The notes under the pieces were generated by a model. The model was not told the origin of the DNA. It was given only the letters and a program-made list of their open reading frames with translations, and made no database searches. Of a DNA stretch of 64,000 bases, positions 1 through 64,000 are shown one piece after another. Made by a program: the position numbers and the translations under genes. How positions within the stretch are numbered: the first letter of the stretch is position 1; the number at the start of each line of letters is the position of its first letter. This DNA comes from Candidatus Berkelbacteria bacterium (GTDB taxonomy: Bacteria > Patescibacteriota > UBA1384 > DTJR01): positions 338-64,337 of the forward strand of contig JAOUGE010000005.1 of the NCBI GenBank assembly GCA_029865605.1. The letters run 5' to 3'.

Positions 1-1060
1 CAAGCTAAATCTATCTTTTTTAAACAGGATTACAGTTAAAGACAAGGCCCTTTTCACTCGGTCTTTGTCGGCAATGATTGGTGCTGGTTTGCCGCTGGTT
101 AAAGCCTTAGGATTGCTAGCGGCACAGACGACCAATAAGCGCTTCGCGGCAGTAATTAAAAATGTAGTAACTAGGCTGGAGGAGGGAGAAAGCATTGCCG
201 ACGCTTTTTCTCACCAAGGCGGGGTTTTTGATCCGGTTTATATTGCTTCAATCCGTGCCGCCGAATCATCGGGCAAATTTGAGCAGATTCTTCAAGACCT
301 GTCAGAACAGCAGGAAAGGGAATATAAGCTTGCCTCCGGCATAAGAGCGGCAATTTCCTATCCTATTTTTATCGTTGCGGTAATGATAGTTGCCGCGGGG
401 GTTCTTCTGGTAACAGTTGTTCCAAAGCTCGAAGGTTTGTTTGTTGAAATGGAGATGCAACTGCCCCTCTCGACTCGAATGCTTATAGCGGTTTCCAATT
501 TTTTGATTAACTATTGGTATATTATAGTGCTTATTCTGGGTGGCGGCGCTTATGCTATAAGATACTACTTAAAAACCGAACAAGGAAAGTTTTTTTATTC
601 TAAGACAATAATTCGCACCCCGATCGTCAAAGAACTTTTTATTAGCGCCTATATGGCTAGATTTGCGAGGACTTTTGGTATTTTAGGGGGAGCGGGAGTT
701 CCTATAGTCCAGTCGGTGAGATTATTGGCAGGTGTGATGAATAACGTAATTTTTGAGAGAGCGCTTTTAGGGGCTGTTGAAAAAATTCAAAAGGGGGTTC
801 CGCTGTCGACTTCCTTAGTCGAAGAAAATTGTTTTCATCCTCTTGTTATTCAAATGATAGAAGTTGGGGAGCATACAGGCAAAATGGATGAGACAATGTT
901 TTCCTTGGCTCGATTTTTTGATGATGAGACCTCTAAAAAAATTACCAGTGCGATGAGCCTGCTTGAGCCCATTCTACTTATAATCATCGGCGCCGGAGTG
1001 GCTACTATCGTATTCTCGGTTATAATCCCAATTTATCAGTTGACTGGAGGGGTAGAGTAA
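1..1060 (+). CDS. pilC: type IV pilus assembly / type II secretion platform protein PilC/GspF family, C-terminal part (5' end outside window)
   Basis: The reading frame is open from position 2 with no stop before the listed ORF at 65..1060. Translation shows a GspF/PilC-like polytopic membrane protein with repeated T2SF-domain motifs (GLPLVKAL..., EVGEHTGKMDETM). It sits directly upstream of pilin and prepilin peptidase genes. Confidence 0.75.
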   Translation, partial: KLNLSFLNRITVKDKALFTRSLSAMIGAGLPLVKALGLLAAQTTNKRFAAVIKNVVTRLEEGESIADAFSHQGGVFDPVYIASIRAAESSGKFEQILQDLSEQQEREYKLASGIRAAISYPIFIVAVMIVAAGVLLVTVVPKLEGLFVEMEMQLPLSTRMLIAVSNFLINYWYIIVLILGGGAYAIRYYLKTEQGKFFYSKTIIRTPIVKELFISAYMARFARTFGILGGAGVPIVQSVRLLAGVMNNVIFERALLGAVEKIQKGVPLSTSLVEENCFHPLVIQMIEVGEHTGKMDETMFSLARFFDDETSKKITSAMSLLEPILLIIIGAGVATIVFSVIIPIYQLTGGVE

Positions 1061-1140
1061 TTGTTAAGGAGGTGACAAGATATTGCATAACATTAAATTA
1101 GTGTTAAGATAAGTTATATAAGAGATAAAAGGAGGGAAAT

Positions 1141-1671
1141 ATGAAGAAGTTAAGGGCGTTTACGTTAGTTGAACTCTTAATTGTGGTGGTCATAATCGGT
1201 ATTTTGGCGACCTTTGTTGCTATCTCGCTTCTTTCGGCCCGAAGCAAGGCAGCTGATGCAAAGGCGAAAGATTCGGTATCTAAGGTAAGAGACGCGGTTG
1301 AACTTGTTGTCTCAGGCAGTGACAACGGGATAGCGGCACTGGTCAATGCAAATTGCGACATCACCAATGGCGTTGTGCCAAAGGGCGCTGCTATAACGGG
1401 CGGGGAGTCATCGGGGAGCTGTAACGCTAGGTTCTATGATGCCGGGGCGGCAGTCTTCAAGTCGGCTGCGCAGGATGCAAAGGGGGAAAACGCCAGAGTA
1501 TATTCTTCAGATACTGCTGCCGGGGTTTGGGTCATCGTGGGAAAGGCATCAAATTATGTTAATGGAACTGCTGTCGACGCTGAAAAGAGATGTTTCTACT
1601 ATAATTCTAACGGTGGTAATAATATGGGTGCCAGTAAAGCGGGGGATAATACCTGCCAAGGCGTCTATTAG
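1141..1671 (+). CDS. type IV pilin / prepilin-type N-terminal cleavage-methylation domain protein
   Basis: N-terminus MKKLRAFTLVELLIVVVIIGILA is a classic class III signal peptide (G/F cleavage site, E at +5). AGGAGG ribosome-binding site 7 nt upstream. Confidence 0.8.
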   Translation: MKKLRAFTLVELLIVVVIIGILATFVAISLLSARSKAADAKAKDSVSKVRDAVELVVSGSDNGIAALVNANCDITNGVVPKGAAITGGESSGSCNARFYDAGAAVFKSAAQDAKGENARVYSSDTAAGVWVIVGKASNYVNGTAVDAEKRCFYYNSNGGNNMGASKAGDNTCQGVY

Positions 1672-1687
1672 TAACTAACCAAGTGCT

Positions 1688-2452
1688 TTGTCCAGTTGGA
1701 TTATAGTTGTTATATTCGGTCTTGCTTGGGGCTCGTTTCTATCGGTTGTAAAGAACCGTCTCGATAATCTCGGGACGGTTCTTTATACCAGAAGCCATTG
1801 CCCAAAGTGTAAAAGACAGCTAGGAGCGGTTGATCTCATCCCGATTTTGAGTTTTATTCTCCTTCGCGGTCGCTGCCGCTATTGTAAAAAGAGGATAAGC
1901 TGGGAGTATCCGCTGTTTGAAATCTTAAGCCTCATCCTGGCTGTTTTTGTCTATTATAAGTTCGGCTTTAGTCTTGCTTCTGTTGTTTTATTTCTTTCCC
2001 TCTCGGCTTTGCTTGTTTGCTCATTCGTTGATATCCAGAGTCAGGAAGTTGATCTACCTCTCTTTATTTTTGGAATTTTAACAGCGCTTTTTTGGGCTCT
2101 TTTAAGAAACGGAGCTAGTCCTGATGCTTTTAAGGAGCTTTTTTGGGCTGTTGCCGTGGCGGTTGTTGTTCCCCTTGGGCTATATCTTATAAGTCGCGAA
2201 AAGTGGATGGGGTTAGGGGACAGTTTTTTTGCTCTTTGGGTAGGACTTTTATCGGGCTTCCCCCAGGCCGCCTTGGCTATCTTTTTAGCGTTCTTTTTGG
2301 GAGCTATTTTTGGTATAATTGCCTTGGTAATTAAAGGCAAGAGAAAAACATCGAGGGTCGCTTTTGGCCCGTTTATCGGGTTAGGGGGGATAATCGCCCT
2401 CGGTTGGGGCCAACAAATTATTGATTTTTATTTGAGTTTTATTGGTCTTTAA
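1688..2452 (+). CDS. pilD: prepilin peptidase (A24 family, PilD-like), TTG start
   Basis: N-terminal CPKC...CRYC tetracysteine zinc-binding motif typical of PilD, followed by a polytopic membrane domain. Follows the pilin gene. Confidence 0.7.
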   Translation: MSSWIIVVIFGLAWGSFLSVVKNRLDNLGTVLYTRSHCPKCKRQLGAVDLIPILSFILLRGRCRYCKKRISWEYPLFEILSLILAVFVYYKFGFSLASVVLFLSLSALLVCSFVDIQSQEVDLPLFIFGILTALFWALLRNGASPDAFKELFWAVAVAVVVPLGLYLISREKWMGLGDSFFALWVGLLSGFPQAALAIFLAFFLGAIFGIIALVIKGKRKTSRVAFGPFIGLGGIIALGWGQQIIDFYLSFIGL

Positions 2453-2644
2453 ATCTACCCCGTTAAATTAGTTCCAATTCACGGGCATTTAACGGGGCAA
2501 GAGGAGGCCAGGTAGTAGAAATTTGATAAATGCCAAACGCAGCATTTCGGTTCAAAATAAGAAATTTTATAGTCAATTTAATATGGATATGTGAAAGCAT
2601 TTTGCGAAGCAAAATAATCAAATTTTCACTACCCGGGAGGGAAT

Positions 2645-3217
2645 ATGGGAATCAAAAAAAGAAAAGTTAAATCGTTTACTCTAATTGAGCTGCTGATTGT
2701 AATAATTATCGTCGGTATTTTGGCAACTTTTGTCGCAATCAGCCTTGTTAGTTCGAGGGCAAAAGCTAGAGACGACAAAAGATTAGCTGATATTAACTCC
2801 ATTGCTAATGCGATCGATCAGTACTCGACCGAGCATTCAAGGAAATATCCGATCGTAACCGGTGGCGGGCAGGCTGATGAGGACGCCTATTATGTAGTCA
2901 GGGTTTCAAGAAGTACCTTTGTAGACCAGATCGATGACTATCTCAGGCCGGTTCCCGAAGACCCATCGGATAAGGCGGGCTCGGAGGAGTATAGATATAT
3001 TTATGTTGTGAAAGGCGATCGGCTGAAGGCGGCGCTGATAGTTGATAAGATGGAGAAAGGCAGGAGCAAGTGCAATATCCCCTCAAATAACACTTCTGGA
3101 GTGCCCGACACTGTTACGGCCTATATCGATAAAATTGGCGGAACCGTAAACGTTGTTTATGTCGGCTCTATAACACCACCGACAAATCCCAATCCTTGTT
3201 ATTACGTTGAAAGATGA
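2645..3217 (+). CDS. pseudopilin / minor pilin with prepilin-type signal
   Basis: N-terminal FTLIELLIVIIIVGILA prepilin motif. Confidence 0.65.
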   Translation: MGIKKRKVKSFTLIELLIVIIIVGILATFVAISLVSSRAKARDDKRLADINSIANAIDQYSTEHSRKYPIVTGGGQADEDAYYVVRVSRSTFVDQIDDYLRPVPEDPSDKAGSEEYRYIYVVKGDRLKAALIVDKMEKGRSKCNIPSNNTSGVPDTVTAYIDKIGGTVNVVYVGSITPPTNPNPCYYVER

Positions 3218-3693
3218 AGCCAAAATTAAAAGGCCTTACTTTAATTGAACTTTTGATTGCGATTACTGTTTCTTTGATTTTAGTCGTTGCCAGTATCCCG
3301 ATCATTGTTCGCTCAACAGGGAGAGAAGCGCTCCAGGACCAGGCGCGGATCGTAGCTTCTTTTGTCGAAAGGGCAAGAAATTATGCTCTTCATCCCGAAA
3401 ATGAGAATGCCCTAAATTACCGGGTTTATAGGATGAGTGACAATCAGCGGCTAGAAATTGAAAGATGGACTCCGGATGGAACGGGTTATGAGGGCTTTGG
3501 CGAGGAGCTTAAGCTGCCGGACGGTTTTGAGTTTAATGATACTTTCACGTCAATTGTTTTTTACGTGCCCCGTGGCAATTATAATGGGACAAGTGCTACT
3601 CAAGTTGAGATCGAAAAAACTGGCATTAACGGGGGCAAAATCCCGGTTATTATTGAGAGTCCAGGCACAATAAGTATTGGAGAGATCGAATAA
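3214..3693 (+). CDS. pseudopilin (GspH/FimT-like) with prepilin-type signal
   Basis: MKPKLKGLTLIELLIAITVSLIL N-terminus. Overlaps the upstream gene by 4 nt. Confidence 0.6.
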   Translation: MKPKLKGLTLIELLIAITVSLILVVASIPIIVRSTGREALQDQARIVASFVERARNYALHPENENALNYRVYRMSDNQRLEIERWTPDGTGYEGFGEELKLPDGFEFNDTFTSIVFYVPRGNYNGTSATQVEIEKTGINGGKIPVIIESPGTISIGEIE

Positions 3694-3703
3694 CAAGTTT
3701 TTT

Positions 3704-4300
3704 ATGAAAAAGTTGAGATCATTCGGCTTAATCGAGGCGGTAATTGCCTCTACGGTAATGGCCCTGATTTTAATTGGGTCAGCCGTTTTGTCTTCCTCAA
3801 CATTAAAGACATCCGTCGTTGAACAAAATTACCATGAGGCGGAGCATATTGCCGACGCGCTTTTGGAGAAAGTTAGATCAGCCAAGGAGAGTGGGCTTGT
3901 TGTTTTTACTAAAAATCAGGACGCGGACCTCGGTAGCAGCGAGCTTTTGTCGGTTGACTGTTTTGCTACCCCAAAGAGGGACGGTGCCAATTGCAAGACG
4001 GCTGGGGCTGGGGGGACCTATAAGGAACCGTTGCCCTATTATAATGGCATGGTGGAAGACGGCGACGGTTATATATTAGTTAAAAACAATTTAAAAATTC
4101 CTTTCAATAGTTCAAATTTTGCCAACGGTTTTTTTAGATGGAAGATGACCGTTACAAGGTCAACTTCTTGCCAAAGCATTGGTGGTGTATCAATTGATAG
4201 CTGGAAGTGCCGTCTTATCCAGGCTGAAATAAGATGGAATCAGCCAACGGGGGAAAAATCTTATCTTATCCGGCAATATTTTACCGATTGGAGCAGATGA
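3704..4300 (+). CDS. minor pilin (PilV/PilW-like); start moved to ATG 3704
   Basis: MKKLRSFGLIEAVIAS prepilin-like N-terminus begins at the internal ATG. The track's TTG at 3677 overlaps the stop of the upstream gene. Confidence 0.55.
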   Translation: MKKLRSFGLIEAVIASTVMALILIGSAVLSSSTLKTSVVEQNYHEAEHIADALLEKVRSAKESGLVVFTKNQDADLGSSELLSVDCFATPKRDGANCKTAGAGGTYKEPLPYYNGMVEDGDGYILVKNNLKIPFNSSNFANGFFRWKMTVTRSTSCQSIGGVSIDSWKCRLIQAEIRWNQPTGEKSYLIRQYFTDWSR

Positions 4301-5016
4301 TGAAACTTAGGAGTTTTACCCTAGTCGAAATATTAATCGCCTCGACAATATTTACGATTGTGATTATGACGGCTGTCTCCACCTTCGCCTTAATCAGACG
4401 TTCAAATTACAAATCAGCCGACAGCAAGGTGGCTGCCAGCTGCGCCAGGCAAATTGAGGATTTTATCAAAGCCGAAGTTACATCTTCCAATACCTCGCCG
4501 AGGATTGAGCTGATTAAGCAATCCCAGACTAACCGTAACCGTTATAGTATTTCTTCTGTGCCGGGTTTTGACCCGAGCAATTATCCTGTTTTAGGGCTGG
4601 CTCTCTTCCAGGGAGGGCGGGTTAAATTGATTTTCAAAGACCCTTCTCGCTCAGCTAACGGGGGTACTTATAGATATAAAAATGTGGTCTTAGCCTCCTA
4701 CACAAGCGACATTAAGCCAGGGGGAAATATTAATAATCTTTTGATTGCCGATTCATCTCCTCTTTTCTCTGATGAATGCCGAACTAGGGATGAAAATGAG
4801 ACTTTCCGCCTTAAATTTAGAGAAAAATACCCCGTGCAGACCACCACTCCGAGTACTGACGTTTCGGACGATATATACGAGGTGCAGATGGAAGATTCCG
4901 TTTTTCGCTATATTAAAGATGCAGGCAATTTAGATGACCAGTGGGCCCGGGCAGAAGATCAGGGAACGGTATCAAGGATAAATCTTGATGTAACAAATAG
5001 CGTAAGTCAAATATGA
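4297..5016 (+). CDS. minor pilin (PilW/PilX-like); start moved to ATG 4297
   Basis: MMKLRSFTLVEILIASTIFTIVIMTAV prepilin signal begins at 4297, in frame with track ORF 4234..5016. Confidence 0.55.
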   Translation: MMKLRSFTLVEILIASTIFTIVIMTAVSTFALIRRSNYKSADSKVAASCARQIEDFIKAEVTSSNTSPRIELIKQSQTNRNRYSISSVPGFDPSNYPVLGLALFQGGRVKLIFKDPSRSANGGTYRYKNVVLASYTSDIKPGGNINNLLIADSSPLFSDECRTRDENETFRLKFREKYPVQTTTPSTDVSDDIYEVQMEDSVFRYIKDAGNLDDQWARAEDQGTVSRINLDVTNSVSQI

Positions 5017-6002
5017 AAATAAAATCATCAGCTCTTCTTATAACTTTAGCCCTGGGAATAGTTTTGTCAGGGATTATTATCGGGGTGGCGGCAACCTATT
5101 CTCAATTTGTGAAATCCTCGGCCCAAGCCAGAGAGGGCAAGAAGTCTTATCGGGCCGCTTTGAGTGGAATAGAAGACGGCCTTTTGAGATATAAATATTA
5201 CCTTGCTGGCACTCAAAACCCCGCCGACCTTTATGATCTTCCTGACGATCCGATTAGTTTGAACGCTGACGTTTCTTATAGGCTTTCCTTTAAGATGGAT
5301 TCTATTACCTACGGTAACGCCGAGTTTCCTGCTGGTTTTAAAATCGGAACGACAAGTAGCACTGCTGATATAGCTTCACGCCAAGCGGCTATAAGGCAAA
5401 ATGTTGATGATGTAATTGATATTGATCTGTCCTATTTTACTTATTTGCCAGAAGAGGAACAGCCCGAGTCTCTAACGATTCATTTTACCCCCCCTTGCGA
5501 TCCGGCATACTGCACCGCAGCGACCTATAGGCCCTTAAGTGGATATTTTACGGCGATGAACTATCGCCTTGTCGATGTTAAGGCGACAAACGAAGACCAA
5601 ATGATTTATGAGGAGACCGTTAATAGCTCCTCGCTAACCAGTATAGCCGTTCATGTTAATAGTCTTGTCGTCGAGTGCCGAAAAACTTCTAGAAATTGTC
5701 ATTTGAGGATTACGCCCCGGGTGGCTAAAAATTCCTTGGTGGGAGCCGGGAGACTCGAGGGTATGGGCGTGGCCTCTCAGGGCAAACGGGTTTTTCTGGC
5801 AATAGAAGCTAGAACATCTGGCGACCAGAATCCTCTTATTCCATCTACCGGCAAAAGGCCGGGGACAATTACCATTACTTCTGTCGGGGTGGCCAGAGGC
5901 GCTGAGCGGAAACTTGAGGCAAGGGTAGACTCTTCTTCGGGAAGATATATCGGTCTTTTTGACTACGGAATTTATTGCGGAGCTGAATGTATAGGGATTT
6001 GA
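5013..6002 (+). CDS. hypothetical pilus-associated protein with N-terminal transmembrane helix
   Basis: N-terminal hydrophobic segment LLITLALGIVLSGIIIGVAA. Last gene of the pilin operon. No recognisable catalytic motif. Confidence 0.35.
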   Translation: MKIKSSALLITLALGIVLSGIIIGVAATYSQFVKSSAQAREGKKSYRAALSGIEDGLLRYKYYLAGTQNPADLYDLPDDPISLNADVSYRLSFKMDSITYGNAEFPAGFKIGTTSSTADIASRQAAIRQNVDDVIDIDLSYFTYLPEEEQPESLTIHFTPPCDPAYCTAATYRPLSGYFTAMNYRLVDVKATNEDQMIYEETVNSSSLTSIAVHVNSLVVECRKTSRNCHLRITPRVAKNSLVGAGRLEGMGVASQGKRVFLAIEARTSGDQNPLIPSTGKRPGTITITSVGVARGAERKLEARVDSSSGRYIGLFDYGIYCGAECIGI

Positions 6003-6005
6003 TAA

Positions 6006-6413
6006 ATGGATAAAGTTCTCATCTTTTGCGATGGGGGGGCAAGAGGGAATCCGGGTCCGGCGGCAATTGGTGTTGTAATTAAATCACCCGATGGAAAGAC
6101 GGTCAAAGAAATCAGCCGCAAGATCGGCAGGGCTACTAATAATGTTGCCGAATACAAAGCGGTTTTAGCCGCTTTGGGATGGATTTTAGAGAATCAACCG
6201 GCTAATATAATTGAATTTTATTTGGATTCTGAACTTGTAACGCGGCAGCTAAACGGCCAGTACAAGGTCAAAGATACCGATTTGAAGCCGCTTTATTATA
6301 AAATTAGAGAATTGGTTTTTAGCTCGGGCAGGGCAGTGATCTTTAAGCATGTAAGGAGAGAAGAAAATTTGGAAGCAGATAGATTAGTAAATGAGGAACT
6401 CGATCGAGCTTAA
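6006..6413 (+). CDS. ribonuclease H (RNase HI-like)
   Basis: LIFCDGGARGNPGPAAIGVV...NNVAEYKAVLAALGW matches the RNase H DGG(S/A)RGNPGP...E...D core. 135 aa. Confidence 0.65.
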   Translation: MDKVLIFCDGGARGNPGPAAIGVVIKSPDGKTVKEISRKIGRATNNVAEYKAVLAALGWILENQPANIIEFYLDSELVTRQLNGQYKVKDTDLKPLYYKIRELVFSSGRAVIFKHVRREENLEADRLVNEELDRA

Positions 6414-6447
6414 ATTAAAAAAGCAGCCTTCGAATCTGCTGCTCTCA
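6414..6447 (-). terminator. intrinsic terminator (hairpin GCAGC...GCTGC plus T6 on the minus strand) ending the tRNA-Met/element transcript; the same hairpin follows rnhA on the plus strand
   Basis: Minus strand reads gagcagcagattcgaaggctgctttttta. Confidence 0.55.
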
Positions 6448-6466
6448 AACCCTAGTCTTGTTATCT

Positions 6467-6609
6467 TGGTAGCGGGGGTGGGATTTGGTCACAAGTCGGC
6501 GCGCATATTTTTCTTAAAGAGTGTGCCGCTCGCGACCCCGCCTCATCCCGCCGTGGCGGGACTCCGGCCTTCAAATCCCATCGCTCCCAATTCTCGGCTT
6601 ACGCCGATC
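6467..6609 (-). repeat. conserved structured element after a tRNA 3' end, copy 1 (appended to tRNA-Met)
   Basis: Minus-strand order is antisense T-loop segment GGGATTTGAAGGCCGG, hairpin CCCGCC-ACG-GCGGG, GAGGCGGGGTCGCGA, second hairpin, TTGTGACC, then a 21-nt copy of the tRNA T-loop-to-CCA end (CAAATCCCACCCCCGCTACCA). Confidence 0.8.
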
Positions 6610-6686
<77 letters not shown>

Positions 6687-6812
6687 TTCTAGATGCTAGT
6701 ATAGCTTAATACTTAGTAACTTAAAAGTCAATCTCATAATCCTTTTATTTTAATTTGTGGCAAAGCCTTCATTCTGGTAATCTGGAATAAATTTGAGGTT
6801 AAAAGCCGATTA

Positions 6813-7412
6813 ATGTTTTTTATCCGCAATATTCAAAAAATAAGAAAATTCAGGCTAAATTCTAGGCTTAGTTTACTGCTTGGGTTCTTTTTGCTAGTAG
6901 TTTTAGCGAGCATCTTTTTTACCAAGGGCAAAACAGCTCCGGGCAGCTCTATGGCTTCTCCTACCCCAAGCGCTGAAGAATCAGTCCTCGACAAAAATTT
7001 TGCCCTAGAGGTTGAAAAGCTCTCAATCTCGGTACCAATAATTAAGGATGTCGACGGAAGCGATAAAGATAAGTACAACGAGGCTCTCAAAAAAGGATTG
7101 GCTCACTATAAAGGCACTGCCTTACCGGGCGAAAAAGGCAATATTTTCATTTTCGGTCACTCAAGCTCGGATGAGGTCGGGGATTACGGCAAGGTTTTTT
7201 CCCACCTTGATGATCTGGAAAAGGGCGACCTTATCAGGGTTTATTACAAGCTTGAACAGCACGATTATGAGGTTTTTGAAGAGAAGGTTGTTGAAGCAAC
7301 CGATTTGTACGTCCTTGACAGAGGAAATAAAGAAAAGCTGACTCTTATGACCTGTTGGCCGGTGGGAACGAAAGACAAAAGACTTGTCGTCATCGGCTAC
7401 CCTAAGAAATAA
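6813..7412 (+). CDS. sortase family transpeptidase
   Basis: N-terminal transmembrane helix, a conserved His (IFIFGHSS) and catalytic TLXTC motif (LTLMTCWPVG). Confidence 0.7.
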   Translation: MFFIRNIQKIRKFRLNSRLSLLLGFFLLVVLASIFFTKGKTAPGSSMASPTPSAEESVLDKNFALEVEKLSISVPIIKDVDGSDKDKYNEALKKGLAHYKGTALPGEKGNIFIFGHSSSDEVGDYGKVFSHLDDLEKGDLIRVYYKLEQHDYEVFEEKVVEATDLYVLDRGNKEKLTLMTCWPVGTKDKRLVVIGYPKK

Positions 7413-7464
7413 TTGGCTCATAGGATTGAAAAGATTTAAAAAAAGTGTAGAATATTTAGATGCT

Positions 7465-7541
7465 GGCAACGTAGCTCAGTTGGTTAGAGCGAGGGAATCA
7501 TAACCCCTAGGTCACAGGTTCGAATCCTGTCGTTGCCACCA
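7465..7541 (+). tRNA. tRNA with anticodon CAT (Met or Ile2/lysidine)
   Basis: GGCAACG acceptor paired with CGTTGCC, D-arm GCTCAGTTGGTTAGAGC, anticodon loop ATCATAA, T-arm ACAGGTTCGAATCCTGT, encoded ACCA. Confidence 0.8.
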
Positions 7542-7659
7542 GGTTGTTTTTTGGTGAAACGGCGGATTCGAAGGCCGCAGCGAGCGAAGGCGAGCGAGGC
7601 GGGGTCGATTGCCGCGCCAGCAGGTGCGGACAAGTGACCGAATCCTGTCGTTGCCACCA
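7542..7659 (+). repeat. conserved structured element after a tRNA 3' end, copy 2
   Basis: Starts GGTTGTTTTTTGGTGAAACGGCGGATTCGAAGGCCG. Contains GAGGCGGGGTCG, hairpin CCGCGCC-AGCA-GGTGCGG and AAGTGACC. Ends with a 25-nt repeat CGAATCCTGTCGTTGCCACCAGGTT of the tRNA 3' end. Confidence 0.8.
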
Positions 7660-7727
7660 GGTTTTAAGTTAGGCCATGCCACCCCTTGCTTCGCAAGCCT
7701 ACTAGTTTTACGTTTTAAATTTTAAAT

Positions 7728-9515
7728 ATGCGTTCAGATCAAATCAAAGCCATAACCACAATTGTAATAGTCCTTCTTATTGCAGGGGCTTTATTTAACG
7801 TTTTCGGACCGCTTTATCAAAAATCAGCTGAAGAGGTTTCGTTGAGCGATATCTCACGCGAATTCACGTCCGGAACTATTGAAAAAATCACGGTTGATAA
7901 AAATGAGGTTACGGCCCAGCTCAAAGATGGTCGCAACTTTAAAACTTATAAGGAGCAGGATGTATCGCTGGTTGACTATGGGATAACACCGGATAAGGTT
8001 AAAATCGAGGTCAAAAACCCCGACAGCGGCTCATTTTGGCTCACATTCTTGTCGGTCATTTTACCCTTCTTGCTTTTGGGCGGTTTTATCTACTTTATGA
8101 TGCGCCAGGCTCAAGGGGCAAATATTAAGGCGATGAGCTTTGGCCGGTCATCGGCCCGGTTGGCAAATTTTAAAAACAGGATTACCTTTGATGATGTTGC
8201 CGGTCTTGAAGAGTCAAAAGACGAGCTTAAGGAGGTGGTTGAGTTTTTACGCACCCCCGGCAAGTTTAAAAATCTCGGTGCGGAGATCCCCAAGGGGGTC
8301 CTTCTGGTTGGGGCTCCGGGAGTGGGCAAGACTCTTCTGGCAAAAGCTGTAGCGGGTGAGGCCGGCGTGCCGTTTTTCTCGATTTCGGCATCGGAATTTG
8401 TTGAAATGTTTGTCGGGGTTGGCGCCTCCCGCGTACGCGATCTGTTTACCAAGGCTAAGCGCAATGCTCCCTGTGTTATATTCGTTGATGAGCTTGATGC
8501 GATTGGGCGCCAAAGGGGGGCGGGGCTGGGCGGTTCTCATGATGAGCGTGAGCAGACTCTAAATCAGATTTTGGTTGAGATGGACGGTTTTGACACTGAT
8601 GCCAGGGTGATTGTTCTGGCGGCAACTAACCGGCCAGACGTTTTGGATCCGGCCCTTCTGCGTCCGGGGCGCTTTGACCGCCGGGTGATGCTTAATCTGC
8701 CGGATAAGAGAGAACGTGAAGCAATTCTTAAAATCCACATTAAAAACAAACCGATCGAAAAAACTGTTGATTTATCAAGGATTGCCGCCAACACGGTCGG
8801 GATGAGTGGAGCTGACTTGCGCAATATAATGAACGAAGCAGCAATAATCGCCGCTCGGCTCAACCAAAAAACAATCACCGAAAGGGATATTTTCAGAGCA
8901 ATAGAAAAAGTTACTCTTGGGCCGGAGAAGAAATCAAAAGTGATGACCGAAAATGAAAGAGAGATTTCCGCCTATCATGAGGCAGGTCACGCGATCATCG
9001 GCAAGGCGTTGAAGCCGCACGAAGAGTTGCAAAAAATTTCGATTGTCTCTCGAGGGATGGCTCTGGGTTACACTTGGAGTGTGCCTAAAGAAGACTATTA
9101 TCTTAAGTCAAGAACTTCTTTTATGTCTGATATTTCGCAACTCTTGGCCGGCCGAGTGGCGGAAAAAATGATTTTTGATGAGCTGACAACCGGTGCGTCA
9201 AATGACTTAGAGCAGGCAACTAAAATCGCTCGTGATATGGTTCAAGTTTACGGGATGTCTGATGTGATTGGTCCGGTTGCCTTAGGCCAACGCGATGAAC
9301 TTGTCTTTTTAGGGCGGGAATTAGCCGAGCACAAAAATTATTCGGAAAAAATCGCTTCTCAAATTGACAGCGAGATCGAGCGCATAATCAGTGAAGGAGA
9401 GAAAAAAGCCAGAGAAGTTTTAACTAAGAACAAATCGAAGCTCAAAAAACTCGCTACGATTCTTCTCAAGAAGGAAACTCTCGAGAGGGAAGAGCTGGGA
9501 AAGGTTTTGACCTAG
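7728..9515 (+). CDS. ftsH: ATP-dependent zinc metalloprotease FtsH
   Basis: N-terminal transmembrane helices, Walker [12 protein letters not shown] second region of homology, zinc motif HEAGHA. 595 aa. Confidence 0.92.
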
Positions 9516-10777
9516 TAAGTGCTTCTGGCCTGATCCCAACAAGCGCGCCACAGCCTCGTAACTTCCGCCGTCTTATTGGGTGAATCTTGTTTGCCATCCC
9601 AAAAAGGACCGAGTGTCTTTAGAACCGGAGCATATTCGCAGTTGATTGCATTTTCTCCTAGCCTACATGTATTAGCACCGTCTGAGCCTGATTCTAAAAC
9701 ATAGTCGTATTGATCTCTAAGCCTTCCATTGTTCATCCAGGCAGCCATTTGGATTTTGATTTCTCTTCCACCTATGATTTCAGATTTAGTTATATCGATA
9801 TTAATGTCCTCGTACTTACCGCTTGACAATGTCTTTGTTTCTCCGGCAATTATATTATCGTTTTGAATAACCACAGCACAGACCCAGGCCCCGTGGTCTC
9901 TTTGGGTGTCAACTGTCTTGCCTCTATCTTTCGAATAAACAAGTCCACTTCTTCCTCTAGTCACGATTATTGAGCTGAGGAGGTTGGCAGGCAAGACTGT
10001 CACCGGCTCCGAAGAGTATCGAGGCTTGCCCTCTTCACCGGTAGCCGGTTCAGCTTCGGTGCTAGTTTGGCTTTTTGAGCCTGAAGTAACGGGTGCGCCA
10101 AGCTGACTGGAGCTTGGTGGACCGATTGCCGGTTGGGCGGCCGGAGCTGCTTGTTGGGCGGCGGCTTTGGCCTTTGCTTCTTCTTGCTCCTTTTTCCAGG
10201 TTTCGTAAGTCGTGTTTTTCTGGACTGGATTAATTGGTATGTCGTTAATGGCCAATACGTCATAATCAACGCTGTTGGGGCCAACGCAGGCCGGTTTCAG
10301 CGAAGATTGAATGACAGCGTATTTTTTTTGGTTGTCAGGCAAGGCATCAAAAGCCGCCTTGTCCTGAACGATTTGAATTTTCTGCCCGCCGGAGGTTGCT
10401 CTGGAAATGTAAGCATCTACTACCGTAGCGTTAGCAGCGCTGTTGCAGGGTTCATCTTCATTAATCTCCGGAACTTTGATTTGGGTGCATCTCCAATATT
10501 CTTCTCCCATCTTGTCATAATAAGCTTGATGGGCTCCTTTTTCGGTAATTCCTCCAGGGTAGTTATTGATTGCCACCTTGCCGCCGATGCATTTATCCAT
10601 ACTTAAACGGGTGGTTGAAGTGGCATTTTGCGAAGTGCTTGCCAGCAGGGGGTTTTGAGCATTCTGATAGGCCAAAAATCCCACCGTAAAAGCAAAGACC
10701 GTCGCACCGATCCCTGCCATTGCCCAGCTTGCCACACTAAAAAACCTTGGAGCTTCGCGTTTTTCGCCTTCCGCCAT
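9512..10777 (-). CDS. hypothetical secreted/membrane-anchored protein with an Ala/Gln/Pro-rich low-complexity linker
   Basis: N-terminal transmembrane helix (FFSVASWAMAGIGATVFAFTVGFLAY), then an AKAKAAAQQAAPAAQPAIGPP linker. Convergent with ftsH, with a 4-nt overlap. Confidence 0.4.
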   Translation of the reverse strand: MAEGEKREAPRFFSVASWAMAGIGATVFAFTVGFLAYQNAQNPLLASTSQNATSTTRLSMDKCIGGKVAINNYPGGITEKGAHQAYYDKMGEEYWRCTQIKVPEINEDEPCNSAANATVVDAYISRATSGGQKIQIVQDKAAFDALPDNQKKYAVIQSSLKPACVGPNSVDYDVLAINDIPINPVQKNTTYETWKKEQEEAKAKAAAQQAAPAAQPAIGPPSSSQLGAPVTSGSKSQTSTEAEPATGEEGKPRYSSEPVTVLPANLLSSIIVTRGRSGLVYSKDRGKTVDTQRDHGAWVCAVVIQNDNIIAGETKTLSSGKYEDINIDITKSEIIGGREIKIQMAAWMNNGRLRDQYDYVLESGSDGANTCRLGENAINCEYAPVLKTLGPFWDGKQDSPNKTAEVTRLWRACWDQARSTY

Positions 10778-10933
10778 TTTTCCTCCTTTAAAGTCCTTGT
10801 TTCTTGCCTTAATGATAACAGACCAGACTAAGGTTTGTCAAAGTGGAATCTGCCAGCCACTATCGTGTATTATATGGTATGTTATGAGTTTTTCTATTCT
10901 ATATTCTTAATTCATGACCCTTAATTCACTCAC

Positions 10934-12802
10934 ATGGATATTCTAAAGGACTTAAACGACCGGCAAAAAAAAGCGGTTATTCAAACCGAGGGCCCTGTTT
11001 TGATATTAGCCGGAGCGGGATCGGGCAAAACCCGAGCTTTGACCCATCGGATCGCTTATTTAATTAAGGAAAAACATATACGAGCTGATAACATTTTAGC
11101 CGTTACCTTCACCAACAAAGCCGCCGGGGTGATGAAAGAACGTGTTGCCGCACTACTGGGGGCTAGAGACTGGAGGCTAAAGGCTGCTCTGCCCTGGCTT
11201 GGAACTTTCCACTCGATTTGTGTCAGGATTTTAAGGAGGGAAGGGAAGGCCCTTGGGATTTCAAATAAATTTATTATTTATGACGAGGATGACTCGATGC
11301 GGGCGATCAAGAGGGCGATGAGAGAACTTGAAATTGCGGAAAAAAAACACAATCCACGCGCAATTAAGGCCTATATTTCGGGTGCGAAAGGGGAGTTGAT
11401 CAAAGCCGAGGCCTACAGTGGCTATGCCAACGATTATTTTCAAAAAATCGTCGCCCGTGTTTATCTTAAATATGAAAAGATGTTGGAGGGCTCTGATGCG
11501 CTTGATTTTGACGATCTTATCTTAAAAACAGTTGAACTTTTTCAAAAATTCCCCGAAATTCTAGATAAATATCAAGACAGGTTTCGCTATATTTTGGTTG
11601 ACGAATATCAGGATACCAATCACGCTCAATATATTTTTCTCAAACTTCTTTCTCAAAAGTATCGCAATGTCTTTGTGATAGGGGACGACTGGCAGTCAAT
11701 TTACTCGTTTCGGGGCGCAAAATTCCAAAATATCCTTGATTTTAAGAAGGATTATCCGGAGGCCAAGGTCATTTTACTTGAAGAAAATTATCGCTCAACA
11801 GCGCCGATTTTGGGGGCAGCTCAAGAGGTGATAAGGCAAAACGAAATGCGTTCCGATAAAAACCTATTTACAAAAAAGGGTGGGGGAGCGCCGGTAGTGC
11901 TCGTTGTCTCTCGCGACAAATTTTTGGAAATTAGTTTTATTTTGGACGAAATTCTTTCTCTGACGGTAGGGGAGAGCAAAAAATTATCGGATTTTGTTAT
12001 TTTATTTCGGACTAATGCCCAGACGAGAACTTTTGAGGAGAAACTAATCGAGAGACGACTCCCCTATCGGATCGTCGGCGGAGTCCGCTTTTATGAAAGG
12101 CGCGAGGTGAAAGATATCCTCGCCTATCTTAAATTAATCCAAAATGAAAAAGATATAGTCTCCCTCTCTCGAGTTATTAATACCCCACCCCGCGGCATAG
12201 GAGCGAAGACACTTGAAAAGATAATTTCTCTTGGAGATGAAGCTGGGGAGCAGGTGCCAAAATTCTCCGAATTTAATAATTTAATTCAGGATTTAAGGAA
12301 AGATTCAGAGCGTCTTCCCCTTCCCGACCTGATTGACAAAATTATGACAAAAACCCGTTATCGAGAATATCTTTCTGATGGGACGGTCGAGTCGCAAGGT
12401 CGGCTGGAAAATATCGAAGAGCTTAAAGCAGCCGCTTCCTCACACGCTGACTTAGCGGCTTTCTTAGAGTCGGTCTCGCTGGTTGCCGATATAGATCTGT
12501 ATAATGAAAAGGAGGAGGCGCTGACTTTAATGACTGTTCATTCGGCCAAGGGGTTGGAGTTTCCGGTTGTTTTTATTTCTGGTCTTGAAGAAGGTCTTTT
12601 TCCCCACTCGCAGTCTCTTGATAATCAGTTTGATCTTGAAGAAGAAAGACGTTTATTCTATGTTGGAATGACAAGGGCAATGGAAAGATTGTATTTAAGC
12701 TATTCAAAAGCAAAATTTACTTATGGCTCGTTTCAGGTTTGCTTGCCATCGAGGTTTTTAGATGAGCTCTCTCAGGACAAAATGGATCTAGTTGAGATAT
12801 AA
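10934..12802 (+). CDS. ATP-dependent DNA helicase UvrD/PcrA family
   Basis: Helicase motif I AGAGSGKT, motif Ia TFTNKAA, motif II DEYQDTN, motif III FVIGDDWQSIYSFRGA, motif VI VGMTRA. Confidence 0.9.
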   Translation: MDILKDLNDRQKKAVIQTEGPVLILAGAGSGKTRALTHRIAYLIKEKHIRADNILAVTFTNKAAGVMKERVAALLGARDWRLKAALPWLGTFHSICVRILRREGKALGISNKFIIYDEDDSMRAIKRAMRELEIAEKKHNPRAIKAYISGAKGELIKAEAYSGYANDYFQKIVARVYLKYEKMLEGSDALDFDDLILKTVELFQKFPEILDKYQDRFRYILVDEYQDTNHAQYIFLKLLSQKYRNVFVIGDDWQSIYSFRGAKFQNILDFKKDYPEAKVILLEENYRSTAPILGAAQEVIRQNEMRSDKNLFTKKGGGAPVVLVVSRDKFLEISFILDEILSLTVGESKKLSDFVILFRTNAQTRTFEEKLIERRLPYRIVGGVRFYERREVKDILAYLKLIQNEKDIVSLSRVINTPPRGIGAKTLEKIISLGDEAGEQVPKFSEFNNLIQDLRKDSERLPLPDLIDKIMTKTRYREYLSDGTVESQGRLENIEELKAAASSHADLAAFLESVSLVADIDLYNEKEEALTLMTVHSAKGLEFPVVFISGLEEGLFPHSQSLDNQFDLEEERRLFYVGMTRAMERLYLSYSKAKFTYGSFQVCLPSRFLDELSQDKMDLVEI

Positions 12803-12804
12803 AG

Positions 12805-13782
12805 ATGGATAATCCCCTTTTTATTTTTAGGTTGACTTATATTACCCTCTTTTCTCTTCTTATAGTTTTCGCCGTCGTTTTTTGGCCGCAGCAGCACCGC
12901 CGCGCCCAAGTTTTAGGGGCATACGATGAGAATTATTTAGTTGGACGCGCGATTAGTTTAGCTGGCTTTGGGGCGGAGGATAGAGCGGTTGAGCCGGAGA
13001 TAAATTATCTTTTCCCAGGCGAAAAAATCGAATTAGATATTCTCGATCCATCTTTGAGGGTTGTTAATATTTTTGATTTAAACCTTGGTGTGGGTGCCAT
13101 TCAGGTCATTTTTCACGCCCCTGAATATAAAGTTACCGATGCTGGAAGGGCGACTTATGTCCGTAGTTTTAAGGCGAAAGTAGGGGGTGTAATCGCTGAC
13201 GGAGGAATTGTTTTGGCCAAAGAAGATATGGTCAAGCCGTCTCTTGACTCTCTTGCGCAGCGCGACATAGAGATAACGCGGGTCAGCATTGCAGAGATCG
13301 AGGAATTTGAAACTATCTCCTATCAGACGAAGGAGATTGAGGATTCAAATCTTGAGCGAGGCCTTAAAAGGGTTGAGAAAGCGGGTCGGACCGGAAAGAA
13401 AAAACATGTTTTTAAAGTTCGGCGCGAGAACGGCCTTGAAGTTGCTCGAGACTTGATTCGCTCGGAAGTGGTTGAAAAGCCAGAAGACAGGGTAATAAGA
13501 ATTGGCACTAAGGTTGTTGTTTTAAGTTCGGTTAGAGGTTACGCGACAGCAACAAATCTTTCTAATGCCGTTGTGAGCGCCAATTATCGGCGAGGGACTT
13601 TGATCAGAATAACTAATCTGGCAAATGGGGTATCAATTTTCAAGACCGTCAACTATACTTGGGGCATCGCCTCGCCGCCGGATGGCGTCGTTCTGGATTT
13701 ATCCTGGAACATTCTGGACGAACTGAAGTTTAGTGGTCAAGGTAAGGGCCCGATGGTTTTAGTTGAGGAAATTAAACAGTAA
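12805..13782 (+). CDS. YabE-like protein: N-terminal transmembrane helix and a C-terminal 3D/RlpA-like (double-psi beta-barrel) domain
   Basis: The C-terminus TLIRITNLANGVSIF...VVLDLSWNILDEL resembles the RlpA/3D motif (xIDLSxxAFxxL). It sits directly upstream of ksgA, as yabE does in Firmicutes. Confidence 0.45.
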   Translation: MDNPLFIFRLTYITLFSLLIVFAVVFWPQQHRRAQVLGAYDENYLVGRAISLAGFGAEDRAVEPEINYLFPGEKIELDILDPSLRVVNIFDLNLGVGAIQVIFHAPEYKVTDAGRATYVRSFKAKVGGVIADGGIVLAKEDMVKPSLDSLAQRDIEITRVSIAEIEEFETISYQTKEIEDSNLERGLKRVEKAGRTGKKKHVFKVRRENGLEVARDLIRSEVVEKPEDRVIRIGTKVVVLSSVRGYATATNLSNAVVSANYRRGTLIRITNLANGVSIFKTVNYTWGIASPPDGVVLDLSWNILDELKFSGQGKGPMVLVEEIKQ

Positions 13783-13784
13783 AG

Positions 13785-14585
13785 ATGAAAGAAAAGGTTT
13801 TTGCTAAAAAGTCGCTTGGACAACACTTTCTTAAATCTGAAAGGGTCTTAGACGGTATTGTTAAGGCGGCGGAGATTAAAAAAGAGGACACGGTTTTTGA
13901 AATCGGGCCGGGAACGGGAAATCTCACTCAGAAATTGCTCGCCTCCCCCGCTAAAATGATTATTGCCTGTGAAAAGGATGATGAATTATACCGAAGTTTA
14001 TTGGAAAAGTTTAAAAGCAAAAGATTGAAATTAATTCATCAAGATGCACTTTTGCTGATACCTGGTTTACAAGCCGAGTCCCCCCTTAAAGTCGTGGCAA
14101 ATCTTCCTTATAATATTGCATCTCCGGCAATTATTTCTCTTTTGAGTGTTTGCCCGACTCTGCCGGAGCGCCTCGTCGTAATGGTTCAAAAAGAAGTCGC
14201 CGAGCGCTTAACTGCTAAGCCCGATGATTCAAATAGGGGACTTTTAACCGTTTTTCTTGAGCTTTTTGGAACGGTAAAAATTATCGAGAAGGTGTCGCGA
14301 AGCCAGTTCTATCCCCCGCCCCAGGTAGAGTCGGCGGTGATTTTGATCGGCGGTATAAAGAGGCCCGAATTTAAACCAAAAGATACCTTAAAAATCTTAA
14401 AGCTTGCCTTTGCCGGAAAACGCAAAAAAATAAAAAATTCGCTTTTTTCGAGTTTGCAGATCTCCTCTAGCAAATCAGAAGTGATAGCAACAGAATGTGG
14501 CATCTCCCTCGACCAAAGGCCGGAGGAGCTCGATAGAAATCAGTGGGCCAAATTAATAAATTCTCTAGTCAATAGTTTGGAATAA
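13785..14585 (+). CDS. ksgA: 16S rRNA (adenine1518/1519-N6)-dimethyltransferase
   Basis: LGQHFL and the SAM-binding motif EIGPGTGNLT. 266 aa. Confidence 0.88.
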   Translation: MKEKVFAKKSLGQHFLKSERVLDGIVKAAEIKKEDTVFEIGPGTGNLTQKLLASPAKMIIACEKDDELYRSLLEKFKSKRLKLIHQDALLLIPGLQAESPLKVVANLPYNIASPAIISLLSVCPTLPERLVVMVQKEVAERLTAKPDDSNRGLLTVFLELFGTVKIIEKVSRSQFYPPPQVESAVILIGGIKRPEFKPKDTLKILKLAFAGKRKKIKNSLFSSLQISSSKSEVIATECGISLDQRPEELDRNQWAKLINSLVNSLE

Positions 14586-14611
14586 GTTAGCACCTTCTTC
14601 TCGGGCTCTAC

Positions 14612-14815
14612 CTACTCATCTGCGGAGAGTGCCGGTTCGTCGGGAAGCGTTGAGCTGCAGCTGGCTTCGTTTTCAGCTTGGAGATTTCTCTGACTGGCGA
14701 TCCAGTATCCACCCATACCGAAAACAATTGCTGCGATTGCCACCAGACAGATTACCGACGTCAGGCTAAAGTTCGTTGCTTTTGGCTGTTCTTCCGCCAT
14801 CGCCCCCCTGCCCAT
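14612..14815 (-). CDS. small single-pass membrane protein
   Basis: One hydrophobic helix ICLVAIAAIVFGMGGYWIA. 67 aa. Confidence 0.3.
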   Translation of the reverse strand: MGRGAMAEEQPKATNFSLTSVICLVAIAAIVFGMGGYWIASQRNLQAENEASCSSTLPDEPALSADE

Positions 14816-14848
14816 AATTCTTAATTCTAAGTTCTTAATTCTGAGTTG

Positions 14849-15484
14849 CTAGTTGACCGCCATATTAATCGCCCAACCTAGTAGAAAATACTGCAAGCCT
14901 GAACTAACCCTGTCTTTGAGAGGAATTTCAACTGATAGATTAGCATTGTCCCCGATTCTGGTTTGAAAATAAAGGCTCTGGCCGAACATATTGCTCCATG
15001 GTACATTGTAGGGAAGCATACTGCCATATCTTGGAAAGGCTTGGCACTCGGGGCGGGGTAAAATCGAGCGCATTAGAACACAGTTAGTAAGCCAGTCCTG
15101 ATTGTTGTCGTATCCGCCAGGATAATTATCTCCCCATGGGTATTGGGACATTCTGTCCCAGTAAGGCATATTTTGTTCAAATCCGGCTCTATACCAAGGG
15201 TCATAATAGGGGTTGCCAATCCAGCTATTTGGGACTCCTAGCGCGCAGGTATTAAGCGGATCACCGGGCGGCGCCCAAGTGCCGTCTGGTAGCTGCTGCC
15301 ATTGACCCCCCTCGTGTTCGATACAAGTCCCCGGCGCGTATTTTGTCAGTGAACCCAAAGGATTTGCCTCTTGAGCAAAAGCAAAAATCGGCACTATTAT
15401 AACTGCTAAAAGAGATAAACAAAGCAGAAATTTTCTCATCAAGAACATTATATCACTTTTGTGAGAATATATATCAAGTTGCAT
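14849..15484 (-). CDS. secreted Trp/Tyr/Pro-rich hypothetical protein (true start probably the internal Met that precedes the signal peptide)
   Basis: Signal-peptide-like MRKFLLCLSLLAVIIVPIFAFAQEA. An aromatic-rich mature region. Confidence 0.4.
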   Translation of the reverse strand: MQLDIYSHKSDIMFLMRKFLLCLSLLAVIIVPIFAFAQEANPLGSLTKYAPGTCIEHEGGQWQQLPDGTWAPPGDPLNTCALGVPNSWIGNPYYDPWYRAGFEQNMPYWDRMSQYPWGDNYPGGYDNNQDWLTNCVLMRSILPRPECQAFPRYGSMLPYNVPWSNMFGQSLYFQTRIGDNANLSVEIPLKDRVSSGLQYFLLGWAINMAVN

Positions 15485-16364
15485 TCAAGAAGTGCTTTGC
15501 GATTTTTTCGGCTTCTTTATAGCTTGGTACCCACTTGACATTGCCATGATGGCGAAACCAGGTCAACTGGCGTCTTGCGTAAGCATGAATTTTGTATTTT
15601 AGCTCTTGCGACATCTGTTCAAAAGTTTGTTTATCTGGATTTAAAATGTGGTTTCCAATGATTTTATATTCTAGGCCGAGGTTCAATAGCCACTTTGGGT
15701 CAACGCCGCAGTTTAAAAGATCTCGCACTTCCTCTAACATGCCAAGTTTGAAACGCTCATTAACGCGCCGGTCAATCTTTTCGTAGAGTTTTTCTCGCGG
15801 TAAATTGATTCCAATCTGTAATGTTTGAAAATCAGGTTTTGTTTTGGTGGCACTTATTCCCTCTCCTGCCTTTTCAATTGCCCGAATCAGCCGGCGAGGG
15901 TTATTAATATCTAGCTTTTCTGTGTTGACTCGCAGTTTTTCGCATATTTTTATTAACTCTTTTGCTGTTTTCTTCTCCAACTCTTTTCTTTTATAATTTT
16001 TGCTCTTTGCTTTTGATTTTTTATTTAAATCGTAGCCCTCGCAGAGGGCTTCTACATACAGTCCTGTTCCTCCAACTACAATCGGTGATTTTCCTCGGCT
16101 AAAAATATTATCAATCGCAACCTTCGTGTTTTTAAGCCAATCAAAAACTGTGAATTTCTTCCCGGGATTACATATGTCAATCAAATGATATTTGATTTTT
16201 TCGTACTCGCCGAGATCTTTGCCGGTGCCGATATCTAATTTCTTGAAAACTTGTCTTGAGTCCGCTGAAATAATCTCACCGTTAAATTTTTCAGCGAGTT
16301 TAATCCCGACCGCTGTTTTCCCCGACGCTGTCGGCCCGACAATACAGGTTATTTTTTTGTTCAT
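15474..16364 (-). CDS. miaA: tRNA dimethylallyltransferase
   Basis: P-loop IVGPTASGKT at the N-terminus and the usual length (296 aa). Confidence 0.85.
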   Translation of the reverse strand: MNKKITCIVGPTASGKTAVGIKLAEKFNGEIISADSRQVFKKLDIGTGKDLGEYEKIKYHLIDICNPGKKFTVFDWLKNTKVAIDNIFSRGKSPIVVGGTGLYVEALCEGYDLNKKSKAKSKNYKRKELEKKTAKELIKICEKLRVNTEKLDINNPRRLIRAIEKAGEGISATKTKPDFQTLQIGINLPREKLYEKIDRRVNERFKLGMLEEVRDLLNCGVDPKWLLNLGLEYKIIGNHILNPDKQTFEQMSQELKYKIHAYARRQLTWFRHHGNVKWVPSYKEAEKIAKHFLNAT

Positions 16365-16441
16365 AAATTTGTTTATAAGAAGGTCGAAGGCGGTCGGGGC
16401 TTGGGGCCGCCGACCGCCTGGTAGCTAGGGGGGAGCAGTTG

Positions 16442-16786
16442 TCAGAGGAGAGGGGATGGCATCCCGGCTGGAGCGGCTGAAGCGATTGCCCGGCTGATGG
16501 TCGCGGGAGTCCAGAGGGTTCCCTTGTCGAACCGTACTCTGCGGTCTCCGTGAACTGACCTGGTTGCGCGCAGCCAGGCGGATTCGACCTCGTTGGGTGG
16601 CGGCTCGTAGTGGAACAGTACTCTCACCACCCAAGCTGTCGCTGTCTGTGACCAGACATCAACGTCCGCTTCCAGTCTTCTCTCTTCTCGCCTCAGTGCA
16701 GCGATGAACTCAGCGAATACCTGTGTTACCGGCTCGGTTTGCACTTCCTCACTCCCCTTCCGTGAGTAGTACTCGCAATCTATCAA
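16442..16786 (-). CDS. hypothetical protein encoded in a short GC-rich island
   Basis: ORF of 114 aa in a locally GC-rich segment between miaA and comM. No recognisable motifs. Weak. Confidence 0.25.
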   Translation of the reverse strand: MIDCEYYSRKGSEEVQTEPVTQVFAEFIAALRREERRLEADVDVWSQTATAWVVRVLFHYEPPPNEVESAWLRATRSVHGDRRVRFDKGTLWTPATISRAIASAAPAGMPSPLL

Positions 16787-16823
16787 AAATCAGGTTATAC
16801 TTCAAGCGGAAAGGGCTGGTTTT

Positions 16824-18335
16824 ATGGAGAAACTCTCAATTATTAAGTCGGTTGTTGCAGTCGGGCTCGAGCCACAGGTAGTTGATGTTGAAGTTGATGT
16901 TGGAGCGGGACTACCGGGGTTGACGATTGTCGGCCTTCCCGACAAAGCAGTTGAGGAATCGAAGGAACGAGTCCGCCTCGCTTTGAAAAATTCCGGTTTT
17001 GACTTCCCGCAAAAGAAAATTGTCGTCAACCTTGCTCCGGCTGATGTCAAAAAGGAAGGCCCGGCTTATGATTTGCCGATTGCCGTTGGAACTTTAATTG
17101 CCTCAGGCATCATCAAACCAAAAGAAATTAATAAAACCATCTTTATCGGCGAGCTCTCATTAAGCGGGAAACTGCGGGCAACGAAAGGGATAATTCAGGC
17201 CTCAATTCTAGCGAAAAAAAAGAACCTTTCCCTTGTCTGCCCGATTCAGAACCAAGCCGAAGCCAATTTGATCTCGGGTATAGAAATCCTAGCTGCCGAA
17301 GATCTTAAATCAATGGTTGCGGCATTGCTTGCTGATGATACCAGGATTTTTTCAAAAACCACCGGCGTTAAAGATGTCCCAGAGCCCGACTACGGCGATT
17401 ATGATTTTCAAAATGTTGTTGGCCAGTCTCAAGCCAAGAGAGCGCTTGAGATCGCCGCCGCCGGCGGCCACAACGTGCTTTTGTCCGGCCCGCCCGGCGG
17501 CGGCAAAACACTCTTGTCTCGCAGTATTATCTCGATCCTGCCCCCGCTTGAGGAAGAGGAGCTTTTAGAGGCAACTAAAATTTATTCCGTGGCTGGCCTT
17601 TTAACCGAAGACGAGCCGATTATTATTCGTCGTCCCTTCCGCTCCCCCCATCACACAACCTCCGCCGTGGCAATAATCGGCGGCGGGACATATCCCAAGC
17701 CCGGTGAAATATCATTGGCCAACAAAGGTGTTTTATTTTTAGATGAATTCCCCGAATTTCCCCGCTCGGTTTTGGAAGCCTTGCGCCAGCCGCTTGAAGA
17801 TAAAGTGGTTACTGTTAGCCGGGCCCAAGCCACCTATCGTTTTCCGGCTGACTTTATTTTGGTCGCGGCTAAAAATCCCTGCCCCTGCGGTTTTCTGGGA
17901 GACGAGCATCACGAGTGTAAGTGTCCGGCGACCCAAATTCTAAGCTACGATCGTCGCGTTTCCGGCCCGCTTCTAGACAGGATAGATCTTTATCTTAATG
18001 TCGGGAAAATCCCTCTCAAGAAAATCCAGTCCTCACAAAAAGAAGAAAAATCAAGTGAGGTAAAAAAGAGAGTTATCAAAGCGAGGAGACTGCAAATCTC
18101 AAGGCAGGGGAAGCTAAATAGCCAGCTTAGTAAAAAGGATCTTAATAGATTCGCCGCTCTCAACGAAGAACAGGAAGAATTTTTGGAGGGAGCGGCAGAG
18201 AAGCTTGGCCTTTCGATGCGCGGTTTTATCAAAGTTTTAAGAATTTCAAGGACTATTGCCGACCTTGCCCAAAGCAAAAATGTTTTAATGGAGCATTTGG
18301 CTGAAGCTCTCCAATATCGCCAGCGCGAGCAGTAA
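16824..18335 (+). CDS. comM: Mg-chelatase-like AAA+ ATPase ComM/YifB family
   Basis: N-terminal Lon-like domain, Walker A GPPGGGKT, Walker B FLDEFPEF, C-terminal ChlI-like region. 503 aa. Confidence 0.88.
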   Translation: MEKLSIIKSVVAVGLEPQVVDVEVDVGAGLPGLTIVGLPDKAVEESKERVRLALKNSGFDFPQKKIVVNLAPADVKKEGPAYDLPIAVGTLIASGIIKPKEINKTIFIGELSLSGKLRATKGIIQASILAKKKNLSLVCPIQNQAEANLISGIEILAAEDLKSMVAALLADDTRIFSKTTGVKDVPEPDYGDYDFQNVVGQSQAKRALEIAAAGGHNVLLSGPPGGGKTLLSRSIISILPPLEEEELLEATKIYSVAGLLTEDEPIIIRRPFRSPHHTTSAVAIIGGGTYPKPGEISLANKGVLFLDEFPEFPRSVLEALRQPLEDKVVTVSRAQATYRFPADFILVAAKNPCPCGFLGDEHHECKCPATQILSYDRRVSGPLLDRIDLYLNVGKIPLKKIQSSQKEEKSSEVKKRVIKARRLQISRQGKLNSQLSKKDLNRFAALNEEQEEFLEGAAEKLGLSMRGFIKVLRISRTIADLAQSKNVLMEHLAEALQYRQREQ

Positions 18336-18337
18336 CT

Positions 18338-19021
18338 ATGGAATTTAAGCTACCCAAGAGTTTTGAGGGCGTGCGGATTTTTTCAAGCGAAATTACTGAC
18401 GGGCCGATGAATCGTCTTCTGGAGGAGGGCAGGAGAAACGCCCCAAAATTTCTAAGAAAAATCAGGGCAAGTAAGCCCTTCTCTTCAGCCGGCCAGCCTC
18501 ATAAGGACTTAATTAAAATTATTGAAAAAGACGGCTTTTACAAAAACGCCGATGGGCTGCTGACAAGAGGGGATTATGTCTTGGCGGTCAAGACGGCGGA
18601 CTGCATTCCCCTGCTTCTCTTTAGCCGTGAATCCTGTGTGATTGGGGCGGTTCATTTGAGCCGAAAGAACTTAATCTCGGGAATGGTTTCTAAATCCCTT
18701 AAAGAGAATCTTAAAAAATTAAAGGTCACTCCCCTATCACTCAAGATTTTTTTGGCGCCTCATATAAGATGGCCTCATTATGAAATTAAAAAGGATATTT
18801 ACGACCCCCTGCGCGGGACAAAGTGGGAGGGGTTTATTAAATCCAAAAATTCCAAAAATTATTTTGACCTAACTCAAGCGGCGGTTTGCGAGCTTGAAGG
18901 GATCGGAGTTTTAAAGGATAATATTTATGACAGCAAAGTAGACACTTATCTGTCAGATAAGTTTTATAGCGCGAGGAGGGGGCAGAACTTTGTTTTTCTA
19001 ACAGTGATTTTTAAAAAATGA
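18338..19021 (+). CDS. YfiH/PgeF (DUF152) family protein
   Basis: Conserved TADCIPLLLF motif and a downstream His (AVHLS), characteristic of DUF152. Confidence 0.45.
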   Translation: MEFKLPKSFEGVRIFSSEITDGPMNRLLEEGRRNAPKFLRKIRASKPFSSAGQPHKDLIKIIEKDGFYKNADGLLTRGDYVLAVKTADCIPLLLFSRESCVIGAVHLSRKNLISGMVSKSLKENLKKLKVTPLSLKIFLAPHIRWPHYEIKKDIYDPLRGTKWEGFIKSKNSKNYFDLTQAAVCELEGIGVLKDNIYDSKVDTYLSDKFYSARRGQNFVFLTVIFKK

Positions 19022-20064
19022 GCCGACCTACAAAAAAGTTTATTTATAAGGGATTGTTTATTTTAGCTTCAATCGCTTTTATTTTTATCTTTTTTAAACA
19101 ATTCGGCTCAATCGCCAACGCGGTTGAAACTTTAGCCAAGGGCTCCTGGTATTTTATGATCGCGGTTTTTGCCCTCGTTGCCTTGGCGATTGTCAATCGG
19201 GGAGCTTTTTATCATTCACTTTACGATTTTTTCGGGGTTAATGACTCGTTAAAAAGACTGATTATCCTCTCTCTTGCTTCCAATTTTGTTAACTTAGCCG
19301 CCCCTACTGCTGGTCTTTCCGGTATGGCGATTTTTATTTCCGAGGCTGAAGATCAGGGCATGACCAAGAGCCGGGCGACTTTTGTCAATATCTTTGCCCA
19401 GTTTTTAATTTATGGAGTTTTTCTTGTCATTTTGCTTTTTGGTCTTTTTTACCTTTTGTTTAACCATCAGCTTCACAAGTATCAGGTTATAACGGCAGCG
19501 ATTTTATTTGGCATTATCTTTTTTGCCCTGGTAGTGATGTTTATTGCGCTTGAAAGCGCTGCCAGGTTAAAAAAGCTCTTTCGCTTTGTTCAAGCAATCG
19601 TTAATTTCGTGACTGGGCTATTGCAAAGAAGAGAGGTCATCAACGAAAGTCATGTCCATCTTATCAGTCAGGAAATAAGGCAGTGCCTTGGCTTGATAGA
19701 GAGAAATTGGAAGAAGCTCTGGCTTCCGGTGCTTCATGTTTTTCTAATGGAAGCGATCGAGATTTTGATTTTATATTATCTGTTTTTAGCTTTTAGATAT
19801 CCCATATACGCCGGAATTTTAATCACAGTTTACGCAATTGCCGTTCTTTTTTCTCTGATATCGATTACTCCAAGCGGCATTGGTATTGTTGAGGCAACGA
19901 TGATTTTGGTTTTAAGCAGCCTGGCTGTGCCGGTTGAAACTTCGACGATTGTCGTAGTTGGCTACAGAATTTTTACCTACTGGATTCCATTTGTTCTGGG
20001 TTATTTCGCCTTTAGGATCTTTCAAAAAACAAAGGTTGAAAGAGTGGAAAATGGCTCTCGTTGA
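19018..20064 (+). CDS. polytopic membrane protein (UPF0104/flippase-like, lysyl-PG synthase transmembrane-domain-like)
   Basis: Eight or more predicted transmembrane helices. 348 aa. Confidence 0.4.
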   Translation: MSRPTKKFIYKGLFILASIAFIFIFFKQFGSIANAVETLAKGSWYFMIAVFALVALAIVNRGAFYHSLYDFFGVNDSLKRLIILSLASNFVNLAAPTAGLSGMAIFISEAEDQGMTKSRATFVNIFAQFLIYGVFLVILLFGLFYLLFNHQLHKYQVITAAILFGIIFFALVVMFIALESAARLKKLFRFVQAIVNFVTGLLQRREVINESHVHLISQEIRQCLGLIERNWKKLWLPVLHVFLMEAIEILILYYLFLAFRYPIYAGILITVYAIAVLFSLISITPSGIGIVEATMILVLSSLAVPVETSTIVVVGYRIFTYWIPFVLGYFAFRIFQKTKVERVENGSR

Positions 20065-20713
20065 TAGCGTGGGTTACGATTTGAATAAGTTAAGGGGCCC
20101 TAGAGAATATCGCCCCCCGCATTTTTTAGTTTCAACTTTTAGAAATCTCAGCCTGATCATATTTTTTTCTGCCCTCGTTTTTGTGAGCGTTAATCTGCCG
20201 GCTTACTGGATTATTGCCAAATATCGTTTTAGCCCACCCAGTGAAGAGACTATTTTGGCAAGGTCTAGTGAGCTTAAAGAAAACTTGGTCACTCAATATC
20301 CTAACAATACCCTTGTTATCCCCAAGATTAATCTTCAAGCTCCCGTCAATTGGGATACGTCAGAAGCGGAAGTGATGTCGGCTTTGGAAAGGGGCGTTGT
20401 TCACGTTAAGGGTTCGGGTCTGCCGGGGGAGAAAAAGAGCATATTTATTACTGGACACAGCTCTAATTATTGGTGGAAAAGTGGCGATTTTAACACGATT
20501 TTTGCTCTTCTGCCGGAGCTGGCGGTTGATGATGAGGCTTTCATTGTTAAGGACGGTAAAATTACTAGATATAAGGTGGTGGAAAGGGTTGAAGTTGGGA
20601 AGAAGGAGGTCGTCTCTTACGCCGAGCGAAAAGAAGAGGAACTAACTCTTATGACTTGTTATCCGGTAGGCACGAACCTGAAGCGTCTTTTGATTATTGC
20701 CCGGCCGATTTGA
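20051..20713 (+). CDS. sortase family transpeptidase (second copy); start moved to ATG 20051
   Basis: N-terminal transmembrane helix, conserved His (ITGHSS), catalytic TLXTC (LTLMTCYPVG). The track start at 19958 overlaps the upstream gene. Confidence 0.7.
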   Translation: MALVDSVGYDLNKLRGPREYRPPHFLVSTFRNLSLIIFFSALVFVSVNLPAYWIIAKYRFSPPSEETILARSSELKENLVTQYPNNTLVIPKINLQAPVNWDTSEAEVMSALERGVVHVKGSGLPGEKKSIFITGHSSNYWWKSGDFNTIFALLPELAVDDEAFIVKDGKITRYKVVERVEVGKKEVVSYAERKEEELTLMTCYPVGTNLKRLLIIARPI

Positions 20714-20746
20714 TTGTTATTGCAGAATTATTTACAATAGATATTA

Positions 20747-21055
20747 ATGAGGAAATTTTTAATTATATTTGCCGTTTTGGCTTTCAGTGCTCTTTCGGCA
20801 GTTATTGCTCGGGCTCAAACAGAGCCGCCAACCCCAAACCTCCCGATTGAGAGCGAGACGGCTACTTCAGCTTATGATGCGTATGAAGGTGACGATAGCT
20901 ATGCCTATTCCACCATAACTGTAACCTCACAAGAGGCAATAGATGATGCTGAAACAGGTTCAGAAATAGTTGTCCTTGGCGCCCTATCGCTTTTGGCAGG
21001 AATCGGACTTTTCTTAATCAAAAGATATTTTGACCTAAAGAAATACTCGATCTAG
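20747..21055 (+). CDS. small secreted protein with a signal peptide and a C-terminal hydrophobic anchor plus basic tail (possible sortase substrate)
   Basis: MRKFLIIFAVLAFSALSAVIARA signal. C-terminus ...DAETGSEIVVLGALSLLAGIGLFLIKRYF resembles the tripartite sorting-signal architecture. Adjacent to a sortase gene. Confidence 0.4.
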   Translation: MRKFLIIFAVLAFSALSAVIARAQTEPPTPNLPIESETATSAYDAYEGDDSYAYSTITVTSQEAIDDAETGSEIVVLGALSLLAGIGLFLIKRYFDLKKYSI

Positions 21056-21111
21056 GATATGGCTAACAGCTGCTAGCTGTAAGCTGATTTGATTATTGCT
21101 ATAATCAAGCT

Positions 21112-22578
21112 ATGGAAGATCCTTTTGGGTTGGCATCGCCCTCTAATTTTCGAAACCAAAAAGAAGGCAGAGCAAGCTCCCCCAAGAGATATTTTTGGGT
21201 TATGGGAGCTATGCTTGGTGTGATTACCCTTCTCTCTTTCGGGCTGTTTTTTGCGTTTAGGGGGAAGATTTCGGCTGATGTTAACGGGGCTAATTATCAA
21301 GCGAGTGTGGCTGTTTCCGGATTGCCCCAAGAGCTCACTTCGGGAGAGCAATTTCTTGCCTCTGTTTCTCTAAACAATAAGAAGGGTTCGACGATTCGCT
21401 CGGGCTTTATTTTAGTTCAGGGCTCTGGGGTGGACCTTAGCGAAACCCTATCGCTCTCGCAGAATCTGTCATCAAGCGAGGTCGGCTATGTTCGGCGCCT
21501 AAACTCCGAGGAGGAAGCTTTGTTTGAAGAAAAAGGGGAGAGCGGTTTTTATCTTTTCGTTGGGGATTTAGCCAAGGATCAAACCAAGTCAAATCAATTT
21601 AAAGGGACTGTTTCAGCGACCGGCAGCTCCCGGGTAAAGCTTGAGGTTAAATATTATGTTAAAAGCGATCTTCAGACGAACTGCGGTTTTCTAGGCCTTT
21701 CTAAGTGTTCACAGGAATCCAAATATACTCAAGTCGGTTACGCTGTCGCGACAGTTAGTCTGTCCGACCAGGGCAAAATTAAGCTAAGAGTGGGTTATAA
21801 TTTTATCACCTTGCCTTACGTTTTTACTCTGTCGGCCGCCCAGTCATTTTTGGGCAGTTTGGATAGCGGAAAATGGGCCTATTATTTTGACCCCACTTCG
21901 GGCGGTTACATCGATTTGAACTCGGGCAATAATGCCGAGAAGTTGAAGCCCGGCGTCGGCTTCTGGGTCAAAGTTGCCAAGGAGGGTGACTATGCTCTCC
22001 CCTCGCCTCGGGTGGACTCCAATATTTCCGAGAGCTATTCTGTGCCTTTAGCAATCGGCGAGAACCATATTGGCAACCCTTATCCGAAGCGGATAATCTG
22101 GTCGGGAACAGACATTTTAGTCCAAGAGCTGGATGACGCCGGCGAGGCAACCGGTATCAGCTATTCGCTCAAAACGGCAATCGATAATCAAATCATCGGC
22201 GGCGGTTATGTTATTAGCTATAAAAGTTTTACCGATTCTACTGGGACGACAAATGATCTCTCAAGCCTGATTGAGTATAAACCTTTGCCGCTCGGTTCGT
22301 ATTTGAATTCGACCATGGGACTGACTATTCAGAGTACAAAAATGGTCAACTTAGTTTTCCCCGGCCGCGCGGTTATCGCTCCGGGTGATCTTTTATCTGA
22401 CTCTGAAATGAGAAAAATTGAGGAGTGGATTATCAAGAACGGCCTTAATCAATTTGGTGATCCCTCCGGGACAGCTTATTCTTCAGGTACACCCCTGATT
22501 GACAGTGCTACCGGCTGGCCGATTGACCGCTATGATTATATTGTTTCAAAGCACTCCGATAGGCCGTGGAACCGTTGA
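21112..22578 (+). CDS. hypothetical surface protein with N-terminal transmembrane helix
   Basis: Transmembrane helix YFWVMGAMLGVITLLSFGLFFAF, then a 440-aa Ser/Gly/Thr-rich extracellular region. Confidence 0.4.
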   Translation: MEDPFGLASPSNFRNQKEGRASSPKRYFWVMGAMLGVITLLSFGLFFAFRGKISADVNGANYQASVAVSGLPQELTSGEQFLASVSLNNKKGSTIRSGFILVQGSGVDLSETLSLSQNLSSSEVGYVRRLNSEEEALFEEKGESGFYLFVGDLAKDQTKSNQFKGTVSATGSSRVKLEVKYYVKSDLQTNCGFLGLSKCSQESKYTQVGYAVATVSLSDQGKIKLRVGYNFITLPYVFTLSAAQSFLGSLDSGKWAYYFDPTSGGYIDLNSGNNAEKLKPGVGFWVKVAKEGDYALPSPRVDSNISESYSVPLAIGENHIGNPYPKRIIWSGTDILVQELDDAGEATGISYSLKTAIDNQIIGGGYVISYKSFTDSTGTTNDLSSLIEYKPLPLGSYLNSTMGLTIQSTKMVNLVFPGRAVIAPGDLLSDSEMRKIEEWIIKNGLNQFGDPSGTAYSSGTPLIDSATGWPIDRYDYIVSKHSDRPWNR

Positions 22579-22581
22579 GGC

Positions 22582-22878
22582 CTAAACATTAATGTTTAAA
22601 GCTTGCGAGATCCAAGCTCCTAACTTAAGGATGAAGTCTGTTTTGATGTTTACCAAATAAACAGCAATGATTATTATCACTAACAGACCGATCGTTAGAA
22701 GAATTTTTTTAATGTCTTTTTTGACTCGAGTCGCCTCTTCGCAGCGTTGCTCGAGTTCTCTTGGCTGCTCTTTATCTACAGCTTCGGCTCTTTCTTCAGC
22801 TCTAGCCATCTCTCTCTCTTGAGCGGCCGCTTGGGCCCTCAAGAGCTTTTTAATCTTATGCTTTTTCTTTTTACCCAT
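22582..22878 (-). CDS. small protein with a charged coiled-coil N-terminus and a C-terminal transmembrane helix
   Basis: MGKKKKHKIKKLL...ERAE repeats, then ILLTIGLLVIIIIAVYLV. Confidence 0.3.
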   Translation of the reverse strand: MGKKKKHKIKKLLRAQAAAQEREMARAEERAEAVDKEQPRELEQRCEEATRVKKDIKKILLTIGLLVIIIIAVYLVNIKTDFILKLGAWISQALNINV

Positions 22879-22880
22879 GA

Positions 22881-23129
22881 TTATTGAATACTATTTTTTA
22901 TTTGCTTTTTCAAATCTTCTTTTGGTTTATGTTCTTTGAGCTGTTTCTCTCTTTTGGCAGCGTCTTTTTTACTTAGGTAGCTTTCTAGGTAGACCAATTT
23001 GACAGGCAATTTAGATCTTGTTGATTTAACAAGTCCTTTTTTGTGTCTATTAATCCTGATTTTAACATCGGAGCATGAACCAATATACAGATCTCCGTTT
23101 GCGCATTTTAACGCATAAACTTGGTACAT
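22881..23129 (-). CDS. GIY-YIG nuclease superfamily protein (YhbQ/UPF0213-like); start trimmed to an internal Met to avoid the tRNA overlap
   Basis: MYQVYALKCANGDLYIGSCSDVKIRINRHKKG...KLVYLESYLSKKDAAKREKQLK shows the GIY...YIG...R...E motifs. The track start at 23165 would overlap tRNA-Cys. Confidence 0.55.
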   Translation of the reverse strand: MYQVYALKCANGDLYIGSCSDVKIRINRHKKGLVKSTRSKLPVKLVYLESYLSKKDAAKREKQLKEHKPKEDLKKQIKNSIQ

Positions 23130-23141
23130 AATTTTGGCTTT

Positions 23142-23215
23142 TGGAGGCATCGCCGGGATTTGCACCCGGGTAAACGGTTTTGCAGACCGTTGCCTGACTA
23201 CTCGGCCACGATGCC
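23142..23215 (-). tRNA. tRNA-Cys (GCA)
   Basis: Reverse complement GGCATCG...CGATGCC-T-CCA with anticodon loop CTGCAAA and a short variable loop. The T-loop TGCAAAT is slightly atypical. Confidence 0.65.
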
Positions 23216-23391
23216 AAAATTATGTTTGTTATTTAAGCTATCAAGCGGTTTTGTCCTGCGGAGCAGGATCTAGCTTTGCTACGACAGACCGTTGTGTAAC
23301 CACTCCACCACCAGGCCGACAGCCAAATCTTATCAGATTTAAGGCGAAAAAAAAGACCGCCTAAGCGGTATGGCGGCCCGGCTCGAGCCCC

Positions 23392-23619
23392 CTACGGGAA
23401 GTAGGGGAACTCGGCCGGGCCGTGGACGATCTTGACTTGGGCCAAGGCGCGGTTAATCACGCCGAAGGCCCAGTCGATCTGGGGCCAGATCACGAGCGTC
23501 AGGGACGCCCCGACTAAGGCCCAGACCCAGCACATGGGGCTGGGTGTTACGGGTTGGGCGGCTGCGAACGGCCACAGCGCCCACCACGCGAGAACGGCGA
23601 GAGCTGCCTTCCAGTTCAT
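23392..23619 (-). CDS. small GC-rich Trp-rich membrane protein
   Basis: AAGGAG ribosome-binding site 8 nt upstream of the ATG. Two hydrophobic segments. GC content far above the neighbouring sequence. Confidence 0.4.
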   Translation of the reverse strand: MNWKAALAVLAWWALWPFAAAQPVTPSPMCWVWALVGASLTLVIWPQIDWAFGVINRALAQVKIVHGPAEFPYFP

Positions 23620-23825
23620 CAGTTGGCTCCTTCCGCTTCAGGGCGCGGCTACCCTAATGTCTTATCAAACATCGCGCCTTCGGAGTTCTACCCCCTCCAG
23701 CGTGACCATTATTTATACCATATTTCTTGATAAAAGTCAAGTCCTGACAGGTTAAAGTTATCGGATCAAAGTTTTTTACTGGGAATATTTACAAAAATGT
23801 ATTTTAAGATACAATTAGACCTGTT

Positions 23826-23900
23826 GCGGGTGTCGTATAGCGGTTATTACACGTGCTTGCCAAGCACGAGAGGGCGGTTCAATTCCGCTCACCCGCTCCA
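23826..23900 (+). tRNA. tRNA-Gly (GCC)
   Basis: GCGGGTG paired with CACCCGC, anticodon loop CTTGCCAAG, T-arm GGCGGTTCAATTCCGCT, encoded TCCA. Confidence 0.85.
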
Positions 23901-24039
23901 ACGAGATGGCCTTTAGGCCATTTTTCGTTGGAGCACCCTGCCGAGAATTGAAGGCCGGACCCCGCCACGGCGGGGGAGGCGGGGTCGCGAAATTTACCAG
24001 CAGGTAAATATTTGTGACCAATTCCGCTCACCCGCTCCA
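23901..24039 (+). repeat. conserved structured element after a tRNA 3' end, copy 3
   Basis: Hairpin plus T-tract ATGGCC-TTTA-GGCCATTTTTCG, then GAGAATTGAAGGCCGG (antisense Gly T-loop), CCCCGCC-ACG-GCGGGGG, GAGGCGGGGTCGCGA, AAATTTACC-AGCA-GGTAAATATT, TGTGACC, and a 21-nt repeat CAATTCCGCTCACCCGCTCCA. Confidence 0.85.
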
Positions 24040-24044
24040 GCCAG

Positions 24045-24068
24045 AATCGCCGAAGGCGATTTTTTGTT
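24045..24068 (+). terminator. intrinsic terminator after element copy 3
   Basis: AATCGCC-GAAG-GCGATT followed by TTTTTGTTT. Confidence 0.6.
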
Positions 24069-24156
24069 TGTTAATTCTTGACTTATTTTGAAATAAAAAG
24101 TACTATTTTCTCTTAACCCATGAAGTCCCCGAAGATGGGTTCTTTATGGGTGATAT

Positions 24157-25038
24157 TTGACATTACATTCCGCGCCGCCCGCAGGGCGGCGCACCAAGGA
24201 GGAACCGCTTTATGATTTACCCCGCCGAGGCGGACGGCCGCCGGTCAACGACGAGTGGCGAGTGGAGTACTGCGACGGCCTATGCTGCGGCGTCTCGGCG
24301 ACATACGAGTTGCACTGGGCACTGACCGGTAACTGCTTCGATATCGAAGCCGAGATCGTCCGCCACGTCGCTCTAGCAGACAAGAGCGACGAGGGGTGGG
24401 TAACCGTTCTGACTCGTACCGACGAGATCAGAGCATTGGCGGACAGCTCCGTCGCGCAGCTTGAACACATCAACCCGCTGGCGCCGGTCGGCTCGCGCGT
24501 CATCCTTCCGTGGCCGCGGGTTGACTGCGTCATCGACCGCGACGGAACGACGTCGCCTTACGCTAACCCCTTCGTCGAAGTCACGGGGGAAGCCCTGGCA
24601 GGCCGCAAGAAGGAGCACTGCTTCTTCACCCATATCCGGCCTGACGATGATGGCTGGGTGGCCGCGGCGCTTCAGGGTCCCAAGGGAACGGGGATCGGCG
24701 TGCGCTCCAAGTACGACAAGCGGTTGCCCTTCTTCTCTGTCTGGTTCTCCCGCACGGGCAAGAAGGGCGTGGCGGCAATCGGCCTTGAGCCGGGTCCACT
24801 GCCGCTCGGCGCGGCAGAGACAGATCGACTCGAGATGAGGGCTGTCCTCGAGGGGGGAGAGGAGATGACGCGCATGACTGAACTCTACTTCCTCGATACT
24901 TCCGAGAGGATGACAACCTTCCTCGAGAGCAACGGGATGAGCGCTGGCTCGCTTCCCAAGCAGTTCGAGAAGATCGGCACCGACAAGAAGGACTGGCCGA
25001 CGCTCTGCAGGGCGGCTGGTATCAACGGCAAGCGCTAG
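24157..25038 (+). CDS. hypothetical protein in a GC-rich island (start uncertain; the track start is TTG)
   Basis: Open frame of 293 aa at about 60%+ GC. A separate 38-aa ORF with a perfect AAGGAGG ribosome-binding site starts at 24203 in another frame (see findings). Confidence 0.4.
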   Translation: MTLHSAPPAGRRTKEEPLYDLPRRGGRPPVNDEWRVEYCDGLCCGVSATYELHWALTGNCFDIEAEIVRHVALADKSDEGWVTVLTRTDEIRALADSSVAQLEHINPLAPVGSRVILPWPRVDCVIDRDGTTSPYANPFVEVTGEALAGRKKEHCFFTHIRPDDDGWVAAALQGPKGTGIGVRSKYDKRLPFFSVWFSRTGKKGVAAIGLEPGPLPLGAAETDRLEMRAVLEGGEEMTRMTELYFLDTSERMTTFLESNGMSAGSLPKQFEKIGTDKKDWPTLCRAAGINGKR

Positions 25039-25090
25039 GGCGGCCGAAGGCCGCCCCGGATCTGATCACATCTGTGCGGGGGAACTCACT

Positions 25091-25246
25091 ATGCCGCGTA
25101 AGCCCCGCAAGGTTATCGAGGAAGAAAATGCGTGCGAGCGCCGCTCGCGCCCCAGGCGCTACGTCTCGGCCCGCTCTTATGTCCATCATAAGGATTGGGA
25201 AGACGGAGGCCGACGTAAGGCCAAAGGAAAGGAGCATTCCTGGTGA
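25091..25246 (+). CDS. possible small basic protein (51 aa) inside the GC-rich island, not in the ORF track
   Basis: ATG 25091 to TGA 25246 encodes MPRKPRKVIEEENACERRSRPRRYVSARSY.... It ends just before a strong terminator. The overlapping track ORF 25074..25304 reads through that terminator. Confidence 0.2.
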   Translation: MPRKPRKVIEEENACERRSRPRRYVSARSYVHHKDWEDGGRRKAKGKEHSW

Positions 25247-25261
25247 GCACACGCTCACCCC

Positions 25262-25305
25262 CACGGGCCCCGCCATTGGCGGGGCCCGAGTTGTTTTTGT
25301 TTAAT
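25262..25305 (+). terminator. intrinsic terminator closing the GC-rich island
   Basis: GGGCCCCGCC-ATTG-GCGGGGCCC followed by GAGTTGTTTTTGTTT. Confidence 0.6.
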
Positions 25306-25433
25306 TTTTTGCTGGAGACTAGAGCCTAAAAGACTAGAGACTATTTTCCCCCCAAACAAACCCCGAAAATTAACCAAGAAAATGGGGTTTACCCCTTGAC
25401 AAGGTATTTTTTTTAAGTACACTAGTTGGCGTT

Positions 25434-25667
25434 ATGTTGAAAGCATTCTCCATCATAGAGTTGGTCACCGCGGTTTCGCTTATTGCAGCTGTGCTTTTGC
25501 AGCACCGCGGGACGGGACTCGGCGGGGCGTTTGCGTCGGAAGCGAACGCCTTCAGATCAAAAAGAGGGATTGAAAAATTTCTTTATAACTCGACGATCAC
25601 CATCGCCATTGTTTTGTGTGCGACCGTCCTAGCGCATCTTTTCTTGCGCCTCAAGCTTTCGGCCTAA
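25434..25667 (+). CDS. secG: preprotein translocase subunit SecG
   Basis: 77 aa with two transmembrane helices and the central LLQ...GLGGAF...F motif. Confidence 0.65.
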   Translation: MLKAFSIIELVTAVSLIAAVLLQHRGTGLGGAFASEANAFRSKRGIEKFLYNSTITIAIVLCATVLAHLFLRLKLSA

Positions 25668-25675
25668 ATTTCCAA

Positions 25676-27019
25676 ATGGAAATACCACTGCGCGGCATCA
25701 GTCGCGTCAAACCTACATCGCTTATCTACATCTTAAAAAACTGGAAGAATTGCCTTAATTTTTTGGAGAAAGCGGTCATAATTCTTTTGGCTCTCTTTGT
25801 CGTTTTGACTTCCTGGCGCTGGGTTTTGGCGGCGGGAGAGTTTAAGGGGATTGTGCCGCGTCGCGGAGGTAGTTTTATTGAAGGGGTCGCAGGATTAAAT
25901 GTTGACGGTTTTGACCCAGGGCGTTTGACCAAGTCAGCCTTGGTAAAAATCGACCCAAGCGGTCAAGTAATGGCCGACGTTGCCCAGAGTTGGGAAGTAT
26001 CTGCCGATAAGCTCACTTACAAGTTTGTTATTAATCCAAAATATTCCGCTTATGAGTTAGCGGACATTTTGTCTAAAAACCCGACTTATCTTGGTGGAGC
26101 TATGCCTGAGGTTTTAGATAACAGTATTTTGGCTTTCAAACTTGATGAACCGGATAATGATTTTTTGCAGAACTTTTCAAAACCTATTTTTCCCTATGGT
26201 CCCTACAAAATTGATAAAAAAACAAAAAATGAGATTCGCTTGAAACCCAACAAGGATTATCATCTCCAGTCTCCATATATCGAAAAATTTGTTATTCGGG
26301 GCTATCAGGACCAAACCGCGCTTGAGAAGGCGGCAAAAAAGAACAAGATTACTGCCGCTATAGGCCTTGAGAGCTTGCCCAAGGATTGGCAGCAAGCAAA
26401 GACTATCTTAAGCAAAAAACACATTCTTTTTGTTAACAGTTCAAAATCATATCTCAAAAAAACTGCCATCAGAGAAAAAATTCTAAACGGTGAGAAACCG
26501 GAGACCATTCAGACTCTTGATCTTCTTGAGGTTAACGGGAACGGTCAGGATCAGGAATACGAGGCGCTTAAAGAAAAGCTCAAAGCTTCCGGCATTGATT
26601 TGAAGGTGAGACAGATAGGTCTGAAGGATGCGCTTTTGCAGGAATTGCCGAAAAGAAATTACGATCTTCTCTATATCTTGGTTGATGTGGGCGTGGCTTC
26701 TGATCCGCGTCAGCTCTGGAGTTCAACTCAGAGAAGCGGCGAGGGGCAAAATTTTGCCGAACTGGCCAATGCCGATATTGATGATTTGACTTATGAGTAC
26801 GCAAAGACCGATGATCCAACCAAAAAAGCAACGATTGCAGAAAAAATTAACGAGCTTATCGCCCGCGAAAAAGTTGCTGTTGAGTATAAGAATTTGGAAT
26901 TTAACTATGCTGTTTCTCCTAAGTTGAAAGGTTTTACTATTCCACAAGCGTCTTATTGCGAGTCTGGCCGGTTTGATTTTGCTTCTTCGTGGTATTTCTA
27001 CGAGAAGAAACAGCGATAG
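25676..27019 (+). CDS. extracellular solute-binding protein, family 5 (peptide/nickel ABC transporter substrate-binding protein-like)
   Basis: N-terminal transmembrane/signal segment, then SBP_bac_5-like sequence (LVKIDPSGQVMADVAQSWEVSADKLTYKF). Start chosen at an internal Met after the overlap with secG. Confidence 0.5.
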   Translation: MEIPLRGISRVKPTSLIYILKNWKNCLNFLEKAVIILLALFVVLTSWRWVLAAGEFKGIVPRRGGSFIEGVAGLNVDGFDPGRLTKSALVKIDPSGQVMADVAQSWEVSADKLTYKFVINPKYSAYELADILSKNPTYLGGAMPEVLDNSILAFKLDEPDNDFLQNFSKPIFPYGPYKIDKKTKNEIRLKPNKDYHLQSPYIEKFVIRGYQDQTALEKAAKKNKITAAIGLESLPKDWQQAKTILSKKHILFVNSSKSYLKKTAIREKILNGEKPETIQTLDLLEVNGNGQDQEYEALKEKLKASGIDLKVRQIGLKDALLQELPKRNYDLLYILVDVGVASDPRQLWSSTQRSGEGQNFAELANADIDDLTYEYAKTDDPTKKATIAEKINELIAREKVAVEYKNLEFNYAVSPKLKGFTIPQASYCESGRFDFASSWYFYEKKQR

Positions 27020-27072
27020 CCATAGGGCCTCGACAATCTGTTCTATATCTAGTAAAATTTTGCTAAAACAAA

Positions 27073-27167
27073 GGGCAAGTGGTGAAATGGTATACACGCT
27101 AGCTTCAGGAGCTAGTGACCGCAAGGCCGTGGCTTCGCGAGGGTGGAACTCGCGAAAATACCTTGTA
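27073..27167 (+). pseudogene. tRNA-Leu-like pseudogene (degenerate T-loop and acceptor 3' strand)
   Basis: The 5' two-thirds is closely similar to the tRNA-Leu genes here (D-arm GTGGTGAAATGGTATACAC, anticodon loop TTCAGGA). The T-loop reads GGTGGAA and the 3' strand cannot pair with the 5' acceptor strand. Confidence 0.4.
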
Positions 27168-27172
27168 TTTGT

Positions 27173-27258
27173 GCCGAAGTGGTGGAATGGTAGACACGCA
27201 GCGTTCAGAGCGCTGTGAGCGCAAGCTCGTGAGAGTTCAAATCTCTCCTTCGGCACCA
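27173..27258 (+). tRNA. tRNA-Leu (CAG), type II with a long variable arm
   Basis: GCCGAAG paired with CTTCGGC, anticodon stem-loop CAGCG-TTCAGAG-CGCTG, variable arm, T-arm GAGAGTTCAAATCTCTC, ACCA. Confidence 0.8.
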
Positions 27259-27341
27259 TCTATAATTTCGAATCCGCAACATTAGTTTTTCGTTCCACCC
27301 GAAAAACGCTTGCCCACCAGAATTAAACTTTTAACTGATTT

Positions 27342-28178
27342 ATGGATCGAATTCCCTTTACCGTTACAATGCGCAAGGACCTTTTAAAAAGGGTCGATTC
27401 TTTAGTTGATGGCACGCAAATCAGAAATCGTTCCCACGCTCTTGAATCAATTGTTTCGAGCCATTTCAGGCCGAAGATTAAAAAAGCTCTTATCTTAGCC
27501 GGCGGCGAAGGGATTAAGATAAAGCCATTCACCTATGAGCTCCCCAAGACAATGCTGCCAGTTAAGGGACGGCCGATTTTTGAATACATCCTCGACCTGC
27601 TTCAGAAACAGGAGGTAAAAGAAATTTATGTAGCCATCGGCCATTTGGGCGGGAAAATCAAGGGGCAGTTTGGCGACGGGGCAAAGTACTCTGTGGATAT
27701 TACCTATCTTGAAGAAAAGGGTAGTCTCGGCACCGGCGGTGCCTTAAAGGCCGCTCTTCCCAAGATGGGCGACGACCCTTTCTTGATGATTTGGGGCGAT
27801 GAGTTGATTGATATTGATCTTGGGGACATGATTGATTTTCATATGACGCAAAAGCCGGTTATGACAATTGCCTTGACTTCTGTTTCTGACCCGACGGGCT
27901 ATGGGGCGGTCAAGCTAAGACGGGATATGGTTGTTGAACATATTGAGAAACCGGCAAAAACCAAGGATGTATCTCATCTTGTCAGTGCCGGCGTTCATGT
28001 TGTTGATCCGAGAATTGCCAGTTTTTTGCCTCGAAAGAAAACTTTTATGCTGGAAAGCGACATTATGTCTCAGCTGACTAAAAAAGGCCAGATCCGAGGT
28101 TATCTTTTTGAAGGACAGTGGTTTGATGTAGGAACTCCCGAAATTTACCAACGGGCAATAAGAGAGTGGAGAGGGTAA
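27342..28178 (+). CDS. sugar-phosphate nucleotidyltransferase with an N-terminal ribbon-helix-helix (CopG-like) domain
   Basis: Residues 1-45 FTVTMRKDLLKRVDSLV...RSHALESIV match the ribbon-helix-helix pattern. Then KALILAGGEGIKIKP...LPKTMLPVKGRP gives the nucleotidyltransferase G-loop. Confidence 0.6.
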   Translation: MDRIPFTVTMRKDLLKRVDSLVDGTQIRNRSHALESIVSSHFRPKIKKALILAGGEGIKIKPFTYELPKTMLPVKGRPIFEYILDLLQKQEVKEIYVAIGHLGGKIKGQFGDGAKYSVDITYLEEKGSLGTGGALKAALPKMGDDPFLMIWGDELIDIDLGDMIDFHMTQKPVMTIALTSVSDPTGYGAVKLRRDMVVEHIEKPAKTKDVSHLVSAGVHVVDPRIASFLPRKKTFMLESDIMSQLTKKGQIRGYLFEGQWFDVGTPEIYQRAIREWRG

Positions 28179-28282
28179 ATTCTGTATCTTGTATTTTGTA
28201 TCAGGTATCTAGTATTGAACGGTGAATACATGATACATGCTACTTGATACATGATACTTTTTCTTGTACAATCTAACCTGAT

Positions 28283-28368
28283 GCCGAGGTGGTGGAATTG
28301 GTATACACGATAGCTTGAGGAGCTATGCTCGCAAGAGCGTGCAGGTTCGAGTCCTGTCCTCGGCACCA
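28283..28368 (+). tRNA. tRNA-Leu (GAG), type II
   Basis: GCCGAGG paired with CCTCGGC, anticodon loop CTTGAGGA, variable arm, T-arm CAGGTTCGAGTCCTG, ACCA. Confidence 0.85.
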
Positions 28369-28523
28369 AGCAGAACTGCCCTTGTGGCAGTTTTTTGCTT
28401 GGTGCCCCGTGGACTCGAAGGCCGGACCTCGCCACGGCGGGGGTTCGAGGGGTGGCACCTGAGAAGGGTCGCGAGGCCCGCCAGCAGGCGGGAACTTGTG
28501 ACCGAGTCCTGTCCTCGGCACCA
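28369..28523 (+). repeat. conserved structured element after a tRNA 3' end, copy 4
   Basis: Hairpin plus T-tract ACTGCC-CTTG-TGGCAGTTTTTTG, then GGACTCGAAGGCCGG (antisense T-loop), CTCGCC-ACG-GCGGGG, a variant core with an insert (GAGG...GGGTCGCGA), CCCGCC-AGCA-GGCGGG, CTTGTGACC, and a 21-nt repeat CGAGTCCTGTCCTCGGCACCA. Confidence 0.85.
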
Positions 28524-28528
28524 CAAAG

Positions 28529-28552
28529 ATCCCGCTTTAGCGGGGTTTTTCT
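28529..28552 (+). terminator. intrinsic terminator after element copy 4
   Basis: CCCGC-TTTA-GCGGG followed by GTTTTTC. Confidence 0.6.
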
Positions 28553-28616
28553 ATGTATTAGGGTTGAAAAATTTTGTGAAAAAAGCTAAAATTACTCCAG
28601 AAGGTCGATAACTTAA

Positions 28617-28868
28617 ATGGAGATGAATATGGCAGACACAAAAATTGGTGTGATAACACACTACTTTGACAAAATTGGGGTTGGGATCATCAAGCTTGAG
28701 GCGCCGCTAAAGAAAGGCGAAACAATTAAGATTGGCGAGGTGGAACAAGTAGTTGATTCAATGCAGGTTGACCATAAGGATATTGATGAAGGCCAACCGG
28801 GTCAGGAAGTCGGCGTCAAAGTCAGCGCCAAGGTTCGCGAAGGCGAGGAAGTTTATAAGGTAGAGTAG
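28617..28868 (+). CDS. small beta-barrel protein resembling EF-Tu/IF2 domain 2 (function unknown)
   Basis: 83 aa. KIGVITHYFDKIGVGIIKLEAPLKKGETIKIGE...VGVKV resembles a translation-factor beta-barrel domain. Weak. Confidence 0.3.
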   Translation: MEMNMADTKIGVITHYFDKIGVGIIKLEAPLKKGETIKIGEVEQVVDSMQVDHKDIDEGQPGQEVGVKVSAKVREGEEVYKVE

Positions 28869-28930
28869 GGGGCGGCTAGCTTGGGCTAGAAGCTCATCGG
28901 CCTTTGGCTGACAGCGGGATTTTTAGATGT

Positions 28931-29005
28931 GGGCGGTTAGCTCAACGGTAGAGCATTTGGTTTACATCCAAGGGGTTAAAGGTTCGAATCCTTTACCGCC
29001 CACCA
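28931..29005 (+). tRNA. tRNA-Val (TAC)
   Basis: GGGCGGT paired with ACCGCCC, anticodon loop TTTACAT, T-arm AAGGTTCGAATCCTT, ACCA. Confidence 0.85.
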
Positions 29006-29030
29006 TCGGCTTGCATGAATGGTTTGAAAC

Positions 29031-29106
29031 GCCGGGGTAGCTCAGTGGTTAGAGCACTGGTCTGAAAAACCAGGTGTCGACAGTTCGATTCTGTCCCCCG
29101 GCACCA
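29031..29106 (+). tRNA. tRNA-Phe (GAA)
   Basis: GCCGGGG paired with CCCCGGC, anticodon stem-loop CTGGT-CTGAAAA-ACCAG, T-arm CGACAGTTCGATTCTGTC, ACCA. Confidence 0.85.
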
Positions 29107-29240
29107 GGCGGAATTGCGAAGCAATTATTTGACTGGTGCGGCGAACCGAGAATCGAAGGCCGGAGCGCGACGGCGCGAGGCGGGGTCGAGCGCAAAATCA
29201 GCAGATTTTGACGGGTGACCGATTCTGTCCCCCGGCACCA
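29107..29240 (+). repeat. conserved structured element after a tRNA 3' end, copy 5 (after tRNA-Phe)
   Basis: Hairpin AATTGC-GAA-GCAATT, then GAGAATCGAAGGCCGG (antisense Phe T-loop), CGCG-ACGG-CGCG, GAGGCGGGGTCGAGCG, CAAAATC-AGCA-GATTTTG, GGGTGACC, and a 21-nt repeat CGATTCTGTCCCCCGGCACCA. Confidence 0.85.
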
Positions 29241-29443
29241 TCGCGTATGTCCTCATCTGCCAGAAAAGGTAGATGTGGAGACGCGATTTGACGGGGGCGG
29301 CAGGTCGATAACCTGAGAACCTGCCGACAAGAATCGAAACGCGCAGGCTCGACGGAGCCGAGCGGGGGTCGCGAGGCCCGCCAGCAGGCGGGAACTTGTG
29401 ACCGATTTCCTGCCTGCCGGCAGGCAGGTGTCCCTCTGCACCA
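29241..29443 (+). repeat. conserved structured element, copy 6, in tandem after copy 5, with a non-cognate tail
   Basis: Contains AGAATCGAA (antisense Phe T-loop again), GAGCGGGGGTCGCGAGGCCCGCC-AGCA-GGCGGGAACTTGTGACC (identical over 36 nt to copy 4). It ends in a palindrome CCTGCCTGCC/GGCAGGCAGG plus GTGTCCCTCTGCACCA, which is not the Phe 3' end. Confidence 0.7.
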
Positions 29444-29469
29444 CTTACCCCGCATGAGCGGGGTTCAAT

Positions 29470-29943
29470 GTGAAATTAAAAATGCAAAACGTCACGGCTT
29501 TTTTGGGTGAAATATTCAGCTTTTTCAAAGAAAAAGTTTTTGATTTTGAGAAGTTTTTTAGTTGGGGTTATCTTAATGCGTCAGCGTCCACAATTCTCCG
29601 GTATTGGATAGTTTACGTCGTGATTTTTGCTCTTTTAATAGTGGTCGGACTATTTATTCAGTTTTATTTTGGGCGCAAAACCCTGCCGAAATTCAGAAAA
29701 AAATTTTATAAGCGTTTGGGCGACTTTCTCGTTTACCCGCCGCTTGTTTATCTTTTTCTTATCACTGTAAGAAGGGCCGGGCTGGAAGGCTTGAATAAGA
29801 GGATTCTTCCAGTTTCTCTTGCGCTTATATGGTTGATTTGGCTGGGCTTTCTGGTATACTACAGAATAGCCGTTGTTTCAAAACTCCAAAAGATGTATTT
29901 GGAACAGCGGAGAAAGGAAAAATATATAAGAAATGGTAGTTAA
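29470..29943 (+). CDS. hypothetical polytopic membrane protein
   Basis: Four hydrophobic helices. 157 aa. Confidence 0.35.
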   Translation: MKLKMQNVTAFLGEIFSFFKEKVFDFEKFFSWGYLNASASTILRYWIVYVVIFALLIVVGLFIQFYFGRKTLPKFRKKFYKRLGDFLVYPPLVYLFLITVRRAGLEGLNKRILPVSLALIWLIWLGFLVYYRIAVVSKLQKMYLEQRRKEKYIRNGS

Positions 29944-31018
29944 ATCGAAGGATGTTACGGAAGAGAAGGCAGGACCAATGGACGCTCTGATCGAGGAACA
30001 CGACGGGGATTTGGTCCCTTTTAATGCTGGAGACGTTGTTGACTGCAAGGTGATTCAAGTTTCTCGCTCCAGAGTCTTATGTGATGTGGGCGGTTTAACC
30101 TATGGCTTTGTACCGGAAAAAGAATTTTCCTTTGACACAAAGGATTTAAAGCCCGGCGATGTTATCTCGGCTAATGTGATGGCAATGGAAAACAAAGACG
30201 GCTATGTTGTTTTGAGCCTTCGGCGTGCCGATAGAAATCGTCTTTGGGGAGTCTTGACTGAGAAGAAGGACAAAGGCGTCTTGGTTGATGTCAAGGTTGT
30301 TGGTGCCAATCGCGGAGGACTGATGGTTGAAGCCGGCGGGATTCAGGGCTTTTTGCCGGTCTCCCAGCTTTCGGTTGAGCACTATCCTCGGGTTGAAGGC
30401 GGCGATCCCAACCAGATCTTACAGAGACTAAGGAAGCTGGTAGGCGAGGCTCTTCAAGTGAAGATAATCTCCGTAGATAAAAATGAGGAAAAGCTGATTT
30501 TTTCTGAAAAACAGGCGGTTAGCGAGTCGATCGGCGACCTTGGCGAGCAATTTAGCGTTGGTCAGGTGGTCGAAGGCACGATAACCGGCATCGCTCCGTT
30601 TGGCCTGTTTGTAAATCTCGGCGGCATCGAAGGTTTAATTCATATTTCGGAGGTTTCTTGGGATCATGTTGATGACTTGTCGGGGATGTACAAGGTAGGG
30701 CAGAAAGTCAAGGCGAAGGTAGCAAAGATTGAAAATGGGCGGATATCCCTCTCGCTTAAGAGACTCTTGCCTGATCCTTGGATTGAAGAGATGAAAAAGC
30801 TGAAAGTCGGTGAGAAAGTTGAGGGAGAGATAACCAGAGTTACTGCCTATGGCGCCTTCGTCAGGTTGAAGAATAATTTAGATGGTTTGGTCCATGCCTC
30901 TCAAGTTGGGGGAGATGTTGCTAAGATTAAGGCATTACAGGTTGGTGACAAGAGGCGATTTGAGGTTATCGAGTTGAAGCCGGAGTCCCGAAGAATAGGG
31001 TTGAGGCTTTTAGAATAA
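29933..31018 (+). CDS. rpsA: 30S ribosomal protein S1 (four S1 domains)
   Basis: Repeated S1 motifs (G.V.G.V..I...G.FV.L....G..H.S....). 361 aa. Confidence 0.75.
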   Translation: MVVKSKDVTEEKAGPMDALIEEHDGDLVPFNAGDVVDCKVIQVSRSRVLCDVGGLTYGFVPEKEFSFDTKDLKPGDVISANVMAMENKDGYVVLSLRRADRNRLWGVLTEKKDKGVLVDVKVVGANRGGLMVEAGGIQGFLPVSQLSVEHYPRVEGGDPNQILQRLRKLVGEALQVKIISVDKNEEKLIFSEKQAVSESIGDLGEQFSVGQVVEGTITGIAPFGLFVNLGGIEGLIHISEVSWDHVDDLSGMYKVGQKVKAKVAKIENGRISLSLKRLLPDPWIEEMKKLKVGEKVEGEITRVTAYGAFVRLKNNLDGLVHASQVGGDVAKIKALQVGDKRRFEVIELKPESRRIGLRLLE

Positions 31019-31162
31019 TGCGGAGGGCTAAAATGCCCGGAAAGTTTGGAAAATAGCGCTTCTGTCCGCTTAAAGGGGTGGATAGGGCGCTGTTTTCAAA
31101 GGCAAGCAGCTTGACATTAAACCCGCTTCAGCGGGTCAAGTGCCTGTAAGGAGGCCGCTAAG

Positions 31163-33031
31163 ATGCGCCCGAAACTGGTAGTAGTTCTTACTGTCTTTGC
31201 GGCCGCGCTAGCGGCCGCCACGGTTAACGCAGACGTCGTCGTGGCCATTCATGGCCACTCGAACTTCTCGGATGGTATGAAGCCCCTGCGCGAGACGTAC
31301 GTCGAAATGTGCTCGGGCGGGGCCGAGGTGGCGATCGTAACCGACCATACCGAGGTGATCGATCTGCCGCAGATTCCCGCTTCTTTTCTCAAGATGGAGT
31401 TTGCCAGGTACAGCCATTGGGAAATGGCTTCTGGCGCACTCCTGAAGGAGGCGGGACTGGCCAACTGGAAGGCGGCCTACCGGAGTCTCCAGACCGAGAG
31501 GGTGGTAGTGATCCCGGCAATGGAGGTCGGGCTAGTAGCCCGAAAGACGGATGCGTTGTGGGATCGCCGCTGCCACTTCCTGTTCATCGGCGGGTCGGTC
31601 GAGGATAACACCTACGATCAAGTGATGCAGTGGGCATCGGCCTATACCACCGAGAAAGGGGCGGTGGAATGTCTCAAGAAACTCACCGCCCTGGCACAGG
31701 AGCGCGGTGCGTTGCTTGTTGCTGCTCATCCAACTAACTCAGGCTGGCTGATAGACTCTAGCCTTCTTGAGTTGGTGAACGGGATTGAGGCAATGAATCA
31801 CGATCTCCTCCCTGGCGCCAGCATAAGAGGAGATACTCCCGAGAACCTCCTCAAGACAATGCCGGCGGTTCCTTCTTCCCCTGTGGTAACGGCGGGGCTG
31901 GACTGGCACGGTGTCATCGGCCAGTCGGGATTCAGGGACATTTTCCGGCGCTTCACTGTCGTCCTGACAGACGAGAGGACACCAACGGGAATTGTGGGCG
32001 CTCTTCAAGCGCGGCGAAGTTATGCCGCTCTCGGCGACGCTCGGATCACCCGCGGCAAGGAGCTCATCGGCGGCGAGGTCGGCTTCGACCAGCCGTTTGA
32101 GATGGGCTTCGAGGGGGTAAGGGGCAACAAGGCCTGGCTCGTCTGCCGCTCGAGCGATAGTGCCTACCGCGAGTTCAAGCCAGTCTCGCTTAAGAGCGGC
32201 ACTCTCAACATCAAGAACCTCGGGAAGGCCCTGGGGCCAGCGATGACGTCCGGCGGCTGGATCGTCGTTGCTGCCCCTGCTGGCACGCCCCAGATCATCA
32301 CCTCCGGCATCAAGGTCAATCCGGCCGAAGCCGGCGGTGGCGAACCCTCCTTCGTCTTCTACGACAAGCCGCTCGGCCCTGGACAGCTGGCTAGGCCCAA
32401 GAAACCTGGCTTCTGGGATCAGGTCCGAGGGGGGCTGGGAGATATCGTTGCGGGAGCGCTCTCCGGTGGGATGGATCTACCTGGGATGCGCATCCGCATT
32501 ACTCCGGGCAGTAGCATGCCGGGCGAAGGCATACCGCAAGTGCCAGCCGGGGGCACAGTACCCCAGGGCGGGCAGGCCGGGCTCGGTGAGGATTTCAGCA
32601 ACTGGCCGATGGAGTATAGCGGGGTGCACCCCACCGCGCGGGGACAAACCCGCGATCAGGTTGTAGCGACCCTCTACGTGAACCCAGAGGCGCAGCAGGG
32701 GCTGCTTGCGTTCCAACTCAACGATCTGCAGCAGCAGATCCCAGTTACGCTGCCCGGCGTGTTCGGTAACGGAGGCTTCTGGCGATCCTCTTGGCAGTCG
32801 AAGCTCCCGTCTCGTCCGAGGTTTATGCATCCCCAACCCAGTTCACTCGGGGGGGGTCCGCGACCTGCCTGCCTTGAGGGTTGGCATCTCGGTCACAGTT
32901 ACAGGGATAAGAACGACCCCGCTACATACCACTTCGATCTGACTCTTAGAGCCCTTGCCGATGTACCTGAGCGTGTGCCTGTCGCGGTAGGGTACTGGGA
33001 GATGCGCATGGAGCTTCTCCGCGTCCGCTAG
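31163..33031 (+). CDS. secreted PHP-domain (polymerase/histidinol-phosphatase-like) protein with a Pro/Gly-rich C-terminal region, encoded in a GC-rich island
   Basis: AAGGAGG ribosome-binding site. Signal peptide MRPKLVVVLTVFAAALAAATVNA. PHP motif IHGHSNFSDG...VTDH...AAHP. About 60%+ GC against about 43% around it. Confidence 0.55.
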   Translation: MRPKLVVVLTVFAAALAAATVNADVVVAIHGHSNFSDGMKPLRETYVEMCSGGAEVAIVTDHTEVIDLPQIPASFLKMEFARYSHWEMASGALLKEAGLANWKAAYRSLQTERVVVIPAMEVGLVARKTDALWDRRCHFLFIGGSVEDNTYDQVMQWASAYTTEKGAVECLKKLTALAQERGALLVAAHPTNSGWLIDSSLLELVNGIEAMNHDLLPGASIRGDTPENLLKTMPAVPSSPVVTAGLDWHGVIGQSGFRDIFRRFTVVLTDERTPTGIVGALQARRSYAALGDARITRGKELIGGEVGFDQPFEMGFEGVRGNKAWLVCRSSDSAYREFKPVSLKSGTLNIKNLGKALGPAMTSGGWIVVAAPAGTPQIITSGIKVNPAEAGGGEPSFVFYDKPLGPGQLARPKKPGFWDQVRGGLGDIVAGALSGGMDLPGMRIRITPGSSMPGEGIPQVPAGGTVPQGGQAGLGEDFSNWPMEYSGVHPTARGQTRDQVVATLYVNPEAQQGLLAFQLNDLQQQIPVTLPGVFGNGGFWRSSWQSKLPSRPRFMHPQPSSLGGGPRPACLEGWHLGHSYRDKNDPATYHFDLTLRALADVPERVPVAVGYWEMRMELLRVR

Positions 33032-33060
33032 GCCAGCAGGCCGAGCGGACCTGAACTCAA

Positions 33061-33090
33061 GGGGGCCCTCACGGGCCCCCTTCGACGTTT
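33061..33090 (+). terminator. intrinsic terminator after the PHP-protein gene
   Basis: GGGGGCCC-TCAC-GGGCCCCC followed by TTCGACGTTT. Confidence 0.5.
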
Positions 33091-33144
33091 GCGCCAAGGC
33101 GCTATTTTTGCTAGAATAAGACCTCAATCAAATTAAAAAAAGCG

Positions 33145-33624
33145 ATGCAAATTCAAAAGAACAAAGATGGGAATCTCGAGATAAAGTCTAAAAAAGCCAC
33201 CGTTGTGTTTGATGGAAAGGTTGTCGTAAATGATGTTGAGCTTGAAGGTGCGGGCGAATATGAAGTTGGAGAGATTGCAATCGAAGGGATTGACGACGAC
33301 ATTTATATTTTTCAAATCGAGGATGTTGTCTTGGGTTCGGTCAATTTCAAATCTAAGATTACTAAGGAAAATGTCGAAAGATTGGCCAACTGCGACGCGG
33401 TTTTAGTGCGGCTTGACGGCAAAGTTCATGAGGCGGTAGAGCAGGCCGGGCAAATTCAGCCGGACACCATAATTTATGCCGGGACTTCTCGATCGGCAAC
33501 AGAGCTTAAATCAAGCGGGGTTTCTTTTACAAAATCGGATTCGATTAAACTAAGCAAGGCGGATATTGGACAGGAAAAATCGTATTTCCTCGAACTAGCA
33601 GATGGTAATGGTCAAAACCTTTGA
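33145..33624 (+). CDS. hypothetical acidic protein
   Basis: 159 aa. Overlaps the nrnA-like gene downstream. No recognisable motif. Confidence 0.35.
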   Translation: MQIQKNKDGNLEIKSKKATVVFDGKVVVNDVELEGAGEYEVGEIAIEGIDDDIYIFQIEDVVLGSVNFKSKITKENVERLANCDAVLVRLDGKVHEAVEQAGQIQPDTIIYAGTSRSATELKSSGVSFTKSDSIKLSKADIGQEKSYFLELADGNGQNL

Positions 33625-34570
33625 GAAGATCCTAGCTGTTTTCGAAAAATCTGAGAGGGTTTTGATTCTGCTGCACCTTTATCCAGACGGAGATACTGTG
33701 GCGTCGTCCTTGGCTCTGGCGACTTTTCTGAAAAGGAGAGGCATACTTGCTGATTGCGCAGTTAGAGGGGAAATACCCAAGCCCTTTCATTTCTTGCCCG
33801 GCGTTGATTCTATCAGGCATGATTTTCTACTCGGCGATTATGATGTAGTCGTCGCTGTTGATTGTGGTGATGCCCAGCGCACCGGTTTTCCGGTCCGTCT
33901 TGAGCAGATTTGCAAATCAAGAACATTTATTAATATTGATCATCACAACAAAAATAACTTGCATAGAATTGCTAAGATAAATCTGGTTGACAAGGGGGCT
34001 TCTGCGGCAGCAGAAATTATCTGGGACTTTTTAAAATTTGCCGGAGCGGAAATTGACAGCAAGATGGCGACATATATTTTGTCGGGGATATATTTTGACA
34101 CGGGCGGATTTCAACACTCGAACGTTACGACAAGAACTCTTGAAGTGGCATCGGATTGCTTGCGCCTTGGGGCAAGAATTTCAGCGATAACGGCGAATAT
34201 AAATGGAACGAAAACTTCATCAGCATTGAAGCTTTGGGGAATGGCACTGAAGAGGATGAGAATAAGCAGAAGTGGTATAGCAAGTTCTATTTTAACCCAG
34301 GAGGACTTAAAGGTTTGCCGGGCGAAAGCTGAAGATGCTTCAGGAGTTGTTAATTTGATAAGCTCGGTGCCTCAAGCCAAGCTGGCAATCTTGTTCTTAG
34401 AGAATCCTGATGGTAAAATTAAAGCCAGCTTGCGGACTGATTCGGTCAAGGTTGATGTGGCTCAATTCGCTCGTCTTTTCGGCGGCGGAGGGCACAAAAA
34501 AGCAGCTGGGTTTACAATAGAAGGGAAGCTGGTTGAAAAAACCGGAAAGTGGGGGATAGCGGAGGGGTGA
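33602..34570 (+). CDS. DHH/DHHA1 phosphoesterase (NrnA-like oligoribonuclease/pAp phosphatase)
   Basis: Motifs HLYPDGDTVASS, DCGD, DHHNKN, and a C-terminal GGGH (DHHA1). Confidence 0.7.
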   Translation: MVMVKTFEKILAVFEKSERVLILLHLYPDGDTVASSLALATFLKRRGILADCAVRGEIPKPFHFLPGVDSIRHDFLLGDYDVVVAVDCGDAQRTGFPVRLEQICKSRTFINIDHHNKNNLHRIAKINLVDKGASAAAEIIWDFLKFAGAEIDSKMATYILSGIYFDTGGFQHSNVTTRTLEVASDCLRLGARISAITANINGTKTSSALKLWGMALKRMRISRSGIASSILTQEDLKVCRAKAEDASGVVNLISSVPQAKLAILFLENPDGKIKASLRTDSVKVDVAQFARLFGGGGHKKAAGFTIEGKLVEKTGKWGIAEG

Positions 34571-34577
34571 AGAATCT

Positions 34578-34663
34578 GGGCGAGTGGTGGAATGGTATAC
34601 ACGTTGGACTTAAAATCCAATGGTCGCAAGACCATGTGGGTTCGAATCCCACCTCGCCCACCA
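34578..34663 (+). tRNA. tRNA-Leu (TAA), type II
   Basis: GGGCGAG paired with CTCGCCC, anticodon stem-loop TTGGA-CTTAAAA-TCCAA, variable arm, T-arm TGGGTTCGAATCCCA, ACCA. Confidence 0.85.
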
Positions 34664-34782
34664 GGTTGTTTTTTGGTGAACAGGGGGGATTCGAAAGCCG
34701 GACCAGCCCAGGGCTGGGAGACGGGGTCGCACAAAAATTCAGCAGAATTTTATGAGTGACCGAATCCCACCTCGCCCACCAG
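34664..34782 (+). repeat. conserved structured element after a tRNA 3' end, copy 7
   Basis: Starts GGTTGTTTTTTGGTGAA, as copy 2 does. Then GGGGGATTCGAAAGCCGG (antisense T-loop), CAGCC-CAG-GGCTG, GAGACGGGGTCGC, AAAAATTC-AGCA-GAATTTT, GAGTGACC, and a 30-nt repeat CGAATCCCACCTCGCCCACCAGGTTGTTTT. Confidence 0.85.
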
Positions 34783-34829
34783 GTTGTTTTCGGTAGCCTA
34801 TCGTTTAACATTAAATCTGAAGGAGGCAA

Positions 34830-35069
34830 ATGGCAGAAACTAGTGCAAGGAGTCTAACCAAGGCGATTAGCTGGCGTATTTTTGCCACCATTGCCACGGT
34901 GATTATAGTTTATGTTTTTACTGGGGAGTTAATTTTATCCTTGGGCGTTGGCTTGGCCGATATTCTTATAAAGCTGGTCCTTTATTATTTTCATGAGAGG
35001 ATTTGGAACTGCGTAAAATTTGGTAGAGTTGGCGAAAAGTCTGACGGACAAAAGAGAACACCCTACTAG
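34830..35069 (+). CDS. small membrane protein (DUF2061-like)
   Basis: 79 aa with two transmembrane helices. The WRI...FHERIWN pattern is typical of DUF2061. Confidence 0.4.
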   Translation: MAETSARSLTKAISWRIFATIATVIIVYVFTGELILSLGVGLADILIKLVLYYFHERIWNCVKFGRVGEKSDGQKRTPY

Positions 35070-35070
35070 T

Positions 35071-35601
35071 TTATTTAGGAATTTTCTCTAGTACTTCGTA
35101 CAAGATTATTCCTGTTGCGGTAGCGACATTTAGACTGTTTGCACGACCGTGCATTGGGAGCTCAACAGTTAGATCTGCCAGTTTAAGCACGTCATTTGTA
35201 ATTCCCCTCAATTCGTGTCCGACGACAACCGCCACCGGCGCTTCGTATTTAGCTTTTTTAAAATGAATCGAATTATCGGTCTGTTCAAGGCAGACAATCC
35301 GGACCCCCTTTTCTTTTAGTTCTCTCACTGCCTGGATGGCTTTTTTGCGATATTCCCAATCAACCCACTCAACCGCCCCAAGCGAGGTCTTAAATATTTT
35401 TTCTCTTGGCGGCTGGGCGGTGATACCGCAGAGATAAATTTTTTTTGCCCTTACCCCATCGGCCGTGCGAAACATTGCGCCCACATTGTACATTGAGCGG
35501 ATATTGTCTAATACCAAATAGATCTCGTTTCTTGGGGCGGATTTGAGTCGTCTTATTCCTCCCTTGAGCTTGATGTTTTGCTTCGCCGTTCGTTTTTTCA
35601 T
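35071..35601 (-). CDS. SpoU/TrmH family RNA 2'-O-methyltransferase
   Basis: SPOUT motifs YNVGAMFRTADG, LGHE, ANSLNVATA. 176 aa. Confidence 0.7.
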   Translation of the reverse strand: MKKRTAKQNIKLKGGIRRLKSAPRNEIYLVLDNIRSMYNVGAMFRTADGVRAKKIYLCGITAQPPREKIFKTSLGAVEWVDWEYRKKAIQAVRELKEKGVRIVCLEQTDNSIHFKKAKYEAPVAVVVGHELRGITNDVLKLADLTVELPMHGRANSLNVATATGIILYEVLEKIPK

Positions 35602-35681
35602 ATTGGGTTAGAATACCATAAATTCCTATCCTGTTGAACCCCTTGTTGGTTTTTTTTCATAATTACGCTAAACTTATACTA

Positions 35682-36401
35682 ATGAGAAGAAGAGTAACCC
35701 AAATCATTATAGTGGTGCTGGTGTTGTCTGTTGTGGGATTTGGCGCCTATCGTTTTTTACCCCAGATTATTGCTGACGAGGCCTACCCACTCGAGTATAT
35801 TGGCGAAATAAACCAATGCGCTGACGCCTTCGGGCTCGATAAACCGCTTTTGGCCGCTTTAATCTTAAAAGAATCGGGCTATAACCCCAGAGCTCAATCG
35901 CACGCTGGGGCAATGGGTTTGACTCAAGTAATGCCGGCAACTTTTCGGGCCAATGTCGGCAAAATGGGCGAAATTCAAGGTATTATCGAAAATCAGGACC
36001 CCTGGGATCCCAAGACGAATATTTGTGTTGGTGCCGGAATCTTAGCCGGATTGATGGCAAAATACGGTGGCGACTGGACGGCGGCCCTGATTGCTTATAA
36101 TGGTGGTGACGGGGCGGCGAGGAGATATTTGGCAGCCAAGTCAACTGCCGTTTTGGTTACGGAAACCCGCCTTTATGCGCCGAAGATACTGGCCGCCCGA
36201 GATGTTTATGCCACGATGTACGCCGATAGGTTTACCGGCTCATATCCCCCGACTGGCGGTGGAATATTCCTCGGCGGCGGCACGGTCGGAGGGGGGGCAC
36301 CGAGCTTGATTTCTGTTCCGGTTTCAAAGCCATCGGAGAAAGCTAGAGAATTTTGGAAAGGGTTTGCTAAAGATGTCTTCGCCAGATTTTTCTCCACATA
36401 G
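35682..36401 (+). CDS. lytic transglycosylase (SLT domain) with N-terminal membrane anchor
   Basis: SLT catalytic region ES.YNP.A.S.AGA.GLTQVMP.TF. Start set at the Met preceding the transmembrane helix. Confidence 0.65.
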   Translation: MRRRVTQIIIVVLVLSVVGFGAYRFLPQIIADEAYPLEYIGEINQCADAFGLDKPLLAALILKESGYNPRAQSHAGAMGLTQVMPATFRANVGKMGEIQGIIENQDPWDPKTNICVGAGILAGLMAKYGGDWTAALIAYNGGDGAARRYLAAKSTAVLVTETRLYAPKILAARDVYATMYADRFTGSYPPTGGGIFLGGGTVGGGAPSLISVPVSKPSEKAREFWKGFAKDVFARFFST

Positions 36402-38238
36402 TCTAAGAGAGAAGTTTTTAAAGTTCTTTGAGCAAAGGGGTCACAGGGTGATCCCGCCTTCGTCTTTAGTGCCGGAAAACGACCCAACTGTCCTATTTAC
36501 CACTGCGGGGATGCACCCTCTTATTCCCTACTTAATGGGCGAAAAGCACCCGGAAGGGAAGCGTCTGGTCAATATTCAACCCTGCTTGCGTACAGACGAC
36601 ATTGATGAGATAGGCGACACCTACCATCACACTTTTTTTGAAATGCCTGGTAATTGGTCGCTTGGTGATTATTGGAAAGAAGATGCAATCAAATGGAGCT
36701 GGGAATTTTTAACTGAAGAACTAAAAATCGATAAAAATAAAATTGCAATTAGCTGTTTTGCTGGAGATGGGAATGCGCCCCGCGATGATGAATCGGCGAA
36801 TGTATGGAAATCTCTGGGCGTTAGCAAAAAAAGAATTAAGTTTTTGGGCAAGAAGGACAACTGGTGGGGACCAGCCGGCCAGACCGGACCCTGCGGACCG
36901 GACACGGAAATGTTCGTTTGGGCTGGAGACGGCGAGCCGCCGGAAGAATTTGCCGGTCCGGAGGATATTCGGTGGGTTGAAGTCTGGAATGATGTTTTTA
37001 TGGAGCATGACAAGCAGGCAGACGGGACTTTTAAAGAACTGAATCAAAAAAATGTCGATACGGGAATGGGGTTTGAAAGGATGCTAGCTGTTCTAAACGG
37101 CGCAGACGATGATTATAAAACTGAATTATTTTGGCCAATAATCCAAAAGATAGAGGAAATTTCAGGCAAAAAATATGGGGAAAGGTCTGATCAAGAATAT
37201 ATTGATACTGGCGATCAATGCTGGGTTAACACGAGAAGGTCATTCAGGATTATTGCTGACCATATCAAAGCAGCGGTTTTTATTCTAACCGAAGGAATTA
37301 CCCCTTCAAATAAACTGCAGGGTTATGTCTTGCGCCGGCTAATAAGACGAGCGGTTGTTAAAGGACAAAACTTAGGGATGAAAGATGATTTTACCTCAAA
37401 GTTAGCTAGCGCAGTTATCGAAATATACAAGGATAGGTTTCCTCGTCTTAAAAAAGCGCAGATGGTAATTGGGGCGGGATTGGAAGAGGAAGAAGTAAAA
37501 TTTAGAAAAACGCTGGATGAGGGGCTGAAACAGTTTGAGAAGAAACTGGGCGGCTTTGGTTCAGCAGCATTTGGGCGGGCTGCATTTGGGGCTGGTGGGG
37601 TAAAGAAGACAATTGATGGGCAGAAGCTATTCGATCTTTACCAAACTTATGGCTTTCCCCTTGAGTTATCGCTAGAATTAGCAAAAGAGAAGGGTACTCC
37701 CTTGTCGGAAAAATATCAGGACGAATTTAATAAGGAATTTGAGAAACATCAAGAAATATCTCGCGCGGGAATAGGTGCTTTCAGGGGCGGACTGGCCGAC
37801 GCAAAAGAGGAAACAACTAAGCTTCATACTGCTGCCCATCTTTTGCACTCAGCGTTACGAAAAGTTCTGGGGGAGCATGTTTTGCAAAAGGGCTCAAATA
37901 TTACAGCCGAGCGATTGCGTTTTGATTTTTCGCACCCCGATAAATCGACCGAAGAACAGATTAAAAAAGTCGAGGATTTGGTCAACGAGCAAATCCAAAA
38001 AAATCTTCCGGTTGAAATGGAAGAAATGTCAGTTGACGAAGCTAAAAAATCCGGTGCGCTCGGCGTTTTCGACGAGCGCTACGGCAACAAGGTCAAAGTA
38101 TACACAATAGGCAACTTTTCAAAAGAAATCTGCGGCGGCCCGCACGCCAAATCAACCGGCGAGTTAGGAACTTTTAAGATTACCAATGAAATGTCCTCTT
38201 CGGCAGGAATTAGAAGAATTAAAGCGGTTTTAGAGTAA
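36373..38238 (+). CDS. alaS: alanine--tRNA ligase (catalytic, tRNA-recognition and editing domains; no C-Ala domain)
   Basis: Class II motifs FTTAGM, the HHTFFEMPGNWS region, and editing-domain HxxxH...CGGPH (HTAAHLLHSAL...CGGPHA). Confidence 0.85.
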   Translation: MSSPDFSPHSLREKFLKFFEQRGHRVIPPSSLVPENDPTVLFTTAGMHPLIPYLMGEKHPEGKRLVNIQPCLRTDDIDEIGDTYHHTFFEMPGNWSLGDYWKEDAIKWSWEFLTEELKIDKNKIAISCFAGDGNAPRDDESANVWKSLGVSKKRIKFLGKKDNWWGPAGQTGPCGPDTEMFVWAGDGEPPEEFAGPEDIRWVEVWNDVFMEHDKQADGTFKELNQKNVDTGMGFERMLAVLNGADDDYKTELFWPIIQKIEEISGKKYGERSDQEYIDTGDQCWVNTRRSFRIIADHIKAAVFILTEGITPSNKLQGYVLRRLIRRAVVKGQNLGMKDDFTSKLASAVIEIYKDRFPRLKKAQMVIGAGLEEEEVKFRKTLDEGLKQFEKKLGGFGSAAFGRAAFGAGGVKKTIDGQKLFDLYQTYGFPLELSLELAKEKGTPLSEKYQDEFNKEFEKHQEISRAGIGAFRGGLADAKEETTKLHTAAHLLHSALRKVLGEHVLQKGSNITAERLRFDFSHPDKSTEEQIKKVEDLVNEQIQKNLPVEMEEMSVDEAKKSGALGVFDERYGNKVKVYTIGNFSKEICGGPHAKSTGELGTFKITNEMSSSAGIRRIKAVLE

Positions 38239-38293
38239 AGCGACAGGGCGCCAGCGGCGCTGGCGCCCGTGGGGAGACAACGCAAGAATGGCT

Positions 38294-38503
38294 TCAGGCG
38301 GGGATAGGGCCTCGGTAGCCGGGGAAGATGCATCGAGAAGGCGGCCCGCCAAGAGCCCGAAGGGCCTCGTCATAGCGCTCAAGGTAACGCTCGTCTGCTC
38401 TTCGGAGCATTCTCTCGATCAGTGCTGGGTCATTACGGCGGCGCCTTCGGCGGCTGGTAGGCCCCTTCGTGGTCGTTGCCATTCCCATCACCTCCGAGAA
38501 CAT
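38294..38503 (-). CDS. hypothetical small Arg-rich protein in a GC-rich islet
   Basis: 69 aa with RRRRRR and helix-rich sequence. The coding call is weak. Confidence 0.2.
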   Translation of the reverse strand: MFSEVMGMATTTKGPTSRRRRRRNDPALIERMLRRADERYLERYDEALRALGGPPSRCIFPGYRGPIPA

Positions 38504-38524
38504 TATATCAGATGATGAGAGTGC

Positions 38525-39304
38525 TTAGGCAAAGTATTTTTCAACAAATAAACGGGCTTTTTTGAGGTTTGAGACTACCCTCTCGTCGCTTTGACCGGCA
38601 TCAACCGATTCGGGTACCAGTTCGATCACTATATAGCCCTGATATTTGAGCTCTTTTAGCTTTTTCAAAAATTCTTTAAGCGGCAGTTTGCCCTTGCCTG
38701 GCATGAGGTGGCAATCAGCAATCAGCTTCGGGTTGTCTGGGCGGCGTCTAAAATCGCTGTCGGACAGGTGAACGTGAATTAGTTTGCCGATAATTTTATC
38801 TAGCGCCCCGAGCAAATCACCCTTTGTTGTTCCGAAATGGCTGGTGTCAAAAACGAGACTCGGGAACTGATTAAAAGACCTGACAGTGTGGTTAGGCCTC
38901 CTCGAAGTACTATTTTCAAAGGCAACTCTAAGCGGTTTGGCCATTTTTATAATCGAATTTTTATTTTTTTTAACCCAAGCGAAAAAGCTCTCGTCCAAGT
39001 AATCGTGGGGATGAAAAACAATAATTTCCGCTTTGATTTCTTTGGCAATTTTGATGCTCTCTTCAAGCCTTTTTTTGGGATCGCCTCCCCAGCAGCCGGC
39101 GAATTCCATAGCCGAGTGGACCGACGGGATTTTCAATTTAAATTCTCTCATCAGCTGTTTAATGTAGGCTGGCTGCCTTTTATCCCAGCAATCATCAATT
39201 ACCAACTCAACGCCGGAATAGCCGGCTTTTTTTGCCAGCTCAAAAGTCCGGTTTAAGCCGTAATTGTATAGTGTGCCTGTGCCTAAAAGAATTCGGTTTT
39301 TCAT
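38525..39304 (-). CDS. sugar phosphate isomerase/epimerase (xylose-isomerase-like TIM barrel) family protein
   Basis: 259 aa with conserved His/Glu/Asp positions (FHPHD, HVHLSD, ELVPE) typical of the AP-endonuclease-2/TIM-barrel family. Confidence 0.5.
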   Translation of the reverse strand: MKNRILLGTGTLYNYGLNRTFELAKKAGYSGVELVIDDCWDKRQPAYIKQLMREFKLKIPSVHSAMEFAGCWGGDPKKRLEESIKIAKEIKAEIIVFHPHDYLDESFFAWVKKNKNSIIKMAKPLRVAFENSTSRRPNHTVRSFNQFPSLVFDTSHFGTTKGDLLGALDKIIGKLIHVHLSDSDFRRRPDNPKLIADCHLMPGKGKLPLKEFLKKLKELKYQGYIVIELVPESVDAGQSDERVVSNLKKARLFVEKYFA

Positions 39305-39370
39305 TTCTTAAACATTATAATGTTTTTTCAAAATCTGGAAAGTGGTAGAATAATTAAAGGAGGATGACCT

Positions 39371-40627
39371 TTGAGTATTTTTAATCTTTTCAAAGGTAAA
39401 GTTAACTTTGATGAGTACGCAATAGCTCTTGATATTGGAACCGAGTTTGTCAAAACTCTGATTTTTAAGATTGAGAAAGATAAAGCCAGAGTGATCGGGG
39501 TTGGCCGCCAACGCGAGCGACTCGCCGACATCCAGGGCGGCGTGGTAACTGATATTTATGGCGTAATCCGAAACTGCGAAGTGGCCCTTGAGCAGGCGGC
39601 CACCCAAGCTCGGATTATGCCCGAGCAGGTTGTAATCGGTATTGCTGGTGAGCTGGTTAAGGGGATAACTTGTGAAGTTAAGTATATCCGACCGGATCAA
39701 AACGCCAAAATTACTCATAACGAACTTGAAGAGATCGTTGAAAAAATTCAAAAACAGACTTACGAAAGGGCGCGCCGGGTTTTGGCTTTTGAGACCGGTC
39801 ACAAAGAGATAAATGTAAAGCTTGTCAACGCCGCCGTAGTTGATGTTAAAATCGACGGTTATCACGTTACCAACCCACTCGGTTTTCAGGGTAAAGAACT
39901 CGAGGTAAGCATCTTCAATGCTTTCGCGCCCAATGTCCACCTTGGAGCTCTTCAGACAATCGCTGAAAGCTTGGACCTTGATCTTTTATCAATCGCTGCC
40001 GAGCCCTTTGCCGTAGCCCGCTGTCAGGGCTCGGATCAAGGCACCGACTTTTCGGCCATTTTCATTGACATTGGCGGCGGTACGACCGATATTGCCATCG
40101 TCAGCCAAGGCGGGCTGGTCGGCACAAGAATGTTCGCCTTGGGCGGCCGGGCTTTTACTAAAAGAATCGCTGCTGTGTTGGGCGAGTCCTTTCTCGAAGC
40201 CGAAGCCGATAAGCTTTCTTATTCGGCGGGTAAAGTTTCAGATGAGAAGAAAGGCAAGATTGCTAAAGCAATTCAGGACGACACTGAAGTCTGGCTTTCC
40301 GGCGTTCAGTTAACGCTTGAAGAATTTTCGGAAAAGGGCATTCTCCCCTCTAGAATCATGCTTTGCGGCGGAGGCAGCAATTTGCCGGACGTCGGTAAAA
40401 TTATGGCTGATGCCAAATGGGGCAGAAATGTCGCTTTTGCCAAGCGCCCGACGATTGGCTATTTGAAGCCAAAGAATGTAACATCAGTAATTGATGATAC
40501 CGGAGAGCTCAAAGGAGTTGAGGATGTGACGCCGATGGCCTTGGCCAATTTGGCAATTGATATGGTCGGTGAAGAAAAGCTGGTTGACGGGATTTTATCA
40601 AGAGTAATTGGAGGCTTGAGGAGTTAA
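39371..40627 (+). CDS. ftsA: cell division protein FtsA (actin-like ATPase)
   Basis: ALDIGTEFVK phosphate-1, DIGGGTTD phosphate-2, actin-fold topology. 418 aa. Confidence 0.8.
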   Translation: MSIFNLFKGKVNFDEYAIALDIGTEFVKTLIFKIEKDKARVIGVGRQRERLADIQGGVVTDIYGVIRNCEVALEQAATQARIMPEQVVIGIAGELVKGITCEVKYIRPDQNAKITHNELEEIVEKIQKQTYERARRVLAFETGHKEINVKLVNAAVVDVKIDGYHVTNPLGFQGKELEVSIFNAFAPNVHLGALQTIAESLDLDLLSIAAEPFAVARCQGSDQGTDFSAIFIDIGGGTTDIAIVSQGGLVGTRMFALGGRAFTKRIAAVLGESFLEAEADKLSYSAGKVSDEKKGKIAKAIQDDTEVWLSGVQLTLEEFSEKGILPSRIMLCGGGSNLPDVGKIMADAKWGRNVAFAKRPTIGYLKPKNVTSVIDDTGELKGVEDVTPMALANLAIDMVGEEKLVDGILSRVIGGLRS

Positions 40628-42394
40628 ATGGATGAGGTTTTATATTTAGAGGCAGATGAGGAGATAACCTCGGTAGTCGACAAGCTTAAGGGGCTTGAGG
40701 CCCAGTCAATCGGGCTGGTCGCGCCGAAAGGTTCGGCTATCGTTCAGTCTTTAGTCAGTCTTCGATTGCTGCGCAAAGAAGCCGAAAAATTAAGGAAAGA
40801 TATCTCGATTATTACTTCCGATGAGGTGGGCAGAAATCTGGCTTCTCAGGCTGGTCTGCCGATTTTTGCCGACATTAAATCCCGCGTTCCACTTTCCGTC
40901 AACGAAATTAAAGAACCTCTCAATGAGCCGATTGAAATTGATATGACTGGCCGGGCAAAACCTTCGGCTGAAAAACTCAATCAGCTTAAAAAAGCGGAGG
41001 GGCCTCAAGCTGAAGAGGCCCTTAGCGAGAACGTCGGAGATTTTAAGGTCCACCGTTATGACGAGGGTGAGTTGGGAGAACAAGCGGAGGAAAAGGCGGA
41101 AGAGCTGGCGCCAAAAGTAAAGAAGGAAGAAAAGGAAGAAGGATTTGTTTCGAGAGAAATTGACGATGCCCCTAAGGAGATGCGCTCGGTTCATGAGATC
41201 GAGGCGGAACGGCCAATTCGCGAGCCCCAGCCGTCAAAACCGGTGCCTAGGAAGCTAAAGTACAAACGTCTTTTGATTATTGGCTCTCTAGCCTTCCTCT
41301 TTCTACTAATAGTGGTTATGGCCGATCTTGTTTTTGCGAGAGTAACTGTAAAGCTTGGTATGCCGGCTGAGGAAGTTCAAAAAGATGTTGAAGTTACGGT
41401 GGAAAAAGACAGACAGGTGATTGACTTTGAGAAAAATATTATCGGTGGCGTGCAGTCGGTCAAGGAAAAATCGGTTGAGAAGGTTTTTAAATCTACTGGA
41501 GAAAAGGATGCCGGCGAGGCGGCGAAAGGGACATTAAATTTTAGAAATGAAGCCGGAGTGGATGAAGCAATCGCTGCCGGCACGACCGTAACTAGCACTA
41601 CCAATATTGGGTTTACGCTTGATTCCGCCATAACCGTGCCCAAGGCGGTTTTAGACAGCAACGGCGACAAAGTTCTTGGCCAGACGACGGGTGCGGTAAC
41701 GGCTAAAAATCCCGGCTCCGGTGGCAATATGCCTTCTTCTATGGCTTATATTGCCTCGGGCAAGCCCAAGATTTCCGCTTCCGGCGCAACTAGCGGCGGC
41801 GTGACCAGGAAGCTTAAAGTTGTTTCAAAATCGGATATTGACAAGGCAAAATCAGAGCTTAAAAGCCAGGGCGAGGTTGAATTGACCGCCCTGCTTGCAG
41901 AAAATAAAGCAGAGACTTATGTTGAAGGATCGGGCTTAGTTGAAATTGATAAATTTGAGTCAAGCAAGAATGCTGGCGATGAAGCGGAAGAATTTTCTGC
42001 TAAGGCAACAGTTAGGATGACGGTAATTACTTTTAAAGCCGATGATTTGCGCCAAGTCGTGGTCAAATCAGTTGAAAAAACGCTTGAGGGGCAGGATAAA
42101 AGTCTTCTCTCAAGCGACACCGATACTCTTGCCACAACCCTGAAAGAGGGCGGAATCAATGTTGGCAAAATGGTTTTGAATGTTAATCTCAAAAGCCATG
42201 TTGGCAGGCGCACCGACCTTGCTGCTTTAAGTCGCTCGTTGCGGTTTAAGAGAATAAAAACAGTTAGGCAAAAGGTCTCCGAAGTTGAAGGGGCAACGCT
42301 TGAGTCGGTTGATCTTGTGCCTTCATTCGCCCTGCCAGTATCACCGGTTGTCTCGCGCAATATAAAGATAAATATTGAATACAGCCAAGAATGA
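40628..42394 (+). CDS. hypothetical bitopic membrane protein downstream of ftsA (cytoplasmic N-domain, one transmembrane helix, large extracytoplasmic domain)
   Basis: Transmembrane helix LLIIGSLAFLFLLIVVMADLVF at about residue 215. No FtsZ GGGTGTG motif. Confidence 0.4.
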   Translation: MDEVLYLEADEEITSVVDKLKGLEAQSIGLVAPKGSAIVQSLVSLRLLRKEAEKLRKDISIITSDEVGRNLASQAGLPIFADIKSRVPLSVNEIKEPLNEPIEIDMTGRAKPSAEKLNQLKKAEGPQAEEALSENVGDFKVHRYDEGELGEQAEEKAEELAPKVKKEEKEEGFVSREIDDAPKEMRSVHEIEAERPIREPQPSKPVPRKLKYKRLLIIGSLAFLFLLIVVMADLVFARVTVKLGMPAEEVQKDVEVTVEKDRQVIDFEKNIIGGVQSVKEKSVEKVFKSTGEKDAGEAAKGTLNFRNEAGVDEAIAAGTTVTSTTNIGFTLDSAITVPKAVLDSNGDKVLGQTTGAVTAKNPGSGGNMPSSMAYIASGKPKISASGATSGGVTRKLKVVSKSDIDKAKSELKSQGEVELTALLAENKAETYVEGSGLVEIDKFESSKNAGDEAEEFSAKATVRMTVITFKADDLRQVVVKSVEKTLEGQDKSLLSSDTDTLATTLKEGGINVGKMVLNVNLKSHVGRRTDLAALSRSLRFKRIKTVRQKVSEVEGATLESVDLVPSFALPVSPVVSRNIKINIEYSQE

Positions 42395-42816
42395 TATTAG
42401 AGGGAAGAACAGTCCTTGCTCTTGATGTTGGAGAAAAAAGAATCGGAGTTGCGCTCTCGCACGGGGTAGTTGCCGAGGGGTTTGGCGTTTTGGATTTTAG
42501 AAAAGACAAACCCGAAGAAACGATCGCCAAAATCAAAAATATAATCTCCGAGCAGAAGGTTGATAAGATTGTCATCGGCTTGCCTCTCGGGCGCGATGGC
42601 AAAGAGACTGCCCAGAGCCAAAAAATTAGAGCTTTCACCGCTAACCTTGAAGGGGCACTGGGGCTCGAGTGTGATTTTGTTGAGGAGTCTTATTCCACCG
42701 TCGAAGTTGAAAGGGAGCAGGAGAACCTTAAAGAAAAAGGCAAGCTTAAGTCGCTCGATGTAGATGCCGAAGCGGCAAGAGTTATTTTGGAGCAATATTT
42801 ACAAGAGAATGAATGA
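42391..42816 (+). CDS. ruvX: Holliday-junction-resolvase-like nuclease YqgF/RuvX
   Basis: LALDVGEKRIGVA and IVIGLPL...DG motifs. Confidence 0.8.
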   Translation: MILEGRTVLALDVGEKRIGVALSHGVVAEGFGVLDFRKDKPEETIAKIKNIISEQKVDKIVIGLPLGRDGKETAQSQKIRAFTANLEGALGLECDFVEESYSTVEVEREQENLKEKGKLKSLDVDAEAARVILEQYLQENE

Positions 42817-43894
42817 GTTTGATATTGAAAGATACGATAAAAAGCAAGAGAGCCATAAGAGCGCTCGGGAATTGGAGATTAAGACAGGTAAAGATGGCCA
42901 CCCCAGAAAACGCAGCCGAATCAATCTTGTCATTGGTCTTTTGATCGGCCTTTTAGTGGTAGGGTTTTTAATTGTTTTTTCGGTTGTGGACTTTGCTAGA
43001 AGGCCTGTTCTTGCTGATACTTCGGTTGATTTTCAGTATTTTGAAGTTGAAAAAGGCCGTTCGATCCGCTCTGTTGGCGCCGATCTCGGAGAGTCGGGTT
43101 TGATAAGGTCTAGTTTTGCCTTTTATTGGGTGGCTAAATTGGAGGGGGTTTCAATTCAGGCCGGTCACTATAAGCTTTCCCCCTCAATGTCAACCGACGA
43201 GATATTGCAGAAAATGGCTAGCGGGGAGATTGACGCTTTCCGTATCACAATCCCAGAGGGTTATCGAGCACTTCAGATCGCTAAGCTCCTGGAGGAAAAA
43301 AGCGACATAAATCAGCTTAAATTCGTTGATGCCGCCTCCGGAACTGAAGGAACTCTCTTTCCTGATACTTATGTAATTCCGACAAACACCGAGGTGACGA
43401 AAATCGTCCGGCAGATGAAGGAAAATTTTGAGAAGCGAACTGAAAAGCTAAGGCCTTCTTATGAGCAGCTGATTTTGGCTTCGATTATTGAGAGAGAAGC
43501 TAAAGATGATGATGAGAGGACAAAAATTGCCGCAGTTTATAAAAATAGAGCCGACAATAATATGCTTCTCCAGGCCGATCCGACTGTGAGATATGCGCTC
43601 GACAGCCAAGCGTATCTGAAGAGCCACCAGCTAAACTTTGATTTTTGGCAGCCGATTACCAAACCCGATTATCAAAACCTGAGTTCTTCTTTTAATACTT
43701 ATAAGCAAAAAGGATATCCGCCGGCTCCGATTTGCAATCCCGGCCTGAAGAGTATCGAAGCGGCAGTCAATCCGGCTAAAGATTTTGGAGATTATTTTTA
43801 CTTTTTCCACGACAAAGACGGCAATATTCATTTTTCCAAAACTCTCGACGAGCACCAAAAAGCTATTCAGGAATTTGGGGTCTCGGGGCGATAA
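42809..43894 (+). CDS. mltG: endolytic murein transglycosylase MltG/YceG family
   Basis: N-terminal transmembrane helix and YceG-like domain. Start set at ATG 42809 (MNEF...), overlapping the ruvX stop. Confidence 0.65.
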   Translation: MNEFDIERYDKKQESHKSARELEIKTGKDGHPRKRSRINLVIGLLIGLLVVGFLIVFSVVDFARRPVLADTSVDFQYFEVEKGRSIRSVGADLGESGLIRSSFAFYWVAKLEGVSIQAGHYKLSPSMSTDEILQKMASGEIDAFRITIPEGYRALQIAKLLEEKSDINQLKFVDAASGTEGTLFPDTYVIPTNTEVTKIVRQMKENFEKRTEKLRPSYEQLILASIIEREAKDDDERTKIAAVYKNRADNNMLLQADPTVRYALDSQAYLKSHQLNFDFWQPITKPDYQNLSSSFNTYKQKGYPPAPICNPGLKSIEAAVNPAKDFGDYFYFFHDKDGNIHFSKTLDEHQKAIQEFGVSGR

Positions 43895-44013
43895 GTGGTG
43901 GGAATTTACAATAACTTTACCCTTTACCCTTTTAACTTTTAACTGCATGCAGAGTGATTTGACAAATGAGCTCTAGTCGTTAGAATTCAATTTGCTAACC
44001 ATATTTTTAAATT

Positions 44014-45057
44014 ATGTTTGGAAGAGTTTTTAGTATTTTATCTTCTGATATTGGCATTGACCTTGGGACTGCCAATACTTTGGTTTACGTTCGCGGTCGA
44101 GGTGTTGTTTCAAACGAGCCCTCTGTTGTTGCCATTAATCAAAAGACAAAGCAGGTTCTAGCAATCGGCGACGAGGCGAAAAAAATGGTCGGCCGAACTC
44201 CCGCTCATATCGTTGCTGTTAGGCCTCTCTCCGATGGGGTAATCTCGGATTTTGAGGTTACCGAACAGATGCTCAAGTATTTTATCCAAAAGACCAATAG
44301 CGGCCGCTGGAGCCTCTCGCCGCGGCCGCGGGTAATAATCGGCGTCCCTTATGGCGTAACGGAGGTTGAAAGAAGAGCGGTCGAGGAAGCGGTCAAAAAC
44401 GCCGGTGCCCGGGAAGTTTATCTTATAGAGGAACCAATCGCCGCGGCAATTGGGGCAAGAATTCCTATTCAGGAAGCAAGCGGAAATATGATTGTCGATA
44501 TCGGCGGCGGCACTTGCGAGGTGGCGATGATTTCTTTGGGTGGGGTAGTGGCCTCGAGATCTTTGAGAATTGCCGGAGATGAAATGAACGACGATATCGT
44601 TAATTTCGCTCGCGATAAATTTAATATGGACCTGGGCCTTAAAACTGCCGAGGAAATAAAAATTGCTATCGGTTCGGCAACCGAACTTCAGGAGGTTTTG
44701 ACTTATCCGATGCGCGGCAGGGATTTGGTCAGCGGTCTGCCTAAAGAAATCGTGATTGATGATGCGGTGGTTAGGGCGGCCATTGCCAGGTCGGTCAAGT
44801 CAATCGTTGATGCGGTTAAGACAACTATCGAAGAGGCTCCTCCCGAGCTGGTAGCTGATATTTTGGAGAGAGGCATATTTTTAGCCGGCGGCGGCGCCCT
44901 TCTTCGTGGTTTAGACTTGGCCATTAATCACGCTACCCAGACTAAGGTTATCATCGCGGACGATCCTCTGACCTGTGTTGTTAGAGGCACCGGAGTCGTC
45001 ATCGAAGACATAGATAATCTCCGGGAAGTTCTTTTATCTTCAGCTTTGTCGGGATAG
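44014..45057 (+). CDS. mreB: rod shape-determining protein MreB
   Basis: DLGTANTLVYV, the IGVPYGVTEVERRAV region, DIGGGTCEVA. Confidence 0.9.
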   Translation: MFGRVFSILSSDIGIDLGTANTLVYVRGRGVVSNEPSVVAINQKTKQVLAIGDEAKKMVGRTPAHIVAVRPLSDGVISDFEVTEQMLKYFIQKTNSGRWSLSPRPRVIIGVPYGVTEVERRAVEEAVKNAGAREVYLIEEPIAAAIGARIPIQEASGNMIVDIGGGTCEVAMISLGGVVASRSLRIAGDEMNDDIVNFARDKFNMDLGLKTAEEIKIAIGSATELQEVLTYPMRGRDLVSGLPKEIVIDDAVVRAAIARSVKSIVDAVKTTIEEAPPELVADILERGIFLAGGGALLRGLDLAINHATQTKVIIADDPLTCVVRGTGVVIEDIDNLREVLLSSALSG

Positions 45058-45066
45058 CACCAGACT

Positions 45067-45837
45067 ATGAAGTATAAATTCTTTCTTTATTTCGCTCTAG
45101 CGGCAACTTTACTGGTAATCTTATATTTTCTTTGGCCGCTTCCTTTTTGGTATCTTTCCTCCCGTATCGTTCTGCCGGCGGTTGAAAAGACGACTGATGC
45201 CGCGCAGGCCATTGCTTCTCCTGTTTCCATTTTGTTTCGCATCGATGATTTAGCTAAAGAAAATAAAAGGCTTGAGGAGGAGAACGCGGTTCTCAAGTCG
45301 GGATTGATCAAAGCAACGGAGCAAACGAGTATCTGCACTCTTTACAGCAAAGAGTTTGCCAGCGCGAATCAGAGCGAGGTAGCGGCTATTGCCCGGGTTA
45401 CTGGCAGAACTCCGAGGGGGCAAAGCCAAACCTTGGTGGTCGACAAAGGGGGTCAAGACGGGGTGAGGGAGGGGGCGGCGGTAATGACCTCGGGTTATCT
45501 TGTCGGTCGGGTCAAGAGGGTTGATTCAAGCTCGAGCGAGGTGCTTTTGATTTCAAGTTATTTAAGTATGGTTCCGGCGATCACCGGCACCGGCCGGCAA
45601 ACCGGCTTGGTCAGGGGTGGCCTTGAGGGGCTGTTTCTTATTGAGTTACCGATAAATGCCAAAATTGGCGAAAGCGAAGCGGTTCTAACCAGCGGCTTGG
45701 GCGGTGATTTTCCGCCCGGGCTATCTATCGGCGCTCTGGCTCAATCTCCCGGGATAAAGAAGGGTCCCTTTCGGTCTTTGAAGATTATCTCCCCCATTAA
45801 TTTTTCCTCAATCGAGTTTATAAGTATTTTAAAATGA
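45067..45837 (+). CDS. mreC: rod shape-determining protein MreC
   Basis: N-terminal transmembrane helix, coiled-coil (LEEENAVLKSGL), beta-rich C-terminal domain. Follows mreB. Confidence 0.65.
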   Translation: MKYKFFLYFALAATLLVILYFLWPLPFWYLSSRIVLPAVEKTTDAAQAIASPVSILFRIDDLAKENKRLEEENAVLKSGLIKATEQTSICTLYSKEFASANQSEVAAIARVTGRTPRGQSQTLVVDKGGQDGVREGAAVMTSGYLVGRVKRVDSSSSEVLLISSYLSMVPAITGTGRQTGLVRGGLEGLFLIELPINAKIGESEAVLTSGLGGDFPPGLSIGALAQSPGIKKGPFRSLKIISPINFSSIEFISILK

Positions 45838-46307
45838 GAAATATTTATTTGGCTGTTGGCTTGGTCGTCGTATTTTTTCTTTTAGAGGTCGGTATTGCCG
45901 CTCGCTATCTCGGTGAGTTTAGTCCGGTTTTGGTCGTGCCGCTTTTATATCTTATCTCGCGCCAACTGAGCCTCAAGCAGATGCTGGTTTTAAGTCTGGT
46001 CTTCGGCTTACTCTTTGATTTGAGCCTGCTTGACCACGTCCCTTTTGTAACTTTATTTTTCATTGCCCAAACTCTCATTCTCAATTATTTGAGCCAGAAG
46101 ATCCTTGATTTTAGTGCCCCTTTTGTTTTGGTCAGCGCCGGAGTGGTTTTGGCGCTGGTTTTTTCTCTTTTGAAGCTTTTAGTTTTGTCGGAATTTGTCT
46201 TGGGGGTGGGGCTCGGGAAAATCCTGCTTTTTAATTTGGTTTTGTCAGCTTTGATTTGTTCAGCCTGGGTAATTATTTCAAGACGCTATGGCCAAGCCTC
46301 GATTTAG
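45834..46307 (+). CDS. mreD: rod shape-determining protein MreD-like
   Basis: 157 aa polytopic membrane protein between mreC and PBP2. Confidence 0.5.
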   Translation: MRNIYLAVGLVVVFFLLEVGIAARYLGEFSPVLVVPLLYLISRQLSLKQMLVLSLVFGLLFDLSLLDHVPFVTLFFIAQTLILNYLSQKILDFSAPFVLVSAGVVLALVFSLLKLLVLSEFVLGVGLGKILLFNLVLSALICSAWVIISRRYGQASI

Positions 46308-48147
46308 TATCAAAGATTATTTGGGCGAGCACGTCTTTTTTGATGATCATGTTGATGGCTCGGAGGTTTTTACCAGAAGCCGTGGGCGGTCCGCCGTTTG
46401 GGGCGTGCTTTTTGCCTTCGTTTTTTTTGTTGCCATCGCCGTAGCGCTGTTTCGCCTTCAGGTGCAGGAGGGCTTCGTTAATTTGAGCTTGGCCGAGGGC
46501 AACCGGCTTAAAAATGTTCCCTTGGCCGCGCCGCGGGGCGTAATTTATGATGATCAAGGCGAGCCGCTCGTAACAAATGAGCCGATTTATCAGCTGGTAG
46601 TTCAGGCCAGCCGGGTTAAGGATATTGAGAAAATAGATCCTAAGGCCTTTGAGCTTACCCAAGTAACAAAAGAAGGGGTGATTGATAAAGTCAGGGACGA
46701 CCGCCAGCGGGTGGGTTTGGTCGTGCTTCGAGATAAAATTGCAAGAGATGATGCCCTGCTTTTAAAGTCCCGCCTTGTGTCCTATAGCCAGTTTGAAGTA
46801 GTCGAGAGCTATGTCCGCCATTACACCGATCCTGCTTTAAGCCATATTTTAGGCTATATTGGCAAACTCTCTCAAGACGAGGCGACTGGCAATCCGACCG
46901 CCGTGGTCAACCGCTTTATTGGCAAGTCGGGCCTTGAAAAAAAGTATGATGAGTATTTACAGGGAATGCCGGGGACAAGAAAGGCGGAAGTTGACGCATC
47001 GGGGCGGGTGATGAGATTGCTGTCCACCACCGAGCCGCAAAAAGGCGATGATCTTTACACCTCTATTGATAGTGAACTGCAGATTTATCTGACCTCTATT
47101 TTAAAATCCAAGGCGGAAGGGCTTCAAACCAAAGCGGCGGCGGTAGTGATGGACCCACGCGACGGCTCGGTCAAGGCCCTTGCCAGTATTCCCTATTATG
47201 ATAATTCCAAAATGTCCTTTGGCTTAACGCAGGAGGAATACGATAAAATCGCCAAGGATGAAAATCTACCCCTTTTTGATCGGGCAATTGCCGGCACCTA
47301 TCCGCCCGGTTCCTCAATCAAGCCTTTTATCGCCTCAGCCGGCTTGACCGAGGGGGTAGTTAACGACTCAATTGCTTTTGACACGCCAAGCGAGATTGTC
47401 ATCGGCGATTGGCACTTTCCTGACTGGAAAGATCACGGCACAACCGACATCAAGCGGGCTATCGCTGAATCAAATAATATCTTTTTCTTTGCTGTCGGTG
47501 GGGGCTGGGGGCCGATTAAACAAGGGTTGGGAGTGGAGCGGATAAAAACCGGCCTTGAAAAGTTTTCGTATGGGTCGAAAACCGGCATTGATTTGCCCGG
47601 CGAGGCGGAGGGATTTATCCCGACGCCGGAGTGGAAAAAGAAAAAGAAGAAAGAAAGCTGGTATATCGGCGATACCTATAATCTTTCAATTGGCCAAGGC
47701 GATCTTTCGGTCACGCCGCTTCAGCTTGCCAACGCTACTGCCACCATTGCTAACGGAGGCAAGCTGTTTAAGCCCCATTTTGCTAAAAAAATTATTGAGG
47801 ATAATAAAGAAGTTAAGGAGTTTACTGATACGGATTATCTTGTGGCAAAAGATGTTTTTCCGGCCGGTCATCTTAAGACGGTCAGAGAGGGGATGAGGAT
47901 GACTATCACCCAAGGATCGGCCTATAGTGTTTTTGGTGATGGGTTTCCGATCAAAATTGCCGGAAAAACCGGAACCGCTCAGTTCGGTAATAAAGAAAAG
48001 ACCCACGCTTGGTTCACCTCGTTCGCGCCCTATGACGACCCGCAAATTGTGGTTACGATTTTGATTGAGGGGGGCGGCGAGGGCTACCAAACTGCCGCCC
48101 CCCTCGCCAAACAGGTCTACCAGTGGTGGGCAGGACACAGGACGTGA
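46288..48147 (+). CDS. mrdA: penicillin-binding protein 2 (class B transpeptidase)
   Basis: N-terminal anchor, SxxK (GSSIKPF), SxN (ESNNIFF), KTGT (AGKTGTA). Confidence 0.88.
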   Translation: MAKPRFSIKDYLGEHVFFDDHVDGSEVFTRSRGRSAVWGVLFAFVFFVAIAVALFRLQVQEGFVNLSLAEGNRLKNVPLAAPRGVIYDDQGEPLVTNEPIYQLVVQASRVKDIEKIDPKAFELTQVTKEGVIDKVRDDRQRVGLVVLRDKIARDDALLLKSRLVSYSQFEVVESYVRHYTDPALSHILGYIGKLSQDEATGNPTAVVNRFIGKSGLEKKYDEYLQGMPGTRKAEVDASGRVMRLLSTTEPQKGDDLYTSIDSELQIYLTSILKSKAEGLQTKAAAVVMDPRDGSVKALASIPYYDNSKMSFGLTQEEYDKIAKDENLPLFDRAIAGTYPPGSSIKPFIASAGLTEGVVNDSIAFDTPSEIVIGDWHFPDWKDHGTTDIKRAIAESNNIFFFAVGGGWGPIKQGLGVERIKTGLEKFSYGSKTGIDLPGEAEGFIPTPEWKKKKKKESWYIGDTYNLSIGQGDLSVTPLQLANATATIANGGKLFKPHFAKKIIEDNKEVKEFTDTDYLVAKDVFPAGHLKTVREGMRMTITQGSAYSVFGDGFPIKIAGKTGTAQFGNKEKTHAWFTSFAPYDDPQIVVTILIEGGGEGYQTAAPLAKQVYQWWAGHRT

Positions 48148-48475
48148 GCGGGTCCTGTCGGGCACCGTTTTCTCTCGGCCCGCGTCGGAATTCCCAGCGA
48201 GAATTCCGCGCTTAGCCTCGCCCTCACTCTTCCGCCTTCGGCGTAAACCATGCCCGTTCGGCACGCCTGCCGGAGGCAGGGCTCCGGATGACCTCGATAA
48301 AAGGTGCCCGCCACCCGCTGTTCGACAGGAAGGTTACAGTGAAATCTGGGAAATAAAAAATTGAATTTTCCGATAAATTTCTCTTATTTCGTGTTATCGC
48401 TTTTTATTTTTAGATAAAGAATATGTATAATTTGTCTAGCCGTCATCACCGGCGCTTGAAAGGAGGGAGCAGCTC

Positions 48476-49099
48476 GTGACAGATGAGATCGAGCGACAGT
48501 CTGCCGGCTTAAGAACGGCGCTGGCAGCACTTGTCTTCGTTGATCCGTCAGAGCTTGCGCCTGGGGGGCTGCACCCCGGGCTTGAGTTCCTCACCTGGAC
48601 CTCCGGCACGCCGGGCGAGGTTCTCCGGCAGATGATCAACGAAGGTGATGTTGACGACAAGACGGCCAAGCTTTTCCTCGACCTGATGATCTCGGTCTGG
48701 TCTGCCGGCTACAGCTCTTCCCCCGGGCTTGTTGTGAGAGGGGGGAATATTGTACCGGCAGAGTTGAGAGAGGGCGTTGCGAGTTACTGTGTGGATCACT
48801 TCAGCACTCTCCTCTCCCAGCTCATCGAGGACTTGCCGGAGCGTGTGGATGCGGCGACGAAGAGACGCGCTCGCACTCGTTCCCTCTCATTGCTTGCAGG
48901 TGAAGCGCCCCCCACGACTGACTGGCGGATGACAAAGGCTGGGAGTGCGAAGTGTCTCTTGATCTTGGGCCGGGTGGCTCGCCTCCGGCGCCATGCCGGG
49001 GTTTGGTTCGAGATCGAGTTAACAGGTCTGGGGGAACTTCTGGGTGTAGCCCAGCAGTCTCTCCCAGAGCGTTCCGTGGCCAGCCCGCCTGACGAATGA
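48476..49099 (+). CDS. hypothetical protein in a GC-rich island
   Basis: 207 aa at about 60%+ GC, preceded by about 300 nt of GC-rich non-coding sequence. No motif. Confidence 0.3.
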   Translation: MTDEIERQSAGLRTALAALVFVDPSELAPGGLHPGLEFLTWTSGTPGEVLRQMINEGDVDDKTAKLFLDLMISVWSAGYSSSPGLVVRGGNIVPAELREGVASYCVDHFSTLLSQLIEDLPERVDAATKRRARTRSLSLLAGEAPPTTDWRMTKAGSAKCLLILGRVARLRRHAGVWFEIELTGLGELLGVAQQSLPERSVASPPDE

Positions 49100-49435
49100 C
49101 GGGCTGGCCACCACTTTTTAAAAGTATGGGGGCTCTTAAAAGCATCGCCAAAGTCAGCTCCTTCCCCAAGAGTCAACCTTGCGCTTCGAAAGAAGCTGGA
49201 TTGAATATCTGCTTTATTTATAAACAGGATGAATGTTCAGAGTGTCTTTCAGAAAGCAAGGTTGAACTTTTGAGCGAGCTAGGGGGTTGGTTGTTAGGAT
49301 AGGGGGAACGCTTCGCAAGTAGGTCCCCTTATCCTAACGTGGGTCGGCAGGCTTTAGCCTGCCCTAATTTATGGATTTTTTAAAAATCGGTCCCGTGCGT
49401 TTGCTCGGATTAGGGAAACGGGTTAAGCTATAAGT

Positions 49436-50338
49436 ATGAGTCCTAATATTTCGTCAAAGAAAGTAATCTCTACTTCTTTGCTGGTTGATATTCTTGATGT
49501 TTTACTAAACGGCATTGTCGCCCTTATTACGGGAAGCTCGGTTATGCTGGCTGAAGCCCTGCAGGGGGTGGCAGACTTGCTGACAGTGATTTTTTTGTAT
49601 ATCGGAGTCAAGCGATCGGCCAGAAGGCCGAATAAATATTATAATTTTGGATATGGCCGGGAGCTATATTTTTGGGTAATGTGCGCGGCTGTAGCGATGT
49701 TTTCAATAACGGCGACTCTATCTGTCTATTCGGGCATTCATAAAATCCTCAATCCCGCAGCTTTGGAGAACACTTTTTGGGCGTACCTTGTGCTTACTAT
49801 CGGCGTCGCGTCAAATGCCTATGCTCTCTCCTTGAGTGTGCGGAAAATTCGTCAGACGCCGATTAAAGCGAGCGTCTTAAAAAGTTTTATCAGTTCAAAC
49901 TTAATTGAAGTAAAGACGGCTTCGCTGACGGATATGATGGGTACGACCGCGGCGGTTTTCGGAATCATATCGCTTATAGTTTACGCGATAACAGGCGATC
50001 CTTTTTTTGATGGGCTCGGCGCTGTCATTATCGGCATAACCATCGCAACCTTTGCTATCTTTTTGATAATTGATGTGAAGGATTTAATCATTGGCAAGAG
50101 CGCTTCGCCAGATAAGATTGAATTGATTAGAAAAACCGCCCACGAAAACCCCTCCGTCGAGCGGGTTTCAAAAATTATGAGCATGCATTTTGGCTCGGAG
50201 GACATTTACGTTAATTTAAACCTTGAGCTTGATGACAAGCTTAAAACCCCGGAAATCGAAAAACTTAACGAAAAAATAGAAAGAGATATCAAGCAAGCCG
50301 TTCCCGAGGTTGACCTAGTCCACATCGAGCTTGGGTGA
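49436..50338 (+). CDS. cation diffusion facilitator family transporter
   Basis: Six transmembrane helices and a C-terminal cytoplasmic domain. 300 aa. Confidence 0.6.
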   Translation: MSPNISSKKVISTSLLVDILDVLLNGIVALITGSSVMLAEALQGVADLLTVIFLYIGVKRSARRPNKYYNFGYGRELYFWVMCAAVAMFSITATLSVYSGIHKILNPAALENTFWAYLVLTIGVASNAYALSLSVRKIRQTPIKASVLKSFISSNLIEVKTASLTDMMGTTAAVFGIISLIVYAITGDPFFDGLGAVIIGITIATFAIFLIIDVKDLIIGKSASPDKIELIRKTAHENPSVERVSKIMSMHFGSEDIYVNLNLELDDKLKTPEIEKLNEKIERDIKQAVPEVDLVHIELG

Positions 50339-50466
50339 TTTTATGCTCTTAGGAAAACGAGCTAAGCGGGCCAAACTATTGATCTTTCCTCCCCTTTTTG
50401 CTACTCTTGACATTACCCCCAAAAGACGATTAGATATCTAAAGTAAAAAATAAGGGGGGATTTATT

Positions 50467-50931
50467 ATGGCCGTAAAATCGATCAATTTAACCAAGGCAG
50501 GTAAGGAGAAACTCGAATCAGAACTTGAAGAGCTAAAGAAAATCAAACGTCCCCAAGTGATTGAAAGAATCAAACGGGCTAAGGATTTCGGCGATTTGAG
50601 TGAAAATGCCGAGTACGAAGACGCTCGCAACGAGCAGTCTTTTATTGAAGGAAGAATTCAAGAAATTGAATATATTTTGAAGTATGCCCAAATTGTTGAA
50701 AACGGCAAGAGTAGGGGTGTGGTTGCTCTCGGTTCAAAGGTTACGGTGAGCTTGGGTGGTGACAAAGTGGGATATGAGCTTGTTGGCTCAACCGAAGCCG
50801 ACCCCTCCTCGGGTAAAATTTCAAGCGAATCGCCTATTGGCTCGGCGATTTTGGGGAAGAAGGTAGGGGAAATGGTTGTCGCCAAAACCCCCAGCGGCTC
50901 CCTTAAAGTCAAAGTCCTGAAGATTCAGTAA
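50467..50931 (+). CDS. greA: transcription elongation factor GreA
   Basis: N-terminal coiled-coil with GDLSENAEYE and a C-terminal FKBP-like domain. Confidence 0.88.
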   Translation: MAVKSINLTKAGKEKLESELEELKKIKRPQVIERIKRAKDFGDLSENAEYEDARNEQSFIEGRIQEIEYILKYAQIVENGKSRGVVALGSKVTVSLGGDKVGYELVGSTEADPSSGKISSESPIGSAILGKKVGEMVVAKTPSGSLKVKVLKIQ

Positions 50932-51238
50932 TTAGTTCTCGCCGAGAGCTAGCCTCTTCTCTCGGGAACGGCTTGCCCGCTCCAGCGGCGGTCTACGCCT
51001 CTGGGGAGAATTCTCGCGTTCCACCCGCTCGAAGCACTGAAATTTTCCCCAAATATGGGGAAACCGAGCAATTTCAGCTCCGGATGTTCCTCAAGAAGGA
51101 CTATCTCTCGGCTAAGACAGCCCGGCAGAAGGTGCCAGCTACCCGCCCTTACCCTTTACCCCCTTCACTTTTAACTGAATTCCTTGTAATCGAGGAATTT
51201 TAAGGGTATATTTGAGCTGAAATCAAGGAAGGAGATAA

Positions 51239-52540
51239 ATGTTGGATTTGGAGTTTATTAGAACGAACATTAAGCAGGTAAAAGGCGCGATTGAGAAAAA
51301 GGATCTCAAGGTTGATTTGGATGAATTTTTGGCTTTGGACGACAAAAGGCGGGGGTTGATTCAGGAAATCGACAGCCTGCGCGAAAGGCAGAATGCTTTC
51401 AACAAGAAGGTAGTCGGCTTGTCCAAAGAAGAAAAAGATAAGTCGATGGCGGATATGAAAGTGCTCTCGAATGATTTGAGTAGCTTGGAAACAGAACTTT
51501 CTAAAATTGAGCAAAAGTGGAACGATCTCTATCTTCTAATTCCCAATATTCCCTCTGACGACACGCCGGTTGGGGGCGAAAACGCCAATCTTGAAATTGA
51601 AAAATGGGAAACGCCGAAAAGGTTTGGTTTTTCCCCCAAGAGCCATATTGAGCTTGGGCGCGATTTGGATCTGATTGATATCGAAAAGGGCGTACGAACT
51701 TCGGGCTTTCGGGGGTATTATTTGAAGAACGAGGCAGCCCAGCTTCATTTGGCTGTTTTGCAGTATGCTTTTAGCAAGATTATCTCCAAGGGTTTTAAAC
51801 CGATGATAACGCCGGCGATTGTCCGAGAATTTGTTTTGATTGGCAGCGGCCATTTTCCTTTCGGCAAAGATGACGTCTATGAGCTAGCTAATACCGGCAA
51901 GAATGAAAGGGGGGAGAAGATCGGCGAGTCGCTTTATCTTGCTGGCACCTCTGAGCCGGCACTTTTGGCTTATTTTGCCGACTCGGTTTTGGAGGAAAGT
52001 GAATTGCCGGTTAAAGTCTGCGCCCTCTCGCCTTGCTATCGTAATGAAGTCGGCTCTTATGGCAAGGATACCAAGGGCCTTTACCGTATCCATGAGTTTA
52101 TGAAAGTAGAGCAGGCGGTTTTGTGCAAGGATGATGTGGGTGAATCTGACCGGTGGCTTAATGAGATGAGGCATTACTCGCAGGAGATCCTCAGAGATCT
52201 AGAGCTGCCCCATCGGGTTGTTCAGATTGCAACTGAGGATATGGGCGCCGGTAAGCGGAAGATGTATGATATTGAAACCTGGATGCCTTCGCGCGAAGCC
52301 TACGGCGAGACCCACTCTGACTCCGACTTGACTGACTGGCAGCCAAGGCGCTTGAACATTAAATACAAAACCAAGGGCGGCGAGAAAAACTATGTGTACG
52401 CTCTTAACAACACGGTTATCGCCAGCCCGAGAATTTTAATTGCCATTTTGGAGAATTATCAGAACGAAGATGGCTCTGTCAGCGTGCCTAAGGTCCTAGT
52501 GCCACTTTGCGGTTTTGACAAGATTGAGGCTAAAAGATGA
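51239..52540 (+). CDS. serS: serine--tRNA ligase
   Basis: N-terminal coiled-coil arm, class II motifs (FRGYYL..., the YRIHEF region, GSG.F). Confidence 0.88.
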   Translation: MLDLEFIRTNIKQVKGAIEKKDLKVDLDEFLALDDKRRGLIQEIDSLRERQNAFNKKVVGLSKEEKDKSMADMKVLSNDLSSLETELSKIEQKWNDLYLLIPNIPSDDTPVGGENANLEIEKWETPKRFGFSPKSHIELGRDLDLIDIEKGVRTSGFRGYYLKNEAAQLHLAVLQYAFSKIISKGFKPMITPAIVREFVLIGSGHFPFGKDDVYELANTGKNERGEKIGESLYLAGTSEPALLAYFADSVLEESELPVKVCALSPCYRNEVGSYGKDTKGLYRIHEFMKVEQAVLCKDDVGESDRWLNEMRHYSQEILRDLELPHRVVQIATEDMGAGKRKMYDIETWMPSREAYGETHSDSDLTDWQPRRLNIKYKTKGGEKNYVYALNNTVIASPRILIAILENYQNEDGSVSVPKVLVPLCGFDKIEAKR

Positions 52541-52905
52541 ACCTGCAGATTAAATCCCTCTCCGGTGAGCTGACCGAAGAAGAAAAAAGGTTATTGAGGA
52601 AAAAGCTCCTCCGACTTGAAGAATATATTCCCAATAGTTCCGTTTTAACCGTTGGGTTGAAACAGCATATCACCAAGAAATCAAACCAAGCTTATGAGAT
52701 AATTATTCATCTTATTATTCCTTCAGTTAAGAGAAGTGTTTATGTCAAGGTTTTTAAAAATAGTTTTACCGAGGCGGTAGATGTGGCAAAAGATAAAGTC
52801 GAGGATATCGTCATAAAAAGAAAGAACAAAAAACTCTCATTGAGGTTTAAAGTTCCCAAATTCAGCCTCGGTTTTTTGAGGAAGAAGAATGAGGAATCTG
52901 CTTAG
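52537..52905 (+). CDS. hpf: ribosome hibernation promoting factor / RaiA family
   Basis: 122 aa with C-terminal A.D.A.DK.E....K.K. It lies immediately upstream of secA, as yvyD-secA does in Firmicutes. Confidence 0.6.
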
Positions 52906-55588
52906 AACTATCTTTGGCGGTGGTAACCAGCGCGAACTTAATCGACTTGACCCGCAGGTCAAAAAGATTAATGAACTTGAAAGTGAATTTGAGGCTTTGA
53001 CCGATGCGCAACTCAAGGCAAAAACCGGTGAATTTAGGGAACGGGTAGAAGGGGGAGAAGCGCTGGATGATCTTATACCCGAAGCTTTTGCTACTGTCCG
53101 GGAAGCGGCCAAAAGGGAAATTAAACAGCGTCATTTTGATGTTCAGCTTATCGGCGGACTTGTTCTTCATCATGGTAAGATTGCTGAAATGAAAACGGGT
53201 GAAGGAAAAACTTTGGTTGCCACCCTACCTCTTTACCTTAACGCTTTGGCGGGCAAGGGAGCTCATTTGGTAACAGTCAATGACTATCTAGCCAAGTTTC
53301 AGGGGGAGTGGATGGGCAGAATTTATGATCGCCTCGGAATGACCACCGGAATTATTCAGAACCAAGGTATAAGCTTTGTTTTTGACGAGGATTGGGGGAA
53401 GAAGAGCAAAAAGGAAACCGAAGGTGAGAATATCACCGATGTCCAATATGATAATTTACGACCGTGCATGAGGGGGGAAGCATATGAAGCAGACATTACT
53501 TATGGGACAAATAATGAGTTTGGGTTTGACTATCTTAGGGACAATATGGCTCAGCATAAAGACCAGTCGGTCCAAAGAGGGCTTTTTTATGCCATAGTCG
53601 ACGAAGTTGATTCAATCTTAATTGACGAAGCTAGAACGCCTCTTATTATTTCTGCACCAGCCGAGGAATCGGCCGATCTTTACGCTCGTTTTGCCATGAT
53701 CGTCCCGCGCCTTACCGAGAAAAAGCATTATGAGGTTGACGAAAAAGCTAGGGCGGTCTCTCTTACTGACGAAGGGATTCAATACGTGGAGAAAGAACTT
53801 GGCGTGACTAATATTTATGACCCGGATATGATTGCTCAGGTTCATCACCTTGAGGAAGCGCTAAAAGCCCAGATTCTTTTCAAAAAAGATCGGGACTATG
53901 TAGTTAGAGACGGCGAAGTAATAATCGTTGATGAGTTTACCGGCCGAATGATGCCCGGCCGGCGTTTTTCTGAGGGTTTGCATCAGGCGATTGAAGCCAA
54001 AGAGGGTGTTGAGATTAAAAGAGAATCGGAGACGCTAGCGACGATTTCTTTTCAGAATTTGTTTCGCCTTTATGATAAGTTGGCTGGTATGACCGGCACG
54101 GCAGCGACCGAGGCCGAGGAATTTCACAAGATTTATAAGCTAGATGTGGTTGAGGTTCCGACCAATAAACCGATGATTAGAGCTGATTGCCAAGACCAAA
54201 TTTATAAAACCGAAGAAAGTAAATTCCGGGCGATCGTTGAGAAAATAAAGTCATTAAACGAGAACGGCCAGCCGGTTTTGGTTGGCACTATCTCGATTGA
54301 GAAATCGGAGCGACTCTCAAAGATGCTGAAGCGCTCCGGTATTCCCCATGAGGTATTAAACGCCAAGCACCACGAAAAAGAAGCAAAGATTATTGCTCAG
54401 GCCGGCAGATTTAAGGCGGTCACCGTGGCTACTAATATGGCTGGTCGGGGAGTCGATATTATCTTGGGTGGCAACCCACCGGTTTCTGGCGAGGCCCAAA
54501 AAGTGATTGACGCCGGTGGTCTGTTTGTTTTGGGCACAGAAAGACACGAGTCAAGAAGGATTGACAATCAGTTGCGAGGCCGCTCCGGTCGCCAGGGAGA
54601 TCCGGGCGATAGTCAGTTTTATATTTCGATGGAAGATGATTTGATGAGAATTTTCGGTGGCGAGAGATTGAGAAGTCTTATGGATCGCTTAGGGCTGCCT
54701 GACGATCAGCCGATTGAACATTCTGTTGTTTCAAAATCAATTGAGAATGCTCAGCGCCGTGTTGAGGGTCATAATTTTGATATCAGAAAGCATCTCGTTG
54801 AATATGACGATGTGATGAACAGACAGAGAGAAATCTTGTATAAGCGCCGCCACTCTATTCTTCTTTTAGACCCGAATAAAGATAGCTTCTTGCACGATCA
54901 GGTATTGGTTAAGATGTCTGAAGAAGAGAGGTCGCAATACAAAGCCAGTTCAGCTAAAGTCCCCCTTCCTATAGTTTTTGATTTAGAGAGAAGGATTTAT
55001 CTCTCAGTCATAGATCAGCTTTGGGTCGAACATTTAAATACGATGGACTCGCTGAGAGACTCAATCGGGCTTCGCGGCTATGGCCAAGTTGATCCCCTCG
55101 TCGTTTACAAGCAGGAATCATACACTCTTTTTGAAGGCTTGATTAAAACAATTGACGATGAAGCAATCGGGATAATTTTAAAAATTGATTTTTCGCAGAT
55201 TCAGGCTTTGCCCGCGAGAAAGGAAGAAGCCCAGCCTCTTGAGTATCACGGGGCGGATACCGCCGCCGGAGAAGAGGTGATTGAAAAGGCCGCTGCCGAA
55301 GAAGAGACCGATGTTATTGCCCAAGAACCGAGCCTGCCTGCTCGCCTCGATTCGGCGAAGCGGGCCAAAAGCCACGGTCTGCCCGAAAAGCCCGCCCAAG
55401 AGATTGTACCAAAGGAAGAGGCTCGGACCAAAGGTGATGTGGTAACCCTTGTCCGCTCTGTTGGAGATAAAATGAATCAAACAGTTGAGTCAAGCCGGGG
55501 CGCATCGCAAGCAGTGCCGAAAGTCGGCCGCAATGAGCCCTGTCCGTGCAGGTCGGGAAAGAAATATAAAAAATGCCATGGCAGATAA
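52889..55588 (+). CDS. secA: preprotein translocase ATPase SecA
   Basis: DEAD-like motor motifs ([26 protein letters not shown]), C-terminal zinc finger [14 protein letters not shown]. 899 aa. Confidence 0.93.
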
Positions 55589-56885
55589 GACCACCCTAGT
55601 CATTTTAGCGGCGGGATTCGCAGCACGACTTGAACCCCGGACTCTTAATTTTCCCAAACACCTCCTTTCTCTGGGTAAGGAAGTCCTAATGGACCTTCTG
55701 CTTGATTCTCTCAAAGGGGTTAGAAAAGAATTTGGCCGGACGGTTTTGATAACTAACGAAAAGTATTATCCTCATTTTAGAAAATGGGCTGCGACCTCCC
55801 CTTGGGATATCGAAGTTTATTCTGACGGTGTTCGCCGAAAAGAGGACAAGCTCGGTGCGGTTGGCGATTTAATTTACGTTTTGGATCGAGCCAAAATTAA
55901 GACCGACTTTTTTGCTTGCACCCCAGATTATGTTATGGAAAATTTTGATTTTAAAAACTTTATTCGGTTTGCCAAGGTATCTTCTTGTTCGGCTACGATT
56001 GCCAAAGTCGAGCCGGACAAAGGGCTCATTAAGGCTGGTTCTTGTCTTAAATTCGATAAATGTTCGAAAGTGACCCATTTTGAGGAAAAGCCGAAACAGC
56101 CGTTTTCTCAATATTACGGTATACCTTACTATTTTATTAAAAGGAAAGATTTAGAAACAATCAGAGAGCTACCCGAAAAGCTTAGAGATAATTCTGGTCA
56201 GTTGGTGAAGATTCTTGTTGAGAAATCGCAGGTAGCCTGCCGGGTTTATGAAGGATTAAGCATCCACTTAACAACGGAAAGGGATTATCAGGTTTTAGTC
56301 AGAAGATTTTCCGCGCCGCTTATCGTGCTTGATTTTGACGGGACGATTTATGATGTTGAGAAGCTTAAGCATGATTTCCGTGCGGTTTCTGCCAAATATG
56401 ATCTTGAGTTTGATTCGGTTTATCGCCGACTTTCAAAACATAAGCCATTTAGTCTTGATCTTGTTGAGAAATACCTGAAAATTCCCCAAAAAGATAAAAT
56501 AAGTCTTATAAAAAAATATAGAGGATTGATTTCGCAAGGCAAAAAATATCTTTATCCTGATGTGGTAGGGCTAATTAATAAATTTCCCGGCCGGGTGGCA
56601 ATTTTGACTTACGGTGATACCAGTTTCCAGGTTGAAAAATTAATCGGCACGGGTATTTCTCATCTTTTTGATAAGGTTTGTATTACTCAAAAAGAAAAGC
56701 ACCTGTGTTCTGATTTTCTTGCGAAGGCAAAAATTATTGTTGACGACAGTCCGGTCAACCTGTTCAACATTAAAAAGCGGCGTTGCAAGGCAAAGCTTTA
56801 TTTTCTAGCGAGAAACAAGCAAAAACTTGTTCCAAGCGGTATAAAAGTAATTCACACATTAAAGGAGATTAAAAATGTCTCTTGA
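55578..56885 (+). CDS. bifunctional-looking protein: N-terminal sugar nucleotidyltransferase-like domain, C-terminal HAD-like hydrolase domain
   Basis: [11 protein letters not shown] glycine-rich loop, then [11 protein letters not shown] (HAD motif I). Start set at ATG 55578 overlapping the secA stop. Confidence 0.5.
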
Positions 56886-57192
56886 AGAAATAAAAAAGAG
56901 GAGCAGAAGTCTGTTTGAAAGGTTTGAGAAAATAGAGCCTAGGCGCTGGACAGTGGAGGGCTCGGTGATGGAACTTGCTACCGAAGTCGGGGATTTGACA
57001 GAAGTGGTTTTACGTAAAGAATACTACAAGCAGAATATTTACGAAGATCTTGACTATCAAATCCGCGATGAGGTTGCTGACGTTTTATTTGTTTTGATGA
57101 GGATTGCTGACTATTATGGAATAAATCTGGATGAAGCTTACGAAGAAATGGAAAAACTGGTAAGTGACAGGCTGAAAAGCAGAGGGGTTTAA
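56875..57192 (+). CDS. MazG-like nucleotide pyrophosphohydrolase domain protein
   Basis: EVGDLTEVV...EVADVLFVLMRIADYYGINLDEAYEEM with the EExxE/D motifs of all-alpha NTP pyrophosphatases. Confidence 0.6.
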   Translation: MSLEEIKKRSRSLFERFEKIEPRRWTVEGSVMELATEVGDLTEVVLRKEYYKQNIYEDLDYQIRDEVADVLFVLMRIADYYGINLDEAYEEMEKLVSDRLKSRGV

Positions 57193-58908
57193 ATGGTTTC
57201 GAATTCGGAGTTCGCTAAAATTTTTGAGGAGTTTTCCGAAATTTTGGAGCTGAAGGACGCAAATCGTTTTAGAATTGCCGCTTACCAGAAGGCCTCGCAG
57301 ACAGCTAAATCATTAGGAGAGCCGATTGAGCAAATTTACGAACGCGGAGGAGCTAAAGAACTTGATAATATTCCCGGGATTGGCAAAGGGATAGCTCAAA
57401 AGATTGAGGAGTATATTAAAACCGGGCGGGTAAAGGAGCTCGAAGGTCTCAGAAAATCTCTACCCAGACAAGAGGTTGAATATATGAGGGTACCCGGGAT
57501 CGGGCCAAAGACAGCAACGAAACTACACAAGGAATTTAGGGCGAAAGATTTAGCTGATCTCAAATCTAGGCTGGAAAAAAGCGGCTCGAAATATTTTAAA
57601 GAAAAAACATTGGCTAATATCCTGCGCGGGATTGAGGTGTACAAAGGAATGGGCGGAAGGATGCTTTTGGTTGAAGCCCGGGAAATAGCCCGCGAGGCAG
57701 TTGAATATCTTGAAAAGTCTCGGCTGGCCTCTAAAGTAACGCCCGTGGGGAGCCTCCGACGTTTTAAGGAAACGGTTGGCGACATAGATATTGTAGCTAT
57801 TGCTCCGGATCCTAAAAAAGCGATCGAGTATTTCTCAAAATTTCCGGGTGCGAAGGAAGTAATTTCGAAAGGCGAGGCGAAGGGAACGATTATTCATCGG
57901 CTTGGAGCCCAGGTGGATTTTGAGATAATGCCCGAGGAGTCGTTTGGCTCGCTTTTGCAGCATTTTACGGGGTCAAAAGAGCACAATATTCACCTGCGTA
58001 CATATGCCCAGGAGCACGGCATGAGCGTTTCTGAACATGGCATTAAAAAAGGCAAAAAGCTTATTAGATGTAGGACAGAGGAGGAGGTTTATGGAACCCT
58101 GGGGATGAAATATATCGAGCCGGAGCTTAGGGAAGACAGGGGAGAGATTGAAGCCGCCTTAAACGATAAGCTTCCGGAACTTATTGAGATGAAGGACATC
58201 AAGGGCGACTTTCATGTTCACTCAAACTGGTCTGACGGCAATGCTAAAATTGAGGATTTAGCCAGAAAAGCAGTTGAACTCGGCCATAAGTTTCTTGCGA
58301 TTTCAGACCATACCGTAACGCTTGGCATTGCCCGCGGACTCGATTCGAAAAGGTTTAACCAGCGAAGGCGAGAAATAGAATCTGTCCGTAAAAAATACCG
58401 CGGCCTCAATCTTTTTGACTCATGCGAAGTGAATATTGGCTCAGACGGTAGTCTTGATCTGCCTGATGAGGCAATGAAATATTTTGATGTTGTAACAGCC
58501 TCGATTCACTCTGGTTTCAATCAGTCCAAAGAGCAGATAACAAAGAGAATGATCCGGGCAATGGAGAACGCTTATGTTGATGTAATTGGCCACCCGACCG
58601 GGCGGCTTATTAACCGCCGTGAGGGATATTCGGCCGATTGGGAGCAGGTTTTTAAAACGGCAGCTCAAGAAAATGTGGCTTTAGAGATTAATGCTTCGCC
58701 AGATCGGCTTGATCTGCCGGACGGACTGGTTTTAAAAGCTAAAAAAATGGGGGTCAGGTTTGCGATATCAACCGACTCTCACTCACTTGAGCAGCTTAGT
58801 TTTCTTCCCTTTGGTATTTCTGTTGCCCGGCGCGGATGGTGCGAGAAAAAAGACATTGTTAATGCCTTGGAATTAGAGGAACTAATTAAGTGGCTAAGGG
58901 GCGGCTAG
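57193..58908 (+). CDS. DNA polymerase X family protein with C-terminal PHP domain
   Basis: Helix-hairpin-helix motifs (IPGIGKGIAQKI, VPGIGPKTATKL), Pol beta-like nucleotidyltransferase core (GSLRRFKETVGDIDIV), PHP motif FHVHSNWSDG. Confidence 0.8.
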   Translation: MVSNSEFAKIFEEFSEILELKDANRFRIAAYQKASQTAKSLGEPIEQIYERGGAKELDNIPGIGKGIAQKIEEYIKTGRVKELEGLRKSLPRQEVEYMRVPGIGPKTATKLHKEFRAKDLADLKSRLEKSGSKYFKEKTLANILRGIEVYKGMGGRMLLVEAREIAREAVEYLEKSRLASKVTPVGSLRRFKETVGDIDIVAIAPDPKKAIEYFSKFPGAKEVISKGEAKGTIIHRLGAQVDFEIMPEESFGSLLQHFTGSKEHNIHLRTYAQEHGMSVSEHGIKKGKKLIRCRTEEEVYGTLGMKYIEPELREDRGEIEAALNDKLPELIEMKDIKGDFHVHSNWSDGNAKIEDLARKAVELGHKFLAISDHTVTLGIARGLDSKRFNQRRREIESVRKKYRGLNLFDSCEVNIGSDGSLDLPDEAMKYFDVVTASIHSGFNQSKEQITKRMIRAMENAYVDVIGHPTGRLINRREGYSADWEQVFKTAAQENVALEINASPDRLDLPDGLVLKAKKMGVRFAISTDSHSLEQLSFLPFGISVARRGWCEKKDIVNALELEELIKWLRGG

Positions 58909-59819
58909 ATTTTCACGTTCTTTCTGATTGAGAGCCAGCTTGAGCCGATGCCGATCACAGTACCGACGACGGCCTGAAGCAGGGTGATAAACCAAAAATC
59001 CTGATAATAAATCGGTACCATTCTGGCGACAAAGCGGGCAAAAATCGTGCTAGATGAAAGAGAAGCAGCGACATTTATCACCACGAAGATAACCAGGGTG
59101 GAGATAACCAGCCCAAACAAACCGTATAAGAACCCCTCAATTAAAAAGGGGATTCGGACAAATGAGTCGGAGGCGCCGACTAAGCGCATAATCTCGATTT
59201 CTTTTGATTTATAGGTAACGGCCATCTTAACGGTGTTAAAGACGACTAAAATCGCCACTGCCGTAAAGAAAATTGATAGGACAATACCGAAGCGCTCGAT
59301 AAACTTGGTCGCATTGTCAATATTCTCGATAATCAGCTTGTTGTCCTCGTAGCTAGAGGAATCAATATAGGGCGAGTAGACAGGGTCTTTGGTGAGAGCC
59401 GAAACATATTCGTACTCGTTGAAATCAACCGACTGGACTTGCAGCCCTCTCGGTAGCGGGTTGTCTTGAGGAGAAACTAGTTCTCTTACCTCGCGCTTGA
59501 CTGTCGTCCTGGCCTTGAATTCGCGCAAAGCATCTTCCTTGGAAATATAACGAACGGATTGGATATTGGGTTTAGCCAGAAGTTCGCTTTTAAATTCCCC
59601 GATCAGAGCATCGGTGGCCTCGTCCTTGAAGTTCACAACGATATCAACCTTTCCCTTTAGCTCGGCAACAATTTTGTTGGTCGATAAGGTTATGATAAAA
59701 AATGAGCCAATGGCGAGAAGAGCCAATGTCATAATCAGGGTGGCCGATACGCTTAACCAGCCGTTTCTAAAAAAGTTGATGAAGGCGGTCTTTAATATCC
59801 TCTCGATTCGAATTAGCAT
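58905..59819 (-). CDS. ftsX: cell division ABC transporter permease FtsX
   Basis: Four transmembrane helices and a large first periplasmic loop. Directly downstream of ftsE. Confidence 0.75.
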   Translation of the reverse strand: MLIRIERILKTAFINFFRNGWLSVSATLIMTLALLAIGSFFIITLSTNKIVAELKGKVDIVVNFKDEATDALIGEFKSELLAKPNIQSVRYISKEDALREFKARTTVKREVRELVSPQDNPLPRGLQVQSVDFNEYEYVSALTKDPVYSPYIDSSSYEDNKLIIENIDNATKFIERFGIVLSIFFTAVAILVVFNTVKMAVTYKSKEIEIMRLVGASDSFVRIPFLIEGFLYGLFGLVISTLVIFVVINVAASLSSSTIFARFVARMVPIYYQDFWFITLLQAVVGTVIGIGSSWLSIRKNVKI

Positions 59820-59862
59820 TTTCTCCTAGCTTTTAACTTTTCACTTTCATCTTTTAACTTAC

Positions 59863-60558
59863 CTAGCACGTATACCTCCCTTGATTTTGATCGGAAACAA
59901 TCCTGCCCTGCTTCATCACCACGACCCTTTTTCTCATTCGGTCAACCAAGTCCTTATTGTGGGTAGCCAAAAGCACTGTCGTGCCTTGGCAGTTTATCTT
60001 CTCTAGTATGTCGGCAACCTCGCGGCTGGCCTGCGGATCGAGATTGCCAGTTGGCTCATCGGCAATTAAAATCTTAGGCAAATTAACTAAAGCCCGGGCA
60101 ATCGAGACCCTCTGGGCTTCTCCCCCCGAAAGCTGGTCGGGATAGGCCTTTTCTTTGCCGGACAAGTTGACTGCCGACAGGACTCTCGGGATTCTCCGCT
60201 GGATATCTTCGTCGCTTACATCCGAGACCTCGAGGGCATAGGCTATGTTTTCCCAAACCGAGCGGGTCGGGAGGAGCTTATAATCTTGAAAGACTATGCC
60301 GATATTTCTTCTATAATAAGGTAACTCCCGCGGGGCAAGGCGAGTGATGTCCCGTCCGGCAACTCTAATCTTGCCCGAATCGGGTTTTTCTTCTCTGATT
60401 ATTAGGCGCACTAAAGTTGATTTACCAGCGCCGGACGGTCCAACTAAAATTACAAACTCTCCCGGATAGATATCGAGCTTTACTCCATCCAAGGCCTTGT
60501 TCTTTCCATAAACCTTGGCAACATCGCGAACCTCAATTATAGGTTTTTTTTCTTCCAA
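59863..60558 (-). CDS. ftsE: cell division ABC transporter ATP-binding protein FtsE
   Basis: Walker A GPSGAGKST, ABC signature LSGGEAQR, Walker B ILIADEPT. Confidence 0.88.
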   Translation of the reverse strand: MEEKKPIIEVRDVAKVYGKNKALDGVKLDIYPGEFVILVGPSGAGKSTLVRLIIREEKPDSGKIRVAGRDITRLAPRELPYYRRNIGIVFQDYKLLPTRSVWENIAYALEVSDVSDEDIQRRIPRVLSAVNLSGKEKAYPDQLSGGEAQRVSIARALVNLPKILIADEPTGNLDPQASREVADILEKINCQGTTVLLATHNKDLVDRMRKRVVVMKQGRIVSDQNQGRYTC

Positions 60559-60665
60559 AACTTGCCTCCTTAAAACCTTTCCTTCCTTATTTTAACAAAA
60601 AGACTGCGAATACCAAATTTGGCCGAGGGATTTGCAAATTCTAGAATTGTTGCTATAGTTAAGAC

Positions 60666-61844
60666 ATGAAAAAAATGAGGGGAATAAAGGGTCTCATGCT
60701 TTTGTCTTCCGCAATGCTTCTGGCGGGACTGACTTTTTATCCTGCTTTAGCCTCTACTTTGGATGATCTTTATAAACAAAAAGAGGAGCTTCAGCAGGAG
60801 CAACAGAAATATCAAAGTGCAGCGGGGAATAAGGAAAAAGAAGCTAAAACAATTGCTGCCCAAATTGCCCAGATTGAATCAGATATTAAAAAGACTGAAG
60901 CGGAGATCCAAAATACCTCTAGTCAAATTACTGATGTGACAGCTCGGCTTGATCAGCTTAATAAGGATATTGAGGTCAAAAACGCTGAACTTGTTGTTTT
61001 AAAACAAAAGCTGAATAGTGCCATAGTTGAGATTTACCGTTCCTCGTCAAGATCCGACTGGGAGCTTTTGTTCGGCTTTAATTCCCTTTCCGATGCGGTT
61101 AATCAAACGAAATACGTTGAGTCAGTCGAGTCTCAAGCTAAGTCCTACCATGATCAAACCCAGAAAGTTAAAAGCGAGCTTGATGCCCAGAAATCCGAAG
61201 CCGAGAAGAAGAAAGCAGAACTGGATTCTCTTAAAAGCCAGCAAGAGGCTTATAAGAGAAGCAGTGAATCCCAAGTTGCTTATAAAGATCGCCTGCTTGG
61301 TTTGACTAAGGATCAGGAACAAGATTATCTTGATAAGGCTGATGCCGCAAGAAAAGAAGCCGCCTCGGTTGAGAACCAGATCAGAAGAATTCTTTCTTCC
61401 CGAAGCAGAAGGGCGGATGGCACTTTCGGTGATGGGCCCGGTGTTGGCAGCCGCGTTAGCCGAGGGGAGTATGTTGGAACGCAGGGCTCGACCGGGGCTT
61501 CAAGCGGTGATCACGTTCATTTTGAGGTAGATTTGACTGCTCCGGCGCGGGGGTGGACTAGCCCTTGGCCGTATATCAATAGTGGAATGTTAAGCTGGCC
61601 GCTTAGAAATTTTGTTATTACACAAGACTATGGTTGTACTGAATTTGCTGATTGCGGTAATCCCAGAGGACCATATGGCGGTGGTCCCCATATGGGAATT
61701 GATATCGCCGGCCCGATCGGCTCTCCCGTTCTCGCTCCGGCTGATGGCCTCGTTGTTTTAAATGAATACTTCGGTGGTTATGGTAATGCCTGGGCAATGA
61801 AAGTTGACAACGGTCCTTATGTCCTCCTCGGCCACTTGCGGTAA
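60666..61844 (+). CDS. EnvC-like coiled-coil protein with an M23 (LytM) peptidase domain whose conserved motifs are in permuted order
   Basis: Signal peptide, about 250 aa of coiled-coil, then STGASSGDHVHFE (normally the C-terminal M23 motif), followed by GGPHMGIDIAGPIGSPVLAPADG (normally the N-terminal HxxxD motif). The protein stops right after LGHL. Confidence 0.6.
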   Translation: MKKMRGIKGLMLLSSAMLLAGLTFYPALASTLDDLYKQKEELQQEQQKYQSAAGNKEKEAKTIAAQIAQIESDIKKTEAEIQNTSSQITDVTARLDQLNKDIEVKNAELVVLKQKLNSAIVEIYRSSSRSDWELLFGFNSLSDAVNQTKYVESVESQAKSYHDQTQKVKSELDAQKSEAEKKKAELDSLKSQQEAYKRSSESQVAYKDRLLGLTKDQEQDYLDKADAARKEAASVENQIRRILSSRSRRADGTFGDGPGVGSRVSRGEYVGTQGSTGASSGDHVHFEVDLTAPARGWTSPWPYINSGMLSWPLRNFVITQDYGCTEFADCGNPRGPYGGGPHMGIDIAGPIGSPVLAPADGLVVLNEYFGGYGNAWAMKVDNGPYVLLGHLR

Positions 61845-61871
61845 TCTTTATCTATCCTGTATTATTGAGAT

Positions 61872-64000
61872 ATGAAGCGAAAGCTCACCATAATTTTTTC
61901 GGTGCTGGCTCTTGTTCTAGTTGCTTCTGTCGCTTTTGGCGTAAGGGGAGGGGGGTTCTCCAGGATTTTAGCTGATGTTTTGAACGATGTCCCCGGCAAG
62001 GTTGACATTTTCGCCAAAGATAATCAAAACCACCCCCTGGGTGGCGTTAGTGTTAACACGAGCCTAGATAACGACAGCTACTTTTATGTCGGGATGACCG
62101 ATGACACCGGCCATTTGATTTTTAATGAGCCGGATTTTACTAGCCGCACCCGCTATTTCAAGGTGGATTTTCCAATGTATTCCTCGTCGCCGGAGGTTGT
62201 CCAAGTTAACACAGCTAAAAATACGACGAGGAATGCGAATTTTGTTCTAACTCCAATTTCGGGCACGGGGTCAGTCAGCGGTAAAATCACGATCTATAAT
62301 CCGGGTGGGGCTGACAACGGCAACCCTCTCTCTTCGGCAACGGTAAGAATTATAAATAGCACTGGCTCGGAAAAGGGGAGAACAACCTCGGCGGCCGACG
62401 GGCGCTACCAAATTAACAATATTCCCGAGGGGACGGGTTATGCTGTTTATGCTTCCAAATCAGGTTATGAGCAAAATTCTCGTCAGGGTATTAATATTGT
62501 CGCGAATCAAACGCTTCAAGATCAAAACCTTGGCCTTGTTCCTTCTGCTCGGCCCTCGCCGAGCCCCAGGGCTTCGCCGTCCGCCTCGGCCTCGGCTTCT
62601 TCAATCCCGCAGACCGCTCGAGTGGACTTGAATGTGAGAGTGTTTGATGCGTCTACTAATAAAAATATTTCTGGTCTTCCGGTTATTTTAGATAGTGCTC
62701 TTACAAGTAGCGTCGAGAAAATCACTAATTTGAATCAATACAATGCTGTCTTTGCCGATGTGCAGGCAGGACGTCACACCTTATCTGTTAACCCTCCTTC
62801 TCATCCAAATTATAATTCTAAATATGAGTACAAGTTTGTTGCCGCCCTCGAGGTTAAAAATGAAGTAGCTGGTATTCCGGCTGGTCAGGACGGTAGGCAA
62901 TATCTCGAGGTTGGCTTGAGCCAGAGAAGCGCTTACGAGATTCTGACGGTGATTGGGAAGATTACAGACGAAAGCAGCAATCCGATTTCTGGGGCTAGGG
63001 TTAAGGTTTTCTGCAGCGGTGACGATCTTTGCGGCCTCGTTCCGCAGGAGGGGATCTCGTCTAGCAGTTTCAACCGCATTGATAGAAAACCCGAGTATGA
63101 ATATAATTACCTGATTCGTAACGTCTATAACGCCCCGCGGATGATTAATCGTTCCCTTAGAGTTGTTGTGGAAAAGGACGGTTATATTTTGGATACTAAC
63201 AATAATAACCGCGACGATTTTGAAGAAGGGTTCCAGTTTAACATTAATCCCGGGGAAAGCTCGGTTTATGTCGCTAGTCTTAACTCCTGCATTGCGGTTG
63301 AATCTTTTACGATGAAGGAAATACCGGGTTATAAATTCTCTATTGCTGGAAAGGTTACGAATGTAAAAAATGGTCAGCTAGTGGGCGGCATTACAGTCGC
63401 GGTGAGGTTTGGCTCCGATGTTTCAAAGGATAATCTTCTATCTATGAAGATCGGTGGCAATAAATTCGCTAATTACTTCATCAAAGACGTTAAAAACGAG
63501 AGTGGTACTTCAAGCGTTTGGATCTCTGCTGTCAGCCCTGAAGGATGCAAGCTTAATTATAAGCCCGGGGATGAACTCCGGGGTGAATTGGAAATTGGGA
63601 AAGATATTGTCTTTAATCAGGAGCTTGAGATATGGCTCGGGATTGTAGATATCGAGATGGATTGCGGCGACAAATATATCTGGAGTGTCAAAGAAAATAA
63701 TTCCGGCAAATCTATTCCCGGAGCGAAGATAGAGCTAGGCGACCCAGGAGTAAGTTTTAGCCTCACGGCAACAACAGGTGCGGACGGGCTTGCGGTAATT
63801 GATCCGGGACGCATTGTCTCGTATTGCTCAAAGAGAGCCGGCGATTCTCTGTATCGGCTTATAGTCAAAATCAGCGCAAGCGGCCATATATCGAAAGTTG
63901 TTGTAGCCGATTTATCTTTCTGCGGTTCGGCGAAGGAGCCAAAAACTTTCTTTCTTGATAAAGCTGTCTCCTCAGTTGCCGAAGCCGTTCTTCTCGGTAG
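61872..64000 (+). CDS. large secreted protein with repeated carboxypeptidase-regulatory-like/Cna-B-like beta-sandwich domains (3' end outside window)
   Basis: The frame is open from ATG 61872 to the window end, at least 709 codons. It is absent from the track because no stop is reached. Signal peptide, then repeats of the G.V.D..G.PL.GA.V......T.T...G.Y.I..IP.G.Y type. Confidence 0.6.
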   Translation, partial: MKRKLTIIFSVLALVLVASVAFGVRGGGFSRILADVLNDVPGKVDIFAKDNQNHPLGGVSVNTSLDNDSYFYVGMTDDTGHLIFNEPDFTSRTRYFKVDFPMYSSSPEVVQVNTAKNTTRNANFVLTPISGTGSVSGKITIYNPGGADNGNPLSSATVRIINSTGSEKGRTTSAADGRYQINNIPEGTGYAVYASKSGYEQNSRQGINIVANQTLQDQNLGLVPSARPSPSPRASPSASASASSIPQTARVDLNVRVFDASTNKNISGLPVILDSALTSSVEKITNLNQYNAVFADVQAGRHTLSVNPPSHPNYNSKYEYKFVAALEVKNEVAGIPAGQDGRQYLEVGLSQRSAYEILTVIGKITDESSNPISGARVKVFCSGDDLCGLVPQEGISSSSFNRIDRKPEYEYNYLIRNVYNAPRMINRSLRVVVEKDGYILDTNNNNRDDFEEGFQFNINPGESSVYVASLNSCIAVESFTMKEIPGYKFSIAGKVTNVKNGQLVGGITVAVRFGSDVSKDNLLSMKIGGNKFANYFIKDVKNESGTSSVWISAVSPEGCKLNYKPGDELRGELEIGKDIVFNQELEIWLGIVDIEMDCGDKYIWSVKENNSGKSIPGAKIELGDPGVSFSLTATTGADGLAVIDPGRIVSYCSKRAGDSLYRLIVKISASGHISKVVVADLSFCGSAKEPKTFFLDKAVSSVAEAVLLG

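Follow-up and report, generated by a model that had tools for sequence, protein, structure and literature searches.

The second of two tandem units behind a Patescibacteria tRNA-Phe gene: a probable old resident of a tRNA-linked repeat family

Described systems and the tRNA-linked family

CIMEs are remnants of integrative elements that keep both att sites, without the integrase. REP/RAYT systems are repeats mobilised by a REP-associated tyrosine transposase, and PATEs are palindrome-associated transposable elements. Several other elements find their sites by base pairing: group II introns by EBS-IBS contacts, group I introns by the internal guide of the P1 helix, IS200/IS605 elements by guide tetranucleotides and IS110 elements by bridge RNAs. 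Class IIC introns insert behind terminator hairpins. The HDV-like and theta ribozymes form a nested double pseudoknot, in which the 5' strand of P1 lies upstream of the 5' strand of P2, and cleave at the 5' edge. In T-box leaders, which have a stem I with a specifier and an antiterminator/terminator switch and stand before an aminoacyl-tRNA-related gene, a UGGN bulge pairs with the NCCA end of the tRNA. To our knowledge, none of the REP/BIME, BOX, Correia and RPE repeats carries both an antisense and a sense copy of the 3' end of the adjoining gene, or is bound near-exclusively, and co-oriented, to the 3' ends of tRNA and tmRNA genes.

Both features occur in a family of structured repeats with exactly seven copies in the 64-kb window, the whole stretch of DNA that was analysed. 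The copies were found by the covariance model R1, built from 65 family cores and run with filters off, and six of the nine tRNA genes of the window have units. Besides the tRNA-Leu(GAG) and tRNA-Phe units discussed below, copies lie behind tRNA-Met at 6468-6609 (minus strand, 44.6 bits, with a long P2 without the CAGCAG loop), and, on the plus strand, behind tRNA-Met at 7542-7659, tRNA-Gly at 23901-24039 and tRNA-Leu(TAA) at 34664-34781, where the direct repeat measures 29-30 nt and reaches the trailer.

The units are roughly 100-200 nt long and consist of a linker hairpin, which is often terminator-like, an antisense arm, a two-hairpin core and a sense tail. The arm is complementary to the stretch of the adjacent tRNA that begins in the T loop (C56) and runs to the 3' end, of which the tail is a sense copy. 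The first bases of the arm, 5'-UGGN, are the complement of the NCCA end, discriminator base included. The predicted fold joins the arm to about 20 nt of the tRNA-derived tail. The conserved core opens with an 'AA' junction and a stem of 3 bp, after which come an internal loop that is K-turn-like (G-(G/C)-A / G-A), hairpin P1 (4-5 bp, GNCG loop) and hairpin P2 (14 bp, one A bulged); few unpaired nucleotides of the core are invariant. Nine pairs of P2 demonstrate 6-39 double-sided compensatory changes among 65 sequences, in addition to an invariant G.U. The G.U pairs far exceed A.C, which indicates a strand-specific fold. The pairs of P1 and the 3-bp stem occur as 4-6 pair types each, although the set in which the first three pairs of P1 and the 3-bp stem were counted had been pre-filtered for pairing there; P1 was counted by anchoring on J1 and J2, since it was misaligned by MAFFT. 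Because the collection scans demanded the CAGCAG loop and invariant ends of P2, these bases look more conserved than they are.

The antisense arm and the tail covary at T-loop positions 57, 59, 62 and 63, and the observed arm-tail pairing (5.95 of 8) exceeds that of shuffled partners (4.99, maximum 5.30). Where tail and tRNA differ, the better partner of the arm is the tRNA in 17 units and the tail in three, with two units equal. Two of the three units whose arm prefers the tail have a self-contained P0. Self-contained units read GTGAG, a local P0 hairpin, GCAAG, core and ...GTGAC, with neither a terminal inverted repeat nor a target duplication; across the units, the length of the direct repeat varies from 5 to 45 nt. 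The very stable DNA mini-hairpin GCGAAGC, whose excess would hint at a single-stranded-DNA stage, is only 2.7-fold enriched at linker tips, on five cases, too little to be decisive. Where tRNA genes lack CCA, the tail lacks it too and runs into the genomic trailer, and the tail was therefore rejected as a retro-copy of a mature tRNA.

Among the collection matches listed, genuine copies are confined to genomes of the CPR (candidate phyla radiation, the Patescibacteria), with at least 119 metagenome loci. A first variable-gap genome scan was too loose and returned mostly chance matches in high-GC genomes, with about nine genuine CPR loci; the viral contigs scanned gave no copy of the family. Of the listed cores with a tRNA within 350 nt, 103 of 105 are co-oriented with it and 90 of 105 lie downstream. 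The tRNA-linked cores represent at least 17 amino-acid families, and a tmRNA lies upstream of two copies. Searches against Rfam 15, tRNA-like RNAs, T-box, the self-cleaving ribozyme classes and group I/II introns included, matched the units of the window to no family. In the region 27100-29600, at the gathering score or E <= 10, they yielded only tRNAs and chance-level matches, and at gathering scores nothing overlapped the units of 20 further unit-bearing loci. The literature search did not find the family. Its only match was a paper on group I introns in Patescibacteria tRNAs; these introns sit in the anticodon loop and are not the units described here. An obligatory tRNA intron was also rejected, as deletion of the unit produced a junction tRNA at none of 25 loci without an adjacent tRNA, with only the three control loci positive.

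The genes downstream of the units have no common theme. Ten ORFs of the window were scanned, with one GIY-YIG protein and one RNase H-like protein as the only identifications; no transposase, integrase or reverse transcriptase was linked to the units. One copy lies within an ORF, as an exact 90-nt, in-frame, stop-free insertion in a conserved motif of uvrC, where deletion of GTGAG...GTGAC restores the usual 9-residue spacing. The test of splicing by coding insertions comprised this single in-frame copy.

The tandem units behind tRNA-Phe

The gene of tRNA-Phe (GAA) occupies positions 29031-29106 of the plus strand (ARAGORN; Rfam tRNA, 74.7 bits), and the units downstream copy, sense and antisense, the part of it that begins in the T loop and ends with CCA (29086-29106). 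The first unit, at 29107-29240 of the same strand (77.3 bits with the covariance model), includes a linker hairpin (29107-29133), an antisense arm (29134-29157), J1, P1 and J2 (29158-29182), hairpin P2 (29183-29220) and a tail that is a perfect 21-nt copy of tRNA-Phe (29220-29240). A complete second unit, noticed earlier from the sequence alone, abuts this copy at 29241-29443, and the labels 'copy 5' (the first unit) and 'P2' used at that time fit the anatomy seen here.

The second unit, also on the plus strand, opens with a linker hairpin (29241-29292, RNAfold) that ends in ATTTGAC and aligns with the linkers of its orthologues in the relatives L241 and L250. The antisense arm (29293-29338), complementary to the 3' segment of tRNA-Phe, comprises GGGGGCGGC, an inserted hairpin (29299-29325, loop TCGATAACCTGAGAA) and GACAAGAATCGAA. 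It ends with the antisense Phe T-loop motif AGAATCGAA (29330-29338), correctly recognised before, and the same inserted hairpin, with its loop (GATAACYTGARAA), is also found in the tRNA-Phe units of L250 and L241. In the minimum-free-energy fold predicted for 29031-29443, this arm pairs with the tail of the first unit. The core (29337-29403; 65.8 bits, E = 1.2e-12 with model R1) contains J1 (ACGCGCA), P1 (GGCTC-GACG-GAGCC) and J2 (GAGCGG) at 29339-29365 and hairpin P2 at 29366-29403. The 3-bp lower stem is CGC:GCG in place of the usual GCC:GGC, a compensatory change, and the rare J1/J2 variant recurs in L241 (GCGCGCA / GAGCGG). The tail (29403-29443) begins with CGATT and is a decayed tRNA-Phe 3' end, CGATTT ... 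TGTCCCTCTGCACCA, broken after nucleotide 61, with a perfect 20-nt palindrome, CCTGCCTGCCGGCAGGCAGG, inserted at 29409-29428. The unit at 29241-29443 has the core that defines the family (J1 N-XXX-G-(G/C)-A, P1, J2 G-A-YYY-G and P2 GGGTCG ... GTGACC). Immediately 5' of this core lies the T-loop-antisense arm, and the sense copy from C56 follows P2 directly. By its sequence, the second unit is cognate to tRNA-Phe.

The palindrome reported in the earlier note is exact, and none is expected by chance. An identical 20-mer stands at the equivalent tail position of the tRNA-Leu(CAG) unit of L251 (388-407), which indicates a recurrent module. The statement that the end of the tail matches no tRNA of the window holds for exact matches to GTGTCCCTCTGCACCA, but the tRNA-Phe end fits it with mismatches: at up to three mismatches, only the tRNA-Phe 3' end and its copy match. 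The 15 nt TGTCCCTCTGCACCA are identical to the tRNA-Phe end of the window at 13 of 15 positions; against the tRNA-Phe end of L251/L252, as against the tail of the L250 orthologue, 14 of 15 agree. The acceptor strand reads CCTCTGC in the tail, CCTCGGC in tRNA-Phe of the relatives and CCCCGGC in tRNA-Phe of the window; the G-to-T change (CTGCACCA) is common to this tail and that of the L250 orthologue. This common change, together with the near-match to tRNA-Phe, indicates a fossil of tRNA-Phe itself, and the foreign tRNA proposed as the donor is not supported. The tail, namely CGATT(T), the palindrome and a slightly decayed tRNA-Phe 3' end, is thus read as a fossil that has acquired two substitutions and a 20-nt palindromic hairpin. 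We expect no tRNA other than tRNA-Phe elsewhere in the genome to end in ...CCTCTGCACCA.

The 36-nt identity claimed between the second unit and the tRNA-Leu(GAG) unit (28369-28523, plus strand) is exact, with none expected in shuffles, and extends to 40 nt (28466-28505 = 29366-29405), comprising P2 and the first bases of the tail. All other pairs of window copies agree at only 20-29 of 38 P2 positions. Identical P2 was found in none of nine other same-contig unit pairs, a number which supports only that such identity is rare. The tRNA-Leu(GAG) unit is a mosaic, its P2 being identical to that of the second tRNA-Phe unit (38/38) and its J1 and P1 nearly identical to those of the tRNA-Gly unit (27/28). 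A unit is missing at this locus in all three relatives examined (L244/L245, L241 and L251/L252). A promoter-like site was detected upstream of tRNA-Leu(GAG), and a strong terminator follows the tail of the unit at 28525-28550. The terminator beside the tRNA itself looks orthologous to the terminator at the empty site of L244; with that orthology, the insert would consist of arm, core, tail and a second terminator.

The block had been explained by recent copying or gene conversion between the elements. The direction runs counter to recent copying into the second unit: in L250 and L241, the P2 of the orthologues is nearly identical already, with paired compensatory differences. This makes P2 ancestral at tRNA-Phe and the tRNA-Leu(GAG) unit the likely recipient.

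The number of units at tRNA-Phe varies from zero to two, in line with the turnover suspected earlier. Two are present in the window, L241 and L250 have only the second-unit type, L251 has only a canonical unit, and L244 and L249 have none. The L251 unit resembles the first unit of the window, the design TGGTGC-N8-GAGAATCGAA being common to both. The second unit is, by sequence comparison, orthologous to the single tRNA-Phe units of L241 and L250, and its presence behind tRNA-Phe in two related genomes indicates long residence there. In L241, the flank past the tail of the unit is orthologous to the flank directly behind tRNA-Phe in the empty L249. Either the first unit is younger, or both units are ancestral and were lost differentially.

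A mis-join during assembly across the repeated tRNA-Phe 3' end would also produce a tandem. The identical 21-nt repeats (29086-29106 and 29220-29240) and the relatedness of the units could mislead an assembler, and the exact tandem is seen in no independent assembly, the contig of the closest relative, L240, ending short of the locus. However, the repeats are much shorter than a read, the units differ throughout (P2 agrees at 22 of 38 positions; the linker, J1/J2 and P1 are distinct), either unit type has an orthologue directly behind tRNA-Phe in independent assemblies, and many unrelated contigs also hold tandem arrays. An assembly artefact is extremely improbable. The second unit is very probably a full member of the Patescibacteria-wide family and an old resident, with the tail of its own tRNA and an ancestral P2 that was copied at tRNA-Leu(GAG).

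Turnover and possible mode of spread

The suggestion that the family is dynamic and exchanges parts is supported by the comparison of orthologous tRNA loci among five syntenic relatives, which are filled or empty in a patchwork, and with the mosaic structure of the units. In L244, no unit stands at any of four shared tRNAs; the contigs of three relatives (L246-L248) end before the tRNA locus. Tandem arrays behind one tRNA were found in other contigs too, nested and truncated units occur elsewhere, and the distal tails decay. Orthologous units persist, differing by compensatory changes, among genomes whose S1 proteins are only 69-76% identical. Such long-kept orthologues are also expected of a host-useful RNA under purifying selection.

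The explanation that we slightly favour, as having somewhat better than an even chance when taken as a whole, combines the resident unit with a selfish folded element. For the family part by itself, a non-autonomous element, self-propagating or hitch-hiking, which needs single-stranded folding, our support is tentative and falls somewhat short of even. The single-stranded form would most likely be a read-through transcript of the tRNA, which must fold, and the antisense arm may act as a guide, by which the unit is kept or placed beside the tRNA segment that the arm pairs with. Direct repeats of 20-45 nt, formed by the tRNA 3' end and the tail, would allow precise loss, tandem duplication and accretion through unequal recombination. 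The tandem at tRNA-Phe could have arisen by a crossover between an allele with the canonical unit and one with the second-unit type. Close inverted and direct repeats may promote templated correction and the exchange of modules between copies. However, an insert with a second terminator at tRNA-Leu(GAG), which the terminator orthology would imply, is not predicted by simple insertion at a repeat. A more far-reaching version, rather unlikely at present, is an undescribed class of guided element or RNA with a three-way-junction core of about 65 nt an arm re-templated to the T-loop-to-3'-end segment of the adjoining tRNA or tmRNA and a spare copy of that segment, which would act or spread through a folded transcript, for example with a new small ribozyme or a K-turn-binding protein.

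The same observations can be read without selfish spread. A structured RNA useful to the host, co-transcribed with the tRNA and acting in cis or as a stable small RNA, possibly as a 3'-end processing or stability module or as a protein scaffold with a double-stranded mimic of the T-loop-to-CCA segment, would account for strand-specific covariation with G.U pairs, for the near-constant co-orientation with tRNA and tmRNA genes within promoter-to-terminator units, and for orthologues kept over deep divergence with compensatory changes. Optional hairpins also reappear at fixed permissive sites, as in functional RNAs. The patchiness would then reflect dispensability and recombinational loss. Yet close relatives are filled or empty at the same tRNA, the four empty tRNAs of L244 included, copies are also tandem, nested, truncated or inside an ORF, tails decay and the downstream genes have no common theme, so that we regard this reading as possible but on the unlikely side. 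A strand-specific fold is also in keeping with a derivative of a single-stranded-DNA transposon (of the IS200/IS605-type PATE or REP/RAYT style) mobilised in trans by an HUH/Y1 transposase, which would insert without target duplication beside a sequence recognised by base pairing. The self-contained units do insert without duplicating the target, lack terminal inverted repeats and can lie nested in other units, hairpins lie at or close to each end, and the GC skew of the plus strand of the window is positive, so co-orientation might reflect the replication strand; the copy at 6468-6609, however, is on the minus strand, like its tRNA. Neither the ten scanned ORFs of the window nor the Pfam-annotated relatives showed a Y1 or TnpB gene, the conserved three-way junction and the K-turn-like loop are more usual in RNA, and the 20-45-nt direct repeat of type-A units is not a peel-and-paste product; such a derivative is quite unlikely.

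The direct repeats could come from a CIME-like miniature integrative element, with a tyrosine integrase crossing over in the T loop, the tail as the displaced original tRNA 3' end (attR) and arrays growing by accretion. The left edge of the repeat is fixed at C56 while its right edge varies at or past the tRNA end, both tRNA and tmRNA genes are targeted, tandem arrays have a repeat behind each unit, and the distal tail decays. But the units, at 100-200 bp, fall below the size needed for a double-stranded circle or a normal attP, each of at least 17 tRNA families would call for an attP identity of its own, and freely covarying stems point to a single-stranded fold and not to protein-binding duplex repeats; the cognate antisense arm is left unexplained and no integrase is adjacent. 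This origin is highly improbable. The cognate arm is central to the proposal of a small catalytic or guide RNA, either a self-cleaving or splicing ribozyme with the arm as internal guide, or the guide RNA of a protein whose target would be GGTT followed by the sequence from the T loop to the 3' end. The arm covaries with its target, the scaffold is followed by a 3' tail of about 21 nt matching a target that is preceded by GGTT in every tRNA, P0, with an upstream flank, a loop and an internal guide, resembles in topology the P1 helix of group I introns, and removal of the uvrC insertion from its conserved motif restores the spacing. Against this stand the lack of a match to any known ribozyme family even at E <= 10, the small number of invariant unpaired nucleotides and a nested three-way junction in place of an HDV-like double pseudoknot. 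Splicing is unneeded, as a complete tRNA is always upstream of the unit and the sole in-ORF copy is in frame and stop-free, and deletion of the unit rescued a split tRNA in none of the 25 loci without an ARAGORN-adjacent tRNA; a nuclease-active guide would hit the cell's own tRNA genes. A catalytic or guide RNA is therefore very unlikely.

A major bacterial radiation harbours the family in abundance, but neither Rfam 15 nor the literature searched contains it. If the arm truly guides placement or action, the unit would amount to a very small module without protein whose specificity for tRNA 3' ends is programmable. That would bear on the choice of tRNA genes by mobile elements, on how tRNAs mature in reduced genomes and, possibly, on tools built on guides. 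Should the undescribed guided class prove true, the reduced Patescibacteria genomes would have, in their tRNA 3' ends, landing sites or substrates that can be programmed. On a conservative reading, the units affect annotation (spurious ORFs and pseudo-tRNA 3' ends), can serve as strain-level markers and provide a clean natural system for repeat-driven gain, loss and module exchange. With the idea of a foreign donor corrected, the tails are datable fossils of earlier tRNA sequence.

Comparison with known systems

Several described structures can be set aside. The core is not that of a hammerhead ribozyme, since its junction strands are AA(R), G(G) and zero nt, in contrast to the core strands CUGAUGA and GAAA. 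On inspection, the units are not integron attC sites: the arm ends in ...TCGAA and not ...AAC and the tail starts with CGAAT, whereas the R boxes read RYYYAAC ... GTTRRRY. Theta ribozymes resemble the units in that a structured RNA, here a predicted one, lies directly 3' of a tRNA, but the covarying 3-bp stem between arm and P1 makes a simple, nested three-way junction without the double pseudoknot, and there is no Rfam match. With T-box leaders the units have in common only the complementarity of UGGN to NCCA, in the units at the 5' start of the arm; the arm, however, is predicted to pair over about 20 nt, beyond NCCA, the downstream genes are unrelated to aminoacyl-tRNA synthesis, and Rfam gave no match to a T-box riboswitch.

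Classical MITEs have terminal inverted repeats and a short target-site duplication of fixed length. In the units, the core is framed by arm and tail as an imperfect inverted repeat, about 20 nt long, but the sequence of this repeat is that of the neighbouring tRNA, and the direct repeat is variable. Like REP/BIME repeats, pneumococcal BOX, Neisseria Correia elements and Rickettsia RPE, the units are short, non-coding, multicopy and modular, their fold is conserved and not their sequence, they are patchy among strains, and they occasionally occur as in-frame insertions in protein genes (here uvrC), as well as in stable-RNA genes. They differ from these repeats in a core whose sequence and fold have no Rfam family.

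With integrative elements at tRNA and tmRNA genes, and with CIMEs, the family has in common a direct repeat that begins in the T loop and reaches the tRNA 3' end or goes past it, the use of tmRNA, tandem arrays separated by repeats and the decay of the displaced copy. In contrast to them, the units are 100-200 bp long, have no adjacent integrase and their stems covary as a single-stranded fold, they possess a cognate antisense arm, and they span at least 17 tRNA families.

The base-pairing-guided elements, namely introns of groups I and II, IS200/IS605 and IS110, are similar in having an internal segment complementary to, and covarying with, the flanking target. As with class IIC introns, the units lie just past terminator-like hairpins; the self-contained units, like those elements, lack target duplication, and they have subterminal hairpins as do the IS200/IS605-derived PATE and REP. 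Unlike the introns, the units lack catalytic domains (no Rfam match, a core of only about 65 nt), and unlike IS200/IS605 and IS110 they have no adjoining recombinase or transposase gene. What they hold in addition to all of these guided elements is a sense copy of the target.

The tandem units behind tRNA-Phe and their tails

The tRNA-Phe gene (29031-29106) is followed by two tandem copies of a small folded repeat, the first of which (copy 5) occupies 29107-29240 and the second 29241-29443. In both units, a linker hairpin leads to an antisense arm, complementary to the tRNA segment from the T loop to CCA; then come a conserved core with the hairpins P1 and P2 and a tail that is a sense copy of the same segment. 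Run over the window with filters off, a covariance model based on 65 cores of the family found exactly seven copies, hosted by tRNA-Met (minus), tRNA-Met (plus), tRNA-Gly, tRNA-Leu(GAG), tRNA-Phe (twice) and tRNA-Leu(TAA), and no unit at tRNA-Cys, tRNA-Leu(CAG) or tRNA-Val. The earlier note on 29241-29443 was mostly right. The tandem second copy is confirmed by its anatomy and a score of 65.8 bits; the antisense T-loop sequence AGAATCGAA lies at 29330-29338 and the 20-nt palindrome at 29409-29428, and the 36-nt identity to the tRNA-Leu(GAG) unit is exact, its true length being 40 nt. At tRNA-Met (plus strand, 7542-7565) and tRNA-Leu(TAA) (34664-34687), the units have an identical 17-nt start, GGTTGTTTTTTGGTGAA (23 nt with the common CCACCA end of the tRNAs), despite which their cores differ throughout. 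The sequence GGTTGTTTT is present again after the tail of the window tRNA-Leu(TAA) unit, and the tRNA-Leu(TAA) trailers of relatives lack it.

The tail of the second unit was earlier taken for the end of a non-cognate tRNA, a reading that did not hold. Without the palindrome, the tail reads CGATT(T)-TGTCCCTCTGCACCA, and tRNA-Phe reads CGATTC-TGTCCCCCGGCACCA; with up to three mismatches allowed, the terminal 16-mer matches nothing in the window other than the tRNA-Phe end and the copy of that end. The tail 15-mer is a single mismatch away from the L250 unit's tail (L-numbers denote fetched loci of other genomes), and likewise from the tRNA-Phe 3' end of L251/L252. The acceptor strand of the tail (CCTCTGC) is nearer to that of the relatives' tRNA-Phe (CCTCGGC) than to that of the present window gene (CCCCGGC), so the tail records an older form of this tRNA. 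Where the tRNA genes of a genome lack CCA, so do the tails, and the repeat extends into the trailer; the mature tRNA is thereby ruled out as the source of tails.

The palindrome has one further identical occurrence in all fetched sequences, within the tail of a tRNA-Leu(CAG) unit (L251, 388-407), and in both tails it sits exactly between tRNA positions 61 and 62. AT-rich lineages have a different recurrent tail insert (..GTGTACTCAC..), 2-3 bases earlier. These recurrences mark tail hairpins as a family trait, not noise. The tails at L033, L048, L126, L128, L132 and L150 hold a recurrent insert of ~13 nt containing GT(G/A)TACTCA(C/T) just after CGA (tRNA positions 58/59), a counterpart of the window's 20-nt palindrome.

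The tRNA-Phe locus in relatives and the shared block

Syntenic contigs were fetched via the neighbouring S1 gene, whose proteins are 69-76% identical to the window S1. The comparison of presence and absence that the earlier note had proposed gave two units, one unit of either type or none. In L250, the tRNA-Phe 3' end is the same as in the window and precedes one unit. This unit has the arm-inserted hairpin of the second unit (loop GATAACTTGAGAA), a nearly identical P2 and a tail, CGATATCTGTCCCCCTGCACCA, sharing a G-to-T change with the second-unit tail and lacking the palindrome. In L241, a single unit follows an interrupted tRNA-Phe and shares the arm hairpin and the rare junctions (GCGCGCA / GAGCGG) of the second unit; the two P2 hairpins differ in one compensatory pair, and the last 14 nt of the L241 tail are perfectly cognate to L241's own tRNA-Phe. 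L251/L252 possess one canonical unit resembling copy 5, and L244/L245 and L249 have no unit behind tRNA-Phe. In the empty L249, the sequence immediately behind tRNA-Phe aligns with that following the unit tail of L241; therefore, the filled site equals the empty one plus one unit and one repeat copy.

Judging by these orthologous units and locus states, the second unit is an old resident of the tRNA-Phe locus. Copy 5 may have been gained later, or unequal crossover at the 21-nt repeat, between a canonical-unit allele and an allele of the second-unit type, may have produced the tandem. It may also be that the two units are both ancestral and that one or the other was lost precisely in different lineages.

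The L241 tRNA-Phe (5045-5324), missed by ARAGORN, holds an insert of ~220 nt in the anticodon loop, which may be a group I intron; group I introns are reported at anticodon-loop position 35/36 of Patescibacteria tRNA-Asn and tRNA-Asp (PMC13011429). L249 encodes a diversity-generating retroelement gene pair (bAvd, RVT_1; 1952-3373) ~1 kb from the tRNA-Val/tRNA-Phe locus, so this lineage does have a reverse transcriptase. Between these two tRNAs, L249 also has a GIY-YIG-like ORF (3840-4250, judged by eye), accompanied by a partial second copy of the 5' end of tRNA-Phe. In the window, a small GIY-YIG protein gene (22881-23165, minus strand; Pfam GIY-YIG, E = 4e-14) starts ~12 nt after tRNA-Cys (23142-23215). 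Such genes may represent another class of mobile gene linked to tRNAs, one that encodes protein. The region 24000-25300, directly after the tRNA-Gly unit, is GC-rich (0.54-0.65 vs ~0.39-0.50 nearby), holds an ORF with a weak DUF4432 match and could be foreign DNA lodged at tRNA-Gly.

The 40-nt block shared with the tRNA-Leu(GAG) unit consists of P2 and the first two tail bases. The remaining pairs of window copies have 20-29 of 38 positions in common, and none of nine other same-contig unit pairs has an identical P2. The tRNA-Leu(GAG) unit is missing in L244, L241 and L251, its P1 with the preceding junction J1 is identical to that of the tRNA-Gly unit at 27 of 28 positions (read from the sequences), and it has an additional insert in the region from P1 to the junction J2. 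It is thus a lineage-specific mosaic. The second tRNA-Phe unit is likely to have been the donor of P2, since its L250 and L241 orthologues already carry it. The terminator adjoining tRNA-Leu(GAG) resembles that of the empty L244 site, a likeness that conflicts with simple insertion at the repeat, which does not predict it.

Fold, variants and spread of the family

Among 65 sequences, P2 has nine pairs with 6-39 double-sided changes, one invariant G.U and almost no A.C, and the last two features show the fold to be specific to one strand. P1 (4-5 bp, GNCG loop) and the 3-bp stem beneath show 4-6 pair types in a set collected under a pairing filter; the P1 of L168 contains a 25-nt motif three times. 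The arm covaries with T-loop positions of its own tRNA. Where tails have diverged, the tRNA is the better partner of the arm in 17 units, the tail in three and neither in two, and in the predicted fold of 29031-29443 the second-unit arm pairs with the upstream tail; therefore, the tail is the least constrained part of the unit. At L127 (1560-2284, minus strand), a single tRNA is followed by two identical units in tandem, whose tails differ from the tRNA in the T loop and whose arm matches it.

In some units, the arm pairing P0 takes the form of a palindrome that extends from a terminator lying directly behind N73 and comes with a short CACAAA repeat. Units of the self-contained type form a P0 of their own, insert without duplication and are nested in other units and, in one case, in frame within uvrC. 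The latter (L042, 3420-3510) is exactly 90 nt long (GTGAG...GTGAC), stop-free and located between the conserved Cys and RPC motifs; its removal gives back the usual 9-residue spacing.

Among the matches listed in a loose genome scan, genuine ones came from candidate phyla radiation (Patescibacteria) genomes only, namely Parcubacteria, Nomurabacteria, Saccharibacteria, Adlerbacteria and Paceibacterota. A stricter pattern found at least 119 loci in metagenomes and no match in viral contigs. Among the matches listed, 105 cores have a tRNA within 350 nt, representing at least 17 amino-acid families; 103 lie on the tRNA strand and 90 downstream. Two units follow tmRNA, and others lie in rRNA operon spacers. 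In L126 and L224, cognate-arm units stand after the tRNA-like 3' end of tmRNA (Rfam, 134-136 bits). The L232 unit seems to depart from co-orientation, lying just upstream of a 5S rRNA gene but on the opposite strand; the 23S rRNA gene there has at least three group I introns (Rfam matches), with a fourth match downstream. Other core types occur behind tRNAs at L145, L150, L184/L236, L209, L228 and L188, one consisting of GGTGTACTG and then a hairpin whose loop contains ..TGTAA.. and another having a core of the type CAGCGGAGC...; their common arm-core-tail layout suggests a superfamily with several cores.

Possible mechanism and comparison with known systems

The established features are the strand-specific fold, the cognate arms, the direct repeat that brackets the unit, the patchy filling of orthologous sites and the occurrence of tandem, nested and mosaic units. 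The earlier note was right about turnover and recombination among copies. It seems that the units would be non-autonomous elements residing in highly transcribed stable-RNA units; the guide arm would tie the element to the tRNA 3' segment, and the repeats would make it prone to precise loss, duplication, accretion and module exchange. A host function of the units is rather unlikely, and is kept in consideration because orthologues have been retained with compensatory changes.

The readings as a transposon derivative, an integrase-dependent element or a ribozyme or guide RNA each cover some features and fail on others. The family as a whole is the larger result and fits no described class found here. 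In its order of strands, the invariant G-(G/C)-A / G-A loop matches a kink-turn, but the bulge of the units is 1 nt.

Follow-up and report, generated by a model that had tools for sequence, protein, structure and literature searches.

The window analyzed here, a 64-kb stretch of DNA from Candidatus Berkelbacteria bacterium, carries on its forward strand a 622-amino acid open reading frame (31163..33031), annotated at NCBI as hypothetical protein OEV37_02230, whose product is a predicted secreted member of the PHP family. Its upstream neighbor encodes a 361-amino acid, rpsA-like S1-domain ribosomal protein (29933..31018, +; Pfam S1), and downstream follow open reading frames for a 159-amino acid protein (33145-33624, +) and a DHH/DHHA1 phosphoesterase (33602-34570, +), both of normal composition. 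An earlier note on this DNA had described a GC-rich, compositionally atypical block of about 2 kb in this position, between rpsA and housekeeping genes, and all three points hold. Among all 2-kb segments of the sequence, GC peaks in the one that starts at 31001 (0.604, against a median of 0.461). The PHP gene itself has a GC content of 0.614 against a background of 0.46 and shows codon periodicity in GC (0.65/0.48/0.71 at the three positions). Its GC3 of 0.71 compares with 0.42-0.51 in the flanking genes and exceeds by about 6 MAD the median of the 66 open reading frames in the window (0.465, MAD 0.04).

The rpsA-like gene appears to end in an intrinsic terminator (31049..31097, +), a long hairpin that has an A-run on its 5' side and ends 3' in UUUUC. 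The region 31019-31165 folds at -65.5 kcal/mol (z = -5.0), with a terminator scan match at 31060-31087, and the hairpin (aaaaacagcgc...gcgctgttttt) is also found upstream of PHP orthologues. Because of this terminator, the PHP gene can be regarded as a separate transcription unit. The intervening leader contains the hexamer TTGACA (31111..31116, +), a small hairpin (ACCCGC-UUCA-GCGGGU; 31121..31136, +), and a ribosome-binding site, AAGGAGG, whose last base lies 8 nt from the ATG (31148..31154, +). Several orthologues have hairpins at the equivalent position, and AAGGAG(G) precedes most of them. The TTGACA hexamer recurs at the matching relative position in about 14 of about 21 orthologous loci (by eye, two gene-less loci counted in), and could represent a -35-like hexamer or an operator. 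Of the expression signals listed in the earlier note, the ribosome-binding site and the GC-rich terminator are both borne out, and the promoter-like sequence is present and recurrent as a hexamer, but it has no acceptable -10 hexamer downstream, and a promoter scan made no call at this site.

The 3' end of the gene carries three GC-rich hairpins followed by TATTTTT (33021..33109, +), with a folding energy of -55 kcal/mol (z = -5.1) over the hairpins at 33021-33102. The first overlaps the PHP stop codon, the second has a perfect 10-bp stem (33059-33082), and the third spans 33091-33102; strong GC-rich hairpins lie 3' of every PHP orthologue. An Rfam search with the leader and the 3' end returned nothing meaningful. 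At the right border of the slot lies TGCTAGAAT (33109..33117, +), a predicted extended -10-type element that probably serves as the promoter of the 159-aa and DHH genes; TGCTAnnAT-like motifs upstream of the 159-aa gene are conserved in related loci. Together, the TTGACA element, ribosome-binding site, coding sequence, and hairpin terminator form a predicted autonomous transcription unit, bounded by the terminator of rpsA on one side and by the next operon's promoter on the other. The sequence TAGAATAA, which occurs at both ends of the block, was considered as a target-site duplication and rejected, since one copy is accounted for by the stop region of S1 and the other by the -10 element of the downstream promoter.

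Architecture of the predicted exported protein

The open reading frame of 622 codons was as the earlier note had given it, and its N terminus is likewise in line with the signal peptide proposed there. Residues 1-24 (MRPKLVVVLTVFAAALAAATVNA|D; 31163..31234, +) read as a signal peptide with the layout MRPK / LVVVLTVFAAALAAA / TVNA|D, and the mean Kyte-Doolittle hydropathy of its core (residues 5-20) is 2.5. N-terminal hydrophobic segments are present in nearly all of 29 aligned family members (by eye), and the best reading of the sequence is that the protein is predicted to be exported via Sec.

The signal peptide is followed by a predicted PHP-fold metal-dependent phosphoesterase domain (residues ~25-300; 31235..32062, +). 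The motif HGHSNFSDG, which the earlier note had taken as its hallmark, is present, and both the family profile and the fold search point to PHP phosphoesterases. In an alignment of 29 sequences, the columns H30, H32, D37, H62, E121, H138, H189, and D247 do not vary, with H249 conserved in at least 90%; we take these nine residues to be the nine PHP ligands of YcdX-type sites. Solved PHP enzymes bind three metal ions. In the AlphaFold model, pLDDT exceeds 90 across most of residues 25-390, and its top Foldseek matches are 2anu, 3e38, 3o0f, and 7ug9 (E 1e-8 to 9e-6, with 2anu at 1e-8; probability 1.0). The family profile matches solved PHP structures at E values of 1e-16 to 4e-5 (3e0f 1e-16, 2anu 2e-12, RNase AM 9etk 8e-9). 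The window protein stays below the gathering score of Pfam PHP (PF02811), with 14.3 bits (E 0.05) against 26.4; the syntenic orthologues P0006 (32.0 bits) and P0007 (30.5) and the homologue P0003 (27.2), carried by a bacterium of high GC, all lie above it. The full ligand set of PF02811 (H-x-H, D/H, H, E, H, H, D-x-H) is found in the window protein, and the model predicts a PHP fold, a distorted beta/alpha barrel, for residues ~25-300. The best NCBIfam match is the CehA/McbA metallohydrolase family (NF038032; E 3e-5, residues 30-292), but the score of 23.6 bits falls short of the 80-bit cut-off for membership. A second match of the family HMM within the window, at 57193-58908, was considered as a paralogue and rejected, being PolX with its own PHP domain.

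Beyond the PHP domain lies a beta-sandwich (residues ~300-390; 32063..32332, +) that is conserved together with it across the family; its strands are modeled confidently, and family HMMER matches stop near residue 390. A Gly/Pro-rich linker of low pLDDT (residues 391-480, G 24%, P 12%; 32333..32602, +) then leads to a variable, beta-rich C-terminal module (residues 481-622, ending ...MELLRVR; 32603..33028, +), which is the portion that lineages exchange and whose strands are modeled at low confidence. The Pro/Gly-rich C-terminal half described in the earlier note thus applies to residues 391-480 and not to the remainder. A G8 run at 32849-32856 in the C-terminal module occurs in this genome only, and phase variation through this tract was rejected on that ground.

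Several solved enzymes share the PHP fold and the ligand pattern H-x-H ... H ... E ... H ... H ... D-x-H with the window protein: TM0559 (2anu), BAD_1165 (3e0f/3o0f), Cv1693 (2yb1), and RNase AM/YciV (7ug9, 9etk). These are cytoplasmic, single-domain proteins of ~220-300 amino acids with 13-18% identity to the window protein, which adds a signal peptide, beta-sandwich, Gly/Pro linker, and swappable C-terminal module and which, unlike them, has an Asp (D37) as its third ligand. Going by the titles of the PDB entries, RNase AM acts as a 5'-3' exoribonuclease, and the crystallized form of Cv1693 had Mn, AMP, and phosphate bound. The order of a PHP domain followed by a beta-sandwich is shared with BVU_3505 (3e38), a two-domain PHP-like protein of Bacteroides vulgatus (408 aligned columns) whose title gives no function; neither 3e38 nor NF038032 has the linker and variable C-terminal module. 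With only 32 of the 1.84 billion cluster representatives searched matching at E<=1e-3, calling a secreted PHP phosphoesterase unusual, as the earlier note did, is fair. Searches of the literature turned up no report of a secreted PHP protein from CPR bacteria.

A long-term resident of the slot downstream of rpsA

Related loci were located through the flanking S1 protein; W denotes the locus of the window, and L-numbers the related loci. The slot, in the order rpsA, X, 159-aa gene, DHH gene, holds a PHP-family member in 19 non-redundant related genomes of Berkelbacteria type, which come from independent studies and whose S1 proteins are 63-98% identical (carriers: W, L003, L005, L007, L011, L013-L017, L025, L028, L034, L037, L038, L040-L042, L044, and L063). 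The rpsA-like S1 protein forms the conserved left border, with 63-74% identity to the S1 proteins of related loci, the 159-aa and DHH/DHHA1 genes are syntenic across all of these loci, and the matching arrangement recurs across more than 20 independent assemblies. Every PHP copy in the slot has a high GC3 (0.53-0.75).

The slot can also hold other genes, namely, a GC-rich C39-like peptidase in L029 and CHAP proteins, which show no GC excess, in L018 and L048; in a distant low-GC clade, it is occupied by a low-GC PHP homologue (L052). It is empty in L036, L049, and L050. L036 lacks the PHP gene but keeps the leader up to TTGACAAT, TTGACA included, and it is nested among PHP carriers as the sole empty site within the clade. 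To judge from the sequence, its empty slot is a secondary loss or deletion.

The best non-self match to the protein is 48% identical and lies on a contig of similarly mixed composition. Family members occur in bacteria of 67-69% GC, and the high-GC bacterial homologues are 33-34% identical to W, a value equal to that of its nearest syntenic orthologue. L009 and L062, homologues carried by non-CPR bacteria of high GC, nest inside the family, without support, and an ancient high-GC origin of the family is therefore possible. Supported PHP subclades match S1 relatedness (L016/L044/L037, L015/L040, L011/L028, L003/L042, and L005/L038/L041). Between PHP and S1 identities, the Mantel rho is ~0, with most pairs saturated, and because of this saturation congruence at depth is not demonstrable.

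Rates of change were compared in the two closest informative pairs, L043/L044 and L011/L028. The synonymous rate of the PHP gene equals that of its flanks (dS 0.585 against 0.47 for S1 and 0.335 for the 159-aa gene in L043/L044; 1.31 against 1.31 for S1, 1.12 for DHH, and 0.70 for the 159-aa gene in L011/L028), whereas amino acid substitution is about 10 times faster (dN 0.21 against 0.016-0.026 and 0.18 against 0.016-0.035, respectively). From an S1 dS/dN of ~30-80 in close pairs and an S1 dN of 0.196 between W and L007, we infer that synonymous sites have each undergone several substitutions since the split between W and its nearest sampled relative; amelioration would therefore be complete. 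Across the 19 genomes, in which background GC3 spans 0.31-0.48, PHP GC3 follows the host background with a slope of 0.98 (r 0.70, p 9e-4) and a logit shift of 1.03 +/- 0.17, and the shift in the distant low-GC homologue L052 is -0.04. Tracking of the background at a constant offset is the behavior of a resident at equilibrium, not of an un-ameliorated import.

PHP modules are replaced blockwise by recombination with divergent alleles. L043 and L044 share ~90% DNA identity up to PHP codon ~453, followed by 575 bp that are unalignable, and ~90% identity resumes at the terminator and continues onward. L014 and L038 are 53% identical in the C-terminal part and 30% in the N-terminal part, and the N-terminal part of L038 is 52% identical to that of L041. 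A diversity-generating retroelement or cassette mechanism was considered and rejected: the 64-kb window contains no repeat of the island, and near-identical strains, with 0-2 differences within the PHP gene, show no excess over the flanks.

The earlier note had interpreted the composition as consistent with recent horizontal acquisition. On such a view, foreign DNA of 2 kb, donated by a GC-rich organism and still un-ameliorated, would lie between rpsA and the next operon. The atypical GC and GC3, the gene's own expression signals, the relatives in 67-69% GC bacteria, and the three empty slots would fit such an event. However, the same family fills the slot in 19 diverged genomes, close pairs show the same dS for the gene as for its flanks, its GC3 rises and falls with the host background at a slope of about 1, the empty slot of L036 keeps its leader and is nested among carriers, and the homology search proposed for finding the donor lineage yielded no donor-like close homologue, the nearest being 48% identical. 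We consider recent acquisition highly improbable; the PHP gene is a long-term resident of the slot across the Berkelbacteria-type CPR clade. Among the hallmarks of a genomic island, atypical composition and codon usage were found, and patchy presence, younger age or disequilibrium, and mobility signatures were not: no integrase, transposase, or mobility genes are among the genes called within +/-10 kb, and the block is flanked by short chance-like matches only. A phage origin was also rejected, with no PHROGs match and no viral-contig match to the protein's peptide patterns. Suspicion of a chimeric assembly, which the earlier note had named as a refuting outcome, or of a chance open reading frame, might arise from the metagenomic source of the contig and the scarcity of stop codons in GC-rich DNA, but an artifact is excluded: a Logan assembly of SRR7132115 matches 29376-43031, both junctions included, at 100% identity, and the ENA contig at 99.99%, the arrangement recurs among independent assemblies, GC follows codon periodicity, the catalytic residues are conserved with a confident structure model, and open reading frames in alternative frames are not in excess. 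Repeated import is a different matter, in that the slot could be a replacement hotspot fed from a GC-rich external pool, for example, the host bacteria, such that composition would mirror the donors of imported genes or modules. Its variable content (PHP, C39-like, CHAP, or empty), the blockwise replacement of modules, the lack of correlation between PHP and S1 identity at depth, and high-GC homologues as near to W as its closest syntenic orthologue all speak for this. Yet the conserved PHP parts share the dS of the flanks, a GC3 slope of 0.98 against the resident background is not expected of imported DNA, well-supported PHP subclades agree with S1 relatedness, and donor-like close homologues are absent among 1.84 billion representatives, and we regard recurrent import as unlikely. 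Atypical GC is routinely taken as a sign of recent transfer in annotation; at the PHP locus this rule misleads, and comparative synteny together with dS reveals why.

The GC excess and its possible causes

Our preferred interpretation, held with moderate confidence, is that of a resident gene for a hypervariable, predicted secreted phosphoesterase, with a GC excess that GC-favoring fixation bias keeps at equilibrium. The constant offset of +1.0 log-odds argues for equilibrium-like behavior under such a bias, and a population-scaled strength of ~1 would hold the gene at its higher GC3. Because spacer GC is near background, the excess is confined to the coding sequence. With an ENC of 50.4 against 53.2 expected from GC3, there is no codon bias beyond composition, and translational codon selection was rejected since ENC is as GC3 predicts. 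An overlapping or antisense gene behind the GC richness was likewise rejected, as the stop-free runs of alternative frames in 19 orthologues stay within what synonymous shuffling predicts.

As for the source of the bias, frequent recombination at the locus could lead to GC-biased gene conversion and, through it, to the GC excess, and a recombination-linked bias is our leading guess for the cause. Selection on the PHP transcript could be an alternative source. The more far-reaching version, in which a clade-wide, gene-specific GC-favoring bias acts on a small class of module-swapping, accessory exported hydrolase genes and the locus is a recombination hotspot with a stable "micro-isochore" (through gene conversion or some other targeted process), is tentative; if true, no recombination-GC effect so far described in bacteria would come close to its strength. 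The resident gene could instead owe its high GC to natural selection that acts, without recombination, on the coding transcript or its translation, for example, through the stability or structure of the mRNA, protection against AU-specific ribonucleases, or a slowed translation of a hydrolase that is exported and potentially harmful. This would suit an excess seen only in the coding sequence, the strongest depletion at third positions falling on A, and the nature of other GC-rich genes in these genomes, for the most part hydrolases that are likewise exported or anchored in the membrane (Amidase_3, Peptidase_C39_2, and signal-peptide proteins). It sits poorly, however, with the lack of codon-specific bias, with the normal GC3 of other exported proteins in the window (e.g., 21112-22578 and an SBP_bac_5 protein), and with the L052 homologue and slot CHAP proteins that have no GC excess; we know of no mechanism of this type that shifts GC3 by 25 points, and the explanation appears doubtful. 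Under the preferred interpretation, the gene has kept its +1 log-odds GC3 offset in 19 lineages despite repeated synonymous turnover and module swaps, which makes it a clean natural test of recombination-linked GC bias versus selection on bacterial composition.

Bias from gene conversion would be expected to spread into the spacers, yet these look normal; this objection is weakened because the spacers carry AT-rich signals of their own. For recombining compared with non-recombining bacterial genes, the reported gap is said to be only a few GC3 points, against ~25 points at the PHP gene. Recombining bacterial core genes are described in PMC4450053 as having higher GC3, mostly through non-optimal GC-ending codons. 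The PHP locus resembles them in its mosaic recombination, high GC3, and absence of codon-specific bias, but its effect of ~25 points is confined to a single gene and is constant in 19 lineages. In Borrelia, vls has a G+C content of 49.1% against ~28.6% for the genome, and the excess, conserved across species, has been read as maintained and linked to gene conversion (PMC11499132). Like the PHP gene, vls of Lyme-disease Borrelia is a fast-diverging gene for an exported protein, with G+C ~20 points above an AT-rich genome. Of the features of vls-type cassette variation, high G+C is shared, whereas the coding-strand GC skew of 0.52 and the silent cassette arrays have no counterpart here: the GC skew of the PHP gene is ~0-0.1, the 64-kb window holds no other copies or cassettes related to the island, and, unlike vls, the gene shows no excess variation in near-identical strains.

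Predicted function and modular variation

The protein can be pictured as a modular exported enzyme, in which a PHP domain with a full metal-ligand set and a beta-sandwich would be joined by a flexible linker to a variable C-terminal module. From these features, it probably hydrolyzes phosphoester bonds outside the cell. Candidate substrates would be nucleotides or oligonucleotides destined for salvage or, alternatively, envelope polymers of a host that contain phosphodiester linkages. To our knowledge, none of the Berkelbacteria-type organisms with this slot has been cultured. For CPR biology, the locus suggests a variable "secreted hydrolase slot" after rpsA, predicted to hold a PHP, CHAP, or C39-like protein, and its hydrolases are candidates for a host interface or a nutrient-scavenging route.

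The C-terminal module may bind the target and be under diversifying selection. In its conserved N-terminal part and sharply bounded, non-homologous C-terminal module, the protein resembles polymorphic toxins and phage receptor-binding proteins. Unlike in polymorphic toxins, the downstream gene is conserved, not variable, and is therefore not immunity-gene-like, and in some pairs replacement extends to the N-terminal enzymatic part as well. Other family members carry alternative C termini, among them TPR and VWA domains and a repeat-rich end that resembles a beta-propeller by eye.

The resident gene behind rpsA

The GC-rich island that the earlier note had placed after rpsA is real and unusual: the mean GC of the window is ~0.46, and the highest-GC 2-kb segment of the whole 64 kb (0.604) starts at 31001. 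An ORF on the plus strand (31163..33031, 622 aa; here called the PHP gene) occupies this block, and NCBI lists its product, from a Candidatus Berkelbacteria MAG, as a hypothetical protein. Its 5′ neighbor encodes a 361-aa S1-domain (rpsA-like) protein, referred to as S1, and on the 3′ side lie a 159-aa gene and then a DHH/DHHA1 gene. GC by codon position is 0.65/0.48/0.71 in the PHP gene, against a GC3 of 0.42–0.51 in neighboring genes, which places its GC3 ~6 MAD above the median of the 66 ORFs of the window. High GC3 is maintained from end to end, as expected of real coding sequence.

An assembly artefact, including the chimerism raised in the earlier note, is ruled out by the Logan assembly of run SRR7132115, which is 100% identical over 29376-43031, both junctions of the island included. 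The ENA contig differs from the window at 2 positions in 21.9 kb (27623 and 27642), far from the island; both differences fall inside an NTP_transferase gene (27342-28178).

With S1 as the query, we collected related loci from species-representative genomes and metagenomes. A family member occupies the slot behind S1 in 22 loci (19 non-redundant), whose S1 proteins are 63–98% identical among themselves; the homologues P0006, P0007, P0033, and P0018 stand in the same order of S1, PHP gene, ~158-aa gene, and DHH gene in other genomes. All slot copies are GC-rich, with a GC3 of 0.53–0.75 vs local backgrounds of 0.31–0.48. Substitution rates were measured in the two closest informative pairs of loci. 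In L043/L044, dS is 0.585 for the PHP gene and 0.47 and 0.335 for its flanks, with dN at 0.21 and 0.016–0.026, respectively; in L011/L028, dS is 1.31 for the PHP gene and 1.31, 1.12, and 0.70 for the flanks, with dN at 0.18 and 0.016–0.035. Hence, dS of the gene matches that of its surroundings, while its dN is ~10 times higher. Given an S1 dS/dN of 30–80 in these pairs and an S1 dN of 0.196 between the window genome and its nearest carrier, L007, we infer that synonymous sites have been replaced several times since these two split, so that an imported composition would have decayed. Well-supported PHP subclades still track S1 relatedness. In L036, which is nested among carriers, the slot is empty and the leader hairpin and TTGACAAT are retained (6081-6285), indicating secondary deletion of the PHP gene. 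The recent horizontal acquisition proposed in the earlier note was thus a misreading of the history: the gene, found in the same slot in 19 non-redundant genomes with dS equal to its flanks, is a resident, autonomous, and clade-wide gene that encodes a predicted exported modular PHP-fold protein.

In L029, a GC-rich gene for a predicted secreted C39-like peptidase follows S1, and the contig ends beyond it. A distant sister clade of very AT-rich genomes (S1 44–52% identical to that of the window) has variable slot content. The slot is empty in L049 and L050, where the 159-aa gene begins at, or directly after, the S1 stop. It holds predicted secreted CHAP proteins in L018 (8216-9979) and L048 (5917-7707), one of which also has Big_5, and in L052 (5509-7401) a PHP-family homologue with a repeat-rich C terminus, beta-propeller-like by eye; all three genes have native low GC (shift -0.04 in L052), and their products are ~590–630 aa long. 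The position after S1 looks like a general "secreted hydrolase" slot. Record titles of several public MAGs with the Berkelbacteria-type block (L011, L012, L014, L015, and L018) read "uncultured Candidatus Saccharibacteria bacterium" or, in one case, "candidate division WS2"; these taxonomic labels look unreliable.

Family members are also carried by bacteria with a uniform GC of 67–69% (L009 60-1277 and L062 3053-4798). One of these two homologues, of 405 aa, is without the C-terminal module and adjoins a GH5 cellulase; in the other, PHP is fused to VWA. The two fall among the Berkelbacteria sequences, with no bootstrap support for this placement; transfer in one or the other direction has hence occurred.

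Protein architecture and module replacement

The N terminus of the protein is shaped like a Sec signal peptide, as in other family members. A search of 1.84 billion cluster representatives (E ≤ 1e-3) returned only 32 matches, spanning residues 1 to ~390. Within a 29-member alignment, H30, H32, D37, G38, H62, E121, H138, H189, and D247 are invariant and H249 nearly so; judged by sequence, this His/Asp/Glu set is the PHP metal-site pattern. Against Pfam PHP, the window protein falls short of the threshold, which three members of the family (including two syntenic orthologues) exceed. AlphaFold, run with the alignment, gives a pLDDT >90 for most of residues 25–390 and low confidence beyond. Foldseek matches this fold to the PHP phosphoesterases TM0559, BVU_3505 (PHP plus beta-sandwich), BAD_1165, and RNase AM, and a sequence search with the family profile recovers these proteins as well (E 1e-16 to 4e-5). 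A Gly/Pro linker follows (residues 391–480; G 24%, P 12%), after which residues 481–622, in the low-confidence region of the model, would form a beta-rich module. The 622-aa protein is a new, predicted secreted, modular variant of PHP phosphoesterases. Just one further PHP-domain gene was detected in the window; it encodes a DNA polymerase X (57193-58908, plus strand) with HhH, polymerase-beta thumb, and PHP domains, and is of normal composition.

The predicted enzyme would act on extracellular phosphoester bonds. Judged from PDB titles, its nearest relatives of solved structure have nucleotides or short RNAs as substrates; the following operon encodes a DHH/DHHA1 phosphoesterase; and other slot occupants and other GC-rich islands of related genomes are cell-wall hydrolases (CHAP, C39-like, and Amidase_3). 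Two roles are therefore plausible: nucleotide salvage, and attack on a polymer of a host envelope.

Comparison of relatives reveals differences in blocks. DNA of L043 and L044 is ~90% identical from S1 across the spacer and on to PHP codon ~453; the following 575 bp, the C-terminal module, are unalignable, and ~90% identity is back from the terminator onward. L014 and L038 (S1 96%) have the C-terminal module in common (53%) but differ in the N-terminal enzyme part (30%), that of L038 being closer to L041 (52%). The window protein and its closest homologue, P0002, have only residues 6–387 in common (48%), and the C terminus of P0002 consists of TPR repeats. Recombination thus exchanges modules of the gene and makes it a mosaic, with fast point substitution in addition: it evolves fast and by module replacement.

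We also looked for specific mechanisms. Hypermutation was rejected, as near-identical strains have no SNP excess in the PHP gene. A G8 run in the C-terminal module (32849-32856) is absent from all 22 orthologues checked and hence is not a conserved homopolymer tract; it could permit frame-shifting in this strain. Neither DGR-like nor cassette copies of the gene were found within the 64-kb window, nor were flanking repeats or mobility genes found around it. Phage origin was discarded, with neither PHROGs nor viral-contig matches, and no known RNA family was found at the locus.

Signals around the gene

Downstream of the rpsA stop, an A-run/hairpin/U-run terminator (31049-31097; fold z = -5.0) is followed by TTGACA (31111-31116), a small hairpin, and AAGGAGG (31148-31154) before the ATG. 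AAGGAGG bears out the ribosome-binding site described in the earlier note, as do three GC-rich hairpins with TATTTTT 3′ of the gene (33021-33109; fold z = -5.1) its terminator. The promoter-like sequence holds in part: the hexamer is present and recurs at the equivalent position in most orthologous loci (~14 of ~21 in a by-eye count that includes two gene-less loci), but it has no acceptable -10 partner and a promoter scan calls none there. As TTGACA recurs and is retained even where the PHP gene has been lost, it is probably functional.

After the hairpins, upstream of the 159-aa/DHH operon, TGCTAGAAT (33109-33117) looks like an extended -10 element, because a motif of the TGCTAnnAT type recurs before the 159-aa gene in all relatives (TGCTAGAAT, TGCTACAAT, TGCTATACT, and TGTTATAAT among the examples). 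This suggests that extended -10 promoters are in use in this lineage. With a terminator upstream and the next promoter downstream, the PHP gene forms a self-contained transcription unit.

GC excess of the PHP gene and of other genes

In the 19 genomes, the gene has a logit(GC3) equal to that of the background plus 1.03 (sd 0.17; slope 0.98, r 0.70, p 9e-4). Under the standard mutation-fixation-bias model, such a uniform log-odds shift amounts to a GC-favoring bias of constant population-scaled strength (~1), added to the mutation bias of each lineage. In the window gene, codon bias is as expected from GC3 (ENC 50.4 vs 53.2); at third positions, both G3 and C3 are elevated, and A3 is down by half. 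As the flanking spacers have a GC close to background, the excess is limited to the coding sequence, which is at a GC equilibrium approximately one logit above the host.

We favor a GC bias that would be linked to recombination as the cause, since recombination at the locus is evident and the bias does not favor particular codons, fitting the pattern described for recombining bacterial genes (PMC4450053). Such a bias leaves the effect size and the sharp limit to the coding sequence unaccounted for, and selection on the transcript, holding the GC excess in place, is a serious rival. An overlapping ORF was rejected as the source of GC richness, with no excess over the synonymous-shuffle expectation. 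In composition, the locus comes closest to the vls cassette region of Borrelia, where 49% vs 28.6% G+C is maintained and linked to gene conversion (PMC11499132); vls has GC skew and silent cassettes, whereas the PHP locus has neither. What makes the locus interesting, and still calls for an explanation, is the stable, lineage-wide GC offset of a gene that recombines.

The window contains further GC-rich genes. A second island (23900-25500), directly after tRNA-Gly (23826-23900), holds a plus-strand ORF at 24157-25038 (293 aa, GC 0.63, GC3 0.78) with a weak DUF4432 match below cut-off (E 7e-7), no homologue beyond itself among 5.8 billion proteins, and no PHROGs match. A third GC-rich ORF (48476-49099, plus strand; 207 aa, GC 0.61, GC3 0.67) matches neither a Pfam nor a PHROGs family and lacks an obvious signal peptide. 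Other GC3-high genes in relatives, with logit shifts of roughly 1–1.8, lie at L007 2824-4761, L025 1356-3260, L015 5005-5529, L036 8473-8862, and L029 5043-6143. Most have signal peptides or membrane anchors, and among them are one Amidase_3 and one Peptidase_C39_2 protein as well as a family common to L007 and L025 at 32% identity. In this lineage, exported accessory hydrolases may form a class that is recognizable by its GC-rich genes.
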